IMG/VR virus record: IMGVR_UViG_3300046385_000126 | Coordinates: 64,001 to 101,004 of that record | From: a virus | Taxonomy: Duplodnaviria; Heunggongvirae; Uroviricota; Caudoviricetes | Direction: 5' to 3' (one strand) | Length of the DNA: 37,004 bases | Part shown: piece after piece, positions 1-37,004 of the stretch | How positions within the stretch are numbered: position 1 is the stretch's first letter | How the letters are laid out: each line of letters starts with the position of its first letter | Notes under the pieces: model-generated | What the model was told of the DNA's origin: nothing | The model's database searches: none | What the model saw: the letters and a program-made list of their open reading frames with translations, nothing else | Position numbers and translations under genes: made by a program

Positions 1-4
1 AGCT

Positions 5-2623
5 ATGAAAAATATTGAAAGCCTAATTACGCCACTAGTACAGACTCAGTTTCCTGAATTCTATCAGGAGCATGGTCCAAAGTTTATTGACTTTGTCCAG
101 CAGTATTATGCATGGATGGAAACCAATAATCAAGCACTACATGTATCACGTAGTTTGTTTGACATTCGTGATATTGATAAGACCTCGGACGACTTTGTCA
201 CGCACTTTAAACAGAAATACTTAAACGGTATTACGTTTGCTTCTGAGGCAGATTCACGTTTGCTTACAAAGAACTCTTTAAGTCTCTATCAAAATAAAGG
301 TACAGGTGACAGTGTTAGTACTACTATTCGTGCTTTGTTTGACCAAGAGGCCACGATATATTATCCAAAGAATGATATTTTAAAGTCATCTCACGGAACA
401 TGGGTGCGCCCATTATATCTTGAGTTATCTATGTCCACGAAGACTCGTACCCTTGTTGGTCATGAAATTATCGGTAGTATCACAGGTGCCAAAGCCTTTG
501 CAGAAAGTTTGGTACGTAGACGCATCGGTACAAAGTTCATTGATATCTTATATTTGAGTGATATACGGGGCGACTTTACAACAGGTGAGCTGATCACTCT
601 TTCATCTGATACGGTAATAGACGATGCTCCCACAATCGTAGGATCGATGACAGAAGTTACTGTGGTAACAGGTGGGGCCAACTTTAAGGTCGGTGATGTG
701 TTTACTGTTGAGTCTGAAAACGGCCGACAAGGTAAAGCTCGTGTTACGGAAGTATCAAATCAAACCGGTAAGGTTAATTTTATTTTTACTACACCACTTG
801 AGAGCGGTGGTTGGGGTTATGCGCTCGATTCTGAAGTGATCGTATCTGATAAGGTACTAAATGTTACAAACATAACAAACAGCAACACACAAATCACAGA
901 TTTCAGTAGACTTGAAACAGTTGTACAGCGATTAGCAAATATTAGTTATACAACTGCAACGCCAAACAATGCCGGCTTCGCTCCTGGCACGGTGATTGAA
1001 AACTATCACGCAAACGGCGTCGTATCTGCTAATGCTATCGTTGTATCCTCATCTACAACAAACAGCACAGCTGGCTACATTATCGTTGCTCCGTATTCTG
1101 GAAACATTGTTTCTGTAGATACTACGTTTGCCATTAAAGGCAACACAACAACTGCAGTTGTTGGTTCCTATGCTGACCGCACGACAAATGCTGTAATTGT
1201 TGGCACCAACACTGATTTTGTTGGTGTTTATAACATTACTGGAAGTGTATTTGTTAAAACACCGTATGCTAACCTAGTCGGTCTGACAACTAACACGACA
1301 GCTACCATCGCAAACATTAGTATTGGCACAGATGCAGGATTCTCTATCGGTTATCTAACCGACACTGAATCTGTATTATTAACACCCGACTTCCTGTATA
1401 GCAACAACACATCCAACGTCGTTTTCAGCACGATTAATCTAACTGGAAATAACTCTGGTGCGTCGTTGCAGTACGGTACCGCGCAAGCAATTACAGGTGG
1501 TTTCGCATATGGTGGATTTGGTTTTGTCAAATATCCTGGCTCTAACATAGATAGTATTTTGTTTGATTGTTTGAGATTCGATACGACAACCATTGGATCA
1601 ATTGCATCACTGGTATCGATCAATCCTGGTAATGACTACAACGTTGATCCATTTGTTGCTGTGGTTGAGCCACGTGTAACAGGATATGATCGACATGATT
1701 ATCTAATGAACATTACACCACAGACTGGTGTGTTTATTTACGGGGAGCAGATCCAACAAACATATGACCTACCTGCTGTTCAGTTGACTGTAAATAACTT
1801 CTCCGGAACTGCTGCAAACGGTACACCCACAACAACTGTTGTAGTCAATGAATTTGTGTATCAATCAAATGCTACAGCCAATGTGGCGGCTAGTGGATAT
1901 GTGTTAGAGGCTGGCATATCAGGTGGTGCTGGCACGATTAAAGTTGCTAACACGTTTGGTACGTTTGTAGTGAGTGGAACATATAAATTAAAATCGTTGA
2001 ATACTGGTGGCACTGCAAACGTGTCTGCAGTGGCTGCAACCACATATGCAACTGTTGCTCGTGGTATTGTAAAGAGTGGATCAAATACATCACTTCTTAA
2101 ACTGAAGCGTATTAACCTTGAAAACACATTTACTACTGGTGGCACTGTTATTGGTCGTTCTTCCGGTGCGACGGCTATTATTGCTAACATTGATCAGGAC
2201 AAGACAACCCTACCTGTTGGTTTGAATGCAAACATTGTTGCAAACGTACAGACAGCAAACGGAGTAGTAACACGTATGGCGGTTGTTGATTCAGGCTTCG
2301 GTTATATTCAAAACGAAACAGTGACTCTGATTAAAGAAGATAGCCCTTTTGAAGTAACTGCTATAGTCGATCTAGGTAAACAAGGACAAGGTAATGGTTA
2401 CTTCTCAAGCACTAAAGGCTTCCTCGATTCAGATAAAAAGATCCATGATAACGATTACTATCAAGAATACAGCTATGAAGTTCAAACAAAAATTCCGTTT
2501 GACAGATATATCGACGTGTTGAAGCAAATTACACACGTCGCTGGTACAAAAGCATTTGGACGTGTTGTATCCATTTCGGAAGTAGATACTCCAATTAGCA
2601 TCATAAATAGTATTACTTACTAA
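5..2623 (+). CDS. gp7: Baseplate wedge initiator, gp7-like (872 aa)
   Basis: N-terminal 'LVQTQFPEFYQEHGPKFIDFVQQYYAWME' and C-terminal 'KIHDNDYYQEYSYEVQTK...THVAGTKAFG' match motifs I recognise in T4-like gp7; lies directly upstream of gp8. Upstream context is cut by the window edge. Confidence 0.75.
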   Translation: MKNIESLITPLVQTQFPEFYQEHGPKFIDFVQQYYAWMETNNQALHVSRSLFDIRDIDKTSDDFVTHFKQKYLNGITFASEADSRLLTKNSLSLYQNKGTGDSVSTTIRALFDQEATIYYPKNDILKSSHGTWVRPLYLELSMSTKTRTLVGHEIIGSITGAKAFAESLVRRRIGTKFIDILYLSDIRGDFTTGELITLSSDTVIDDAPTIVGSMTEVTVVTGGANFKVGDVFTVESENGRQGKARVTEVSNQTGKVNFIFTTPLESGGWGYALDSEVIVSDKVLNVTNITNSNTQITDFSRLETVVQRLANISYTTATPNNAGFAPGTVIENYHANGVVSANAIVVSSSTTNSTAGYIIVAPYSGNIVSVDTTFAIKGNTTTAVVGSYADRTTNAVIVGTNTDFVGVYNITGSVFVKTPYANLVGLTTNTTATIANISIGTDAGFSIGYLTDTESVLLTPDFLYSNNTSNVVFSTINLTGNNSGASLQYGTAQAITGGFAYGGFGFVKYPGSNIDSILFDCLRFDTTTIGSIASLVSINPGNDYNVDPFVAVVEPRVTGYDRHDYLMNITPQTGVFIYGEQIQQTYDLPAVQLTVNNFSGTAANGTPTTTVVVNEFVYQSNATANVAASGYVLEAGISGGAGTIKVANTFGTFVVSGTYKLKSLNTGGTANVSAVAATTYATVARGIVKSGSNTSLLKLKRINLENTFTTGGTVIGRSSGATAIIANIDQDKTTLPVGLNANIVANVQTANGVVTRMAVVDSGFGYIQNETVTLIKEDSPFEVTAIVDLGKQGQGNGYFSSTKGFLDSDKKIHDNDYYQEYSYEVQTKIPFDRYIDVLKQITHVAGTKAFGRVVSISEVDTPISIINSITY
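2602..2609 (+). promoter_or_regulatory. Possible T4-type late promoter (CATAAATA)
   Basis: One mismatch to TATAAATA, 25 nt upstream of the gp8 start, inside the gp7 3' end. Confidence 0.35.
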
Positions 2624-2633
2624 AACGAAACAA

Positions 2634-4406
2634 ATGTCAAAGCAACTAATATCTAATTACTTTCGTCTACACAATGTGAAGCAGTTTATCGAGTCTATTA
2701 ACGAAACTGCTAATAGCGTGTATTATGTCTATGCAGGACGCCACCAAGTTTATCCATCAGGAGATACTGTCGTTCCGGATATTATAAACAGCGTCGATGA
2801 AACATTATATACATCTTATAATGAAATGCTATTTGGTAAGCGTGTAGGGCCTACAGATGTAGTACCTATGGTGCCACGTTATGATTGGTCAACTAATACT
2901 AGTTACTCAGCGTACCGTAGCTCGGAAGACTTAACAGATAAACAATTCTATGTTGTTGTTAACGACACCACATATGATGTGTTTAAGTGTTTGGATAACA
3001 ACAGCAACACCCCGTCGACTGTTGCACCAAAATTAAGCGAAACATCAGCAGCAGATGAGTTCTATAGCACGTCTGATGGATATGTGTGGAAATATATGTA
3101 TTCTGTGGATTCCACCACGTTTAATAAATTTGCAACACAAACATCGATGCCTGTTATTGCAAATAACGACGTTGTTGCTAATGCAGTTTCCGGTGCTGTT
3201 GATGTTATATTGACCGCATACCCAGGATCTAATTACAACACGTATTTGTCTAATACTTTTTTATCTTCTGACATTCGCGTTGGTGGTGATGCGCTAAAAT
3301 ACAACATTGCTAATAACGCAACATCATCAAATAACTTTTATACGGGCAGTTTCATTTACATTAAAAATGGAACCGGTAACGGTCAGGGTCGTAGAATCGT
3401 TGATTATACCGTAATCGGTAGTACTAAAACGATCGAGCTTGACACAGCATTTAATGTTGCGCCAGATGTAACATCACAGTACGAAATTACACCAGCCGTT
3501 GTCATTACCGGTGATGGAACAGGTGCTATTGCGCGAGCGCTCGTAAACACTGCCTCTTCTAATTCAATCTCTCAAGTTGAGATTGTTACGCGTGGCAGCG
3601 GATACACATATGCATCAGCCCGTGTTACTGGTAATACCTCGGGTACTACAAACACTGCTGTGTTGGGTATTGTACTTGGACCAAAAAATGGTCACGGATC
3701 AGACCCATCATATGAACTTGGTAGCACATCTTTGTGCATCAGCACTACATTTGCAAATTCGGAAGTTGGCACCATTCCTGTTACCAACGACTACCGCTCG
3801 ATAGGCCTTGTTAAAGATCCATTATTTGCAAACGTGCAATTTACCGTCGGTTCTCTGACTGGTGTATTCAGTATTGGTGAAACTGTTACGCAACCAACGA
3901 CAGGTGCTGTCGGTATCGTTACTGAATTTGACAACATTAACACCCTCACTCTTACGAACGTTAGTGGTATCTTTCTAACAGGTAATTCTACTGTGAACCC
4001 CCTACAAGGTGGGTCGTCGGGTGCAACCTCATCATTAGTATCTTACCAGATTAACGGTCAAGCAAAGAATTTTAATACCTTTGATCAGCGCAACCGTTTC
4101 ACATTCACACCGATAGTAGGATCATTTATTCCTGATGAAGAGGTATACCAGACTGACGTACAGTTGGCAAACGCTGTGTTTCACAGCAATACGTCCGCTA
4201 ACATTTATTTGACGCATGTAAGAGGCACACTAAATACAGGTAACAGTATTATCGGCCAATTGAGTGGCGCATCTGCAACGCTTGTTTATGCCTACCCGCC
4301 TGATCTGGTCATCGGCTCTGGAGAAGTGCTCTACGTTGAAAACGGAAGTGCCATTTCACGCTCCAACAGCCAATCCGAAACAGTAAAGATTATTCTGCAG
4401 TTTTAA
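2634..4406 (+). CDS. gp8: Baseplate wedge subunit gp8 (590 aa, extended)
   Basis: Motifs 'PRYDWS...FYVV...VFKCLDNN..STVAP...SDGYVWKYMY' and terminal 'GEVLYVEN...RSNSQSETVKIILQF' are typical of gp8. Confidence 0.85.
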   Translation: MSKQLISNYFRLHNVKQFIESINETANSVYYVYAGRHQVYPSGDTVVPDIINSVDETLYTSYNEMLFGKRVGPTDVVPMVPRYDWSTNTSYSAYRSSEDLTDKQFYVVVNDTTYDVFKCLDNNSNTPSTVAPKLSETSAADEFYSTSDGYVWKYMYSVDSTTFNKFATQTSMPVIANNDVVANAVSGAVDVILTAYPGSNYNTYLSNTFLSSDIRVGGDALKYNIANNATSSNNFYTGSFIYIKNGTGNGQGRRIVDYTVIGSTKTIELDTAFNVAPDVTSQYEITPAVVITGDGTGAIARALVNTASSNSISQVEIVTRGSGYTYASARVTGNTSGTTNTAVLGIVLGPKNGHGSDPSYELGSTSLCISTTFANSEVGTIPVTNDYRSIGLVKDPLFANVQFTVGSLTGVFSIGETVTQPTTGAVGIVTEFDNINTLTLTNVSGIFLTGNSTVNPLQGGSSGATSSLVSYQINGQAKNFNTFDQRNRFTFTPIVGSFIPDEEVYQTDVQLANAVFHSNTSANIYLTHVRGTLNTGNSIIGQLSGASATLVYAYPPDLVIGSGEVLYVENGSAISRSNSQSETVKIILQF

Positions 4407-4415
4407 GAGAAAAAC

Positions 4416-7400
4416 ATGCCATTAGAAAACACACTTAGCGCTAGCCCATATTTTGACGATTATGATCAGGCTAAAGAATTTTATAAAGTTCTTTTTAAAC
4501 CTGGCGTTGCGTTACAAACGCGCGAGTTGAATCAGCTACAAAGCATTCTGCAAAACCAGATCGAGCGATTTGGTAACCATGTATTCAAGTCTGGCACCAT
4601 TATCAGTGGTGTCAACTTTTCATACATCCCAACATACACATACGTCAAGATTCTTGACACAGAGACTAGCGGCACACCGTCTCTTCCATCTTCATATGTT
4701 GACTACTTCGTCAAGAGTGATCTAAACCTGACTGCTCGTATCGTCAATTATGAAGATGGTTTGGAATCAAAATCTCCTGATTTGAAGACATTGTATCTTC
4801 AATATACTAACAGCTCACAACCTGACACTGCTAATGGTAATGCGATCTATACTACATTTAGACCTGATCAGTTGTTGACTGTTTATAGCAAAGACAACAA
4901 CCTATTCAGCGTCACTGTTAATAACGGTGGTCTGGGCTTTTCTAACGCAGATGCTGTTGTAGTAACGAGTGCGATCACCATTACTGGCAACACTATTGCG
5001 TTTGCAAATGGTGAGACTATTACACAGTCTACTACCGGTGCAAAAGCTGTTATTGCTTCCGTCAATACAACCGCAATTGCAAACACAACAATTTTGAAAA
5101 TTAAGCCACGCACGGCTGATTTGACTAACACATCGGTAAGTGCTAATGCGTGGACAATGTCGACTGGTTACAACGTTGTCGGTGGAACTAGTGGTGCAAC
5201 AGCAAACGTTGTGTCGCTGATTGGTAGTGGCGCAGTTGGTCTGGTTTCTACAGATACACAGGGTATTGTTCAGACACTTACACTAGCTGATGGTGGTGCT
5301 GGTTATGACTTCCTTCCTCACGTTACCCTAAAAACAGCTAACTCGACAGCAACTGTTAATAACCTTGACTTGCAACCAAGCAACTTCAAGGCTCTGATCA
5401 CTGTTGCTAATACCAGCACAAACGCCATCGGAACTGGATATGCATTTGGTGTGTCCGAAGGTATCATCTACCAAAAAGGTTACTTCCTTAAAGTAGAACC
5501 ACAAGTTATCACAGTTGATAAGTTTACAACTGCACCAGATAGCGTTGCTGTTGGTTTTAAGACTGTTGAAACCATTGTTGATGCTTATACAGATGAGTCT
5601 CTGTATGATAACGCTGCTAACACAACCAATTATACAGCTCCTGGTGCTGATCGTCTAACGCTTACTCCTGTTCTTACGTTGATGACGACAGCAGAAGCTC
5701 AGGCTAACGTAGACTTCTTTGCATTGGCTGAATGGAAAGAAGGGTTCCCATATAAGGAAAACCGTGTTTCTGTATACTCTAACCTTGCTGATGAACTAGC
5801 GCGCCGTACACGTGAGGCACAAGGTAACTTTGTTGTTGATTCATTCCAGGTTGGTACGAAAGAAAAGGCAACGCCAAACACATCAACTGTACAGACAGTT
5901 ATTGACCCTGGTCTGGCATACATCTCTGGTTACCGTGTTCAGACATCGTACAACAACTACCTTGATGTTGATCGCTCCACAACGAAGACTTCGTTGAGCA
6001 ACCAAAGTATTACTGTTAACTACGGTAACTACGTCAAGGTCAAAGAACTAGCTGGCTTGTTTAACTTCAAAGCTGGTGATACAGTCAGTCTTTATGATAC
6101 AGCAAAACAATATGTGTCAGCATCTACTATTAGTACAAACGGATCAATTGCACCTGCAGGTACCCAAATTGGTACTGCCCGCATTCGTTCACTAGTTATT
6201 GATTCTGGCAGCCCAGGCACACCAGACTGTGTATACAGAATGTATTTGTTTGATGTTGTAATGACTCCTGGACACTCTTTCCGTCAAGCGAGAAGCATAT
6301 TTTTCGATGGTACTGTTCAAGACGGTATCGCTGATATTGCTCTTGAGTATGATGCTACAACATCAGCAAACCTAGCATTCTTGAATGATGTGAATAACGA
6401 TCAGTTGATATTCAATATCGGTCAACCAGCGGTCGCTACACTAAGCGATCTTTCATATCAATATAGAACAGTATCCGATGCTACACTACAACTAACGTCT
6501 GGTGGCCAAGTTGTTATTGGTCCGTTGGGATCAGGCCTATCATTCCCATATAGTGATGGCACGCTTTCTTCAACACAGGAACGCGACTTCATCGTATTCC
6601 CAATTGCAAACACGCAAGCTGCAGCAAATATTGGTGGGTCATTAGCAGTCAATGCAAGCAACACTATCATTGTTGGAACAAGCACGACGTTTGCAAGTGA
6701 TCTACGTGTTGGTGACCATGTTAAGTTACTTGCCGCTAACGGATCCAGCATTGTTAGACAGGTTTCTTCAATTGCAAATAACACATACCTGACGCTGACG
6801 TCTAACGCATCTGTTTCGTTTACAGCAAACGCTGTAATATTCTATCCCGCTCTTTATCCGTTGGATGTTGAAAACAGAAGCGACCGCACCATCACTGTTT
6901 CTGCTAGTAGCAAGACTGTTACCATCAACATCAACAAAACGCTGGCCGGAACCGCTAACGTTATTGCTGTTTACAATATTAAGTCTACCGCAGCAACTCC
7001 TGTTACTAAAACAATCAAACGCGATATCTTTGTTAAGCTACACACAAGCAACAACGTGTCAAGCAACACCGGTCCTTGGGCACTTGGTCTTCCTGGTGCC
7101 GCTCGATTGAAGAAGGTGTTTTTGGGTACAGATGCTGCTGTTAACACATCGAGCACAGATGTAACAAAATACTTCTATGTAGATTCTGGTGATGATGAAA
7201 ACGCATACCGCACTTCTCGTTTGGTATTGAACACTGGTGCAAATCTTGCTGTTAATACCAACCAGTATATCATGGCTCAGCTTGATGTATTTACAAATAA
7301 CGGTCAAGAAGGTTTCTTTACTGTTGGTTCGTACAACATCGATGATACGAAGACTCTGGCAGCTTCAAACACCACAATTAACACACTGGAAATTCCAGAA

Positions 7401-9155
7401 ACGATCACAAACAAAGGCATTTATTATGACCAGCGTGATGTTATCGATTTCCGTCCATACGGTACTGCAACCGCTAACCTATCCACGACTGTGGCTGGCG
7501 CGACTGTCAATCCTGCAAATACGTTTGCATTGAGTGGTGACGACCAGTTCTTCCCTGTACCAGACTCCGCTGTTACGTTTGGTGTTGAATACTACAACAC
7601 ACGTATGGACCGCGTCGTTGTACGTCAAGACTCCACGTTCGAAGTGTTGAGTGGCGTGTCAACACTATCACAGCCTGTTCCACCCCGCGCACCAGCTGAT
7701 GCTGTTACGTTGGCGTTGTTGACTATTCCTCCATATCCTTCACTACCATCTGCATTCAACTCTACCACACTAGAGTTTGTTTCAAAAGGAGTTGGTAGCT
7801 CTAAAGGACCAATTTCAAAACGAACTGCTGATTATAAGATTAACACACGTGCATCCAAAGGTACACGTAACGAGCAGCCTCGTAGATACACTATGCAGGA
7901 TCTTGGCGCTATTGAGCGTCGACTTACCAACGTAGAGTATGCTGTCTCTTTGAGTCAAGTAGAATCTGCAATTAAAGATGTGGTTATCCCTAGCGGAATT
8001 ACACCAACAACCAGCCGCTTCAAGAATGGCTTCTTCGTTGAGCCTTTTGATGACTACACAAAAGTCGATCTATCGAGCCGCGAATATGCTGCAACAATTG
8101 ACCAGCAAAAAGGGTTTTTGAAACCACCTACAAAGCAGATTAACTTTGAAGCATGCTTTGATTTGACAGATACTGCTACAGCTAACTCCGTTGTGACTGG
8201 TAATACCCTGATGTTGCCTTTTACTGATGAGTTGCTGATCGATCAAAGTATCAAGAGCTCTGTCGTAGGGGTTGACGGTCACCGCATTCAATTCAACGGC
8301 GAAGGTACAATTACTCCTTCCTCCTTCTCCATTCAGACACGTGGCGAAGTCACGGTTGTGGAGGATCCGCCACCACTTCCACCACCTAACTATGGTGGTC
8401 CAGGCGATGATAGTGGATTCTTCGAGGGTCTAGTTGAGGGTGTGGGTGATTTGGTTGACGGTATTCTTTCGCCTATATCTGATGGCGATTGCTTCACACC
8501 TGAAACAATCATCTTTATGGCTGATGGATCATCCAAGCAAATTAAAGACGTTAAGGCTGGTGAACGTGTACTTGCATCTGATATGAAAACAGTCAACACT
8601 GTTCGTTATATTGAGATGTTGCGTAAGACGTCATGGGATTCATTGTATTCTCCATCACCATCGTTTAAGCCTTTTGTCACTGTTAACCACCCACTGATCA
8701 TTAACGGTGAATTGGTGTCTGTTGACCCTAATGAGACATACATGAGATATCCATGGTTAGGTATGTCCGTCAGCATTGATAAATATACCGATCACGTTGA
8801 AATGATTCCATCTGATAACCGACCAGTATATAACTTGTGGGTTGACGGGGACGGTACATATATTGTTAACGGCTTTGGTACCACATCGATCGTCGGTCAC
8901 GGCTACGCGTTGGCTGGTGCAGTTCTACGTGGCAGTATCAATCACGATCAAACGATGGAGATTATGCGTAGATTCACCTCAGATGGCCGCGAACTACAAT
9001 ATGGGTCATACATCGTAAACAAGGTGCTTGATAAACTAAACATTAAATGGGTAAATGACATGCTATTTGCAGTTGCCTTGCAGGACGGTGTTGCTAAGAA
9101 GGCACTATTCGGCATCACCAGATTCATTGGTACACTAGCCTGGATGGCAAAGTAA
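4416..9155 (+). CDS. vrlC: VrlC/DUF4815-type large baseplate/virion protein, N-terminal part, with C-terminal Hint domain (1579 aa)
   Basis: N-terminus 'SPYFDDYD...FYKVLFKPGVALQTRELNQLQSILQNQIERFG..FKSG' plus 'APGADRL', 'DPGLAYISGY', 'YTMQDLGAIERRL..VEY..SLS' and 'RFKNGFFVEPF' are VrlC-family motifs; follows gp8. Confidence 0.8.
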   Translation: MPLENTLSASPYFDDYDQAKEFYKVLFKPGVALQTRELNQLQSILQNQIERFGNHVFKSGTIISGVNFSYIPTYTYVKILDTETSGTPSLPSSYVDYFVKSDLNLTARIVNYEDGLESKSPDLKTLYLQYTNSSQPDTANGNAIYTTFRPDQLLTVYSKDNNLFSVTVNNGGLGFSNADAVVVTSAITITGNTIAFANGETITQSTTGAKAVIASVNTTAIANTTILKIKPRTADLTNTSVSANAWTMSTGYNVVGGTSGATANVVSLIGSGAVGLVSTDTQGIVQTLTLADGGAGYDFLPHVTLKTANSTATVNNLDLQPSNFKALITVANTSTNAIGTGYAFGVSEGIIYQKGYFLKVEPQVITVDKFTTAPDSVAVGFKTVETIVDAYTDESLYDNAANTTNYTAPGADRLTLTPVLTLMTTAEAQANVDFFALAEWKEGFPYKENRVSVYSNLADELARRTREAQGNFVVDSFQVGTKEKATPNTSTVQTVIDPGLAYISGYRVQTSYNNYLDVDRSTTKTSLSNQSITVNYGNYVKVKELAGLFNFKAGDTVSLYDTAKQYVSASTISTNGSIAPAGTQIGTARIRSLVIDSGSPGTPDCVYRMYLFDVVMTPGHSFRQARSIFFDGTVQDGIADIALEYDATTSANLAFLNDVNNDQLIFNIGQPAVATLSDLSYQYRTVSDATLQLTSGGQVVIGPLGSGLSFPYSDGTLSSTQERDFIVFPIANTQAAANIGGSLAVNASNTIIVGTSTTFASDLRVGDHVKLLAANGSSIVRQVSSIANNTYLTLTSNASVSFTANAVIFYPALYPLDVENRSDRTITVSASSKTVTININKTLAGTANVIAVYNIKSTAATPVTKTIKRDIFVKLHTSNNVSSNTGPWALGLPGAARLKKVFLGTDAAVNTSSTDVTKYFYVDSGDDENAYRTSRLVLNTGANLAVNTNQYIMAQLDVFTNNGQEGFFTVGSYNIDDTKTLAASNTTINTLEIPETITNKGIYYDQRDVIDFRPYGTATANLSTTVAGATVNPANTFALSGDDQFFPVPDSAVTFGVEYYNTRMDRVVVRQDSTFEVLSGVSTLSQPVPPRAPADAVTLALLTIPPYPSLPSAFNSTTLEFVSKGVGSSKGPISKRTADYKINTRASKGTRNEQPRRYTMQDLGAIERRLTNVEYAVSLSQVESAIKDVVIPSGITPTTSRFKNGFFVEPFDDYTKVDLSSREYAATIDQQKGFLKPPTKQINFEACFDLTDTATANSVVTGNTLMLPFTDELLIDQSIKSSVVGVDGHRIQFNGEGTITPSSFSIQTRGEVTVVEDPPPLPPPNYGGPGDDSGFFEGLVEGVGDLVDGILSPISDGDCFTPETIIFMADGSSKQIKDVKAGERVLASDMKTVNTVRYIEMLRKTSWDSLYSPSPSFKPFVTVNHPLIINGELVSVDPNETYMRYPWLGMSVSIDKYTDHVEMIPSDNRPVYNLWVDGDGTYIVNGFGTTSIVGHGYALAGAVLRGSINHDQTMEIMRRFTSDGRELQYGSYIVNKVLDKLNIKWVNDMLFAVALQDGVAKKALFGITRFIGTLAWMAK
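8490..8888 (+). other. Hint (Hedgehog/intein) domain, aa ~1359-1491 of the VrlC-like ORF
   Basis: Block A 'CFTPETIIFMADGSSKQIKDVKAGERVLA', block B 'VTVNHP' (TxxH), block F 'VYNLWVDGDGTYIVNG'; ends 'TTS' instead of 'HN-C/S/T'. Confidence 0.85.
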
Positions 9156-9164
9156 AGGTAAAAA

Positions 9165-9587
9165 ATGCCGAAGAAAATTAATCCTCGTCTATTCTTTCTG
9201 GCACGTGAGCAGGTATTTCGTTTTGAAGTATCTTCTCTGATGCCGTCGACATATCATAACTTTTTCTTTGAAAGACAGAAAGTTGACGCTTCAAAAATTA
9301 AGCCCGTTGGCGGTAAGATCGGTGATCCGATAATCACCGACGCAGACGGTAAGGTATCGTTTGACTATTACTATGATTCAGGTCTCACATCAGACGCAAC
9401 AGCAGTTGATCAAGCACAACAAAAAGCGAATAGTGTAGCTGGCAACAAAGAAGTAATCGTTGCTGCCTCAGCAATAGACACACTTGCAAACGACTTCGAA
9501 TCGACGGTGTTGTCTTATTTTAGATCACATATCCGCATACAGGTATACGTTGTGCCGGAAAGTGACTATGCAGAAGTCAAACAATAA
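9165..9587 (+). CDS. VrlC-family middle segment as a separate ORF (140 aa)
   Basis: 'REQVFRFEVSSLMPST..NFFFE...ITDADGKVSF' resembles the internal 'F...GLKPNTR.Y.FFD...TD..G' segment of full-length VrlC proteins. Confidence 0.55.
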   Translation: MPKKINPRLFFLAREQVFRFEVSSLMPSTYHNFFFERQKVDASKIKPVGGKIGDPIITDADGKVSFDYYYDSGLTSDATAVDQAQQKANSVAGNKEVIVAASAIDTLANDFESTVLSYFRSHIRIQVYVVPESDYAEVKQ

Positions 9588-9607
9588 CAAATACGACAGG
9601 AACAAAT

Positions 9608-11644
9608 ATGCTAGGGTTTGATTTAGCACAGACATTTTATCTGGACAAAGACGCTGTCCAAGGAGCCGATCAGGCTTTCTTGACAGCCGTCGATCTTTAC
9701 TTCTACCGAAAGCCTGTAGCCGGAAAAACAAAATCCGGTATCAGAGGCCCAGGTGCATCGGTGTATCTGTGCCCCGTTTTGGAGAACGGTACACCAGATC
9801 TTAACTTAGTGCATCACACGTTTGGTGCTCGTGTAGAATATGCAGATATTGCTACGAGCACGAGTGGAACAGAGGCTACAACGTTTACGTTTCGTCAACC
9901 TATTCCAGTACCAACAGCACGTAGTTATGGTATTTTAATTAAGTTTGATGGTAGTGACTCAGACTTCCAATTGTGGTACAACAAGTCAGGTGATAACGTA
10001 CTTGGAACAACTACACAAACACAGGTATCGTCTGGTAAAGTTGATGGTTTCTTTTACAAGATTACTAACGGTAAAGAACTGACTCCAGAACGTGATGCTG
10101 ATCTTTCGTTCCGCTTGAAAGTTGCTAAATTTTTATCAACATCATCAACGTTCAAGATTAAAAACCGTCCTTACGAGATCTTGAAACTCAATGCTAACAC
10201 CAGTTCGTTCAAAGGTGGTGAAGACATTTACCAACAACGCGCAAACGCTGCTGGTACTGTCAGCATTACTACCACTGGCGTGTCTGTTGTCGGTACTGGA
10301 ACAGCGTTCAACTCAACATTGCTTCAAGGTGATAAAGTTATCTTGACGGATGGTACTGCTGGTAACACAGACGTACGTACAGTTGTTTCGGTTGCAAATG
10401 CAACTTACATGACGGTAGACGTTGAACCATCATTTACTGCTGCCTCTGGTACATATTACAAGACAGTTGTTGGTAAAGTTTTCCAGTCTGATGGCATCAC
10501 CGACTACCTTGTGATTCAAGATGCTAATTCGAACAGTAGTTTGTACCTTACAACAGGTACGACCATTACAGGTGTTGACTCGCTAGCTTCTGCAAACATT
10601 GTTTCTATTTACGATTATGCTATCAACAGCATCGTCCCTGGATTTAACGTCAAAGCACCGTCAGGAACATCTGTATCCACTACAGTCAACTTTGCTAATG
10701 CTGATTACCAATTTACTTCTTCAACAGTTGCTAGTGTTGATTTGGGCCGTCGTAGAATGTTGAATGAATATGCAGCTGTTCTGGCATCGAGCACTAACGA
10801 ACAAACTGCAGCAACACCTGTTCGCTCTTTTAACGGTACGTTGACTCTTACGACAAGCAATCCTTACGTTTCACCATACGTTCGTCAAGAAAACTTGGAC
10901 TTGTTTGCAGAGCGTTATGAAATTAACAACGATGCTACAGATGAGTACAAAGGCAATGGTAATGCAAAGGCCCGCTACATCTCAAAAACTATTGCTCTTG
11001 CAGAAGATCAAAAAGCAGAAGATTTGAAAGTGTTTGTGCGAGCATATAAACCTGCCAACACATCTATCCTTGTTTATGCAAAGCTGCGTAACTCGGAAGA
11101 TACAGAATCTTTTGATGTCAAAGATTGGACCGAGCTGACTGTTAACAACAATGTAACGATCGTCAGCAACCCAGCCAACATCTTTGATAGAATTGAGCTA
11201 GCATATGATGTACCGTTCACTACGACGAGTACTCTTGTTGATGGTCAGTTCACTACAACATCTGCATGCACCGTCATCACAGGTACGTCCGGTACAGTTA
11301 ACACATCGATCCAAGTAGGGGATGTTGTTCGTGTGTCGTATCCTGCCTCAACAACGACGTACTTCACTGATACAGTTGTTGCTGCTAACTCGACAACCAT
11401 CACTATTGCAAACCCTGTTTCCAACTCTAGCTTGATTGGTCCAGGTTATTTGGTGAATGTCGTGGATCGTCCAAATAGTGGATACCTGGACATTCAACAA
11501 CAAAACGTATTAACATATTACAACCGCGCACTGTCTAAATTCCAGACATTCGATTCGTTCGCCATTAAGATTGTTCTTCTGTCTGAGGATGGCGTAAAGA
11601 TTCCTTATGTGGATGATGTGCGTGCAATTGCTGTTTCTGCATGA
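9608..11644 (+). CDS. VrlC-family C-terminal segment (678 aa)
   Basis: 'LAQTFYL...FLTAVDLYF..KP...NGTP', 'DLSFRLKVAKF', 'ARYISKTIAL....EDLKVFVRAYKP' and 'FDSFAIKIVL...IPYVDDVRAIA' match VrlC C-terminal motifs. Confidence 0.7.
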   Translation: MLGFDLAQTFYLDKDAVQGADQAFLTAVDLYFYRKPVAGKTKSGIRGPGASVYLCPVLENGTPDLNLVHHTFGARVEYADIATSTSGTEATTFTFRQPIPVPTARSYGILIKFDGSDSDFQLWYNKSGDNVLGTTTQTQVSSGKVDGFFYKITNGKELTPERDADLSFRLKVAKFLSTSSTFKIKNRPYEILKLNANTSSFKGGEDIYQQRANAAGTVSITTTGVSVVGTGTAFNSTLLQGDKVILTDGTAGNTDVRTVVSVANATYMTVDVEPSFTAASGTYYKTVVGKVFQSDGITDYLVIQDANSNSSLYLTTGTTITGVDSLASANIVSIYDYAINSIVPGFNVKAPSGTSVSTTVNFANADYQFTSSTVASVDLGRRRMLNEYAAVLASSTNEQTAATPVRSFNGTLTLTTSNPYVSPYVRQENLDLFAERYEINNDATDEYKGNGNAKARYISKTIALAEDQKAEDLKVFVRAYKPANTSILVYAKLRNSEDTESFDVKDWTELTVNNNVTIVSNPANIFDRIELAYDVPFTTTSTLVDGQFTTTSACTVITGTSGTVNTSIQVGDVVRVSYPASTTTYFTDTVVAANSTTITIANPVSNSSLIGPGYLVNVVDRPNSGYLDIQQQNVLTYYNRALSKFQTFDSFAIKIVLLSEDGVKIPYVDDVRAIAVSA

Positions 11645-11862
11645 CGCCACTACAAAAAACTGAAGATGCGCGGTTTGCTCGTGATAAGCATAGTACAGCT
11701 ATCCTAAATATAGACAAAGCTGGCTACCAACAATTTAAGATGGAACGTGACCGCGCACTACAACTGCAACACGCTGTAGAGCAGGTTAGTGTTTTGCAGA
11801 GTGAGATGAGGGATATTAAACAGCTGCTTCAACAATTAGTAAACGGAAAAACAAATGGCTAG
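11641..11862 (+). CDS. Small conserved helical protein usually found downstream of VrlC (73 aa)
   Basis: ATGA overlap with the upstream stop; 'RDKHSTAILNID...EMRDIKQLLQQLV' pattern; coiled-coil-like C-terminus. Confidence 0.6.
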   Translation: MTPLQKTEDARFARDKHSTAILNIDKAGYQQFKMERDRALQLQHAVEQVSVLQSEMRDIKQLLQQLVNGKTNG

Positions 11863-13165
11863 AAGTATAGCAAACGTAGTAATCGCGACAGATTCATTCG
11901 CTTCATGGGTGGGTATCACCAACCAGATGGCGGATACCTTTACCAATTATGCGCTGACGGCAAACTCATCTGTAACAGGAGCTACTGTAACAGGTAACTC
12001 ACAGCTGATTGGTATCTTCGCGGCCAATACGGTTGCTGTTGGTACTGCTCTTCGCGGAGGATCTGTTAACGTATCATCCAATCTGAATGTTACATCCAAT
12101 CTGATCGTTACAGGAGCAACGGTAAACATTGCAAGTAACGTAGCAATCGTTGGCACCAACACATATATCAACGCAGTTACCACATATGTTAACGGCGGCC
12201 TTGCAAACGTTACCTCGAATGTAAGTATTGTCAACACAAACACCTCAATCAACGCAGCTGTGACCTATGTTGCAGGTGGACTTGCAAACGTTACATCTAA
12301 TGTCAGCATTGTTAACACAAATACATCAATTAGTTCAGCAGTAACATACGTTGCTGGCGGTCTTGCAAACGTTACGTCTAACGTTTCGGTCCAAAACGCA
12401 AACACATATATCAACGCGACAGCGTTTGGTGTTGCGGGCGTGTCTACCCTAACAGGTACAACAACGCTGAAAGCTAACACAACGCTAACTAACGTTGTCT
12501 TATCTTCAAATGCAACTGTTAGCAACCTTCAAATCAGTGTAAACGCCCTAAACATTGTAGCTACAGCAAATATTAATGGTAGTCTGAGCGTATCATCGTT
12601 AAACTCTGTAGGTAACGCTGTTGTTAACGGTGCATTTACTGTCAACAACACAGCTGCTGTAGGTAATACGACAATTACAGGATTTGCCAACGTATCCACA
12701 ACATTACAGGTTGATGGCAATACTACGCTGAATGCAACGTTAATTGCAAATAATATTGTAGCCAACGGCACCACAACCCTTTCAAATACAAACTTGAATG
12801 GTGTAACATTACTTGCTAATAACGTCGTGTTGTCTGTTGTTGCTAATACGAACATTGGAAACGCTAATACCCTTGGAGCCTTTACAGCTGTAGAGGTTGC
12901 CAGCTTTCCTATTGCATCCTACACAGGGGCAAAGATCACATCAAAAGTATCATCATTGAGTGGTGCTAGCAACCAAGTGCAGGAATTGCTAATTGCGCAA
13001 AACACAACAGATGTTTACATGACCGTGTATGGTACTGTTGCTGCACCAGCAACAGCAAACCTTGGTGTATTCACAGCATCTATAAATACTACAGCTATAT
13101 CAATCAAGTTCTTGCAAACGAGCGCCAATTCGAGCGTTAAGATGTTTGCGCAATACATCAAATAA
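11855..13165 (+). CDS. Fibre-like virion structural protein with beta-rich N/T/V/S repeats (436 aa)
   Basis: Low-complexity beta-strand composition; 27-aa internal repeats; C-terminal module 'SFPIASYTGAKI...QELLIAQNTTDVYMTVYG' of a kind seen in T4-like structural proteins. Confidence 0.6.
   Translation: MARSIANVVIATDSFASWVGITNQMADTFTNYALTANSSVTGATVTGNSQLIGIFAANTVAVGTALRGGSVNVSSNLNVTSNLIVTGATVNIASNVAIVGTNTYINAVTTYVNGGLANVTSNVSIVNTNTSINAAVTYVAGGLANVTSNVSIVNTNTSISSAVTYVAGGLANVTSNVSVQNANTYINATAFGVAGVSTLTGTTTLKANTTLTNVVLSSNATVSNLQISVNALNIVATANINGSLSVSSLNSVGNAVVNGAFTVNNTAAVGNTTITGFANVSTTLQVDGNTTLNATLIANNIVANGTTTLSNTNLNGVTLLANNVVLSVVANTNIGNANTLGAFTAVEVASFPIASYTGAKITSKVSSLSGASNQVQELLIAQNTTDVYMTVYGTVAAPATANLGVFTASINTTAISIKFLQTSANSSVKMFAQYIK
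12150..12420 (+). repeat. 81-nt (27-aa) tandem repeat, about 3 copies
   Basis: TTGCAAAC recurs at 12201, 12282 and 12363; unit approximately 'TYVAGGLANVTSNVSIVNTNTSINAAV'. Confidence 0.9.
13081..13088 (+). promoter_or_regulatory. Possible internal T4-type late promoter TATAAATA
   Basis: Exact consensus inside the 436-aa ORF, about 85 nt upstream of the ATG at 13174. Confidence 0.45.
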
Positions 13166-13173
13166 GGTAAGTA

Positions 13174-14148
13174 ATGGCTGCAGGCAATACACAGTTTAAA
13201 GCGGAGAATGGACTCTTTGTACAGGGGACTGCTAACGTTGCTGGAGATTTGAAGGTCGATGGCAACCTTCTTGTCACAGGTAACATTGTGTCTTCAGGTA
13301 CCGCTGCTGGTGACTTCATTCCTTTAAACAATACATACTCACTTGGAAATACCACATCCCGATGGTCTTTGTTGGGTGTAGATGGCAATTTCTCCGGCAA
13401 CCTAACTGTAAGCACAGTTACTACTCTCAGCGATACTGCATCATCCAACCTTATTCCAACAGTAAACAACGCACCTTTAGGATCAGCAACACGTCGTTGG
13501 GCGATTACTGCTAATACAGGTGACTTTCTAAACATTACGACGACACAGGCAATTGCTACTGTTAACCTAACATCAAACGGTACATTGTCTGCAGGTGTGT
13601 TGGTTGCAAATGCTACTCATGTCGTTATAACAAACGGAACACTGAGTGTAAATACTGGTTCGAAGACATCGATCTCTGCAACTGGCAACTCCACTTATAG
13701 TAGCCTTTCCCTTAATAACGATGTAACATCTATCGGCGGCAATGTTGCTTTTGATACAGATCTTGTTGTTATCGATGCGGTCAACAACCGTATTGGTTTA
13801 AAAGCAACGACACTATCCTCTAGTGCTCTTGCTACAATCACTGGTAACGTTGAATTCAGCACTGCAAACACAGGTATTCGTTTACAGACATCAAACGCAA
13901 CGCATAATGCATCCATTGTTATGGTTGCGGCCAACACCAGTAACAGTCGCTTGACATTCTCAACATATGATACATCTAATTCTACAGTAGAGAACGGTGG
14001 TTTCGTATTTGGTGGTATGGTGAATAGCACATCAACACAGACGTTGTTATCATTTAGTAACGCTTCTATCAAATATAAAACTGGTAACGTCGCTCACGCA
14101 GGCAACTTCGGGATTTACGATGTAAACGGCACACGCTTAGGACCATAA
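13174..14148 (+). CDS. Putative fibre/virion structural protein (324 aa)
   Basis: 'GDLKVDGNLLVTG', 'GDFIPLNNTYSLGNTTSRW' and 'LGSATRRW' motifs are typical of phage fibre shafts; SD-like AAGGT upstream. Confidence 0.6.
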   Translation: MAAGNTQFKAENGLFVQGTANVAGDLKVDGNLLVTGNIVSSGTAAGDFIPLNNTYSLGNTTSRWSLLGVDGNFSGNLTVSTVTTLSDTASSNLIPTVNNAPLGSATRRWAITANTGDFLNITTTQAIATVNLTSNGTLSAGVLVANATHVVITNGTLSVNTGSKTSISATGNSTYSSLSLNNDVTSIGGNVAFDTDLVVIDAVNNRIGLKATTLSSSALATITGNVEFSTANTGIRLQTSNATHNASIVMVAANTSNSRLTFSTYDTSNSTVENGGFVFGGMVNSTSTQTLLSFSNASIKYKTGNVAHAGNFGIYDVNGTRLGP

Positions 14149-14149
14149 A

Positions 14150-15649
14150 ATGGCAAGACCACTGCGCGCGGTATACGCGAACACCACATACAGTAACGGT
14201 GTGCGGGAGATGTCTGATAGCGAACTTAATGATCTCGTCGCTCCTCTGATACTAACTTATGTAACATCGAACCCTAGTGTTGCGTATAGTACATCGCTGC
14301 GTATCAATACAGCAGGATTATACGATGTCAATGTAGGGGTTACAAACGATACTCGCAGCGATATTGTCGGTGCACACCCAGCATCAAACTCTACCATAAG
14401 CACATACACTTTATATCAGAGTGCGCGACCAATGGCTTTGAGCCTGAGTGCTCGCCCTGTTGCATATGTTCAGGTCGGTGATGAGTGGCAAATCAAATCG
14501 ATGTCTGATCAAGAAATGATTGATCAGGTTGTGCCTTCTATTGTTCAGACCATGATCACTGGTGGCCAAGGTGCTTATTATATTGGACCAACATCAAGTG
14601 GAGCTCCTGTAGGGGGAACGTGGACGTCGTATGGAAATATGACCGACACATATTATGTTAACAGCACACTAACAACAGAACAGTATACGTTATGGCAGCG
14701 TACGTCTGGAACAACTGCTGGTACTATTAGACCTCTTAAAGTTGATTTGTCTGGCAACCTAGTCGAAATGACTAACGCTGATATAACCCAGCTGTACCAG
14801 GCTGTCGGTGAGTATATTCGTACAACGGGCATTGGTCAATACGTCATCCAACCAATTGCGCCGTCTACAGGTACATGGATGCAGCGTGGATACTTTACAA
14901 ATACGGTAAACAACTTACAAGACACCGCTTATAACGGTTCATACATTGGGTCGTTTACGAGTCCATATACACGTGCGTTTACAGGCACGTATAATAGTGC
15001 ATTCACAGGAAATTACACTGGTGCATATTCGCGTATTTTTACAGGCGCATATGCTGGTGGGTATAATAACACGTTTACAGGGTTATACAACCAGGCATTT
15101 ACTGGTGCGTTCAGTGGTGGATATGTAGGTACGTTCTCTGGAATTTATTCAAAGCTGTTCACAGGCGCGTATACAGGAGTGTATGCGGGTGCGTATAATG
15201 GCTTTTTCACTGGGACGTATATTACTAATATTTCTAAATCGTACCAGAACCCATTCTCTGGTGTGTGGTATACTGGTTCTTACGCCAATTATTATAGTGG
15301 TAGTTATGCAAGCGCGTTTACAGGTTTGTATACTGGTGCATACTCAGGATCATACCAAGGCAATTTCACTGGCGTATACAATACAACATTTACCGGCGTG
15401 TATAACCGATCGTTTACAGGATCATTCACAGGAATATACACAGGAACTTTTAGTGGTTTATACACTGGTGGATACACCAGTGCATTTACAGGAATATATG
15501 CTGGAGCATATACAGGTGCATTTAGCGGCGCATATAGCGGAGCGTTTACTGGACTATATAACACTTCATTCACCGGAGCCTACACTGGTTTGACTGTACT
15601 AAATACAACATCGACCACAGTATACAAACTGTGGGTTAGAACAGCCTAA
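14150..15649 (+). CDS. [Y/F]-x-G-x tetrapeptide-repeat protein, short paralog (499 aa)
   Basis: About 260-aa N-domain of three related modules (RP[LV]...MS/T[DN]...G.GxY...GTW), about 220 aa of repeats (14930-15592), C-terminus KLWVRTA. Confidence 0.85.
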   Translation: MARPLRAVYANTTYSNGVREMSDSELNDLVAPLILTYVTSNPSVAYSTSLRINTAGLYDVNVGVTNDTRSDIVGAHPASNSTISTYTLYQSARPMALSLSARPVAYVQVGDEWQIKSMSDQEMIDQVVPSIVQTMITGGQGAYYIGPTSSGAPVGGTWTSYGNMTDTYYVNSTLTTEQYTLWQRTSGTTAGTIRPLKVDLSGNLVEMTNADITQLYQAVGEYIRTTGIGQYVIQPIAPSTGTWMQRGYFTNTVNNLQDTAYNGSYIGSFTSPYTRAFTGTYNSAFTGNYTGAYSRIFTGAYAGGYNNTFTGLYNQAFTGAFSGGYVGTFSGIYSKLFTGAYTGVYAGAYNGFFTGTYITNISKSYQNPFSGVWYTGSYANYYSGSYASAFTGLYTGAYSGSYQGNFTGVYNTTFTGVYNRSFTGSFTGIYTGTFSGLYTGGYTSAFTGIYAGAYTGAFSGAYSGAFTGLYNTSFTGAYTGLTVLNTTSTTVYKLWVRTA

Positions 15650-15668
15650 AAAGATATGTTGTGTCGGC

Positions 15669-18600
15669 ATGCCAGTAAAACCATTAAAATACATTGAAAT
15701 AAGCGGATCACCATCAACTCAGATTATGTCCAACACGGACATTACTGACTATGTGGCAAAATTAATAGGTACCGAATTTGCTAGCACCACAGGTGTTGGT
15801 TCCCTCGGTGTTGGTTCGCTGGCCAATGGAACATCTATTGGTACATGGGTGGACACGTACTATCCAAACGCAATCGGCGACCATCCCATTGACCCTGCTG
15901 CGGTCACAGTTTCAAACACAACACTTTATCAAGACGTCTCTAACGGATCGTTGACGGGTATTTTTTCACGCCCTGTTGGTTGGGATACTTCAAACAACGT
16001 ACCACAACTCTTATCCGATTCCGACATCGACACAAGCATCACGTCTGTTATTGCTAACTATGTTGTTAATGGTGGTGTTGGTTCATATGTCCTACAACCA
16101 ACTGCTCCAGCAACAGGAACATGGGTTTCACGTGGAACACTTACAAACACACAAGCACCTAGTGTAACCAACACGACTACGTTGTGGCAGAAGACAGCTG
16201 AATCTACAGGATCTGCTGTACGTTTGTTGAAACTGGCAAACGGTGGCTTCCAGCAGTTTTCTGATGCTGATATTCGAAACCTGACGTTTAAACTCCGCAA
16301 TTACATTGTTAATAGCGGCATTGGCAAATATGTCCTTTCAACGACCACGCCAGTAACTCCTGGTACATGGGTGCAAGCAGGCACTGGTTTTGACGATATA
16401 CGTCTATCACTTGAAGATGGATTTTACGCTGGTGCATATAACAGTACGTTCACTGGCGGTTATACTGCTACATACTCTGGTAATTACAACAACACCTTCT
16501 CTAGTGCATTTACCAGCACATATTCATCTTCTTATTCAGGTGCATATAACTCGGCATTTAGCAGAGCCTACACAAGTGTGTATACAGGCGCCTTTACCGG
16601 ACAATATAACCAAGCGTTCACTGGTGCGTTCAGTAGAGCGTTTACCGGCGCCTTTACCGGACAATATAACCAAGCGTTTACTGGTAACTTTACTGGTGTA
16701 TATGCTAACGCGTTCACGGGACAGTACTCTGGTAATTATGTTGGCGCATTCAGTACAGTTTTTAGCGGTGCATATACTGGTGCATACAATCAGACATTTA
16801 CCGGGTCGTACATTGGTACGTACCTAAGCAACTATACAGGAGCTTTCAGTGGAGCCTATGCCTCTACGTTCACTGGAACTTTTACTGGCGCATACACAGC
16901 AGCTTACAGTGCTGTGTTCACTGGTCAATACTCTGGTGGCTACACAAGTGCATTTACTGGTAGCTATACTTCAGCATATACGACTGCATACACGGGTGCC
17001 TACACAGGAGCATATTCGAACGTATTTTCTGGTGCCTACACAGGCGGTTATACTACAACGTTTACTGGTCTGTATTCAGGCGCATATTCAAGAACGTTCA
17101 CTGGCGCATATGCTGGCTCTTATACGGGCGTTTTTAATCAGACATTCACTGGTTCGTACCTAGGTGGTTATGTAGGATCATTTACCGGCGCATATGCTGG
17201 TGCTTACTCACGTGTGTTTTCAGGATCCTACACTGGCATATATTCTGGTGGATATACTGGTGCGTTTTCTGGATCATATACTGGTATCTACACTGCTGCA
17301 TATACAGGTTTATATTCAGGTGGGTACACAGGAGCGTTTACTGGGATCTACACTGGTGCATATACTGGTGCATTCAATCAAAGCTTTAGTGGTTTGTATT
17401 CCGGTTCATATACAAGTGCGTTTACTGGTCTGTATTCCGGTACATACACAAGTGCATTCTCAGGATCATATACGGGCGCGTATACAGGCGCATATAGCCA
17501 AGTGTTCACTGGTTCATATTCTGGTGGATATGTTGGCACATTTACAGGCGCGTATGCTGGTGCGTATTCACGTGTATTCACAGGATCGTACACTGGTGCA
17601 TATACAGGAACATACAACCAAACGTTTACTGGATCATATTCTGGTGGGTACGTAGGATCATTTACTGGTGCTTATGCCGGCGCTTATTCGCGTGTGTTTA
17701 CTGGATCATACACAGGTGCATACACGGGCATTTATAACCAAACCTTTACTGGATCTTATTCTGGTGGGTACGTAGGATCATTTACTGGTGCTTATGCTGG
17801 TGCTTATTCTCGCGTTTTCACTGGATCGTATTCTGGTATCTACACCGGCGTATATAATCAGACGTTTACTGGATCATATTCTGGTGGGTATGTTGGTTCA
17901 TTTACTGGTGCTTATGCTGGCGCTTATTCACGAGTATTCACTGGCTCTTACACAGGCGCATACACAGGCGTATACAATCAGACATTTACTGGATCGTATT
18001 CTGGTGGATACACTCGAGCGTTTACTGGCGCATATGTTGGTGCTTACTCGCGTGTGTTCTCAGGATCATATACTGGCCTCTACACAGGATTATATACTGG
18101 CATATACACTGGACTATATTCTGGTGGATATGTAGGATCATTTACAGGTCTATACTCCGGCACATATTCAAGAATATTCTCTGGATCTTACACAGGTTTA
18201 TACTCTGGTGTGTATCAGAATACATTTACTGGCTTGTACTCTGGTGTGTATCAAAGCACATTTACAGGTGCATACTCTGGTAACTACACTCGTGCATTTA
18301 CTGGTAGTTATGCTGGTAACTATATTGCATCATATGCTGGTGCATATGCTGGTACGTACAATACAGGTTATATTGGTTATTATGCACCCGGCGGTGCTGT
18401 GTACTACACTGGTTTATATACTGGCTTTTATTCTGCATATTATGCTGGTAACTATATAAACCCTTTTAATGGAGCTACGTATACTGGTGGCTATTTGGGA
18501 TCACGAGCTCGTAGTTTTGCTGGTGGATATACAGCTGGCGCTGGTTATGCTGGAACATACACAGGTTTCTATGCTGCTGGCTATCTCGGGTCCTATCTTG

Positions 18601-20780
18601 GATACTATGGTGGCTCACGTGCCCGAGCATATAGAAACCCATATAATGCTGTATGGTACACGGGTTACTATGCTGCTGGTTACGCTGGTTGGTATTCTGG
18701 CTATTATGCTGGCTCACGTGCACGTAGTTATACTGGATACTACGCTGGATCGCGCGCGCTTACATTTACAAGAGCGTTTACTGGTAGCTACACTGGATAC
18801 TACAACAGAACATTTACTGGTGCTTATAGCGGCGCCTATAACGGTGCATTCACGGGAATTTATTCTGGTGGATATATTGGATCCTTTACTGGCGCATATT
18901 CCGGTGGCTACATTGGCTCATTTACAGGGGCATATGCCGGTGCGTATGCTGGCAGCTACCAAGGAAACTTTACGGGTGCGTACTCTGGCGCATACAATAA
19001 CACCTTCACTGGCATTTACTCTGGTGGATATGCAGGAGCGTACGCTGGTGCATACGCTGGCGCGTATGTTGGAAACTACACTGGATCGTTTAGCGGTATA
19101 TACAGTGGTGCATACAACCAAACGTTCACAGGAGCATATTCAGGTGGTTATGTAGGTGCGTTCACTGGTGTTTGGGCGGGTGCATATGCTGGTAATTACT
19201 CCGGATCATTCAGTGGATTGTATAGTGGAGCATACAACCAAACATTTACAGGGGCATATTCTGGTGGATATGTAGGCGCATTTACCGGTGCCTGGGCTGG
19301 TGCTTATGCGGGCAATTACTCCGGATCATTTAGCGGTCTATACTCTGGTGCGTATAACAACACCTTCACCGGTGCATACTCAGGTGGATACGTTGGTGCG
19401 TTTACCGGTGTTTGGGCAGGGGCATATGCAGGTAATTACTCTGGATCATTCAGCGGCCTGTTTTCAGGTGCATACAACCAAACATTCACTGGAGCTTATT
19501 CAGGTGGATACGTAGGTGCATTTACCGGAGTTTGGGCAGGAGCATATGCAGGTAATTACTCCGGTTCGTTTAGTGGTTTATACAGCGGAGCATATAACCA
19601 AACGTTTACTGGTGCATATGCTGGTGGTTATGTTGGTACATTCTCCGGTATTTACTCTGGCAACTTCGTTGGATCGTATTCGAATTCGTTCACTGGCGCT
19701 TTTGCTGGAGCATACAATCAAGCGTTCACTGGCGCTTTCGCTGGTAACTACACAGGCGTATTCTCAGGAATATATTCTGGTGGGTACTCTGGATCATACA
19801 ACCAGGTATTCTCTGGTGCATATTCTGGTACCTACAATACAGGATACTCTGGCGCATATGTTGGAAATTACAACAGCGTTTTCACTGGCGCTTTTGCTGG
19901 CGCATATGTAGGCAACTACTCAGGTTCCTTTACCGGATTGTACAGCGGAGCATACACTCAAACATTTACAGGTGCATATGCAGGTGGATACACTGGTGCA
20001 TTCACAGGGGTTTGGACTGGATTCTACTCTGGCGGTTATGTTGGAACGTTTACTGGTGCATATGCTGGTGGTTATAATTCCACATTCTCCGGCATATATG
20101 TCGGTGGTTATGCTAACACGTTCTCTGGTGTTTATAGCGGATCTTACAACACAACCTACACTGCAGTATATTCAGGTGCATATAACCAAACATTCTCTGG
20201 TGCATACTCTGGTGGTTATACTGGATCGTTTAGTACAGCATACACTGGTGGATATTCATCAGGGTTTACTGGTGCGTTTACTGGCCTATACAACCAAACG
20301 TTCACCGGTAACTTCTCTGGTGCATATGCAGGTGGATACACCGGCACATTCTCTGGCGCATATGTCGGTGGGTATGGCAACACATTCTCTCGCACATTTA
20401 CAGGAATATACACCGGCGTGTATAGTAACGTATTTACAGGCGTTTATAACCAAGCATTCACTAGCCAATTTACCGGTGTATACAATCAAGCATTTACTGG
20501 TGCGTTTAGTAGTGCATTTACAGGTCAGTTCACTGGTCAATATGCGCAACAATTTACAAGCGTATACACTGCTGCATACACAGGCGCGTTTACAGGATCA
20601 TATACATCAGCATATACTGGCCAGTATACTCAAATGTTTACAGGAACATTTACCGGCGTTTATTCCGCAACTTACACCGGTCTATATACAAGAGCATATG
20701 TAGGAACATACACAGGACTGACAATTGTTTCTACACCACAAACAGTTGCGACACTTAAACTTTGGGTACGGACATCATGA
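15669..20780 (+). CDS. [Y/F]-x-G-x tetrapeptide-repeat protein, long paralog (1703 aa)
   Basis: Same three-module N-domain, about 1430 aa of repeats (16422-20720), C-terminus KLWVRTS; uninterrupted 5.1-kb ORF. Confidence 0.9.
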   Translation: MPVKPLKYIEISGSPSTQIMSNTDITDYVAKLIGTEFASTTGVGSLGVGSLANGTSIGTWVDTYYPNAIGDHPIDPAAVTVSNTTLYQDVSNGSLTGIFSRPVGWDTSNNVPQLLSDSDIDTSITSVIANYVVNGGVGSYVLQPTAPATGTWVSRGTLTNTQAPSVTNTTTLWQKTAESTGSAVRLLKLANGGFQQFSDADIRNLTFKLRNYIVNSGIGKYVLSTTTPVTPGTWVQAGTGFDDIRLSLEDGFYAGAYNSTFTGGYTATYSGNYNNTFSSAFTSTYSSSYSGAYNSAFSRAYTSVYTGAFTGQYNQAFTGAFSRAFTGAFTGQYNQAFTGNFTGVYANAFTGQYSGNYVGAFSTVFSGAYTGAYNQTFTGSYIGTYLSNYTGAFSGAYASTFTGTFTGAYTAAYSAVFTGQYSGGYTSAFTGSYTSAYTTAYTGAYTGAYSNVFSGAYTGGYTTTFTGLYSGAYSRTFTGAYAGSYTGVFNQTFTGSYLGGYVGSFTGAYAGAYSRVFSGSYTGIYSGGYTGAFSGSYTGIYTAAYTGLYSGGYTGAFTGIYTGAYTGAFNQSFSGLYSGSYTSAFTGLYSGTYTSAFSGSYTGAYTGAYSQVFTGSYSGGYVGTFTGAYAGAYSRVFTGSYTGAYTGTYNQTFTGSYSGGYVGSFTGAYAGAYSRVFTGSYTGAYTGIYNQTFTGSYSGGYVGSFTGAYAGAYSRVFTGSYSGIYTGVYNQTFTGSYSGGYVGSFTGAYAGAYSRVFTGSYTGAYTGVYNQTFTGSYSGGYTRAFTGAYVGAYSRVFSGSYTGLYTGLYTGIYTGLYSGGYVGSFTGLYSGTYSRIFSGSYTGLYSGVYQNTFTGLYSGVYQSTFTGAYSGNYTRAFTGSYAGNYIASYAGAYAGTYNTGYIGYYAPGGAVYYTGLYTGFYSAYYAGNYINPFNGATYTGGYLGSRARSFAGGYTAGAGYAGTYTGFYAAGYLGSYLGYYGGSRARAYRNPYNAVWYTGYYAAGYAGWYSGYYAGSRARSYTGYYAGSRALTFTRAFTGSYTGYYNRTFTGAYSGAYNGAFTGIYSGGYIGSFTGAYSGGYIGSFTGAYAGAYAGSYQGNFTGAYSGAYNNTFTGIYSGGYAGAYAGAYAGAYVGNYTGSFSGIYSGAYNQTFTGAYSGGYVGAFTGVWAGAYAGNYSGSFSGLYSGAYNQTFTGAYSGGYVGAFTGAWAGAYAGNYSGSFSGLYSGAYNNTFTGAYSGGYVGAFTGVWAGAYAGNYSGSFSGLFSGAYNQTFTGAYSGGYVGAFTGVWAGAYAGNYSGSFSGLYSGAYNQTFTGAYAGGYVGTFSGIYSGNFVGSYSNSFTGAFAGAYNQAFTGAFAGNYTGVFSGIYSGGYSGSYNQVFSGAYSGTYNTGYSGAYVGNYNSVFTGAFAGAYVGNYSGSFTGLYSGAYTQTFTGAYAGGYTGAFTGVWTGFYSGGYVGTFTGAYAGGYNSTFSGIYVGGYANTFSGVYSGSYNTTYTAVYSGAYNQTFSGAYSGGYTGSFSTAYTGGYSSGFTGAFTGLYNQTFTGNFSGAYAGGYTGTFSGAYVGGYGNTFSRTFTGIYTGVYSNVFTGVYNQAFTSQFTGVYNQAFTGAFSSAFTGQFTGQYAQQFTSVYTAAYTGAFTGSYTSAYTGQYTQMFTGTFTGVYSATYTGLYTRAYVGTYTGLTIVSTPQTVATLKLWVRTS
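16587..16678 (+). repeat. Exact 32-nt direct repeat with 60-nt period
   Basis: GGCGCCTTTACCGGACAATATAACCAAGCGTT at 16587-16618 and 16647-16678. Confidence 0.9.
17500..18190 (+). repeat. 120-nt (40-aa) super-repeat, left arm, about 6 copies
   Basis: CTGGTGG(A/G)TA at 17521, 17641, 17761, 17881, 18001 and 18121; unit YNQTFTGSYSGGYVGSFTGAYAGAYSRVFTGSYTGAYTGx. Confidence 0.9.
18900..19680 (+). repeat. 120-nt (40-aa) super-repeat, right arm, about 6-7 copies
   Basis: C(T/A/C)GGTGG at 18901, 19021, 19141, 19261, 19381, 19501 and 19621; unit YNQTFTGAYSGGYVGAFTGVWAGAYAGNYSGSFSGLYSGA. Confidence 0.9.
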
Positions 20781-21217
20781 AGAGAACTATTAAAAATCCA
20801 CACTGGACAAACAACGCACGTACTGTCCTTTCTGCTGAATTCCATTATGAAGATGGGCGCGTGCTTACAGCTACGATCAGTGATTCAGATAAGGGCAATC
20901 CAGATCTGGTTGAAATTTTGGCGAACTTTACGGCTGAGGAGCTAGAAGCAAACACTGCTAGAGCTATCAAGCGCCAAAGTCAGGAAATGGAATCCAGACG
21001 CCGCCAAGAAGAAGCAATGGCAGAAAAAGCACTGCAAGAGGAACTGTTTGCAGTTAAACTAAAAGCTTTCGAGCTAGATGTTGTCAAAGGTACAACTAAC
21101 CGTGCCTTGAAATCACAAATTCGCCGAGCAAAGAGTGTATTTGAGGTGTACGCATACACAGCAGCCTTGATTCTTGACAACCAACAAAACCCACCAACTG
21201 ATTCGACTGCGGAGTAA
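20777..21217 (+). CDS. Hypothetical protein, possible fibre assembly chaperone (146 aa)
   Basis: ATG at 20777 overlaps the upstream TGA (ATGA), so it is preferred over the TTG at 20762; beta-rich N-half and charged helical C-half; position right after a fibre-like gene. Confidence 0.5.
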   Translation: MKRTIKNPHWTNNARTVLSAEFHYEDGRVLTATISDSDKGNPDLVEILANFTAEELEANTARAIKRQSQEMESRRRQEEAMAEKALQEELFAVKLKAFELDVVKGTTNRALKSQIRRAKSVFEVYAYTAALILDNQQNPPTDSTAE

Positions 21218-21220
21218 ATA

Positions 21221-21931
21221 ATGGATATTGATAATGGATTTCTTCTCGTGGCATCGGTCACGGAAGATTATGTGAAGTCTGCAAATTATTCGGCTGATAG
21301 CATCCGCGATTATTATCCAGATGCTCATATTACTTTATTCGTGCCGCCTGCACTTCGTCACTTGGCAGATGATTCTGCATTTGATTTGATTGTATCAGAC
21401 CCAGATGTACCAAATCACACACGGACAAAATTGTATGCTTTGTCTCGTACTCCATATAAGAATTTAACTGTATATGTGGATGCTGACATGGAATGCATGC
21501 ACGAAGACGTTCAAAACATTTGGAACGAAATGCCCGACGACTGTGATATCTTGATCACCAAGATCAGACCATACAATGGTAAGATTTCAAAATGGGCAAC
21601 AGGTGAAATGATCTACCATGGTGGTTTCTTCATGTACCGCACCAATCCAAAGACAATTGATTTTATGGATCGTTGGTGGGTGGACTACCATAAACAACGT
21701 GCAGAGCCATGGCCATATGATGAAAGCGAGATTCCAGTCACACTAAGACCATGGGACCAGTTTACATTTTGGAAGCTGCTAAATATTGACAAACTAGATA
21801 CAAATGTTCAAGTGTTTAAAGACGATGCTCGATGGAACTTTGTTAACGGTTATCGCTTGAACGAAAACAAAGACCCAATCGTTTTCTACCACCACACTAT
21901 TCCATCCAGACGCGAGGACACTAAAAAATGA
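21221..21931 (+). CDS. GT-A fold glycosyltransferase / nucleotide-diphospho-sugar transferase (236 aa)
   Basis: 'TKLYALSRTPY..TVYVDAD' (DxD after a hydrophobic strand), 'HGGFFMY', 'WDQFTFW', 'RWNFVNGY', terminal 'FYHHT'. Confidence 0.75.
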   Translation: MDIDNGFLLVASVTEDYVKSANYSADSIRDYYPDAHITLFVPPALRHLADDSAFDLIVSDPDVPNHTRTKLYALSRTPYKNLTVYVDADMECMHEDVQNIWNEMPDDCDILITKIRPYNGKISKWATGEMIYHGGFFMYRTNPKTIDFMDRWWVDYHKQRAEPWPYDESEIPVTLRPWDQFTFWKLLNIDKLDTNVQVFKDDARWNFVNGYRLNENKDPIVFYHHTIPSRREDTKK

Positions 21932-22548
21932 AATCAATTGATATTGTAAACCTAGAATTAAAAAACATCCTTGACGAGTTTATGGCTGTCCTGCAGAACT
22001 GCGATCGCTCGGAATATCCGTATGGAAATTGGACAGATATTACTCCTGACTATGCATGTGGTATGGAATACCTAGAACATATGCAGGGTAAAAAGGTTGA
22101 TGGCTTTCCGGAAAAAACACTAGGGGTTGATCTATCACGCTTTACTCCACCACAAGAGTCGTTGCGCAAAGCTCTTACCAAACTCGATCATGATTTGATT
22201 GCATGGTCCGGCTCTCGAAACAATGCGGTCAAGATGTTGTATCCTAAGGGTGGTTACATGGGCTGGCACCACAATGCAAACGCAGCTGGTTACAATATTC
22301 TGTTGTCCTGGTCCAAAGATGGTAAAGGCTACTTCCGGTACCAGGATCCAATCACAAAGGAAATTGTTACAATGCAGGATACGCCTGGTTGGACATGCAA
22401 GGTTGGGTACTACGGACCATGGCATGAAAAAGACCGTATTTACTGGCACTGTGCTAATGCAGCACACGAAGAAAGATTCACGCTAGGCTACATTATTCCT
22501 CATGAAGGAATGTGGCAAGATATGTGTGACGATATTCAGAGCAAATAA
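21928..22548 (+). CDS. 2OG-Fe(II) oxygenase-like / cupin-fold protein (206 aa)
   Basis: 'LYPKGGYMGWHHN', distal 'YWHCA' and 'ERFTLGYII' follow the double-stranded beta-helix pattern; ATGA coupling to the upstream GT. Confidence 0.6.
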   Translation: MKSIDIVNLELKNILDEFMAVLQNCDRSEYPYGNWTDITPDYACGMEYLEHMQGKKVDGFPEKTLGVDLSRFTPPQESLRKALTKLDHDLIAWSGSRNNAVKMLYPKGGYMGWHHNANAAGYNILLSWSKDGKGYFRYQDPITKEIVTMQDTPGWTCKVGYYGPWHEKDRIYWHCANAAHEERFTLGYIIPHEGMWQDMCDDIQSK

Positions 22549-23273
22549 TAATCTGAATAAGACTGATAATCCCGTGGCGTTGTTGGACCATTCAACAGTA
22601 CCACGGGAATTTTTTTGACTATTTCAATAAACTTGCTTGGGCGGTATCCAAAATCAACTGGATCGTGTTGCTCATTCATATTGTGATCGACGCCGTACAT
22701 ATGTGAATAGAACTTCATCGCTGGAAAGTATTCTGTAGATGATCCTGCTGAGTGGTGTTCATAAAACATAAACGAATCCATTCCCCAATAGTACTTGGTC
22801 ATAAACTTTTCAGGGTCTTTGATAAAATGATCCCATATTGGTCTGGCTAGTGGCGACCTCCATGTCATACAGCTGCTGTTGAAAGGGTGGTGGTGCTCAA
22901 TAGTATGGTATTGATGTTTTTTACGCCACACAGCATTGATAACTGTAAGAGCTCCACTGTTTGTATCAATGAGGTCGTCAATGTTTGATTTAATAACAAG
23001 GTCTAAATCGAAGTACATACGTGGACCATTGGGTAGTTGGCTATCAAACTGCTCACTGAACATGAACAGCTTGTTATACACAATTACATCGAGCCCGTGA
23101 TCCACATAGTCAATACACGCTATGTTTTTATCAACACCAGTCTTGTCGTCTGTGTAACAAAAGAAGTTGAACGGCCTACTGATATTCTTCTGACACATTC
23201 TAAATAGGTTGTTGACCATAGATGTGTCATATTTACGGCCAAGTTTAACGCATATAATGTTTAGAGATTCCAT
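22536..23273 (-). CDS. GT-A fold glycosyltransferase (245 aa), only clear minus-strand gene in the window
   Basis: 'ICVKLGRKYD...VNNLFRM...FFCYTDD...YNKLFMF...YFDLDLVI..NID...FNSSCMTW' is a GT8-like pattern with a DxD motif (DLD). Confidence 0.8.
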   Translation of the reverse strand: MESLNIICVKLGRKYDTSMVNNLFRMCQKNISRPFNFFCYTDDKTGVDKNIACIDYVDHGLDVIVYNKLFMFSEQFDSQLPNGPRMYFDLDLVIKSNIDDLIDTNSGALTVINAVWRKKHQYHTIEHHHPFNSSCMTWRSPLARPIWDHFIKDPEKFMTKYYWGMDSFMFYEHHSAGSSTEYFPAMKFYSHMYGVDHNMNEQHDPVDFGYRPSKFIEIVKKIPVVLLNGPTTPRDYQSYSDYYLL

Positions 23274-23274
23274 A

Positions 23275-23853
23275 ATGTATCAGTATTTAACTTCTTTGTC
23301 AGGTGTTTTGAGATCTGGTGCAAATGTGGATGATATTGCAGACTCGTTAAGCGATACACAATATAGATCAAAATTATGGCTCGTTGAAACGTTGGCAAAG
23401 CAATCGTTCCCTGCAAATCCCAGAGTACTTATTCTCGGTGGTTGGTATGGTAGTTATTTGGTGCCAATGCTTAACGAGCACATAAAACCATCTCACATAT
23501 TCTTGAACGATATTAATGTGGATGTGTTGAAAGTAGCCAAAGCTCTTCACAAGAATACACCGAACTGCTCTGTAGAACACTTCGATGCAACTTACCAATA
23601 TCACAGGTACGATGTTGATATTGTGATCAATACATCATGTGAGCATATGAGCTATTATGGATATATGCTTGGGGAACCTTCAAATGTTCTTTACGTGTTG
23701 CAATCATGTGATAACAATAATGATCCCGGCCATGTCAACACAGCATCGAGTACAGATGATTTTGCGGCTAAATTGAACTTGAAACAAATAGTTTTCGCTG
23801 GAAGACAGGCGCTTGGACACAAAAACAGGTTTATGATCATTGGTCACAACTAG
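23275..23853 (+). CDS. Class I SAM-dependent methyltransferase (about 192 aa)
   Basis: 'SDTQYRSKLWL', motif I 'VLILGGWYG', acidic end of beta2 'FLNDIN', 'DIVINTSCEHM', 'LQSCDN...HVN'. Start placed at ATG 23275 to avoid overlap with the divergent GT; 23257 and 23209 are alternatives. Confidence 0.75.
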   Translation: MYQYLTSLSGVLRSGANVDDIADSLSDTQYRSKLWLVETLAKQSFPANPRVLILGGWYGSYLVPMLNEHIKPSHIFLNDINVDVLKVAKALHKNTPNCSVEHFDATYQYHRYDVDIVINTSCEHMSYYGYMLGEPSNVLYVLQSCDNNNDPGHVNTASSTDDFAAKLNLKQIVFAGRQALGHKNRFMIIGHN

Positions 23854-23865
23854 GTTTAGCAGTTT

Positions 23866-23873
23866 TATAAATA
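23866..23873 (+). promoter_or_regulatory. T4-type late promoter TATAAATA
   Basis: Exact consensus in an intergenic gap, 30 nt upstream of the ATG at 23904. Confidence 0.75.
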
Positions 23874-23903
23874 GAGCAGAATAACAATAACATCGGTTGA
23901 AAA

Positions 23904-24233
23904 ATGGCGATCAAGGCAAATCTCATTATAGATCAGGGAGTCGACTACTCAACCACCATTGAATTAACAAATGATAATGGTGAAGCAGTTAGTCTTTCTG
24001 GATACTCAGCACAGGCACAGATGCGTAAAACGTACACGTCATTGAATGCTGTGAGTTTTAGTGTTACCTTAGCGGATTCGCTAGGAGCGGTTATATTGGG
24101 GCTGTCAGCTAATACGACAGCCAATATGACGCCAGGTCGTTTTGTTTATGATGTACTACTAACGAATAATATTGGTGTCAAATCCCGTATCGTTGAAGGC
24201 ATCGTGACACTTACTCCAAGAGTGACCAAATGA
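23904..24233 (+). CDS. Small Ig-like virion protein (BppU-N/LtfC-like, 109 aa)
   Basis: 'ANLIIDQGVDYSTTI...LSGYSAQAQMRKTY...LSANTTA...GRFVYDVLL...RIVEGIVTLTP.VT' is a common T4-like structural module upstream of gp13. Confidence 0.65.
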   Translation: MAIKANLIIDQGVDYSTTIELTNDNGEAVSLSGYSAQAQMRKTYTSLNAVSFSVTLADSLGAVILGLSANTTANMTPGRFVYDVLLTNNIGVKSRIVEGIVTLTPRVTK

Positions 24234-24451
24234 CAAATATTGTTGTTAAATTCAATCCTGGTGGTGGACTGCAACAGACGTCCACCCCAATCACGTTAAA
24301 AAATACCATTGATACGAGTCAGAGGCTTGATAGGCTATTTGACGTCGTAGCTGATACGGATAGTACACCGTCAGGCAGCACCCTTGTTTATGATCCGGTA
24401 ACAGACAAGTACATAGTAAAACTGCTCGACCTAGATGGGGGATCTTTCTAA
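24230..24451 (+). CDS. Small virion-associated protein ending LDGGSF (73 aa)
   Basis: ATGA coupled; 'LDRLFDVV...GSTLVYDPVTDKY' short fibre-repeat motif. Confidence 0.6.
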   Translation: MTNIVVKFNPGGGLQQTSTPITLKNTIDTSQRLDRLFDVVADTDSTPSGSTLVYDPVTDKYIVKLLDLDGGSF

Positions 24452-26398
24452 ATGGCAAACTTAATTCAAGTAAAAAGAAGTGCGTTAACCGCAGTTCCAA
24501 CAACAACTACCGACATCGTTTATGGTGAGTTAGCATATTCCTTCGAGGGAACGTCTAATTCGCTGTTTATTGGTAACTCCTCTAACGTCGCCGTACGTAT
24601 TGCTGGTGGTAAGTATCCTTGGCTGCACAATGCAAACGTTACTGCTCCCGGTACGCTTGTTGCAAACGCTGTCGTCATTACGGATGCTAACTCGTTCGTC
24701 AACGAACTGCGCACACCAAAACTAACGATCAATACATCTGGTACGACGACTACCTTTATTAATACGTTTGGTTTAGCAGCTAACTCAACACAGCTTGGTG
24801 GAACTGTTGGTGGCTCAAACACCGAAATCGTTTCTTCTTGGGCTATTAAGACATATGTTGATGGTAAGACTGGTGCTCTTGGTGGCAGCATTACCAACAC
24901 ACAGATCGTATACAGCAATAGTGGTACGCTAACCGGCTCTGCAGATTACACGTTCAACAACGTAAGTAACACAATTGCAATTGGTAGTGGTGGTGTTGTC
25001 GGTATCAGTTTGACAGGTTCTAACGGCTTTATTAACACAAAAGGTGAAGTCAGATCCAATACCATTATGCAAGTGTTGGCAGGTGGCACACCTCTGACAG
25101 TTACCAACGGTCTGTTCATGTCAACAGCAAACGTTGATAACTACGCACAAATTGGTATTCAGAACAAAGGTGGTGCAACAACTGCTAATACATCTTCTGA
25201 TATTGTAGCATACGTTGCTGGTGCACTTGCATCTGATTCAACTGGCTTTGTTGACATGGGTATTACTGCTAACGGTTTCAACCAAGCAGCATACTCTGTT
25301 ACACAAGGTTCAGAAGGTTACATCTTCTCATCTGCACTATCTGGTTCGCTGGGTTCTGGTTCTCTTGTTCTAGCAACAGATTCCACAGGTACCAACAACA
25401 GTATCCGTTTCTATGTTAACGGCTTTAACCAAGCAGTCACAAGCGCTGCGATGGTTATTGCTAGCAACACGAACGTCGGTATCGGTAACAATGCTCCTGC
25501 CCACAAGTTAGTTGTTGGCGGCACAATGAAGGTTAATGGTAACACCACATTCGATGGTACCACAGCACATACCGGTGCAGCAACGTTCTCTAACACCACC
25601 TCACACACCGGTGCAGCAACGTTCTCTAACACCGTACAGATGAACGGTTCTGGTGCCAACGTTGCTGGTACACTTGGTGTTGCAGGGGCGGCTGCACTAG
25701 CCTCTAGCGTAACCTTAGGTACGACATCGGCTGATGTATTGACTCTAAATGCACGTCTTGGCACATCCATTGTCCCATCTGCTAACATTACTGTTGATCT
25801 AGGTACATCAAACCTACGCTGGGCTACGGTTTACACTCAAGATCTTAATATCGGTCGTGATTTGTCTGTCTCTGGTAACTTGACTGTTTCTGGTACCCTG
25901 ACCACGATCTCTTCAACAAACTTGACTGTCACTGATCCGTTGATTAAGGTTGCTAACGGCAACACAACAACAGACATTCTCGACGTTGGTATCTTTGGCG
26001 CATTTGGTAACGTAACAACAACATCATATACTGGTTTGTTCCGTGACGCCACAGACTCACGTTACAAGTTGTTTACAGGTAACATTCCTGAACCAACGAC
26101 TACCGTCGATACAGCGAACGTAAACTTTGCATATGCTGACTTGCAAGTTGGTACGCTGTTTGCTAATAAGGTAAGCACAGCAAACGCACAGATTACTGGC
26201 GGTTCAATCACTGGTATCGTAGATCTAGCTGTTGCAGATGGTGGTACAGGTCAATCAACCTTTACCAGCAATGGTATTTTGTTTGGTAACAATGGCAACG
26301 CCCTGCAAGTTACTGCAGCAGGTACACAAGGCCAAGTTCTTCAAGCCGGTTCCGGCGGCGTGCCAGCATTTGGTACTTTGGACGGCGGCACGTTTTAA
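24452..26398 (+). CDS. Tail fibre-like protein with Mtd/hyaluronidase-type N-terminal anchor (648 aa)
   Basis: 'IQVKRS..TAVP...YGELAYS' anchor; shaft motifs 'GNLTVSGTLTTISSTNLTVTDPLI', 'GLFRDATD', 'LAVADGGTG', 'GQVLQAGSGGVPAFGTLDGGTF'. Confidence 0.75.
   Translation: MANLIQVKRSALTAVPTTTTDIVYGELAYSFEGTSNSLFIGNSSNVAVRIAGGKYPWLHNANVTAPGTLVANAVVITDANSFVNELRTPKLTINTSGTTTTFINTFGLAANSTQLGGTVGGSNTEIVSSWAIKTYVDGKTGALGGSITNTQIVYSNSGTLTGSADYTFNNVSNTIAIGSGGVVGISLTGSNGFINTKGEVRSNTIMQVLAGGTPLTVTNGLFMSTANVDNYAQIGIQNKGGATTANTSSDIVAYVAGALASDSTGFVDMGITANGFNQAAYSVTQGSEGYIFSSALSGSLGSGSLVLATDSTGTNNSIRFYVNGFNQAVTSAAMVIASNTNVGIGNNAPAHKLVVGGTMKVNGNTTFDGTTAHTGAATFSNTTSHTGAATFSNTVQMNGSGANVAGTLGVAGAAALASSVTLGTTSADVLTLNARLGTSIVPSANITVDLGTSNLRWATVYTQDLNIGRDLSVSGNLTVSGTLTTISSTNLTVTDPLIKVANGNTTTDILDVGIFGAFGNVTTTSYTGLFRDATDSRYKLFTGNIPEPTTTVDTANVNFAYADLQVGTLFANKVSTANAQITGGSITGIVDLAVADGGTGQSTFTSNGILFGNNGNALQVTAAGTQGQVLQAGSGGVPAFGTLDGGTF
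25571..25633 (+). repeat. Exact 27-nt direct repeat with 36-nt (12-aa) period
   Basis: ACCGGTGCAGCAACGTTCTCTAACACC at 25571-25597 and 25607-25633 (TGAATFSNT twice). Confidence 0.9.
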
Positions 26399-26417
26399 TT
26401 AATTTTTGGAATATATT

Positions 26418-26768
26418 ATGGAAACTGATTTTATAAACCTTTTTGTTCAAAAGCAAAAAGATATGATTAATGATTTGATAGCACGGGTAGTGATGTTGGA
26501 CACAAGAGCATCACTATCCGAAGCAAAGGTTCAAAAATTAGCTGAGGCAGAAGAGTTAGTAACATCTCTTCGTAGCCAGCTGAATAATACTGTTATTGAA
26601 CGGGATGCTAAAAGCGCTGTTGTCGATTTGAAGGTTCAGAAGATAAATGAACTAGAGGAACGGATGGCTACAGTTAGCAGCCAGCTCAGTGACGTTGTTA
26701 CAGAACGCGACGCTTTGAAGCAACAAATTGTAGCGTTAAGAAAAGCTGCTAAATCAATTAGCGAATAA
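26418..26768 (+). CDS. Coiled-coil hypothetical protein (about 116 aa)
   Basis: Heptad-like E/K/L-rich sequence; ATG 26418 has TGGA about 8 nt upstream, preferred over the TTG at 26406. Confidence 0.6.
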   Translation: METDFINLFVQKQKDMINDLIARVVMLDTRASLSEAKVQKLAEAEELVTSLRSQLNNTVIERDAKSAVVDLKVQKINELEERMATVSSQLSDVVTERDALKQQIVALRKAAKSISE

Positions 26769-26775
26769 ACAAAAC

Positions 26776-26800
26776 AAGGGCGTATATACGCCCTTTTCTC
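26776..26800 (+). terminator. Rho-independent terminator-like hairpin
   Basis: Perfect 20-bp palindrome AAGGGCGTATATACGCCCTT (26776-26795) followed by TTCTC, right after the stop at 26768. Confidence 0.7.
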
Positions 26801-26814
26801 CTACATAGGAACAT

Positions 26815-27480
26815 ATGGCAAACAATAAACTACAGATCAAGCGCACCACTGTTACTGGCCGCGCACCTAACACAACGTCCAGCTCAAACACCACATACAT
26901 CGATGCTGGTGAACTAGCAATTAACCTGACAGATAAGAAGCTGTTTTCATCAGATGGTACCAGCATTATTGAGTTCGGTACAGGAACACCTGTGTATGAT
27001 GAAAACGGTACACTGATCACGACGACGTATGTGACACAGGCCCAAAATGGTCCAGCGTTTTCAGCATATCCGAACTCAAGCATTCAGCAGACTATCTCTT
27101 CAGGGTCCCAACAAAAGGTCTTGTTCCAGTTAGAAGAGTATGACACTAACAACAACTTTGCTAGTTCAAGATTCACACCAACAGTCGCTGGTTACTATCA
27201 ACTAAATGCTACTGTCCGTATGAGCGGTACTATGGGCACCGGTGAAAATATGCTTGTGATTTGGAAAAATGGATCAGAGTATAAGCGCGGATGGAATGCT
27301 AGTGGCACAGAAGTGGGTGCTAGCTTCTTTGCAATGGGCGTCAACACTGTAGCGTATGCTAATGGAGCAGGGGATTACTTTGAAGTATATGTACAGCAAG
27401 GTAGTGGAGGAAACAGAGACGTTACTGTGGCTGGTGGCAATATAACATGGTTTAACGGCGCAATGGTGAGAAGTGCGTAA
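26815..27480 (+). CDS. Short fibre/adhesin: Mtd-type N-terminal anchor plus C1q-like domain (221 aa)
   Basis: 'LQIKRTTVTGRAP...GELAINLTDKKLF' anchor; 'PAFSAY...KVLFQLEEYDTNNNF...FTPTVAGYYQLNATV...IWKNG...GDYFEVYV' C1q/TNF-like jelly-roll pattern; AGGA SD. Confidence 0.75.
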   Translation: MANNKLQIKRTTVTGRAPNTTSSSNTTYIDAGELAINLTDKKLFSSDGTSIIEFGTGTPVYDENGTLITTTYVTQAQNGPAFSAYPNSSIQQTISSGSQQKVLFQLEEYDTNNNFASSRFTPTVAGYYQLNATVRMSGTMGTGENMLVIWKNGSEYKRGWNASGTEVGASFFAMGVNTVAYANGAGDYFEVYVQQGSGGNRDVTVAGGNITWFNGAMVRSA

Positions 27481-27493
27481 CGAACTCCTGCTG

Positions 27494-27501
27494 TATAAAT
27501 A
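27494..27501 (+). promoter_or_regulatory. T4-type late promoter TATAAATA upstream of gp13
   Basis: Exact consensus in the intergenic gap; AAGGA SD follows. Confidence 0.75.
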
Positions 27502-27519
27502 ATAACAAAAGGAAACACC

Positions 27520-28263
27520 ATGGCCGTCCCAACATCAAGAGCAGAGTTTAAAGAATATTGCCTACGCAAGCTAGGCAAGCCCGTCATCGAAATTAACGTG
27601 GACGATGATCAAGTAGAAGACCGTATCGACGAGGCTTTGCGATACTATTGGGATTACCACTTCGATGGTTCTGATAAGGTGTACTACAAACATCAGATTA
27701 CATCCACAGATATTACCAATCGATACATTACACTTCCAGAAAATATCATCGGTGCTGTTCGTGTATTCCCTATCGGTGATCCATCTATCCGTTCTGATGA
27801 TATGTTTAACATTCGTTATCAGATCGCTCTGAACGATTTGTACACATTGACTGCATACTCGATGCTACCGTACTTTATGGCAATGCAGCATCTTTCTTTG
27901 ATCTCGGAAATGTTGGTCGGCCAACAGCCAATTAGATACAACCGTCATATGAATCGTTTATATGTTGATACAAAGTGGGAAAACTACAATGTAGGTGAGT
28001 ATCTTCTGGTTGAAGCATATCAAGTCATCGACCCTAATGTTTACACAGATGCGTGGGCTGACCGTTGGTTGCAGAACTACTCAACTGCCAAGATCAAATA
28101 CCAATGGGGTACAAACCTGACAAAGTTTACAGGTATGCAGCTTCCTGGCGGCGTCCAGTTCAATGGTGAAAAGATTTTGGACGATGCAGAGAAAGAGATT
28201 GAAAAGATGGAAGAGGAAATGATTAACAGTTATTCTCTACCAGTCGCGGACCTCATAGGGTAA
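27520..28263 (+). CDS. gp13: Neck protein gp13
   Basis: 'PTSRAEFKEYCLRKLGKPVIEINVDDDQVEDRIDEAL.YY..YHFDG' and 'KYQWGTNL.KF.GMQLPGGVQFNG' are gp13 motifs. Confidence 0.92.
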   Translation: MAVPTSRAEFKEYCLRKLGKPVIEINVDDDQVEDRIDEALRYYWDYHFDGSDKVYYKHQITSTDITNRYITLPENIIGAVRVFPIGDPSIRSDDMFNIRYQIALNDLYTLTAYSMLPYFMAMQHLSLISEMLVGQQPIRYNRHMNRLYVDTKWENYNVGEYLLVEAYQVIDPNVYTDAWADRWLQNYSTAKIKYQWGTNLTKFTGMQLPGGVQFNGEKILDDAEKEIEKMEEEMINSYSLPVADLIG

Positions 28264-28265
28264 GT

Positions 28266-28700
28266 ATGGATAGTATTGCTAAAGCACTTGGTATAACTCC
28301 TCAACCGCAAGTATTTTTCGAAGACCTCGAAAAAACATGCAGCACGATGTCGTGTAGCTCTGTGGATGTCTCACCCTTTAATTCAGAGTGGTTTAAACCG
28401 ATTCGAGTAGAGAATGGTAAGAACAGTAACCTGGTTAAAGAGTGGAATGGATCCACTCAGCAAAAGGAGTTCTTACAGAGAACTTTAAAAAATAGAAAGA
28501 TTAATTGGGGTGATCAGATTACTAATGCAAAAAGCCACGGTCCATACTCAATCGACTTGGACGGTGTGCTTTTTACTACACTAAGTATTAACAAATTTGC
28601 TAAAGAACACGGCTTGAATTTTTCTTCTTTGAGAAATTCTTTATCCACTAAGCAACCTGTTAGAAGTAAGAATCATACCGTTACAGTGATAAAAGCATAA
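28266..28700 (+). CDS. Inserted ORF, probable homing-endonuclease-related DNA-binding remnant (144 aa)
   Basis: Sits between gp13 and gp14; C-terminal 'SINKFAKEHGLNFSSLRNSL' looks like a NUMOD/HTH module; no GIY-YIG, HNH or LAGLIDADG motif visible. Confidence 0.45.
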   Translation: MDSIAKALGITPQPQVFFEDLEKTCSTMSCSSVDVSPFNSEWFKPIRVENGKNSNLVKEWNGSTQQKEFLQRTLKNRKINWGDQITNAKSHGPYSIDLDGVLFTTLSINKFAKEHGLNFSSLRNSLSTKQPVRSKNHTVTVIKA

Positions 28701-29422
28701 TGGCGACAAACTTCTTTTTTAATAACTTTCAAAACAGCCAAGAGCAGCTGTTGATTGAAGATTTGATCATCGAATCTATTAAGATTTATGGTCATGATGT
28801 GTATTTCATTCCAAGAAACCCTGTAAGCATCGATCAGATCTACGGGGAAGATCCTTTGCATGAATATATCCATGCCGTTCCTGTTGAAATGTTTATTAAG
28901 AACATCGAGGGATTTGCTGGTGAAGGAGACTTCCTTTCTAAGTTCAATATTCAGATCAGAGACCAGATTACATTCACGATCGCACGTAGGTCATTCAACA
29001 ACGAAGTTGGTCAATTGGAATTCCTGAACCGTCCTCGTGAAGGGGATCTGATTTTCTTCCCATTGAATTCGAAAATATTCGAGATCAAGTTTGTGGAGCA
29101 TGAAGCAATCTTCTATCAACTTGGTGCTTTGCAAACATATGATTTGAAGTGTGAGCTGTTCGAGTACAGTAACGAATATTTTAGTACAGGTATCGAAGCA
29201 GTTGATAAGCTGAGCCAAAACTATTCACTAGATCAATCAGTACATGGTATTCTAACGGAAAATGGGCTGCTTCTGACGGATGAGGAAGAGTACCACATCC
29301 TCCAAGAAGTAAGTGATATCAACTTGAATGATGTTACAGCTAACAACGATGAAATCGAAACAGAAGCAGATTCGTTCATTGATTTCACAGAACGCGATCC
29401 GTTCAGCGAAGGGACATATTAA
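28700..29422 (+). CDS. gp14: Neck protein gp14
   Basis: 'EQLLIEDLIIESIKIYGHDVYFIPR', 'EGDFLSKF', 'RPREGDLIFFPL...FEIKFVEHE..FYQLG...Y.L.CELFEYS'. Confidence 0.92.
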   Translation: MATNFFFNNFQNSQEQLLIEDLIIESIKIYGHDVYFIPRNPVSIDQIYGEDPLHEYIHAVPVEMFIKNIEGFAGEGDFLSKFNIQIRDQITFTIARRSFNNEVGQLEFLNRPREGDLIFFPLNSKIFEIKFVEHEAIFYQLGALQTYDLKCELFEYSNEYFSTGIEAVDKLSQNYSLDQSVHGILTENGLLLTDEEEYHILQEVSDINLNDVTANNDEIETEADSFIDFTERDPFSEGTY

Positions 29423-30225
29423 TGTTCGGACATACCTTTTACCACGGAACTATCAGACGTTACGTTACCCTTTTTGGTACGTTGTTCAACGACATTTACA
29501 TTAACCGTCCCGATCTAACGCATAATCAGATAAAGACGATTAAGGTGCCGATTGCATATGGTCCAAAAGAAAAGACACTTGCAAGATTGACAGCAGATCC
29601 TAACCTCGACAGAATGCCGGCAATTGTACTACCTCGTATGTCGTTTGAGATTAAAGATATGCAGTATGCACCAACTCGCAAACTGAACACTATCAACAGA
29701 AGACGTCATAAAGATACAACAAATCAAGATGTACTGAAACACCAGTACAACCCAGTTCCTTATGATATTAATTTTACTTTGTCGATCATGGTAAAGAATA
29801 CCGATGATGGAACACGTATTATTGAGCAGATCCTTCCTTTCTTTACACCAGAGTGGACTGCAACAGTTCAGTTGATTCCAGAAATGGATATCAACATGGA
29901 CATTCCTGTAATTTTGAATACCGTTAATGTTTCGGATACATATGAAAGCGATTTTGAAACTCGCCGTGTGTTGACGTGGGAACTGACGTTTACGTTAAAA
30001 GGATATTTGTTCGGTCCAGTTAAAAGTCAAGGTGTTATTAAGTTTGCCGATACAAACATCTTCAATTCACTCACTGCTAATACGCCTCTAGTGAATATTA
30101 CAACAGAACCTGGACTAACATCCGAAGGCTTACCGACATCCAATGCTGAGCTTAGTATCGATAACTCGTTGATATTCGCAGATGATGATTATGGCTACAT
30201 TATAACAACAACAGAAAATGAATGA
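29422..30225 (+). CDS. gp15: Tail terminator / sheath stabiliser gp15
   Basis: 'FYHGTIRRYVTLFGTLFNDI', 'VPIAYGPKEK', 'LPRMSFE', 'PVPYDINFTLSI', 'QILPFFTP'. Confidence 0.93.
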   Translation: MFGHTFYHGTIRRYVTLFGTLFNDIYINRPDLTHNQIKTIKVPIAYGPKEKTLARLTADPNLDRMPAIVLPRMSFEIKDMQYAPTRKLNTINRRRHKDTTNQDVLKHQYNPVPYDINFTLSIMVKNTDDGTRIIEQILPFFTPEWTATVQLIPEMDINMDIPVILNTVNVSDTYESDFETRRVLTWELTFTLKGYLFGPVKSQGVIKFADTNIFNSLTANTPLVNITTEPGLTSEGLPTSNAELSIDNSLIFADDDYGYIITTTENE

Positions 30226-30613
30226 TCCAATTGCAACAACTCTCGGCCTAACTCCTCTTGAAGAGGTAAGACAGCACGAACTACTACCTGCAAAGTCTAG
30301 CGATAACCAAATCGTGGATGACTTTGAGTATGCCCGTGGCAACTTAATTTCTGCTATTGAAAAGGGCCAGGAAGCATTGTCAGGTATCCTGGATGTCGCT
30401 GCCCAATCCCAACATCCACGTTCGTATGAAGTTGTCGCTACGTTGTTAAAAGCTGTGTCCGATGCGAACAAGGATCTGTTAGAGCTGCAAAAGCGCAGAG
30501 GTGATTTAACTGGTGAAAAAGCTTCACCAACAACAGTTAACAATAATCTCTTTGTCGGTAGCACTGCAGAGTTGCAGCAATTGATAAAGAAACAAAATGA
30601 GCAAAATAAATGA
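30218..30613 (+). CDS. gp16: Terminase small subunit gp16
   Basis: 'DDFEYARGNL...GQEAL...AAQSQHPRSYEV', 'TVNNNLFVGSTAELQQL'. Confidence 0.9.
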   Translation: MNDPIATTLGLTPLEEVRQHELLPAKSSDNQIVDDFEYARGNLISAIEKGQEALSGILDVAAQSQHPRSYEVVATLLKAVSDANKDLLELQKRRGDLTGEKASPTTVNNNLFVGSTAELQQLIKKQNEQNK

Positions 30614-32276
30614 AGCGTACCTTGGCAATCAGAACTTAAAACGTTCGAATGTCAAGCACGAGTGGACATCACAGCAAGTATCTGAATGGATGAAGTGTGC
30701 ACAGGATCCTGTGTACTTTATTGAAACATACATTAAGATTGTAAACATTGACCAGGGTTTGGTCAACTTTTCGTTGTATGATTACCAGCAAGACATTGTC
30801 GAGCTTGCTGTTCTCGAGCGCTTCGTTATTTGTAAAATGCCACGTCAGTGTGGAAAGACCACAACGATTGCTGGTGTGTTGCTATGGTACATTCTTTTTC
30901 ATGAGCGATACAACATCGCTATCTTGGCTAACAAATTAGCCCAGGCTCGAGAAATTCTTTCACGTATTCAACTTGCATACGAACACTTACCTAAATGGTT
31001 GCAACAAGGTATTGTTGAATGGAACAAAGGTAATATCGAGCTAGAAAACGGCTCCAAGATTCTTGCTTCTGCAACATCATCCAGCGCTATTCGTGGTGGA
31101 TCGTTCAACCTTGTATATCTTGATGAATTTGCATTCGTTGAAAACAACATGCAAGAAGACTTCTTTGCTTCTGTTTACCCAACAATTTCATCGGGTAAGA
31201 CATCGAAGGTACTGATTACATCTACTCCTAACGGTCTGAATATGTTCTACAAGATCTGGACAGACAGCGAAGAGAAAAAGAACAGTTACAAACGTATCGA
31301 CGTTCATTGGAGCCAGGTGCCTGGCCGTGACCAGAAGTGGAAAGAAGAAACGATTCGCAACACAAGCGAAGAACAGTTCCGTGTTGAGTTTGAATGTGAA
31401 TTCATTGGTTCATCTAACACTTTGATTAGTCCGTCAAAACTAAGACTGTTGAGATCGATAGATCCACAGCTAAAGAATGACGACACACGAATATACGAAC
31501 AGCCAGAGCCAGGAAGGCAGTACTTCATGACGGTGGATACATCACGAGGGGTGCAGGGTGATTACTCCGCATTCGTGGTGTATGACGTGTCAGAACTACC
31601 ATACAAAGTCGTAGCTACATATAAGAACAATGCAATATCGCCATTGATCTACCCAAACATTGTTTTCCAACTAGCAAGACACTACAACAGTGCATATGTG
31701 CTAGTTGAAACTAACGACATCGGTGAACAGATTGCAAACATCTTGCAATACGATCTCGAATACGATCACCTTCTTACAACTATTAATAACGGAAGAAGTG
31801 GTCAGGTAATTTCACCAGGCTTTGCTCAAGCACCTCGTCTAGGCGTCAAAACAACCAAGCAAGTTAAACGTATTGGTTGTGCAAGTCTTAAAACGCAGGT
31901 TGAGAGCGACAAGCTACTAATTAATGATGATCGTATTTTATACGAACTATTCCGTTTTGTTAACATTGGTGATAGTTACGAAGCAGAAGAAGGTCACGAT
32001 GACCTCGTAATGTGTTGTGTTTTGTTTGCTTGGGCAATGAACCAAGAGTATGTTCGTGAATTAACTAGCGTTGACCTACGTAAGCGCTTGGAAATGGAAC
32101 ATGCACAAGAACTCGAACAAGATATGATGCCATTCGGAATTATTGACCGGGGCGAAGCGTTTGCTGTTATTCCAATTGCGGCAAAAAAAGGAAGTGATGC
32201 GTGGTTATTTGCAGGTGATGACGACTATGACATGGCGCAGATGGAGAGGCACGAGAGCTCTTCATACTACCATTAG
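30597..32276 (+). CDS. gp17: Terminase large subunit gp17
   Basis: 'YLGNQNLK', 'KCAQDPVYFIETY', Walker A 'PRQCGKT', Walker B 'VYLDEFAF', nuclease 'VDTSRG..GDYSA' and 'HDDLVM'; no intein or intron seen. Confidence 0.97.
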   Translation: MSKINEAYLGNQNLKRSNVKHEWTSQQVSEWMKCAQDPVYFIETYIKIVNIDQGLVNFSLYDYQQDIVELAVLERFVICKMPRQCGKTTTIAGVLLWYILFHERYNIAILANKLAQAREILSRIQLAYEHLPKWLQQGIVEWNKGNIELENGSKILASATSSSAIRGGSFNLVYLDEFAFVENNMQEDFFASVYPTISSGKTSKVLITSTPNGLNMFYKIWTDSEEKKNSYKRIDVHWSQVPGRDQKWKEETIRNTSEEQFRVEFECEFIGSSNTLISPSKLRLLRSIDPQLKNDDTRIYEQPEPGRQYFMTVDTSRGVQGDYSAFVVYDVSELPYKVVATYKNNAISPLIYPNIVFQLARHYNSAYVLVETNDIGEQIANILQYDLEYDHLLTTINNGRSGQVISPGFAQAPRLGVKTTKQVKRIGCASLKTQVESDKLLINDDRILYELFRFVNIGDSYEAEEGHDDLVMCCVLFAWAMNQEYVRELTSVDLRKRLEMEHAQELEQDMMPFGIIDRGEAFAVIPIAAKKGSDAWLFAGDDDYDMAQMERHESSSYYH

Positions 32277-32288
32277 AAACCCCGGAAA

Positions 32289-32296
32289 TATAAATA
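32289..32296 (+). promoter_or_regulatory. T4-type late promoter TATAAATA upstream of gp18
   Basis: Exact consensus in the gp17-gp18 gap; GGGAGA SD before ATG 32350. Confidence 0.75.
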
Positions 32297-32349
32297 CAAG
32301 GAACAAAACTTCGTTCCTATAAAAAATAAACCTCAGAGGGGAGATAAAC

Positions 32350-34428
32350 ATGCCATTTCAAGTTAGTCCTGGCGTAAATGTATCTGAAATTGACTTAACT
32401 ACAGTTGTCCCCGCAGTGTCTACAACCGAAGGTGCCCTAGCTGGTGTGTTCCGTTGGGGTCCTGTGGAAAAGCGTACACTTGTCGATTCAGAAGCGGTTT
32501 TGGCCGCACGCTTTGGTAAGCCAACCAATTTTAACGCAGAAACATTCTTTACTGCAGCAAACTTCCTGTCATACGGGAACAAGTTGTATATCGCACGTGC
32601 TGCAAACACCACATCTGCTGATGCAAACGTTGTGGTGCGTAACGCTGTTGCTAACGTAGCAGCTATTTCCGATCTAAACGACTTCATTGTTAAGAACAGC
32701 GACGACTATCAAGTCAAGTTGGATAACGGTGATTTTGCACAAGACCTGGACGCAATGTATATTGCAAAATACCCAGGTGACCTTGGTAACTCGTTGAAGA
32801 TTTCTGTCTGTGATTCAGCAGCAGGATACTCTTCATTGGCTAACCTGGATAATGGTGGTGGTAACCTAAGCACAACGCTTGGTAACGTTAGCATCTCTGT
32901 CGGCTCTAGCAACGTCGTTGTTAACATTGCTGTCGGTAACGGTGTTATCGCTAACGCAACTACATATGCAACTGCTGTTGCTGCTGGTCTGACGGTTGGT
33001 GATTACATCGAAGTTGGTAACACAACCATCGGTAAGCAATACATGAAGGTATCTTCTGTATCTGCTGTTACAAACACATCTACTGTTGCAACATTCACAA
33101 TCGTTACATCTGATGTATACGGTCTTGCACAAGACTACACAACAACTGCTGGCTTCACGCGTAAGTGGGAATACTTCAACAATGTTGATAAAGCTCCAGG
33201 CACTTCTGCATACCAAACCAGCTTTGGTAACGCATCTGCTGTTGATGAGTTGCACGTTGTTGTAGCAGATCAAGACGGTGCTTTCACTGGTACACCAGGC
33301 ACAATTTTGGAAATCTACCAAGGTTTGTCTCGCGCAACCAATGCTAAGACACAAGATGGTGCTACTAATTACTACCGTGATGTTGTTAACCAATCATCCA
33401 ATTACATTTGGCACGCTAACCCACGCAGCGGTGCAACAAGCACAACTGCAGCTAGCCTGACAAGTGCATCAACAACCGCTCCATTGACGCTATCTTTCCA
33501 AGGTGGTACAGATGGTGCTGATGAAAACAACGCTGCTTTGGGTAACATCCTTGGTGCATACGACCTGTTCGCATCTGCAGAAGATGTTGATGTGTCGTTG
33601 GTTCTAACCGGTGTATCACGTGGTGGTACAAATGGTGAACAGATTGCAAACTACCTAATCGATAACGTTGCTGAAAAGCGTAAAGATTGCGTCGTATTTG
33701 TTTCACCACAAAAAGCTGACGTTGTTAACAATGCTGGTGATGAGGCTAATGATGTTGTTACTTTCCGTAACAGCCTACGTAGCACTTCTTACGCAGTAAT
33801 GGATTCTGGTTACAAGTACCAGTATGACAAGTACAACGACCTGTACCGTTGGGTTCCTCTGAACGGCGACACAGCTGGTCTGTGCGTACGTACTGATGAC
33901 CAACGTGATTCATGGTGGTCTCCAGCTGGTTTCAACCGCGGTCAAATTAAGAACATCGTCAAGCTGGCGTTTAACCCACGTCAAGCTGACCGTGATGTTC
34001 TGTACAAGGCAGGCGTTAACCCAGTTGTTACGTTCCCAGGTCAAGGTACTGTTCTTTACGGTGACAAGACTCTGTTGGCAAAGCCAAGCGCTTTTGATCG
34101 TATCAACGTACGTCGTTTGTTCATTACCTTGGAAAAGGCAATTGCAACAGCTACTAAGTTTACACTGTTTGAATTCAACGACGACTTCACACGTGCTCAG
34201 TTCCGCAACTTGGTTGAACCGTTCCTGCGTGATGTTCAAGGTCGCCGCGGCATCTATGACTTCAAGGTTGTTTGCGATACAACAAACAACACAGGCGAAG
34301 TTATCGATGGTAACAGATTCGTTGGTGACATCTATATTAAACCAGCTAAGAGCATCAACTTCATTCAATTGAACTTTGTTGCTGTTAGAACGGGTGTTGA
34401 GTTCTCCGAAGTTGTCGGTCAGTTTTAA
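32350..34428 (+). CDS. gp18: Tail sheath protein gp18
   Basis: 'SPGVNVSEIDLT', 'FRWGPVE', 'WWSPAGFNRGQI', 'LYGDKTL...SAFDRINVRRLF', 'KPAKSINFIQLNFVAVRTGVEFSEV'. Confidence 0.97.
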   Translation: MPFQVSPGVNVSEIDLTTVVPAVSTTEGALAGVFRWGPVEKRTLVDSEAVLAARFGKPTNFNAETFFTAANFLSYGNKLYIARAANTTSADANVVVRNAVANVAAISDLNDFIVKNSDDYQVKLDNGDFAQDLDAMYIAKYPGDLGNSLKISVCDSAAGYSSLANLDNGGGNLSTTLGNVSISVGSSNVVVNIAVGNGVIANATTYATAVAAGLTVGDYIEVGNTTIGKQYMKVSSVSAVTNTSTVATFTIVTSDVYGLAQDYTTTAGFTRKWEYFNNVDKAPGTSAYQTSFGNASAVDELHVVVADQDGAFTGTPGTILEIYQGLSRATNAKTQDGATNYYRDVVNQSSNYIWHANPRSGATSTTAASLTSASTTAPLTLSFQGGTDGADENNAALGNILGAYDLFASAEDVDVSLVLTGVSRGGTNGEQIANYLIDNVAEKRKDCVVFVSPQKADVVNNAGDEANDVVTFRNSLRSTSYAVMDSGYKYQYDKYNDLYRWVPLNGDTAGLCVRTDDQRDSWWSPAGFNRGQIKNIVKLAFNPRQADRDVLYKAGVNPVVTFPGQGTVLYGDKTLLAKPSAFDRINVRRLFITLEKAIATATKFTLFEFNDDFTRAQFRNLVEPFLRDVQGRRGIYDFKVVCDTTNNTGEVIDGNRFVGDIYIKPAKSINFIQLNFVAVRTGVEFSEVVGQF

Positions 34429-34429
34429 T

Positions 34430-34437
34430 AATAAATA
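34430..34437 (+). promoter_or_regulatory. Probable late promoter AATAAATA upstream of gp19
   Basis: One mismatch to consensus, in the gp18-gp19 gap; AAGGAG SD follows. Confidence 0.55.
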
Positions 34438-34456
34438 AAAGACAAGGAGAACAAAC

Positions 34457-35008
34457 ATGGCGTTTAATGTAAACGAGATTAGAAGTCAATTAGCGCTGGG
34501 GGGAGCACGCGGCTCCCTTTTCCAGGTTACTTTTTCTAACCCTGCAAACAGCATTGCTGATATTAAAGTACCTTTCATGGTACGTTCAGCACAGATCCCA
34601 GAATCATCTCTTGGCCTGATTGAAGTTCCATACTTCGGTCGTAAGGTTAAGTTGGCTGGTGATCGTACTTTCGGCGATTGGACAGTCACAGTTATTAACG
34701 ACGAAGACTTCCTGATCCGCAATGCAATGGAAGAATGGTCTAGCAAGATCAATTCGAACCAAACAAACCTACGTGCGTTTGGCTCAGCTTCACCTCTACT
34801 ATATAAGTCAACGGCAGAAGTAACTCAGTTCTCAAAGACTGGTGTGCCAATCCGCTCTTATAAATTTAATGGCATTTTCCCGACAAACATCTCATCGATT
34901 GATTTGAACTGGGGTGATACGGATTCTATTGAAGAATTCCAAGTCACCTTCCAATACGATTGGTGGGAGGTAAGTGGTGGCGTCACCGGCAACGGCGGCG
35001 GAGCTTAA
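34457..35008 (+). CDS. gp19: Tail tube protein gp19
   Basis: 'GGARGSLFQV', 'VPYFGRKVKLAGDRTFGDWTVTVINDEDFLIR..MEEW', 'IDLNWGDTDSIEEFQVTFQYDWW'. Confidence 0.95.
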   Translation: MAFNVNEIRSQLALGGARGSLFQVTFSNPANSIADIKVPFMVRSAQIPESSLGLIEVPYFGRKVKLAGDRTFGDWTVTVINDEDFLIRNAMEEWSSKINSNQTNLRAFGSASPLLYKSTAEVTQFSKTGVPIRSYKFNGIFPTNISSIDLNWGDTDSIEEFQVTFQYDWWEVSGGVTGNGGGA

Positions 35009-35010
35009 TA

Positions 35011-35041
35011 AGAACGAGCGACAATAGTCGCTCTTCTCTTT
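35011..35041 (+). terminator. Rho-independent terminator after gp19
   Basis: Stem GAGCGAC-AATA-GTCGCTC (35016-35033), extendable by AGAA/TTCT, followed by TTCTCTTT. Confidence 0.75.
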
Positions 35042-35071
35042 ACTGAGTACGGGAATTAAAAGGACTACACA

Positions 35072-36643
35072 ATGAATCTATTTGGCTTCGAAATCCTCCG
35101 CAAGGTGGATCGCCAGACCGAAGAAAAAAATCAACCCACATTTGCGCCCGAGGTCACTGACGACGGTGCTCTTATGGTTGCAGCTGGTGGTGTATACGGA
35201 ACATACATTGACCTACAAGGCGCTGCTCGCACAGAGGCAGAGCTAGTCACTAAGTACCGTGAAATGGCAGGCCACCCAGAGGTGGAAAATGCTGTTGATG
35301 ATATTGTCAATGAGGCTATTGTCGTTGAAGACAATAAGAAGATCGTTGATATCAACTTAGACAACACAAAATTTTCATCGAATATCAAGAAACTGATTCA
35401 GGATGAGTATGATCGTGTCCTGACTTTGCTCGAGTTTGATAAAATGGCTTTCGAGCTGTTTAGACGTTGGTACATCGACGGTCGTTTGTACTACCACGCA
35501 GTTATCGATGTCACAAAGCCCGAAGAAGGTATTAAAGAGTTGCGCTATATCGATCCACGTAAACTACGTAAAGTGCGTGAGATCTCAAAGAAGCGTGACA
35601 ACAAGAATCAAGCACTGGCTACGAAGACAGTGCAGGAATACTTCCTTTACAATGATAAAGGGTTCCAAAATAAAGCAGGTGAAGTTGGTACCAACTCTGC
35701 TGCTGCAGGTCTAAAGATTGCTGCTGATAGTATCGTTCATGTTACATCCGGTATCTTGGATCCGAACAATACAATTGTTCTTTCACACCTCCACAAAGCA
35801 ATCAAGCCTCTCAACCAATTGAGAGCTCTTGAAGATGCTACAATCATTTACCGCATTTCCCGCGCGCCAGAACGCCGTATCTTCTACATCGACGTAGGTA
35901 ACCTACCAAAGATGAAGGCCGAGCAGTATATGCGTGATATGATGCAACGACACAAGAATAAAGTTGTGTACGATGCATCGACTGGTGAGATCCGTGACGA
36001 TCGCAAGTTTATGACAATGCTTGAAGATTACTGGTTGCCACGTCGTGAAGGTGGCCGTGGCACGGAAATTGACACATTACCAGCAGGTCAGAACCTTGGC
36101 GAGCTGTCAGATGTTGAGTACTTCCAAAAGAATATGTACAAATCTTTGAACGTCCCTTCTTCACGTCTGGACTCAGAGAGCACATTTAACTTTGGTGATG
36201 ATCAATCTCTTTCACGTGATGAAGTTAAGTTCAGCAAATTCGTTGATCGCTTGAAGATGCGTTTTAACCAATTGTTCCTTGACACAGTCAAGAAGCAGGT
36301 TGTGTTGAAAAAGGTTATGTCGGTTGAAGAGTGGGAAGAACAGCAAACAGCTATTACTTTTGACTACGCAAAAGACAACTACTTCTCACAGCAAAAAGAA
36401 ATTGCAATCCTTAAAGAGCGTATGTCTATTATGCCAATGGTAGATCCATACGTTGGTCGCTATTACTCACACGAGTGGGTTCGTAAGAACATTCTACAGC
36501 AGACTGACAAAGAGATCAAAGAGATTGACAAGCAGACACAAGAAGAGATGAAGGATCCACTATATCAGATGAATATGGGCCCTGATGAAAATTCTAACGA
36601 GCCGCCTGCTCCTGTTGTACCAACAACAAAAGCGCCGGTTTGA
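35072..36643 (+). CDS. gp20: Portal protein gp20
   Basis: 'YREMAGHPEVENAVDDIVNEAI', 'FRRWYIDGR', 'YRISRAPERRIFYIDVGNLPKMKAEQY', 'EDYWLPRREGGRGTEIDTLPAGQNLG'. Confidence 0.97.
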   Translation: MNLFGFEILRKVDRQTEEKNQPTFAPEVTDDGALMVAAGGVYGTYIDLQGAARTEAELVTKYREMAGHPEVENAVDDIVNEAIVVEDNKKIVDINLDNTKFSSNIKKLIQDEYDRVLTLLEFDKMAFELFRRWYIDGRLYYHAVIDVTKPEEGIKELRYIDPRKLRKVREISKKRDNKNQALATKTVQEYFLYNDKGFQNKAGEVGTNSAAAGLKIAADSIVHVTSGILDPNNTIVLSHLHKAIKPLNQLRALEDATIIYRISRAPERRIFYIDVGNLPKMKAEQYMRDMMQRHKNKVVYDASTGEIRDDRKFMTMLEDYWLPRREGGRGTEIDTLPAGQNLGELSDVEYFQKNMYKSLNVPSSRLDSESTFNFGDDQSLSRDEVKFSKFVDRLKMRFNQLFLDTVKKQVVLKKVMSVEEWEEQQTAITFDYAKDNYFSQQKEIAILKERMSIMPMVDPYVGRYYSHEWVRKNILQQTDKEIKEIDKQTQEEMKDPLYQMNMGPDENSNEPPAPVVPTTKAPV

Positions 36644-36648
36644 AAAAA

Positions 36649-36656
36649 ACTAAATA
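36649..36656 (+). promoter_or_regulatory. Possible late promoter ACTAAATA
   Basis: Partial consensus (TAAATA core) between gp20 and the next gene. Confidence 0.35.
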
Positions 36657-36669
36657 ATTGGAGAAAAAC

Positions 36670-36906
36670 ATGAGTGAAAACACATTTACCATCGCAGATA
36701 TGATCAGAGCAGCTCGAGACGAAAGTCCGAGTGAATTCCAAGCAGCTTTCAATCAGCTAGTTGTGGACAGAGTTGCAGACGTTGTTGATGCAGAGCGCAT
36801 CACCGTAGCACAAACATATTTCGGTGATGTGGCACAGGATGATACTCAACCACAAAACGCAGACATAGAGGACGCAACCGATGAAAACGCTGAAACAAGT
36901 AATTGA
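36670..36906 (+). CDS. Small acidic prohead-core protein (gp67-like by position, about 78 aa)
   Basis: Directly after the portal; acidic C-tail; GGAG SD upstream of ATG 36670, preferred over the TTG at 36658. Confidence 0.55.
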   Translation: MSENTFTIADMIRAARDESPSEFQAAFNQLVVDRVADVVDAERITVAQTYFGDVAQDDTQPQNADIEDATDENAETSN

Positions 36907-37004
36907 AGCAAAGAAGGCTGAGGTGCCTGCACCTACAGCTCCCATCGAGCCTGATTCAGTAACTTCGTACGTTCCTAAGACGAAGGATGAAAAACGCTTC
37001 ATGG
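36881..37004 (+). CDS. Start of the next head-assembly gene (gp68-like by position), truncated by the window end
   Basis: GAGG SD, then ATG 36881 reading MKTLKQVIEAKKAEVPAPTAPIEPDSVTSYVPKTKDEKRFM, open to the window end; absent from the ORF track because it has no stop. Confidence 0.55.
   Translation, partial: MKTLKQVIEAKKAEVPAPTAPIEPDSVTSYVPKTKDEKRFM

What the first reader, a model, noticed from the sequence alone, without database searches (positions are those of the whole stretch)
14150..15649. Short paralog reproduces the same design: central NPF..WY motif at the arithmetic midpoint of its repeats
Seen: the repeats run 14930-15592 (midpoint about 15261) and 'YQNPFSGVWYTG' has NPF..WY at 15248-15271. 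The long paralog has the related 'NPFNGATYTG' (18459) and 'NPYNAVWYTG' (18636) flanking its own midpoint. Both share three N-terminal modules (R/KP[LV]...[ML]S[DN].[DE]...G.GxY...GTW) and the ending YTGLT...KLWVRT[A/S]. Inference: a tandem pair of short and long versions of one fibre family, about 110 versus about 700 residues per arm, possibly co-assembling or acting as two filament lengths. The short one is a tractable model for the family.
Basis: partly seen in the sequence, partly recalled or inferred. Interest (0 to 1): 0.7.

Follow-up and report, generated by a model that had tools for sequence, protein, structure and literature searches.

The report
Short out-and-back hairpin phage fibre
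A 499-residue protein of an uncultured freshwater T4-like phage has a three-part base from which one beta-hairpin is stretched by two matched 110-residue arms of four-residue repeats, so its far tip lies in the middle of the sequence; this fibre design has not been described, and this short copy is small enough to test at the bench.

Summary

**What the gene is.** 14150-15649 encodes three related N-terminal modules, a tract of strict four-residue repeats (aromatic-x-Gly-x) at residues 261-480, and a C-terminal strand.

**Main new result.** That C-terminal strand is the missing last strand of module 3. The whole repeat tract is therefore an insertion in one hairpin loop, so the chain must go out and come back.

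**Three independent tests agree:**
- Arm lengths match across 77 relatives, while the centre ranges from a 10-residue turn to a 631-residue insert carrying a lectin-type domain.
- The register fixed at the base predicts the turn at Ser370-Gly371, inside NPF-SG-VWY.
- Facing residues co-vary only in that register: Tyr faces Gly, and non-Gly faces Phe (p 2e-4 short, 3e-20 long, 3e-16 in 32 other proteins).

**The pair.** Short and long genes belong to two old paralogue types kept in fixed order. Length is not tied to type, and some phages carry only one type, so obligate co-assembly is unlikely.

The scan had already reached the hairpin reading for the long paralogue. A first-reader note on an identical sequence filed as another genome gives the same insertion reading.

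The parts
14150..15649 (+). Gene for the short (type A) hairpin fibre, 499 aa, with ATG one base after the upstream stop codon
   Evidence: The conserved M-[AG]-R-P-L N-terminus in relatives supports this start rather than Met21, which a database gene call used.
14150..14428 (+). Base module 1 (aa 1-93)
   Evidence: Module alignment; AF2 pLDDT above 90.
14429..14719 (+). Base module 2 (aa 94-190), ending in YTLWQRT
14720..14929 (+). Base module 3, first part (aa 191-260), up to the strand that leads into the stalk
   Evidence: strand 243-265
14930..15247 (+). Outgoing arm (aa 261-366) of aromatic-x-Gly-x units
15248..15271 (+). Distal turn motif NPFSGVWY (aa 367-374). The predicted two-residue turn is Ser370-Gly371, and the one-residue phase slip is at Trp373/Tyr374.
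   Evidence: This is the most variable part against the nearest orthologue (55% identity).
15272..15589 (+). Returning arm (aa 375-480), in register i + j = 741 with the outgoing arm
15590..15646 (+). C-terminal strand (aa 481-499, ending LWVRTA), which completes base module 3
   Evidence: Aligns with the last strand of modules 1 and 2; AF2 strand 474-497 with pLDDT 96-98; L-W-x-R ending nearly universal in the family.
15669..20780 (+). Long (type B) paralogue, 1703 aa, with the same design and arms of 687 and 655 residues

Best explanation
The short paralogue is a phage fibre whose far end lies in the middle of its sequence.

**Base.** Residues 1-260 plus 481-499 fold into a compact base made of three related alpha/beta modules. 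These are probably arranged as a pseudo-threefold beta-prism.

**Stalk.** In module 3, the loop of the last beta-hairpin is replaced by 220 residues of aromatic-x-Gly-x units. The chain runs out for 110 residues, turns at Phe369-Ser370-Gly371-Val372 inside NPFSGVWY, and runs back for 110 residues antiparallel to the first arm. Residue i lies beside residue 741 - i.

**Packing.** In that register every aromatic ring faces the Gly position of the other arm, giving a checkerboard of rings and glycines on one face. Thr/Ser and small residues lie on the other face. Where the Gly position carries a side chain, the facing ring is Phe instead of Tyr.

**Size and role.** A fully extended arm would be about 36 nm long (110 x about 0.33 nm; inferred). 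The mid-sequence turn is the distal tip and the likely contact point with the host surface. The base would be the end that docks to the virion.

**What is shown and what is inferred.**
- Shown: split module, matched arms, register and covariation.
- Inferred: the beta-ribbon conformation of the whole stalk, presence on the virion, and host binding.
- Unknown: oligomeric state.
For: **1. Split module.**
- The C-terminal strand aligns with the last strand of modules 1 and 2.
- Relatives of 273-296 aa have an intact module 3 with only a short loop.
- AF2 puts residues 1-260 and 478-499 at pLDDT above 90, with long strands 243-265 and 474-497.
- A 393-aa relative gives strands 247-273 and 364-391.

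**2. Matched arms.**
- In 77 two-arm relatives the arm lengths correlate (r = 0.91).
- Exact or near-exact equalities occur: 213/214, 131/131, 121/121, 95/95, 75/75, 55/55, 43/43.
- Meanwhile the centre varies from 10 to more than 600 residues.

**3. Register.**
- Nearly invariant Tyr261 and Gly480 give i + j = 741, which places the centre at Ser370-Gly371 inside the motif.
- The same calculation lands on the x-Gly after Pro-Tyr in P0011 and P0022, and on the Thr of Pro-Tyr-Thr-Gly in P0049.

**4. Mirror covariation, present only at the predicted register.**
- Short protein: 28 of 37 Gly face Tyr and 11 of 13 non-Gly face Phe, p = 2e-4.
- Long protein: p = 3e-20.
- 32 other family members pooled: p = 3e-16.

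**5. Tip behaviour.**
- Against the nearest orthologue, identity is 93% in the base, 81% in each arm and 55% at the tip. That orthologue also has a 44-residue insertion beside the tip carrying its own turn motif.
- A relative with a 59% identical base carries a Laminin_G_3 (concanavalin A-like) domain between 213- and 214-residue arms (E 2.8e-8).

**6. Gene context.** The gene lies between baseplate wedge genes and neck genes, among other fibre-like genes, and this neighbourhood is conserved in relatives.

**7. Base fold.** The best structural matches in two separate models are MABP-type beta-prisms: 8b6v, 3tow, 2qp2 and 6sb1, Z 5.3-7.2. In the second search the next hit drops to Z 2.5.
Against: - AF2 does not model the stalk with confidence: pLDDT is 26-57 in the short protein and 30-46 in the relative.
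- In the short protein's monomer model, arm 1 resembles a pentapeptide-repeat beta-helix rather than a ribbon (2bm4, Z 8.3).
- No solved protein has a free two-stranded ribbon of this length, so a further layer of assembly may be needed.
- No virion proteomics, expression data or cultured phage exist for this family. Only one of 50,697 GenBank phage records holds a relative, and it is annotated hypothetical.
- The arm-length measure is crude, and about 30% of relatives score an asymmetry above 0.2.
- Comparison with the nearest orthologue showed no clear compensating changes between facing positions (read by eye).
Confidence: 0.7

Rival explanations
1. The out-and-back topology holds, but the stalk is not a single-chain ribbon. 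Three (or another number of) chains pack their hairpins into a six-stranded needle like that of T4 gp37, or arm 1 of one chain pairs with arm 2 of another.
For: - Phage fibres are usually trimers, and the T4 gp37 needle is a trimer whose D10 domain (residues 811-881 and 1010-1026) is split by the needle, with a Gly-Phe contact between subunits (PMC6957217, read).
- A ribbon face covered with Tyr/Phe would gain from burial.
- AF2 as a monomer leaves the stalk at low confidence.
Against: - The base is itself a three-module pseudo-trimer in one chain, and only module 3 carries a stalk. This fits a single chain.
- The perforin-2 MABP domain shows that a single-chain prism can carry a protruding two-stranded hairpin (PMC7593815).
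- The stalk has no His, so it cannot have gp37-type metal sites.
- The mirror covariation cannot tell pairing within one chain from pairing between chains.
Confidence: 0.3
2. Each arm folds as a beta-solenoid with four-residue sides, like a shrunken pentapeptide-repeat helix, rather than as an extended strand.
For: In the AF2 monomer model, residues 268-370 superpose on pentapeptide-repeat proteins (2bm4 Z 8.3, rmsd 1.7 over 76 residues; also 3pss and 2g0y) and show strand bridges every fourth residue.
Against: - That part of the model has pLDDT 50-57, and arm 2 has 26-49.
- A solenoid predicts neither equal arms nor residue-by-residue mirror covariation at one register.
- No regular longer period is evident in the order of Tyr and Phe units of the short protein that could define a coil (read by eye from the unit list).
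- The DNA repeats are weak and diverged.
- The period is 4, not 5, and Pfam finds no pentapeptide family.
Confidence: 0.07
3. The Tyr/Gly-rich tract is a disordered or self-associating low-complexity region with no fixed fold, and the symmetry is incidental.
For: - The composition is Gly 19%, Thr 16%, Tyr 15% and Ser 11%, with no acidic residues.
- AF2 confidence is low.
Against: - The four-residue phase is exact over 100 or more residues.
- The arms match across the family.
- The covariation is specific to one register.
- The periodicity is kept in the protein although the DNA-level repeats are weak and diverged.
Confidence: 0.04
4. The protein has the hairpin design but is not a host-binding tail fibre. 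It could be a head or neck decoration, or a non-virion protein.
For: - There is no proteomic or imaging evidence.
- No known baseplate-attachment domain was detected.
- The short protein's tip is only a turn, not a domain.
Against: - The gene sits in a conserved place among wedge and fibre genes.
- The tip is the most variable part against the nearest orthologue.
- A relative carries a lectin-type domain at the tip.
Confidence: 0.2

Closest known systems
Receptor-binding needle of the T4 long tail fibre, gp37 domains D10-D11 (PMC6957217)
   Same: - A base domain split in sequence (811-881 and 1010-1026) by an elongated out-and-back beta structure.
- The distal, receptor-binding tip lies mid-sequence.
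- Gly-aromatic contacts occur in the stem.
- It is encoded in a T4-type tail module.
   Different: - gp37 is a trimer held by seven iron ions on His-x-His motifs; here the stalk has no His.
- gp37 has no tetrapeptide repeat.
- The gp37 needle spans about 130 residues, against 220 here and about 1430 in the long paralogue.
- No sequence similarity was found.
MABP beta-prism domain of perforin-2/MPEG1 with its inserted hyper-extended beta-hairpin (6sb1; PMC7593815)
   Same: - A pseudo-threefold beta-prism from which one hairpin is greatly lengthened and whose tip touches the target surface.
- Both base models match this fold class best (Z 5.3-7.2).
   Different: - Sequence identity is 5-12%, with no Pfam match.
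- The modules here carry extra helices.
- The perforin-2 hairpin is far shorter and not repetitive.
- It is a eukaryotic pore-forming protein, not a virion part.
Pentapeptide-repeat proteins (MfpA, Qnr; right-handed quadrilateral beta-helix)
   Same: - A short, strict repeat with one large inward-type residue per unit.
- The low-confidence AF2 model of arm 1 superposes on them (Z 8.3).
   Different: - The period is 4, not 5.
- The two arms are mirror-matched.
- The chain must return to its start.
- There is no family match.
3347-aa hypothetical protein of Phage C48C1 (OQ984149, Kyanoviridae)
   Same: - It is the only relative in GenBank phage records and belongs to type B.
- It sits in the same place after the wedge genes and is followed by the same glycosyltransferase and 206-aa genes.
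   Different: - It is uncharacterised.
- It is about seven times longer.
- Its base matches only weakly (E 7e-10 to the type A profile).

Membership tests
Hairpin-fibre family defined here (three-module base, aromatic-x-Gly-x stalk, L-W-x-R ending) | Three tandem base modules homologous to the family profile | tested here: met
   244 clusters at 50% identity match residues 1-262; 40 close relatives; internal module matches.
Hairpin-fibre family defined here (three-module base, aromatic-x-Gly-x stalk, L-W-x-R ending) | Two arms of equal length in a four-residue period, with a C-terminal strand completing module 3 | tested here: met
   Arms of 110 and 110 residues under i + j = 741. The strict L-[WYF]-[VIL]-R ending is present in 115 of 183 proteins, and looser L-W-x-R forms in most of the rest.
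T4 gp37 needle (D10-D11) | Base domain split by an out-and-back needle | tested here: met
   This is an analogy of design, not homology.
T4 gp37 needle (D10-D11) | His-x-His motifs that bind iron along the axis | tested here: not met
   No His in residues 261-481.
T4 gp37 needle (D10-D11) | Homotrimer | not testable with these tools
T4 gp37 needle (D10-D11) | Sequence similarity to gp37 or its collar domain | tested here: not met
   No match in Pfam, PHROGs, NCBIfam or PDB sequences.
MABP-type beta-prism | Pseudo-threefold beta-prism fold | tested here: inconclusive
   Z 5.3-7.2 over 113-124 residues in two models. These are the only hits above Z 5 in the second search, but the values lie in the range the tool calls middling.
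MABP-type beta-prism | Sequence-profile membership | tested here: not met
   No Pfam match at E 0.01 or better.
Pentapeptide repeat (PF00805) | Five-residue period with the A(D/N)LXX consensus | tested here: not met
   The period is 4, and there is no Pfam match.
Collagen-like or polyglycine-II fibres | Three-residue period with Gly at every third position | tested here: not met
   Gly recurs every fourth residue, in step with an aromatic two residues away.

The most novel reading that the evidence does not exclude
The stalk is a free-standing, single-chain, two-stranded beta-ribbon with no hydrophobic core. It is held together only by a checkerboard of aromatic rings lying over glycines, and its length is set in steps by the number of matched tetrapeptide pairs: about 36 nm here and over 200 nm in the neighbouring gene. 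This would be a new class of fibrous protein, and a natural rod of adjustable length onto whose tip phages graft binding domains.
Probability: 0.3. Interest if true: 0.85.

Novelty: new variant of a known kind. Interest (0 to 1): 0.7.

Why it matters
**Fibre design.** Phage fibres decide which hosts are infected, yet this family has no annotation, no solved relative and essentially no cultured representative. It spans 244 clusters at 50% identity. The design explains how one gene family yields fibres from under 300 to over 3000 residues. Units are added in matched pairs on both arms, and new binding domains are inserted at the centre without disturbing the base.

**Protein science.** The strict Tyr-faces-Gly and Phe-faces-side-chain rule is a clean natural example of cross-strand pairing that could guide the design of long beta-ribbons.

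**Why the short copy.** At 499 residues, with a two-residue tip, it is the practical object for a first structure and for tests of the register.

Tried and rejected

- Foldseek against PDB and BFVD gave no match at E 0.001 or better.
- AlphaFold DB clusters returned only uncharacterised family members.
- Pfam, PHROGs and NCBIfam on the whole protein, and a family profile against PDB sequences, gave nothing.
- Pfam on ten central inserts of relatives gave nothing at E 0.01. A shorter cut of one insert then matched Laminin_G_3.
- The first related-loci run, with the full-length alignment, failed for lack of conserved columns. An alignment of the base alone worked.

**Searches with no useful outcome**
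- Public sequencing runs: no RNA holder was listed.
- Contigs from four freshwater runs matched with 0 to 8 differing letters per piece and revealed no insertions or deletions, so they added nothing on variation. No piece spans the whole gene.
- Literature searches for tetrapeptide-repeat phage fibres, for phage C48C1 and for aromatic-glycine hairpins found no description of this family.

**Analyses that gave no signal**
- Large-versus-small pairing at repeat position 3 showed nothing at the predicted register.
- The position-1 signal at shift 0 is linked to the Gly/non-Gly signal and is not counted as independent.
- I looked for compensating changes between facing positions in the window protein and its 93%-identical orthologue and saw none clearly.

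**ORFs set aside**
- The overlapping ORFs 15183-15593 (+) and 15304-15573 (-) are taken as by-products of the repeat in other frames.

Full report
**Setting**

The window carries the tail and neck module of a T4-like phage.
- It encodes baseplate wedge proteins (gp6/gp7- and gp8-like), a 1579-aa DUF4815 protein, several fibre-like proteins and the two repeat genes.
- These are followed by a small ORF, glycosyltransferases, neck proteins (gp13/gp14-like), a gp15-like sheath stabiliser, the large terminase and the tail sheath.
- The gene occurs in several freshwater metagenomes.
- Among 50,697 GenBank phage records, only Phage C48C1 (Kyanoviridae) has a relative. It is a 3347-aa hypothetical protein in the same position.

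**Observation**

- The ORF 14150-15649 gives 499 residues.
- The repeat tract runs from Tyr261 (nt 14930) to residue 481 (nt 15592).
- NPFSGVWY is residues 367-374 (nt 15248-15271).
- The long gene has NPF at 18459 and NPY at 18636.
- The repeat is a strict four-residue unit: aromatic, then Thr/Ser/Asn/Ala, then Gly (73%), then a small or aliphatic residue.
- The phase is constant through arm 1, slips by one residue at Trp373/Tyr374, and is constant again through arm 2.
- The two proteins share their N-terminal 260 residues (33% identity, E 7e-27) and their C-terminus (52% identity, E 3e-19).
- At the DNA level only weak 12-nt arrays remain (65-80% matches, under five copies). The periodicity is therefore maintained in the protein, not produced by recent slippage.

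**The stalk is an insertion in one hairpin loop**

- Each base module ends with a strand of the type Y-T-L-W-Q-R-T.
- Modules 1 and 2 have this strand about ten residues after a conserved G-T-W...D-T strand.
- In module 3 the strand is missing at that place and reappears as the very C-terminus, V-Y-K-L-W-V-R-T-A.
- When residues 191-258 are joined to 479-499, the result aligns along its length with modules 1 and 2 of both paralogues.
- Relatives of 273-296 residues have an intact module 3 with only a short loop there.
- AlphaFold2 with a 66-sequence alignment gives pLDDT above 90 for residues 1-260 and 478-499, with two long strands at 243-265 and 474-497.
- A 393-aa relative gives the same picture, with strands 247-273 and 364-391.
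- The two ends of the repeat tract therefore sit side by side, and the chain must go out and return. I reached this reading. A first-reader note on an identical sequence filed under another genome says the same.

**Family-wide symmetry**

- The base finds 244 clusters at 50% identity.
- In 77 members with two detectable arms, the arm lengths correlate at r = 0.91 and the median asymmetry is 0.11.
- Many are equal or differ by one residue: 213/214, 131/131, 121/121, 95/95, 75/75, 55/55, 43/43, 31/31.
- The centre meanwhile ranges from 10 to 631 residues in those cases.
- The less symmetric cases largely reflect a crude arm detector that stops at the first irregular unit.
- In the member with 213/214 arms, whose base is 59% identical to the short paralogue, the centre contains a Laminin_G_3 (concanavalin A-like) domain (E 2.8e-8, above the Pfam cut-off).
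- The middle of the sequence thus behaves as a site where a distal module is mounted.

**Register**

- Tyr261 and Gly480 are nearly invariant in the alignment.
- If they face each other, residue i faces residue 741 - i. Every aromatic of one arm then faces the Gly position of the other, all along both arms.
- The centre of that register is 370.5, between Ser370 and Gly371. This is the middle of NPF-SG-VWY and fits a two-residue turn flanked by Phe369 and Val372.
- The same calculation from base anchors lands on the x-Gly after Pro-Tyr in P0011 and P0022, and on the Thr of Pro-Tyr-Thr-Gly in P0049.

**Mirror covariation**

- In this register, 28 of 37 Gly positions face Tyr and 11 of 13 non-Gly positions face Phe (Fisher p = 2e-4).
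- At the twelve other shifts tested, p is 0.03 or weaker.
- Every Phe in either arm of the aligned units (units 0-24) either follows a non-Gly unit in its own strand or faces one across the hairpin.
- The long paralogue shows the same peak at shift 0 (p = 3e-20), with minor peaks at plus and minus three units that reflect its 12-residue super-period.
- Pooled over 32 other family members, shift 0 gives p = 3e-16 and is the best shift in 13 of the 32.
- A mirror-image dependence between two stretches of one polypeptide has no obvious origin other than spatial contact. I take this as the strongest evidence for antiparallel pairing in a defined register.
- It cannot say whether the partner arm belongs to the same chain.

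**Base fold**

- Sequence searches find no known family.
- Foldseek finds only uncharacterised relatives.
- An exhaustive structural comparison of both models gives, for the base, the MABP-type beta-prisms: the Mp2Ba1 C-terminal domain, the MVB12B MABP domain, the Plu-MACPF C-terminal domain and the perforin-2 P2 domain.
- These score Z 5.3-7.2 over 113-124 residues. In the second search they are the only chains above Z 5, and the next hit is Z 2.5.
[quoted passage not shown] That is the same idea on a much smaller scale.
- The similarity is of fold only, and the Z values are middling.

**What remains uncertain in the stalk**

- AF2 leaves it at pLDDT 26-57.
- In the monomer model, arm 1 resembles a pentapeptide-repeat beta-helix (Z 8.3).
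- I rank that below the ribbon for two reasons. A solenoid explains neither the equal arms nor the mirror covariation, and no regular longer period is evident in the order of Tyr and Phe units of the short protein.
- The stalk has no His, Asp, Glu, Cys or Met, so metal sites of the gp37 type are excluded.

**The pair**

- A tree of base domains from the window and ten related loci splits into two groups with 99/99 support.
- In all four phages that carry both types (the window, L012, L005, L009), the first gene is type A and the second is type B.
- Lengths are not tied to type. Among the tree rows, type A spans 393-1201 aa and type B spans 332-3232 aa.
- L010 and L006-L008 carry only type A within the DNA held. 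L014 and C48C1 carry only type B.
- The duplication is therefore old and both copies are usually kept. Each can evidently stand alone, which argues against obligate co-assembly.
- In this phage the two would give rods of about 36 nm and over 200 nm if fully extended (inferred from 0.33 nm per residue).

**Tip variability**

- Against its nearest orthologue (IMG/VR locus L002), the short protein is 93% identical in the base, 81% in each arm and 55% at the tip.
- The orthologue has a 44-residue insertion next to the tip that carries its own S-P-F-S-G turn between a few repeat units. This is a self-contained side hairpin that leaves the main register intact.
- The long paralogue likewise has two N-P-[FY] motifs around its centre.
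- This pattern of a conserved base and a variable tip is what is expected of a host-recognition element. That is an inference.

**Verdict**

- The out-and-back reading is well supported by independent lines of sequence evidence.
- The fibre role is likely but unproven.
- The co-assembly idea is not supported.
- The design combines two known ideas, a split base with an out-and-back needle and a prism with a hyper-extended hairpin. It adds a repeat chemistry and a scale that I could not find described.

Noticed in passing
window 14150-14212: A database gene call for this protein starts at Met21 (479 aa, P0003). Relatives conserve M-[AG]-R-P-L from residue 1, and the ATG at 14150 lies one base after the upstream stop codon, so the longer form is the likely product.
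   Followed up: partly
L002:10001-11632: The nearest orthologue (93% identical base) has a 44-residue insertion beside the tip with a second S-P-F-S-G turn flanked by a few repeat units. It looks like a self-contained side hairpin, which would give a forked tip.
   Followed up: partly
protein P0043, residues 655-880 (metagenomic relative): A Laminin_G_3 (concanavalin A-like) domain sits exactly between arms of 213 and 214 residues. Other relatives have centres of 300-1000 residues with no Pfam match.
   Followed up: partly
protein P0058 (5768 aa, metagenomic): A giant protein matches the base module in 20 separate stretches and has no four-residue repeat tract. The module can evidently be used as a chain of beads as well as a three-part base.
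   Followed up: no
window 20762-23853, and L001, L006, L007, L009, L010, L012, L014: The genes after the fibre gene or genes recur in every related locus, including phage C48C1: a small ORF, a GT-A-like glycosyltransferase, a 206-aa protein and, in most loci, a minus-strand glycosyltransferase. Many non-Gly units of the stalk read Asn-x-Thr/Ser (for example YNQT, YNTT, YNRS), which look like glycosylation sequons.
   Followed up: partly
window 23904-24233: This 109-aa ORF is homologous to the gene annotated 'L-shaped tail fiber protein assembly' in C48C1 and to an ORF with a weak LtfC Pfam hit in L014. It is a candidate fibre-assembly helper conserved in all these loci.
   Followed up: partly
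window 4416-9155: The 1579-aa DUF4815 structural protein has weak Hint-module matches at residues 1356-1393 (PF01079, E 1.2e-5; PF05203, E 7e-5). This could be a self-cleaving or intein-like element inside a virion protein.
   Followed up: no
window 11855-13165 and 13174-14148: The two genes just upstream encode Asn/Thr/Ser/Val-rich proteins with their own short repeats. One has a weak bactofilin-like hit (E 0.008), suggesting beta-helical fibres. Both are conserved next to the hairpin fibre genes in relatives.
   Followed up: partly
window 15183-15593 (+) and 15304-15573 (-): ORFs of 136 and 89 aa lie inside the repeat tract in other frames. They are most likely by-products of the repeat composition.
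   Followed up: no
window 14150-15649: Contigs from other freshwater metagenome runs from different studies carry stretches of this gene that are mostly identical, with a few diverged short pieces. The phage genotype therefore appears to recur in freshwater samples.
   Followed up: partly

What the first reader, a model, noticed from the sequence alone, without database searches (positions are those of the whole stretch)
15669..20780. Mirror-symmetric architecture of the 1703-aa repeat protein implies an out-and-back hairpin fibre
Seen: the repeats span 16422-20720 (midpoint about 18571), and the only Pro-containing irregular segment (about 18355-18775) is centred there. A block of about six 40-aa super-repeats lies on the left (17500-18190) and a different block of 6-7 40-aa super-repeats on the right (18900-19680), at matching distances (about 350-1100 nt) from the centre. 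'TGQ' and most 'YNQAF' variants cluster in the outermost parts of both arms (16598-16922 and 20440-20620). Inference: the two arms pair antiparallel, so a duplication in one arm needs an equal-length one in the other. N- and C-termini would meet at the base, with the conserved KLWVRT strand completing the N-domain. About 700 residues per arm could give a very long thin needle.
Basis: partly seen in the sequence, partly recalled or inferred. Interest (0 to 1): 0.82.

Follow-up and report, generated by a model that had tools for sequence, protein, structure and literature searches.

The report
Giant palindromic beta-hairpin phage fibre
An uncultured T4-like phage encodes a 1703-residue protein whose two 650-residue halves, each made of four-residue repeats, almost certainly zip together into one very long out-and-back hairpin stalk, a design not described for any fibrous protein.

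Summary
In ORF 15669-20780 an aromatic residue falls on every fourth position in two unbroken runs of 164 and 163 units. They flank a 124-residue irregular centre.

- **Palindrome:** the Phe-versus-Tyr choice is a protein-level palindrome. Residue i matches residue 1938-i (phi 0.84 over 163 units). There is no DNA inverted repeat.
- **Super-repeats:** the two 40-residue blocks face each other.
- **Homologs:** in 84 homologs the arm lengths co-vary from 5 to 164 units (Pearson 0.97, median difference 2 units). Most homologs scanned show the same base-anchored mirror register.
- **Structure prediction:** AlphaFold places the C-terminal LWVRT strand on the N-domain with pLDDT above 95. It draws a hairpin for a 324-residue homolog.
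- **Base domain:** three tandem modules form a beta-prism resembling MABP and perforin-2 P2 domains (Z 5.5-7.1). The third module is split by the arms.
- **Family and context:** about 390 clusters, all viral and unannotated, with no Pfam, PHROG or PDB relative. Members lie in the baseplate and tail-fibre module, followed by a conserved gene trio.

Oligomeric state, fine structure of the arms and virion attachment remain unknown.

The parts
15669..20780 (+). Gene for the 1703-aa repeat protein (P0001)
   Evidence: Single open frame. Identical in a second, 169.6-kb assembly of the same phage.
15669..16424 (+). N-terminal base domain, aa 1-252: three tandem beta-beta-alpha-beta-hairpin modules
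   Evidence: 37% identical to the paralog's N-domain. AlphaFold pLDDT is above 95 in the paralog. The fold resembles MABP-type beta-prisms, Z 5.5-7.1.
16425..18392 (+). Left (outgoing) arm, aa 253-908: 164 [Y/F]-[T/S]-G-x units
   Evidence: Unbroken period-4 aromatic run.
17505..18104 (+). Left 40-aa super-repeat core, aa 613-812; four units (aa 613-772) are 90-97% identical in protein
   Evidence: TRF period 120. DNA identity is 76-85%, and only 39-65% of codons are identical at identical residues. In the mirror register it faces aa 1126-1325.
18393..18764 (+). Irregular Tyr/Gly/Arg-rich centre, aa 909-1032: proposed distal tip, with two NP[FY]...YTG turn motifs and four GSRA[RL] motifs
   Evidence: Register breaks and prolines occur only here. 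The motifs are symmetric about aa 966 (my reading). The same NPF..WY motif sits exactly at the turn of the paralog.
18765..20720 (+). Right (returning) arm, aa 1033-1684: 163 units
   Evidence: Unbroken period-4 run. Its Phe/Tyr pattern is the mirror image of the left arm's.
19125..19604 (+). Right 40-aa super-repeat core, aa 1153-1312: four units 93-100% identical in protein
   Evidence: TRF period 120; unit comparisons.
20721..20780 (+). C-terminal tail and closing strand (...TLKLWVRTS) plus stop codon
   Evidence: L, W and R are invariant or nearly invariant in the family. pLDDT is 97-98, packed with the N-domain, in the paralog model. It aligns with the closing strand of module 2.
14150..15649 (+). 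499-aa paralog (P0002) with the same design: 25 and 27 units per arm
   Evidence: Its Phe/Tyr mirror correlation is 1.0 over 24 units.
20762..22548 (+). Three small genes (about 150, 236 and 206 aa) that follow family members in distant phages
   Evidence: 31% identical to the three genes after the 3347-aa homolog of phage C48C1. The same order is seen in L005-L009. The middle gene has only sub-threshold glycosyltransferase hits.
23904..24233 (+). 109-aa protein resembling a tail-fibre assembly factor
   Evidence: phrog_3304 'L-shaped tail fiber protein assembly', E 1e-20. Conserved next to the C48C1 homolog.

Best explanation
The protein is a virion fibre built as one intramolecular out-and-back beta-hairpin.

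**Base.** A compact base is made of three tandem modules that form a pseudo-threefold beta-prism. The beta-hairpin of the third module has been lengthened enormously.

**Arms.** The chain leaves the base as 164 four-residue units ([Tyr/Phe]-[Thr/Ser]-Gly-x). It passes through a 124-residue irregular Tyr/Gly/Arg-rich tip and returns as 163 units. Its last strand (LWVRT) closes the third module. The two arms pair antiparallel in one fixed register, residue i with residue 1938-i:
- aromatic faces aromatic, sorted as Phe with Phe and Tyr with Tyr;
- Gly faces Gly, or faces the occasional Gln or Arg that flanks a Phe pair;
- column 2 faces column 4.

Because the register is set from the base, any lengthening of one arm must be matched in the other. 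The variable middle becomes the distal tip.

**Function (inferred, not shown).** The stalk holds the tip up to about 200 nm from the particle, assuming 652 residues per arm at about 3.3 A each if fully extended. The protein would sit on the baseplate or tail as a host-contacting fibre. Whether the ribbon stands alone or bundles with other copies is open.
For: **Shown by computation**
- **Periodicity:** perfect period-4 aromatics in two runs of 164 and 163 units.
- **Palindrome:** in the mirror register there are 50 Phe-Phe, 101 non-Phe/non-Phe and only 12 mixed pairs. I estimate about 73 mixed pairs if the arms were independent. Phi is 0.84.
- **Outside the super-repeats:** phi 0.83 against a permutation maximum of 0.55 and a best direct-order value of 0.57. 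Mutual information at the aromatic column peaks only at this register, z +55.7.
- **Not a DNA effect:** no DNA inverted repeat links the arms, so the symmetry exists only in the protein.
- **Super-repeats:** the two 40-aa units are direct homologs. They differ in that the third Phe moved from column 25 to column 29, which is what mirror pairing requires (columns pair as c with 14-c; my reading).
- **Homolog arm lengths:** arms co-vary from 5 to 164 units.
- **Homolog register:** 26 of 40 homologs scanned give the same base-anchored mirror register. Phi is 1.0 in P0002, P0013 and P0087.
- **Compensatory change:** a Tyr-to-Phe change appears on both arms between P0015 and P0022.
- **Other repeat units:** units of 9 and 13 residues are also expanded equally on both sides. 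Heterotypic units face each other, four with four.
- **Structure prediction:** the C-terminal strand packs on the N-domain at pLDDT 97-98. A 324-aa homolog is drawn as a hairpin, mean pLDDT 87. ESM Atlas models of family members agree, TM 0.67-0.78.
- **Split module:** the tail aligns with the closing strand of module 2.

**Support for the inferred fibre role**
- The gene lies between the baseplate-wedge genes and gp13-gp20, next to a fibre-assembly-like gene.
- Distant phages have the same neighbourhood.
- The central region varies from 4 to about 1100 residues across the family.
Against: - **Arms not modelled well:** pLDDT is 30-50 in P0002 and about 60 in P0037.
- **Turn position differs:** in P0037 AlphaFold puts the turn at residues 275-276. 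The base-anchored register seen in most homologs, which I applied to P0037 by hand, implies a 7-residue loop at 275-281. The fine register is therefore not confirmed by prediction.
- **Unequal arms in some homologs:** by my run-based count, P0061 has 31 and 5 units, P0053 11 and 24, P0118 6 and 21, P0070 10 and 7. Some of this comes from runs split by a single irregularity, but not all was checked.
- **No sign of oligomerisation:** the trimer job gave no answer.
- **No physical evidence:** nothing shows that the protein is in the virion or what it binds.
- **Stability:** a free two-stranded ribbon 650 residues long has no precedent and may need partners.
Confidence: 0.8

Rival explanations
1. 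The arms pair antiparallel between chains, not within one chain. In a head-to-tail dimer or polymer, the left arm of one subunit zips with the right arm of another. That would give a rod twice as long, with base domains at both ends.
For: Mirror covariation and equal arms cannot tell intra-chain from inter-chain antiparallel pairing. Monomer predictions always close the chain on itself.
Against: - Family members with arms of only 0-7 units and loops of 4-7 residues still keep the split third module. A tight hairpin is the simple solution there.
- The turn motif lies exactly at the arithmetic midpoint.
- By homology, the C-terminal strand is the closing strand of the same module whose first half precedes the arms.
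Confidence: 0.07
2. It is a one-directional beta-solenoid or beta-helix, like ice-nucleation or antifreeze proteins of similar Gly/Tyr/Thr/Ser composition, or a disordered low-complexity spacer. The termini would lie far apart.
For: - The composition and the 12- and 40-residue super-periods would suit solenoid coils.
- AlphaFold is unsure about the arms.
- Weak, low-Z structural matches of the low-confidence repeat region to LRR and solenoid proteins.
Against: - A solenoid gives no reason for equal arms, a centred irregular segment, or a residue-level Phe/Tyr palindrome anchored at the base.
- The C-terminal strand is confidently part of the N-domain.
- Strong purifying selection with scrambled synonymous sites argues against disorder.
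Confidence: 0.03
3. The hairpin topology is right, but the functional unit is a bundle. Three or six hairpins would twist into a multi-stranded tube or rope, as in the T4 gp37 needle. Phe-Phe layers would mark buried contacts and Tyr-Tyr layers exposed or water-filled ones.
For: - Nearly all known phage fibres are trimers (my background knowledge).
- The strict sorting into Phe-Phe and Tyr-Tyr levels, recurring about every 12 residues, would follow if both members of a pair share one burial state.
- The gp37 needle is an out-and-back trimer whose stem packs Gly against Phe (PMC6957217).
Against: - The base is a pseudo-threefold prism made by one chain, which does not call for a trimer.
- The trimer job gave no answer and counts neither way.
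- Secondary mutual-information peaks at other registers can be explained by local motifs.
Confidence: 0.35

Closest known systems
Receptor-binding needle of the T4 long tail fibre protein gp37 (domains D10-D11)
   Same: - Out-and-back chain path. The collar domain D10 is made of residues 811-881 plus 1010-1026, so both flanks meet at the base and the receptor-binding tip is at the turn (PMC6957217).
- The stem is all beta, and Gly packs against Phe.
- It is encoded in a T4-type structural module with dedicated assembly factors.
   Different: - No sequence or fold match was found.
- gp37 uses His-x-His iron sites and is a proven trimer.
- Its stem is about 60-90 residues per pass, against 650 here.
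- Here the repeat is a strict tetrapeptide and the base is a single-chain beta-prism.
MABP-type beta-prism domains (MVB12B MABP; C-terminal domains of Plu-MACPF and Mp2Ba1; P2 domain of perforin-2)
   Same: Two independent models give the same four top structural matches. The matches cover the model from about residue 40 to the C-terminus and stand well above the next rows: Z 7.0-7.1, 6.6-7.0, 5.9-6.6 and 5.5-5.7. The shared fold is a three-sheet pseudo-threefold prism. From my own knowledge, perforin-2 P2 also projects an extended beta-hairpin.
   Different: - Z below 8 may reflect only a common arrangement.
- Identity is 5-13%, with no Pfam hit.
- Each module here also carries a helix.
- No known prism has a hairpin of hundreds of residues.
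Cross-strand aromatic pairs in designed and natural two-stranded or single-layer sheets (tryptophan zippers, OspA single-layer sheet)
   Same: From my own knowledge, aromatic-aromatic pairs on one face of an antiparallel hairpin stabilise it without a classical core. Here every fourth position on both strands is such a pair, alternating with Gly-Gly.
   Different: Those examples are 12-50 residues long. No natural protein is known to repeat the motif 160 times. This comparison rests on recall and was not tested here.
Ice-nucleation and antifreeze beta-solenoids with Tyr ladders
   Same: Gly/Tyr/Thr/Ser/Ala-rich short tandem repeats, and aromatic ladders (the papers are listed, from titles and abstracts only).
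   Different: Those are one-directional coils of 16-residue repeats. The mirror symmetry and equal arms found here do not fit that design.

Membership tests
Pfam Gly-zipper_YMGG (PF13441), the only Pfam hit | Score at or above the curated gathering threshold (28.9 bits) | tested here: not met
   21.5 bits, with no stretch passing on its own. This is a compositional match to a Gly-rich stretch.
Known phage tail-fibre or structural families (PHROGs, Pfam) | Significant profile match to any annotated fibre, baseplate or whisker family | tested here: not met
   No PHROG and no Pfam family for P0001 or P0002. tblastn against 50,697 phage records finds one hit, the unannotated 3347-aa protein of phage C48C1.
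T4 gp37-type out-and-back needle | Both flanks of the stem form one base domain, with the tip at the chain's turn | tested here: met
   The C-terminal strand packs with the N-domain. The module is split. The arms mirror each other.
T4 gp37-type out-and-back needle | His-x-His iron-binding layers and sequence or fold similarity to the gp37 or gp12 collar | tested here: not met
   No His at all in the repeat region. No structural or sequence match to gp37 or gp12.
T4 gp37-type out-and-back needle | Homotrimer | tested here: inconclusive
   The three-copy fold of a 324-aa homolog gave 'no answer'.
MABP-type beta-prism fold | Three-sheet pseudo-threefold prism, with structural Z clearly above background | tested here: inconclusive
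   Z 5.5-7.1 for four related entries with both models; the next rows are at Z 3-4. Foldseek finds nothing at E <= 0.001.
Virion fibre (functional class) | Present in the particle and projecting from the baseplate, tail or neck | not testable with these tools
   Only gene context is available: between the gp6/gp8/DUF4815 genes and gp13-gp20, near a fibre-assembly-like gene.

The most novel reading that the evidence does not exclude
The arms form a free-standing, single-chain, two-stranded beta-ribbon. It would be a 'tyrosine/phenylalanine zipper' about 1 nm thick and up to about 200 nm long, stabilised only by alternating aromatic and glycine cross-strand pairs. Its length would evolve by matched insertions in both strands. 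That would be a new class of fibrous protein fold. It would also be the longest beta-hairpin known, used by phages as an ultra-thin tether that presents an exchangeable tip.
Probability: 0.35. Interest if true: 0.92.

Novelty: new variant of a known kind. Interest (0 to 1): 0.8.

Why it matters
- **A new building principle.** Known phage fibres are trimeric beta-helices, beta-spirals, coiled coils or collagen-like rods. This family would add a single hairpin of strict tetrapeptide repeats, whose length can be set anywhere from a few to 164 units per strand.
- **A readable pairing code.** Phe faces Phe, Tyr faces Tyr, and a bulky residue in the Gly column faces Gly. This could guide the design of long beta-ribbons and nanofibres.
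- **Annotation.** About 390 sequence clusters of uncultured, mostly aquatic T4-like phages would get a reading. The hypervariable middle of the gene, not its end, would be marked as the probable host-contact site, which changes how host-range determinants are sought in these genomes.
- **A general method.** Equal arms plus a protein-level palindrome can detect hairpin topology from sequence alone.

Tried and rejected
- **Trimer fold:** a three-copy fold of the 324-aa homolog P0037 scored 0.00, 'no answer'. It is not evidence either way.
- **Foldseek:** searches of both models against PDB and BFVD gave nothing at E <= 0.001.
- **PDB sequence searches:** a repeat fragment and the family profile gave only a marginal compositional hit to an IgA1 protease (E 0.001), or nothing.
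- **Phage GenBank records:** megablast and tblastn with P0001 found nothing.
- **Literature:** searches for tetrapeptide-repeat fibres, tyrosine ladders, beta-prism fibres and phage C48C1 found no description of this family.
- **Anchor-based register scan:** a second scan using regular-expression anchors picked wrong anchors inside the repeats for several proteins. I did not rely on it.
- **Possible second register:** mutual-information peaks six residues away from the main register, at the non-aromatic columns, first suggested a second pairing register. That would have meant a sheet of more than two strands. They can be explained by the local motifs that precede each Phe on both arms, so I do not claim a second register.
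- **DNA palindrome:** an origin of the symmetry from a DNA inverted repeat is excluded.
- **Long relatives:** a search for close long relatives found only proteins with 35-40% identical N-domains. The 163-unit arms are so far unique to this phage.
Full report
**Setting.** The window is part of a 101-kb IMG/VR contig. The same phage also exists as a 169.6-kb JGI contig, with one mismatch over 21.4 kb. It is a T4-like myovirus.
- Baseplate-wedge proteins, a DUF4815 giant protein, gp13, gp14, gp15, terminase, sheath, tube and portal are all recognisable.
- The portal is at most 57% identical to any sequenced phage.
- The gene in question (15669-20780, 1703 aa, P0001) and its 499-aa paralog just upstream (14150-15649, P0002) lie between the baseplate genes and gp13. 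In T4 that region holds gp9-gp12 and the whisker gene.

- After a 252-residue N-domain, an aromatic residue occupies every fourth position: 333 of 366 spacings are exactly 4.
- There are two unbroken runs of 164 and 163 units. The unit is [Y/F]-[T/S/A/N]-G-x.
- The repeat region has no Asp, Glu, Cys or His.
- Register breaks, the three prolines and the GSRA[RL] motifs are confined to aa 906-1032, centred on the midpoint.
- The 120-nt arrays at 17452-18149 and 19083-19653 are real.
- Within each array four units are 90-100% identical in protein but only 76-85% in DNA. Just 39-65% of codons are identical at identical residues. The repeats are therefore old and held by selection on the protein.

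**Test 1: a palindrome in the protein.** I wrote each arm as a string of Phe or Tyr at the aromatic position.
- The left arm read forwards equals the right arm read backwards, with residue i matching residue 1938-i: phi 0.84 over 163 units.
- In the outer halves, which have no super-repeat and an irregular pattern, phi is 0.83. The permutation maximum is 0.55 and the best direct-order alignment gives 0.57.
- There are 50 Phe-Phe, 101 non-Phe/non-Phe and 12 mixed pairs. I estimate about 73 mixed pairs if the arms were independent.
- Mutual information at the aromatic column has a single sharp peak at this register, z +55.7.
- No DNA inverted repeat links the arms. The reverse complement of these codons could not encode the same residues in any case. 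The symmetry is therefore a property of the folded protein.
- In this register Gly faces Gly. The non-Gly residues in the Gly column (the Gln of YNQ, the Arg of YSR) mostly face a Gly on the other arm: 72 of the 78 pairs that hold a non-Gly have Gly opposite, though the depletion of non-Gly/non-Gly pairs is only marginal (Fisher p 0.06). Three quarters of these residues immediately precede a Phe.
- The two super-repeat blocks face each other (aa 613-812 with 1126-1325). The two 40-residue units are direct homologs, 57-72% identical in DNA. They differ in that the third Phe sits in column 25 on the left and column 29 on the right. That shift is exactly what keeps Phe opposite Phe when columns pair as c with 14-c (my reading).

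**Test 2: homologs.** A profile of the N-domain finds 393 clusters at 50% identity, with lengths from 105 to 1490 aa. All share three features: the N-domain, repeats around an irregular centre, and the tail G-L-T-V-...-L-W-V-R-T-A.
- Over 84 complete members, the numbers of units in the first and last run correlate: Pearson 0.97 (0.88 without P0001) and Spearman 0.77. The median difference is 2 units, against 8 in permutations. Cluster representatives alone give Spearman 0.61, n = 55.
- Typical arm pairs are 15/15, 19/19, 23/23, 29/29, 32/32, 34/34 and 164/163. By hand count around the turn motif, the smallest members are 6/6, 7/7 and 8/8.
- The best mirror register of the Phe/Tyr pattern is the same base-anchored one in 26 of 40 proteins scanned. 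Phi is 1.0 in P0002 (24 units), P0013 (28) and P0087 (19).
- Between the close relatives P0015 and P0022, a Tyr-to-Phe change on the left arm is matched at the mirror position on the right.
- Units of other lengths are also expanded equally: a 9-residue unit three times on each side, and 13-residue units with half-lengths of 119/124, 132/137, 145/150 and 146/150.
- In one protein, four units of one kind on the left face four of another kind on the right.
- Exceptions with unequal arms exist. I see them partly as artefacts of my run-based counting and partly as real intermediates.

**Test 3: structure prediction and internal homology.**
- AlphaFold2 of P0002 with 97 family sequences gives pLDDT above 95 for residues 1-265 and 97-98 for 480-499. 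It draws long strands at 243-265 and 474-497, whose end points sum to about 740. The palindrome register is 743.
- The arms themselves are not modelled, pLDDT 30-50.
- A 324-aa homolog is drawn as a full hairpin (strands 238-274 and 277-322). Mean pLDDT is 87, about 60 in the arms.
- ESM Atlas models of three family clusters superpose on it at TM 0.67-0.78.
- Both models give the same top structural matches, spanning residue about 40 to the C-terminus: the MABP-type beta-prisms of Mp2Ba1, Plu-MACPF, MVB12B and perforin-2 P2, Z 5.5-7.1.
- The N-domain is three tandem modules. The first half of module 3 aligns with module 2 (z 15), and the C-terminal tail aligns with the closing strand of module 2 (z 2-3). 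The L-W motif is nearly invariant in both places. The whole repeat region is thus an insertion at the hairpin turn of module 3.

**What it most likely is.**
- *Shown:* antiparallel, base-anchored equivalence of the two arms, and termini together at the base.
- *Inferred:* the pairing is a direct two-stranded ribbon with aromatic pairs and Gly pairs on one face and small polar residues on the other. The centre is the distal tip. In P0002 the NPF-x-G-x-WY motif sits exactly at the turn. P0001 has two such motifs, symmetric about aa 966, which suggests a two-pronged tip.
- *Length:* fully extended, 652 residues per arm would reach about 215 nm, and the paralog about 34 nm. Coiling would shorten this.
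- *Fibre role, from context:* the gene's position in the structural module, and a conserved neighbourhood in phages whose N-domains are only 30-40% identical. That neighbourhood includes three small genes and a fibre-assembly-like gene.
- *Variable centre:* it ranges from a 4-residue loop to about 1100 residues. In the 3347-aa protein of phage C48C1 the non-repeat insertions look like globular domains.
- *Gene number:* a close relative with the same gene order has one family member where this phage has two.

**Open points.** The trimer fold was uninformative, so oligomeric state is open. The strict sorting of Phe-Phe and Tyr-Tyr levels, recurring about every 12 residues, could mark periodic buried contacts in a bundle. 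Equally, it could mark Phe pairs capped by the flanking Gln or Arg on a free ribbon. I cannot decide between these.

**Novelty.** There is no Pfam, PHROG or PDB relative. All Atlas and AlphaFold DB relatives are uncharacterised, and the Atlas clusters are essentially all viral. I found no paper on the family. The closest known design is the out-and-back needle of T4 gp37 (PMC6957217). It shares the topology but not the sequence, repeat, metal sites, scale or base fold.

Noticed in passing
window 20762-22548, and L004:10750-12630, L005:11200-12916, L007:11018-12768: Three small genes (about 150, 240 and 206 aa) follow a family member in every context examined, at about 31% identity between this phage and C48C1. 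The middle one, and the reverse-strand gene 22536-23273, give only sub-threshold glycosyltransferase hits. They may assemble or modify the Thr/Ser/Tyr-rich fibre.
   Followed up: partly
L004:612-10655 (Phage C48C1, OQ984149.1, CDS0201): The only relative among 50,697 sequenced phage records is an unannotated 3347-aa protein with the same N-domain and C-terminal strand. Its repeats are an Arg-rich 8-residue variant (Y-x-R-x-R-x-S-x). Several non-repeat insertions that look globular break its arms, and it is not simply two-armed.
   Followed up: partly
window 17505-18104 and 19125-19604: Super-repeat units that are 93-100% identical in protein share only 39-65% of codons at identical residues. 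Either the duplications are very old and under strict purifying selection, or there is selection against DNA-level repeats.
   Followed up: partly
window 4416-9155: The 1579-aa DUF4815 baseplate-region protein has sub-threshold Hint-module hits near residues 1356-1393.
   Followed up: no
L007:14843-15997 and L007:18446-20999: In a phage carrying a 332-aa family member, a radical SAM gene and a large protein with an Mtd_N (major tropism determinant N-terminal) domain lie a few genes downstream.
   Followed up: no
homologs P0057, P0170, P0014/17/19/20 (not in the window): Some family members use 8-, 9- or 13-residue units instead of tetrapeptides, again in equal numbers on both arms. In P0057 one unit type on the left faces a different, Gly-rich type on the right, four with four.
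   Followed up: yes
window 26815-27480: A 221-aa protein matches the N-terminal part of long-tail-fibre distal-subunit and baseplate-wedge PHROGs (E 1e-8 to 1e-6). This is another fibre-related gene between the repeat proteins and gp13.
   Followed up: no
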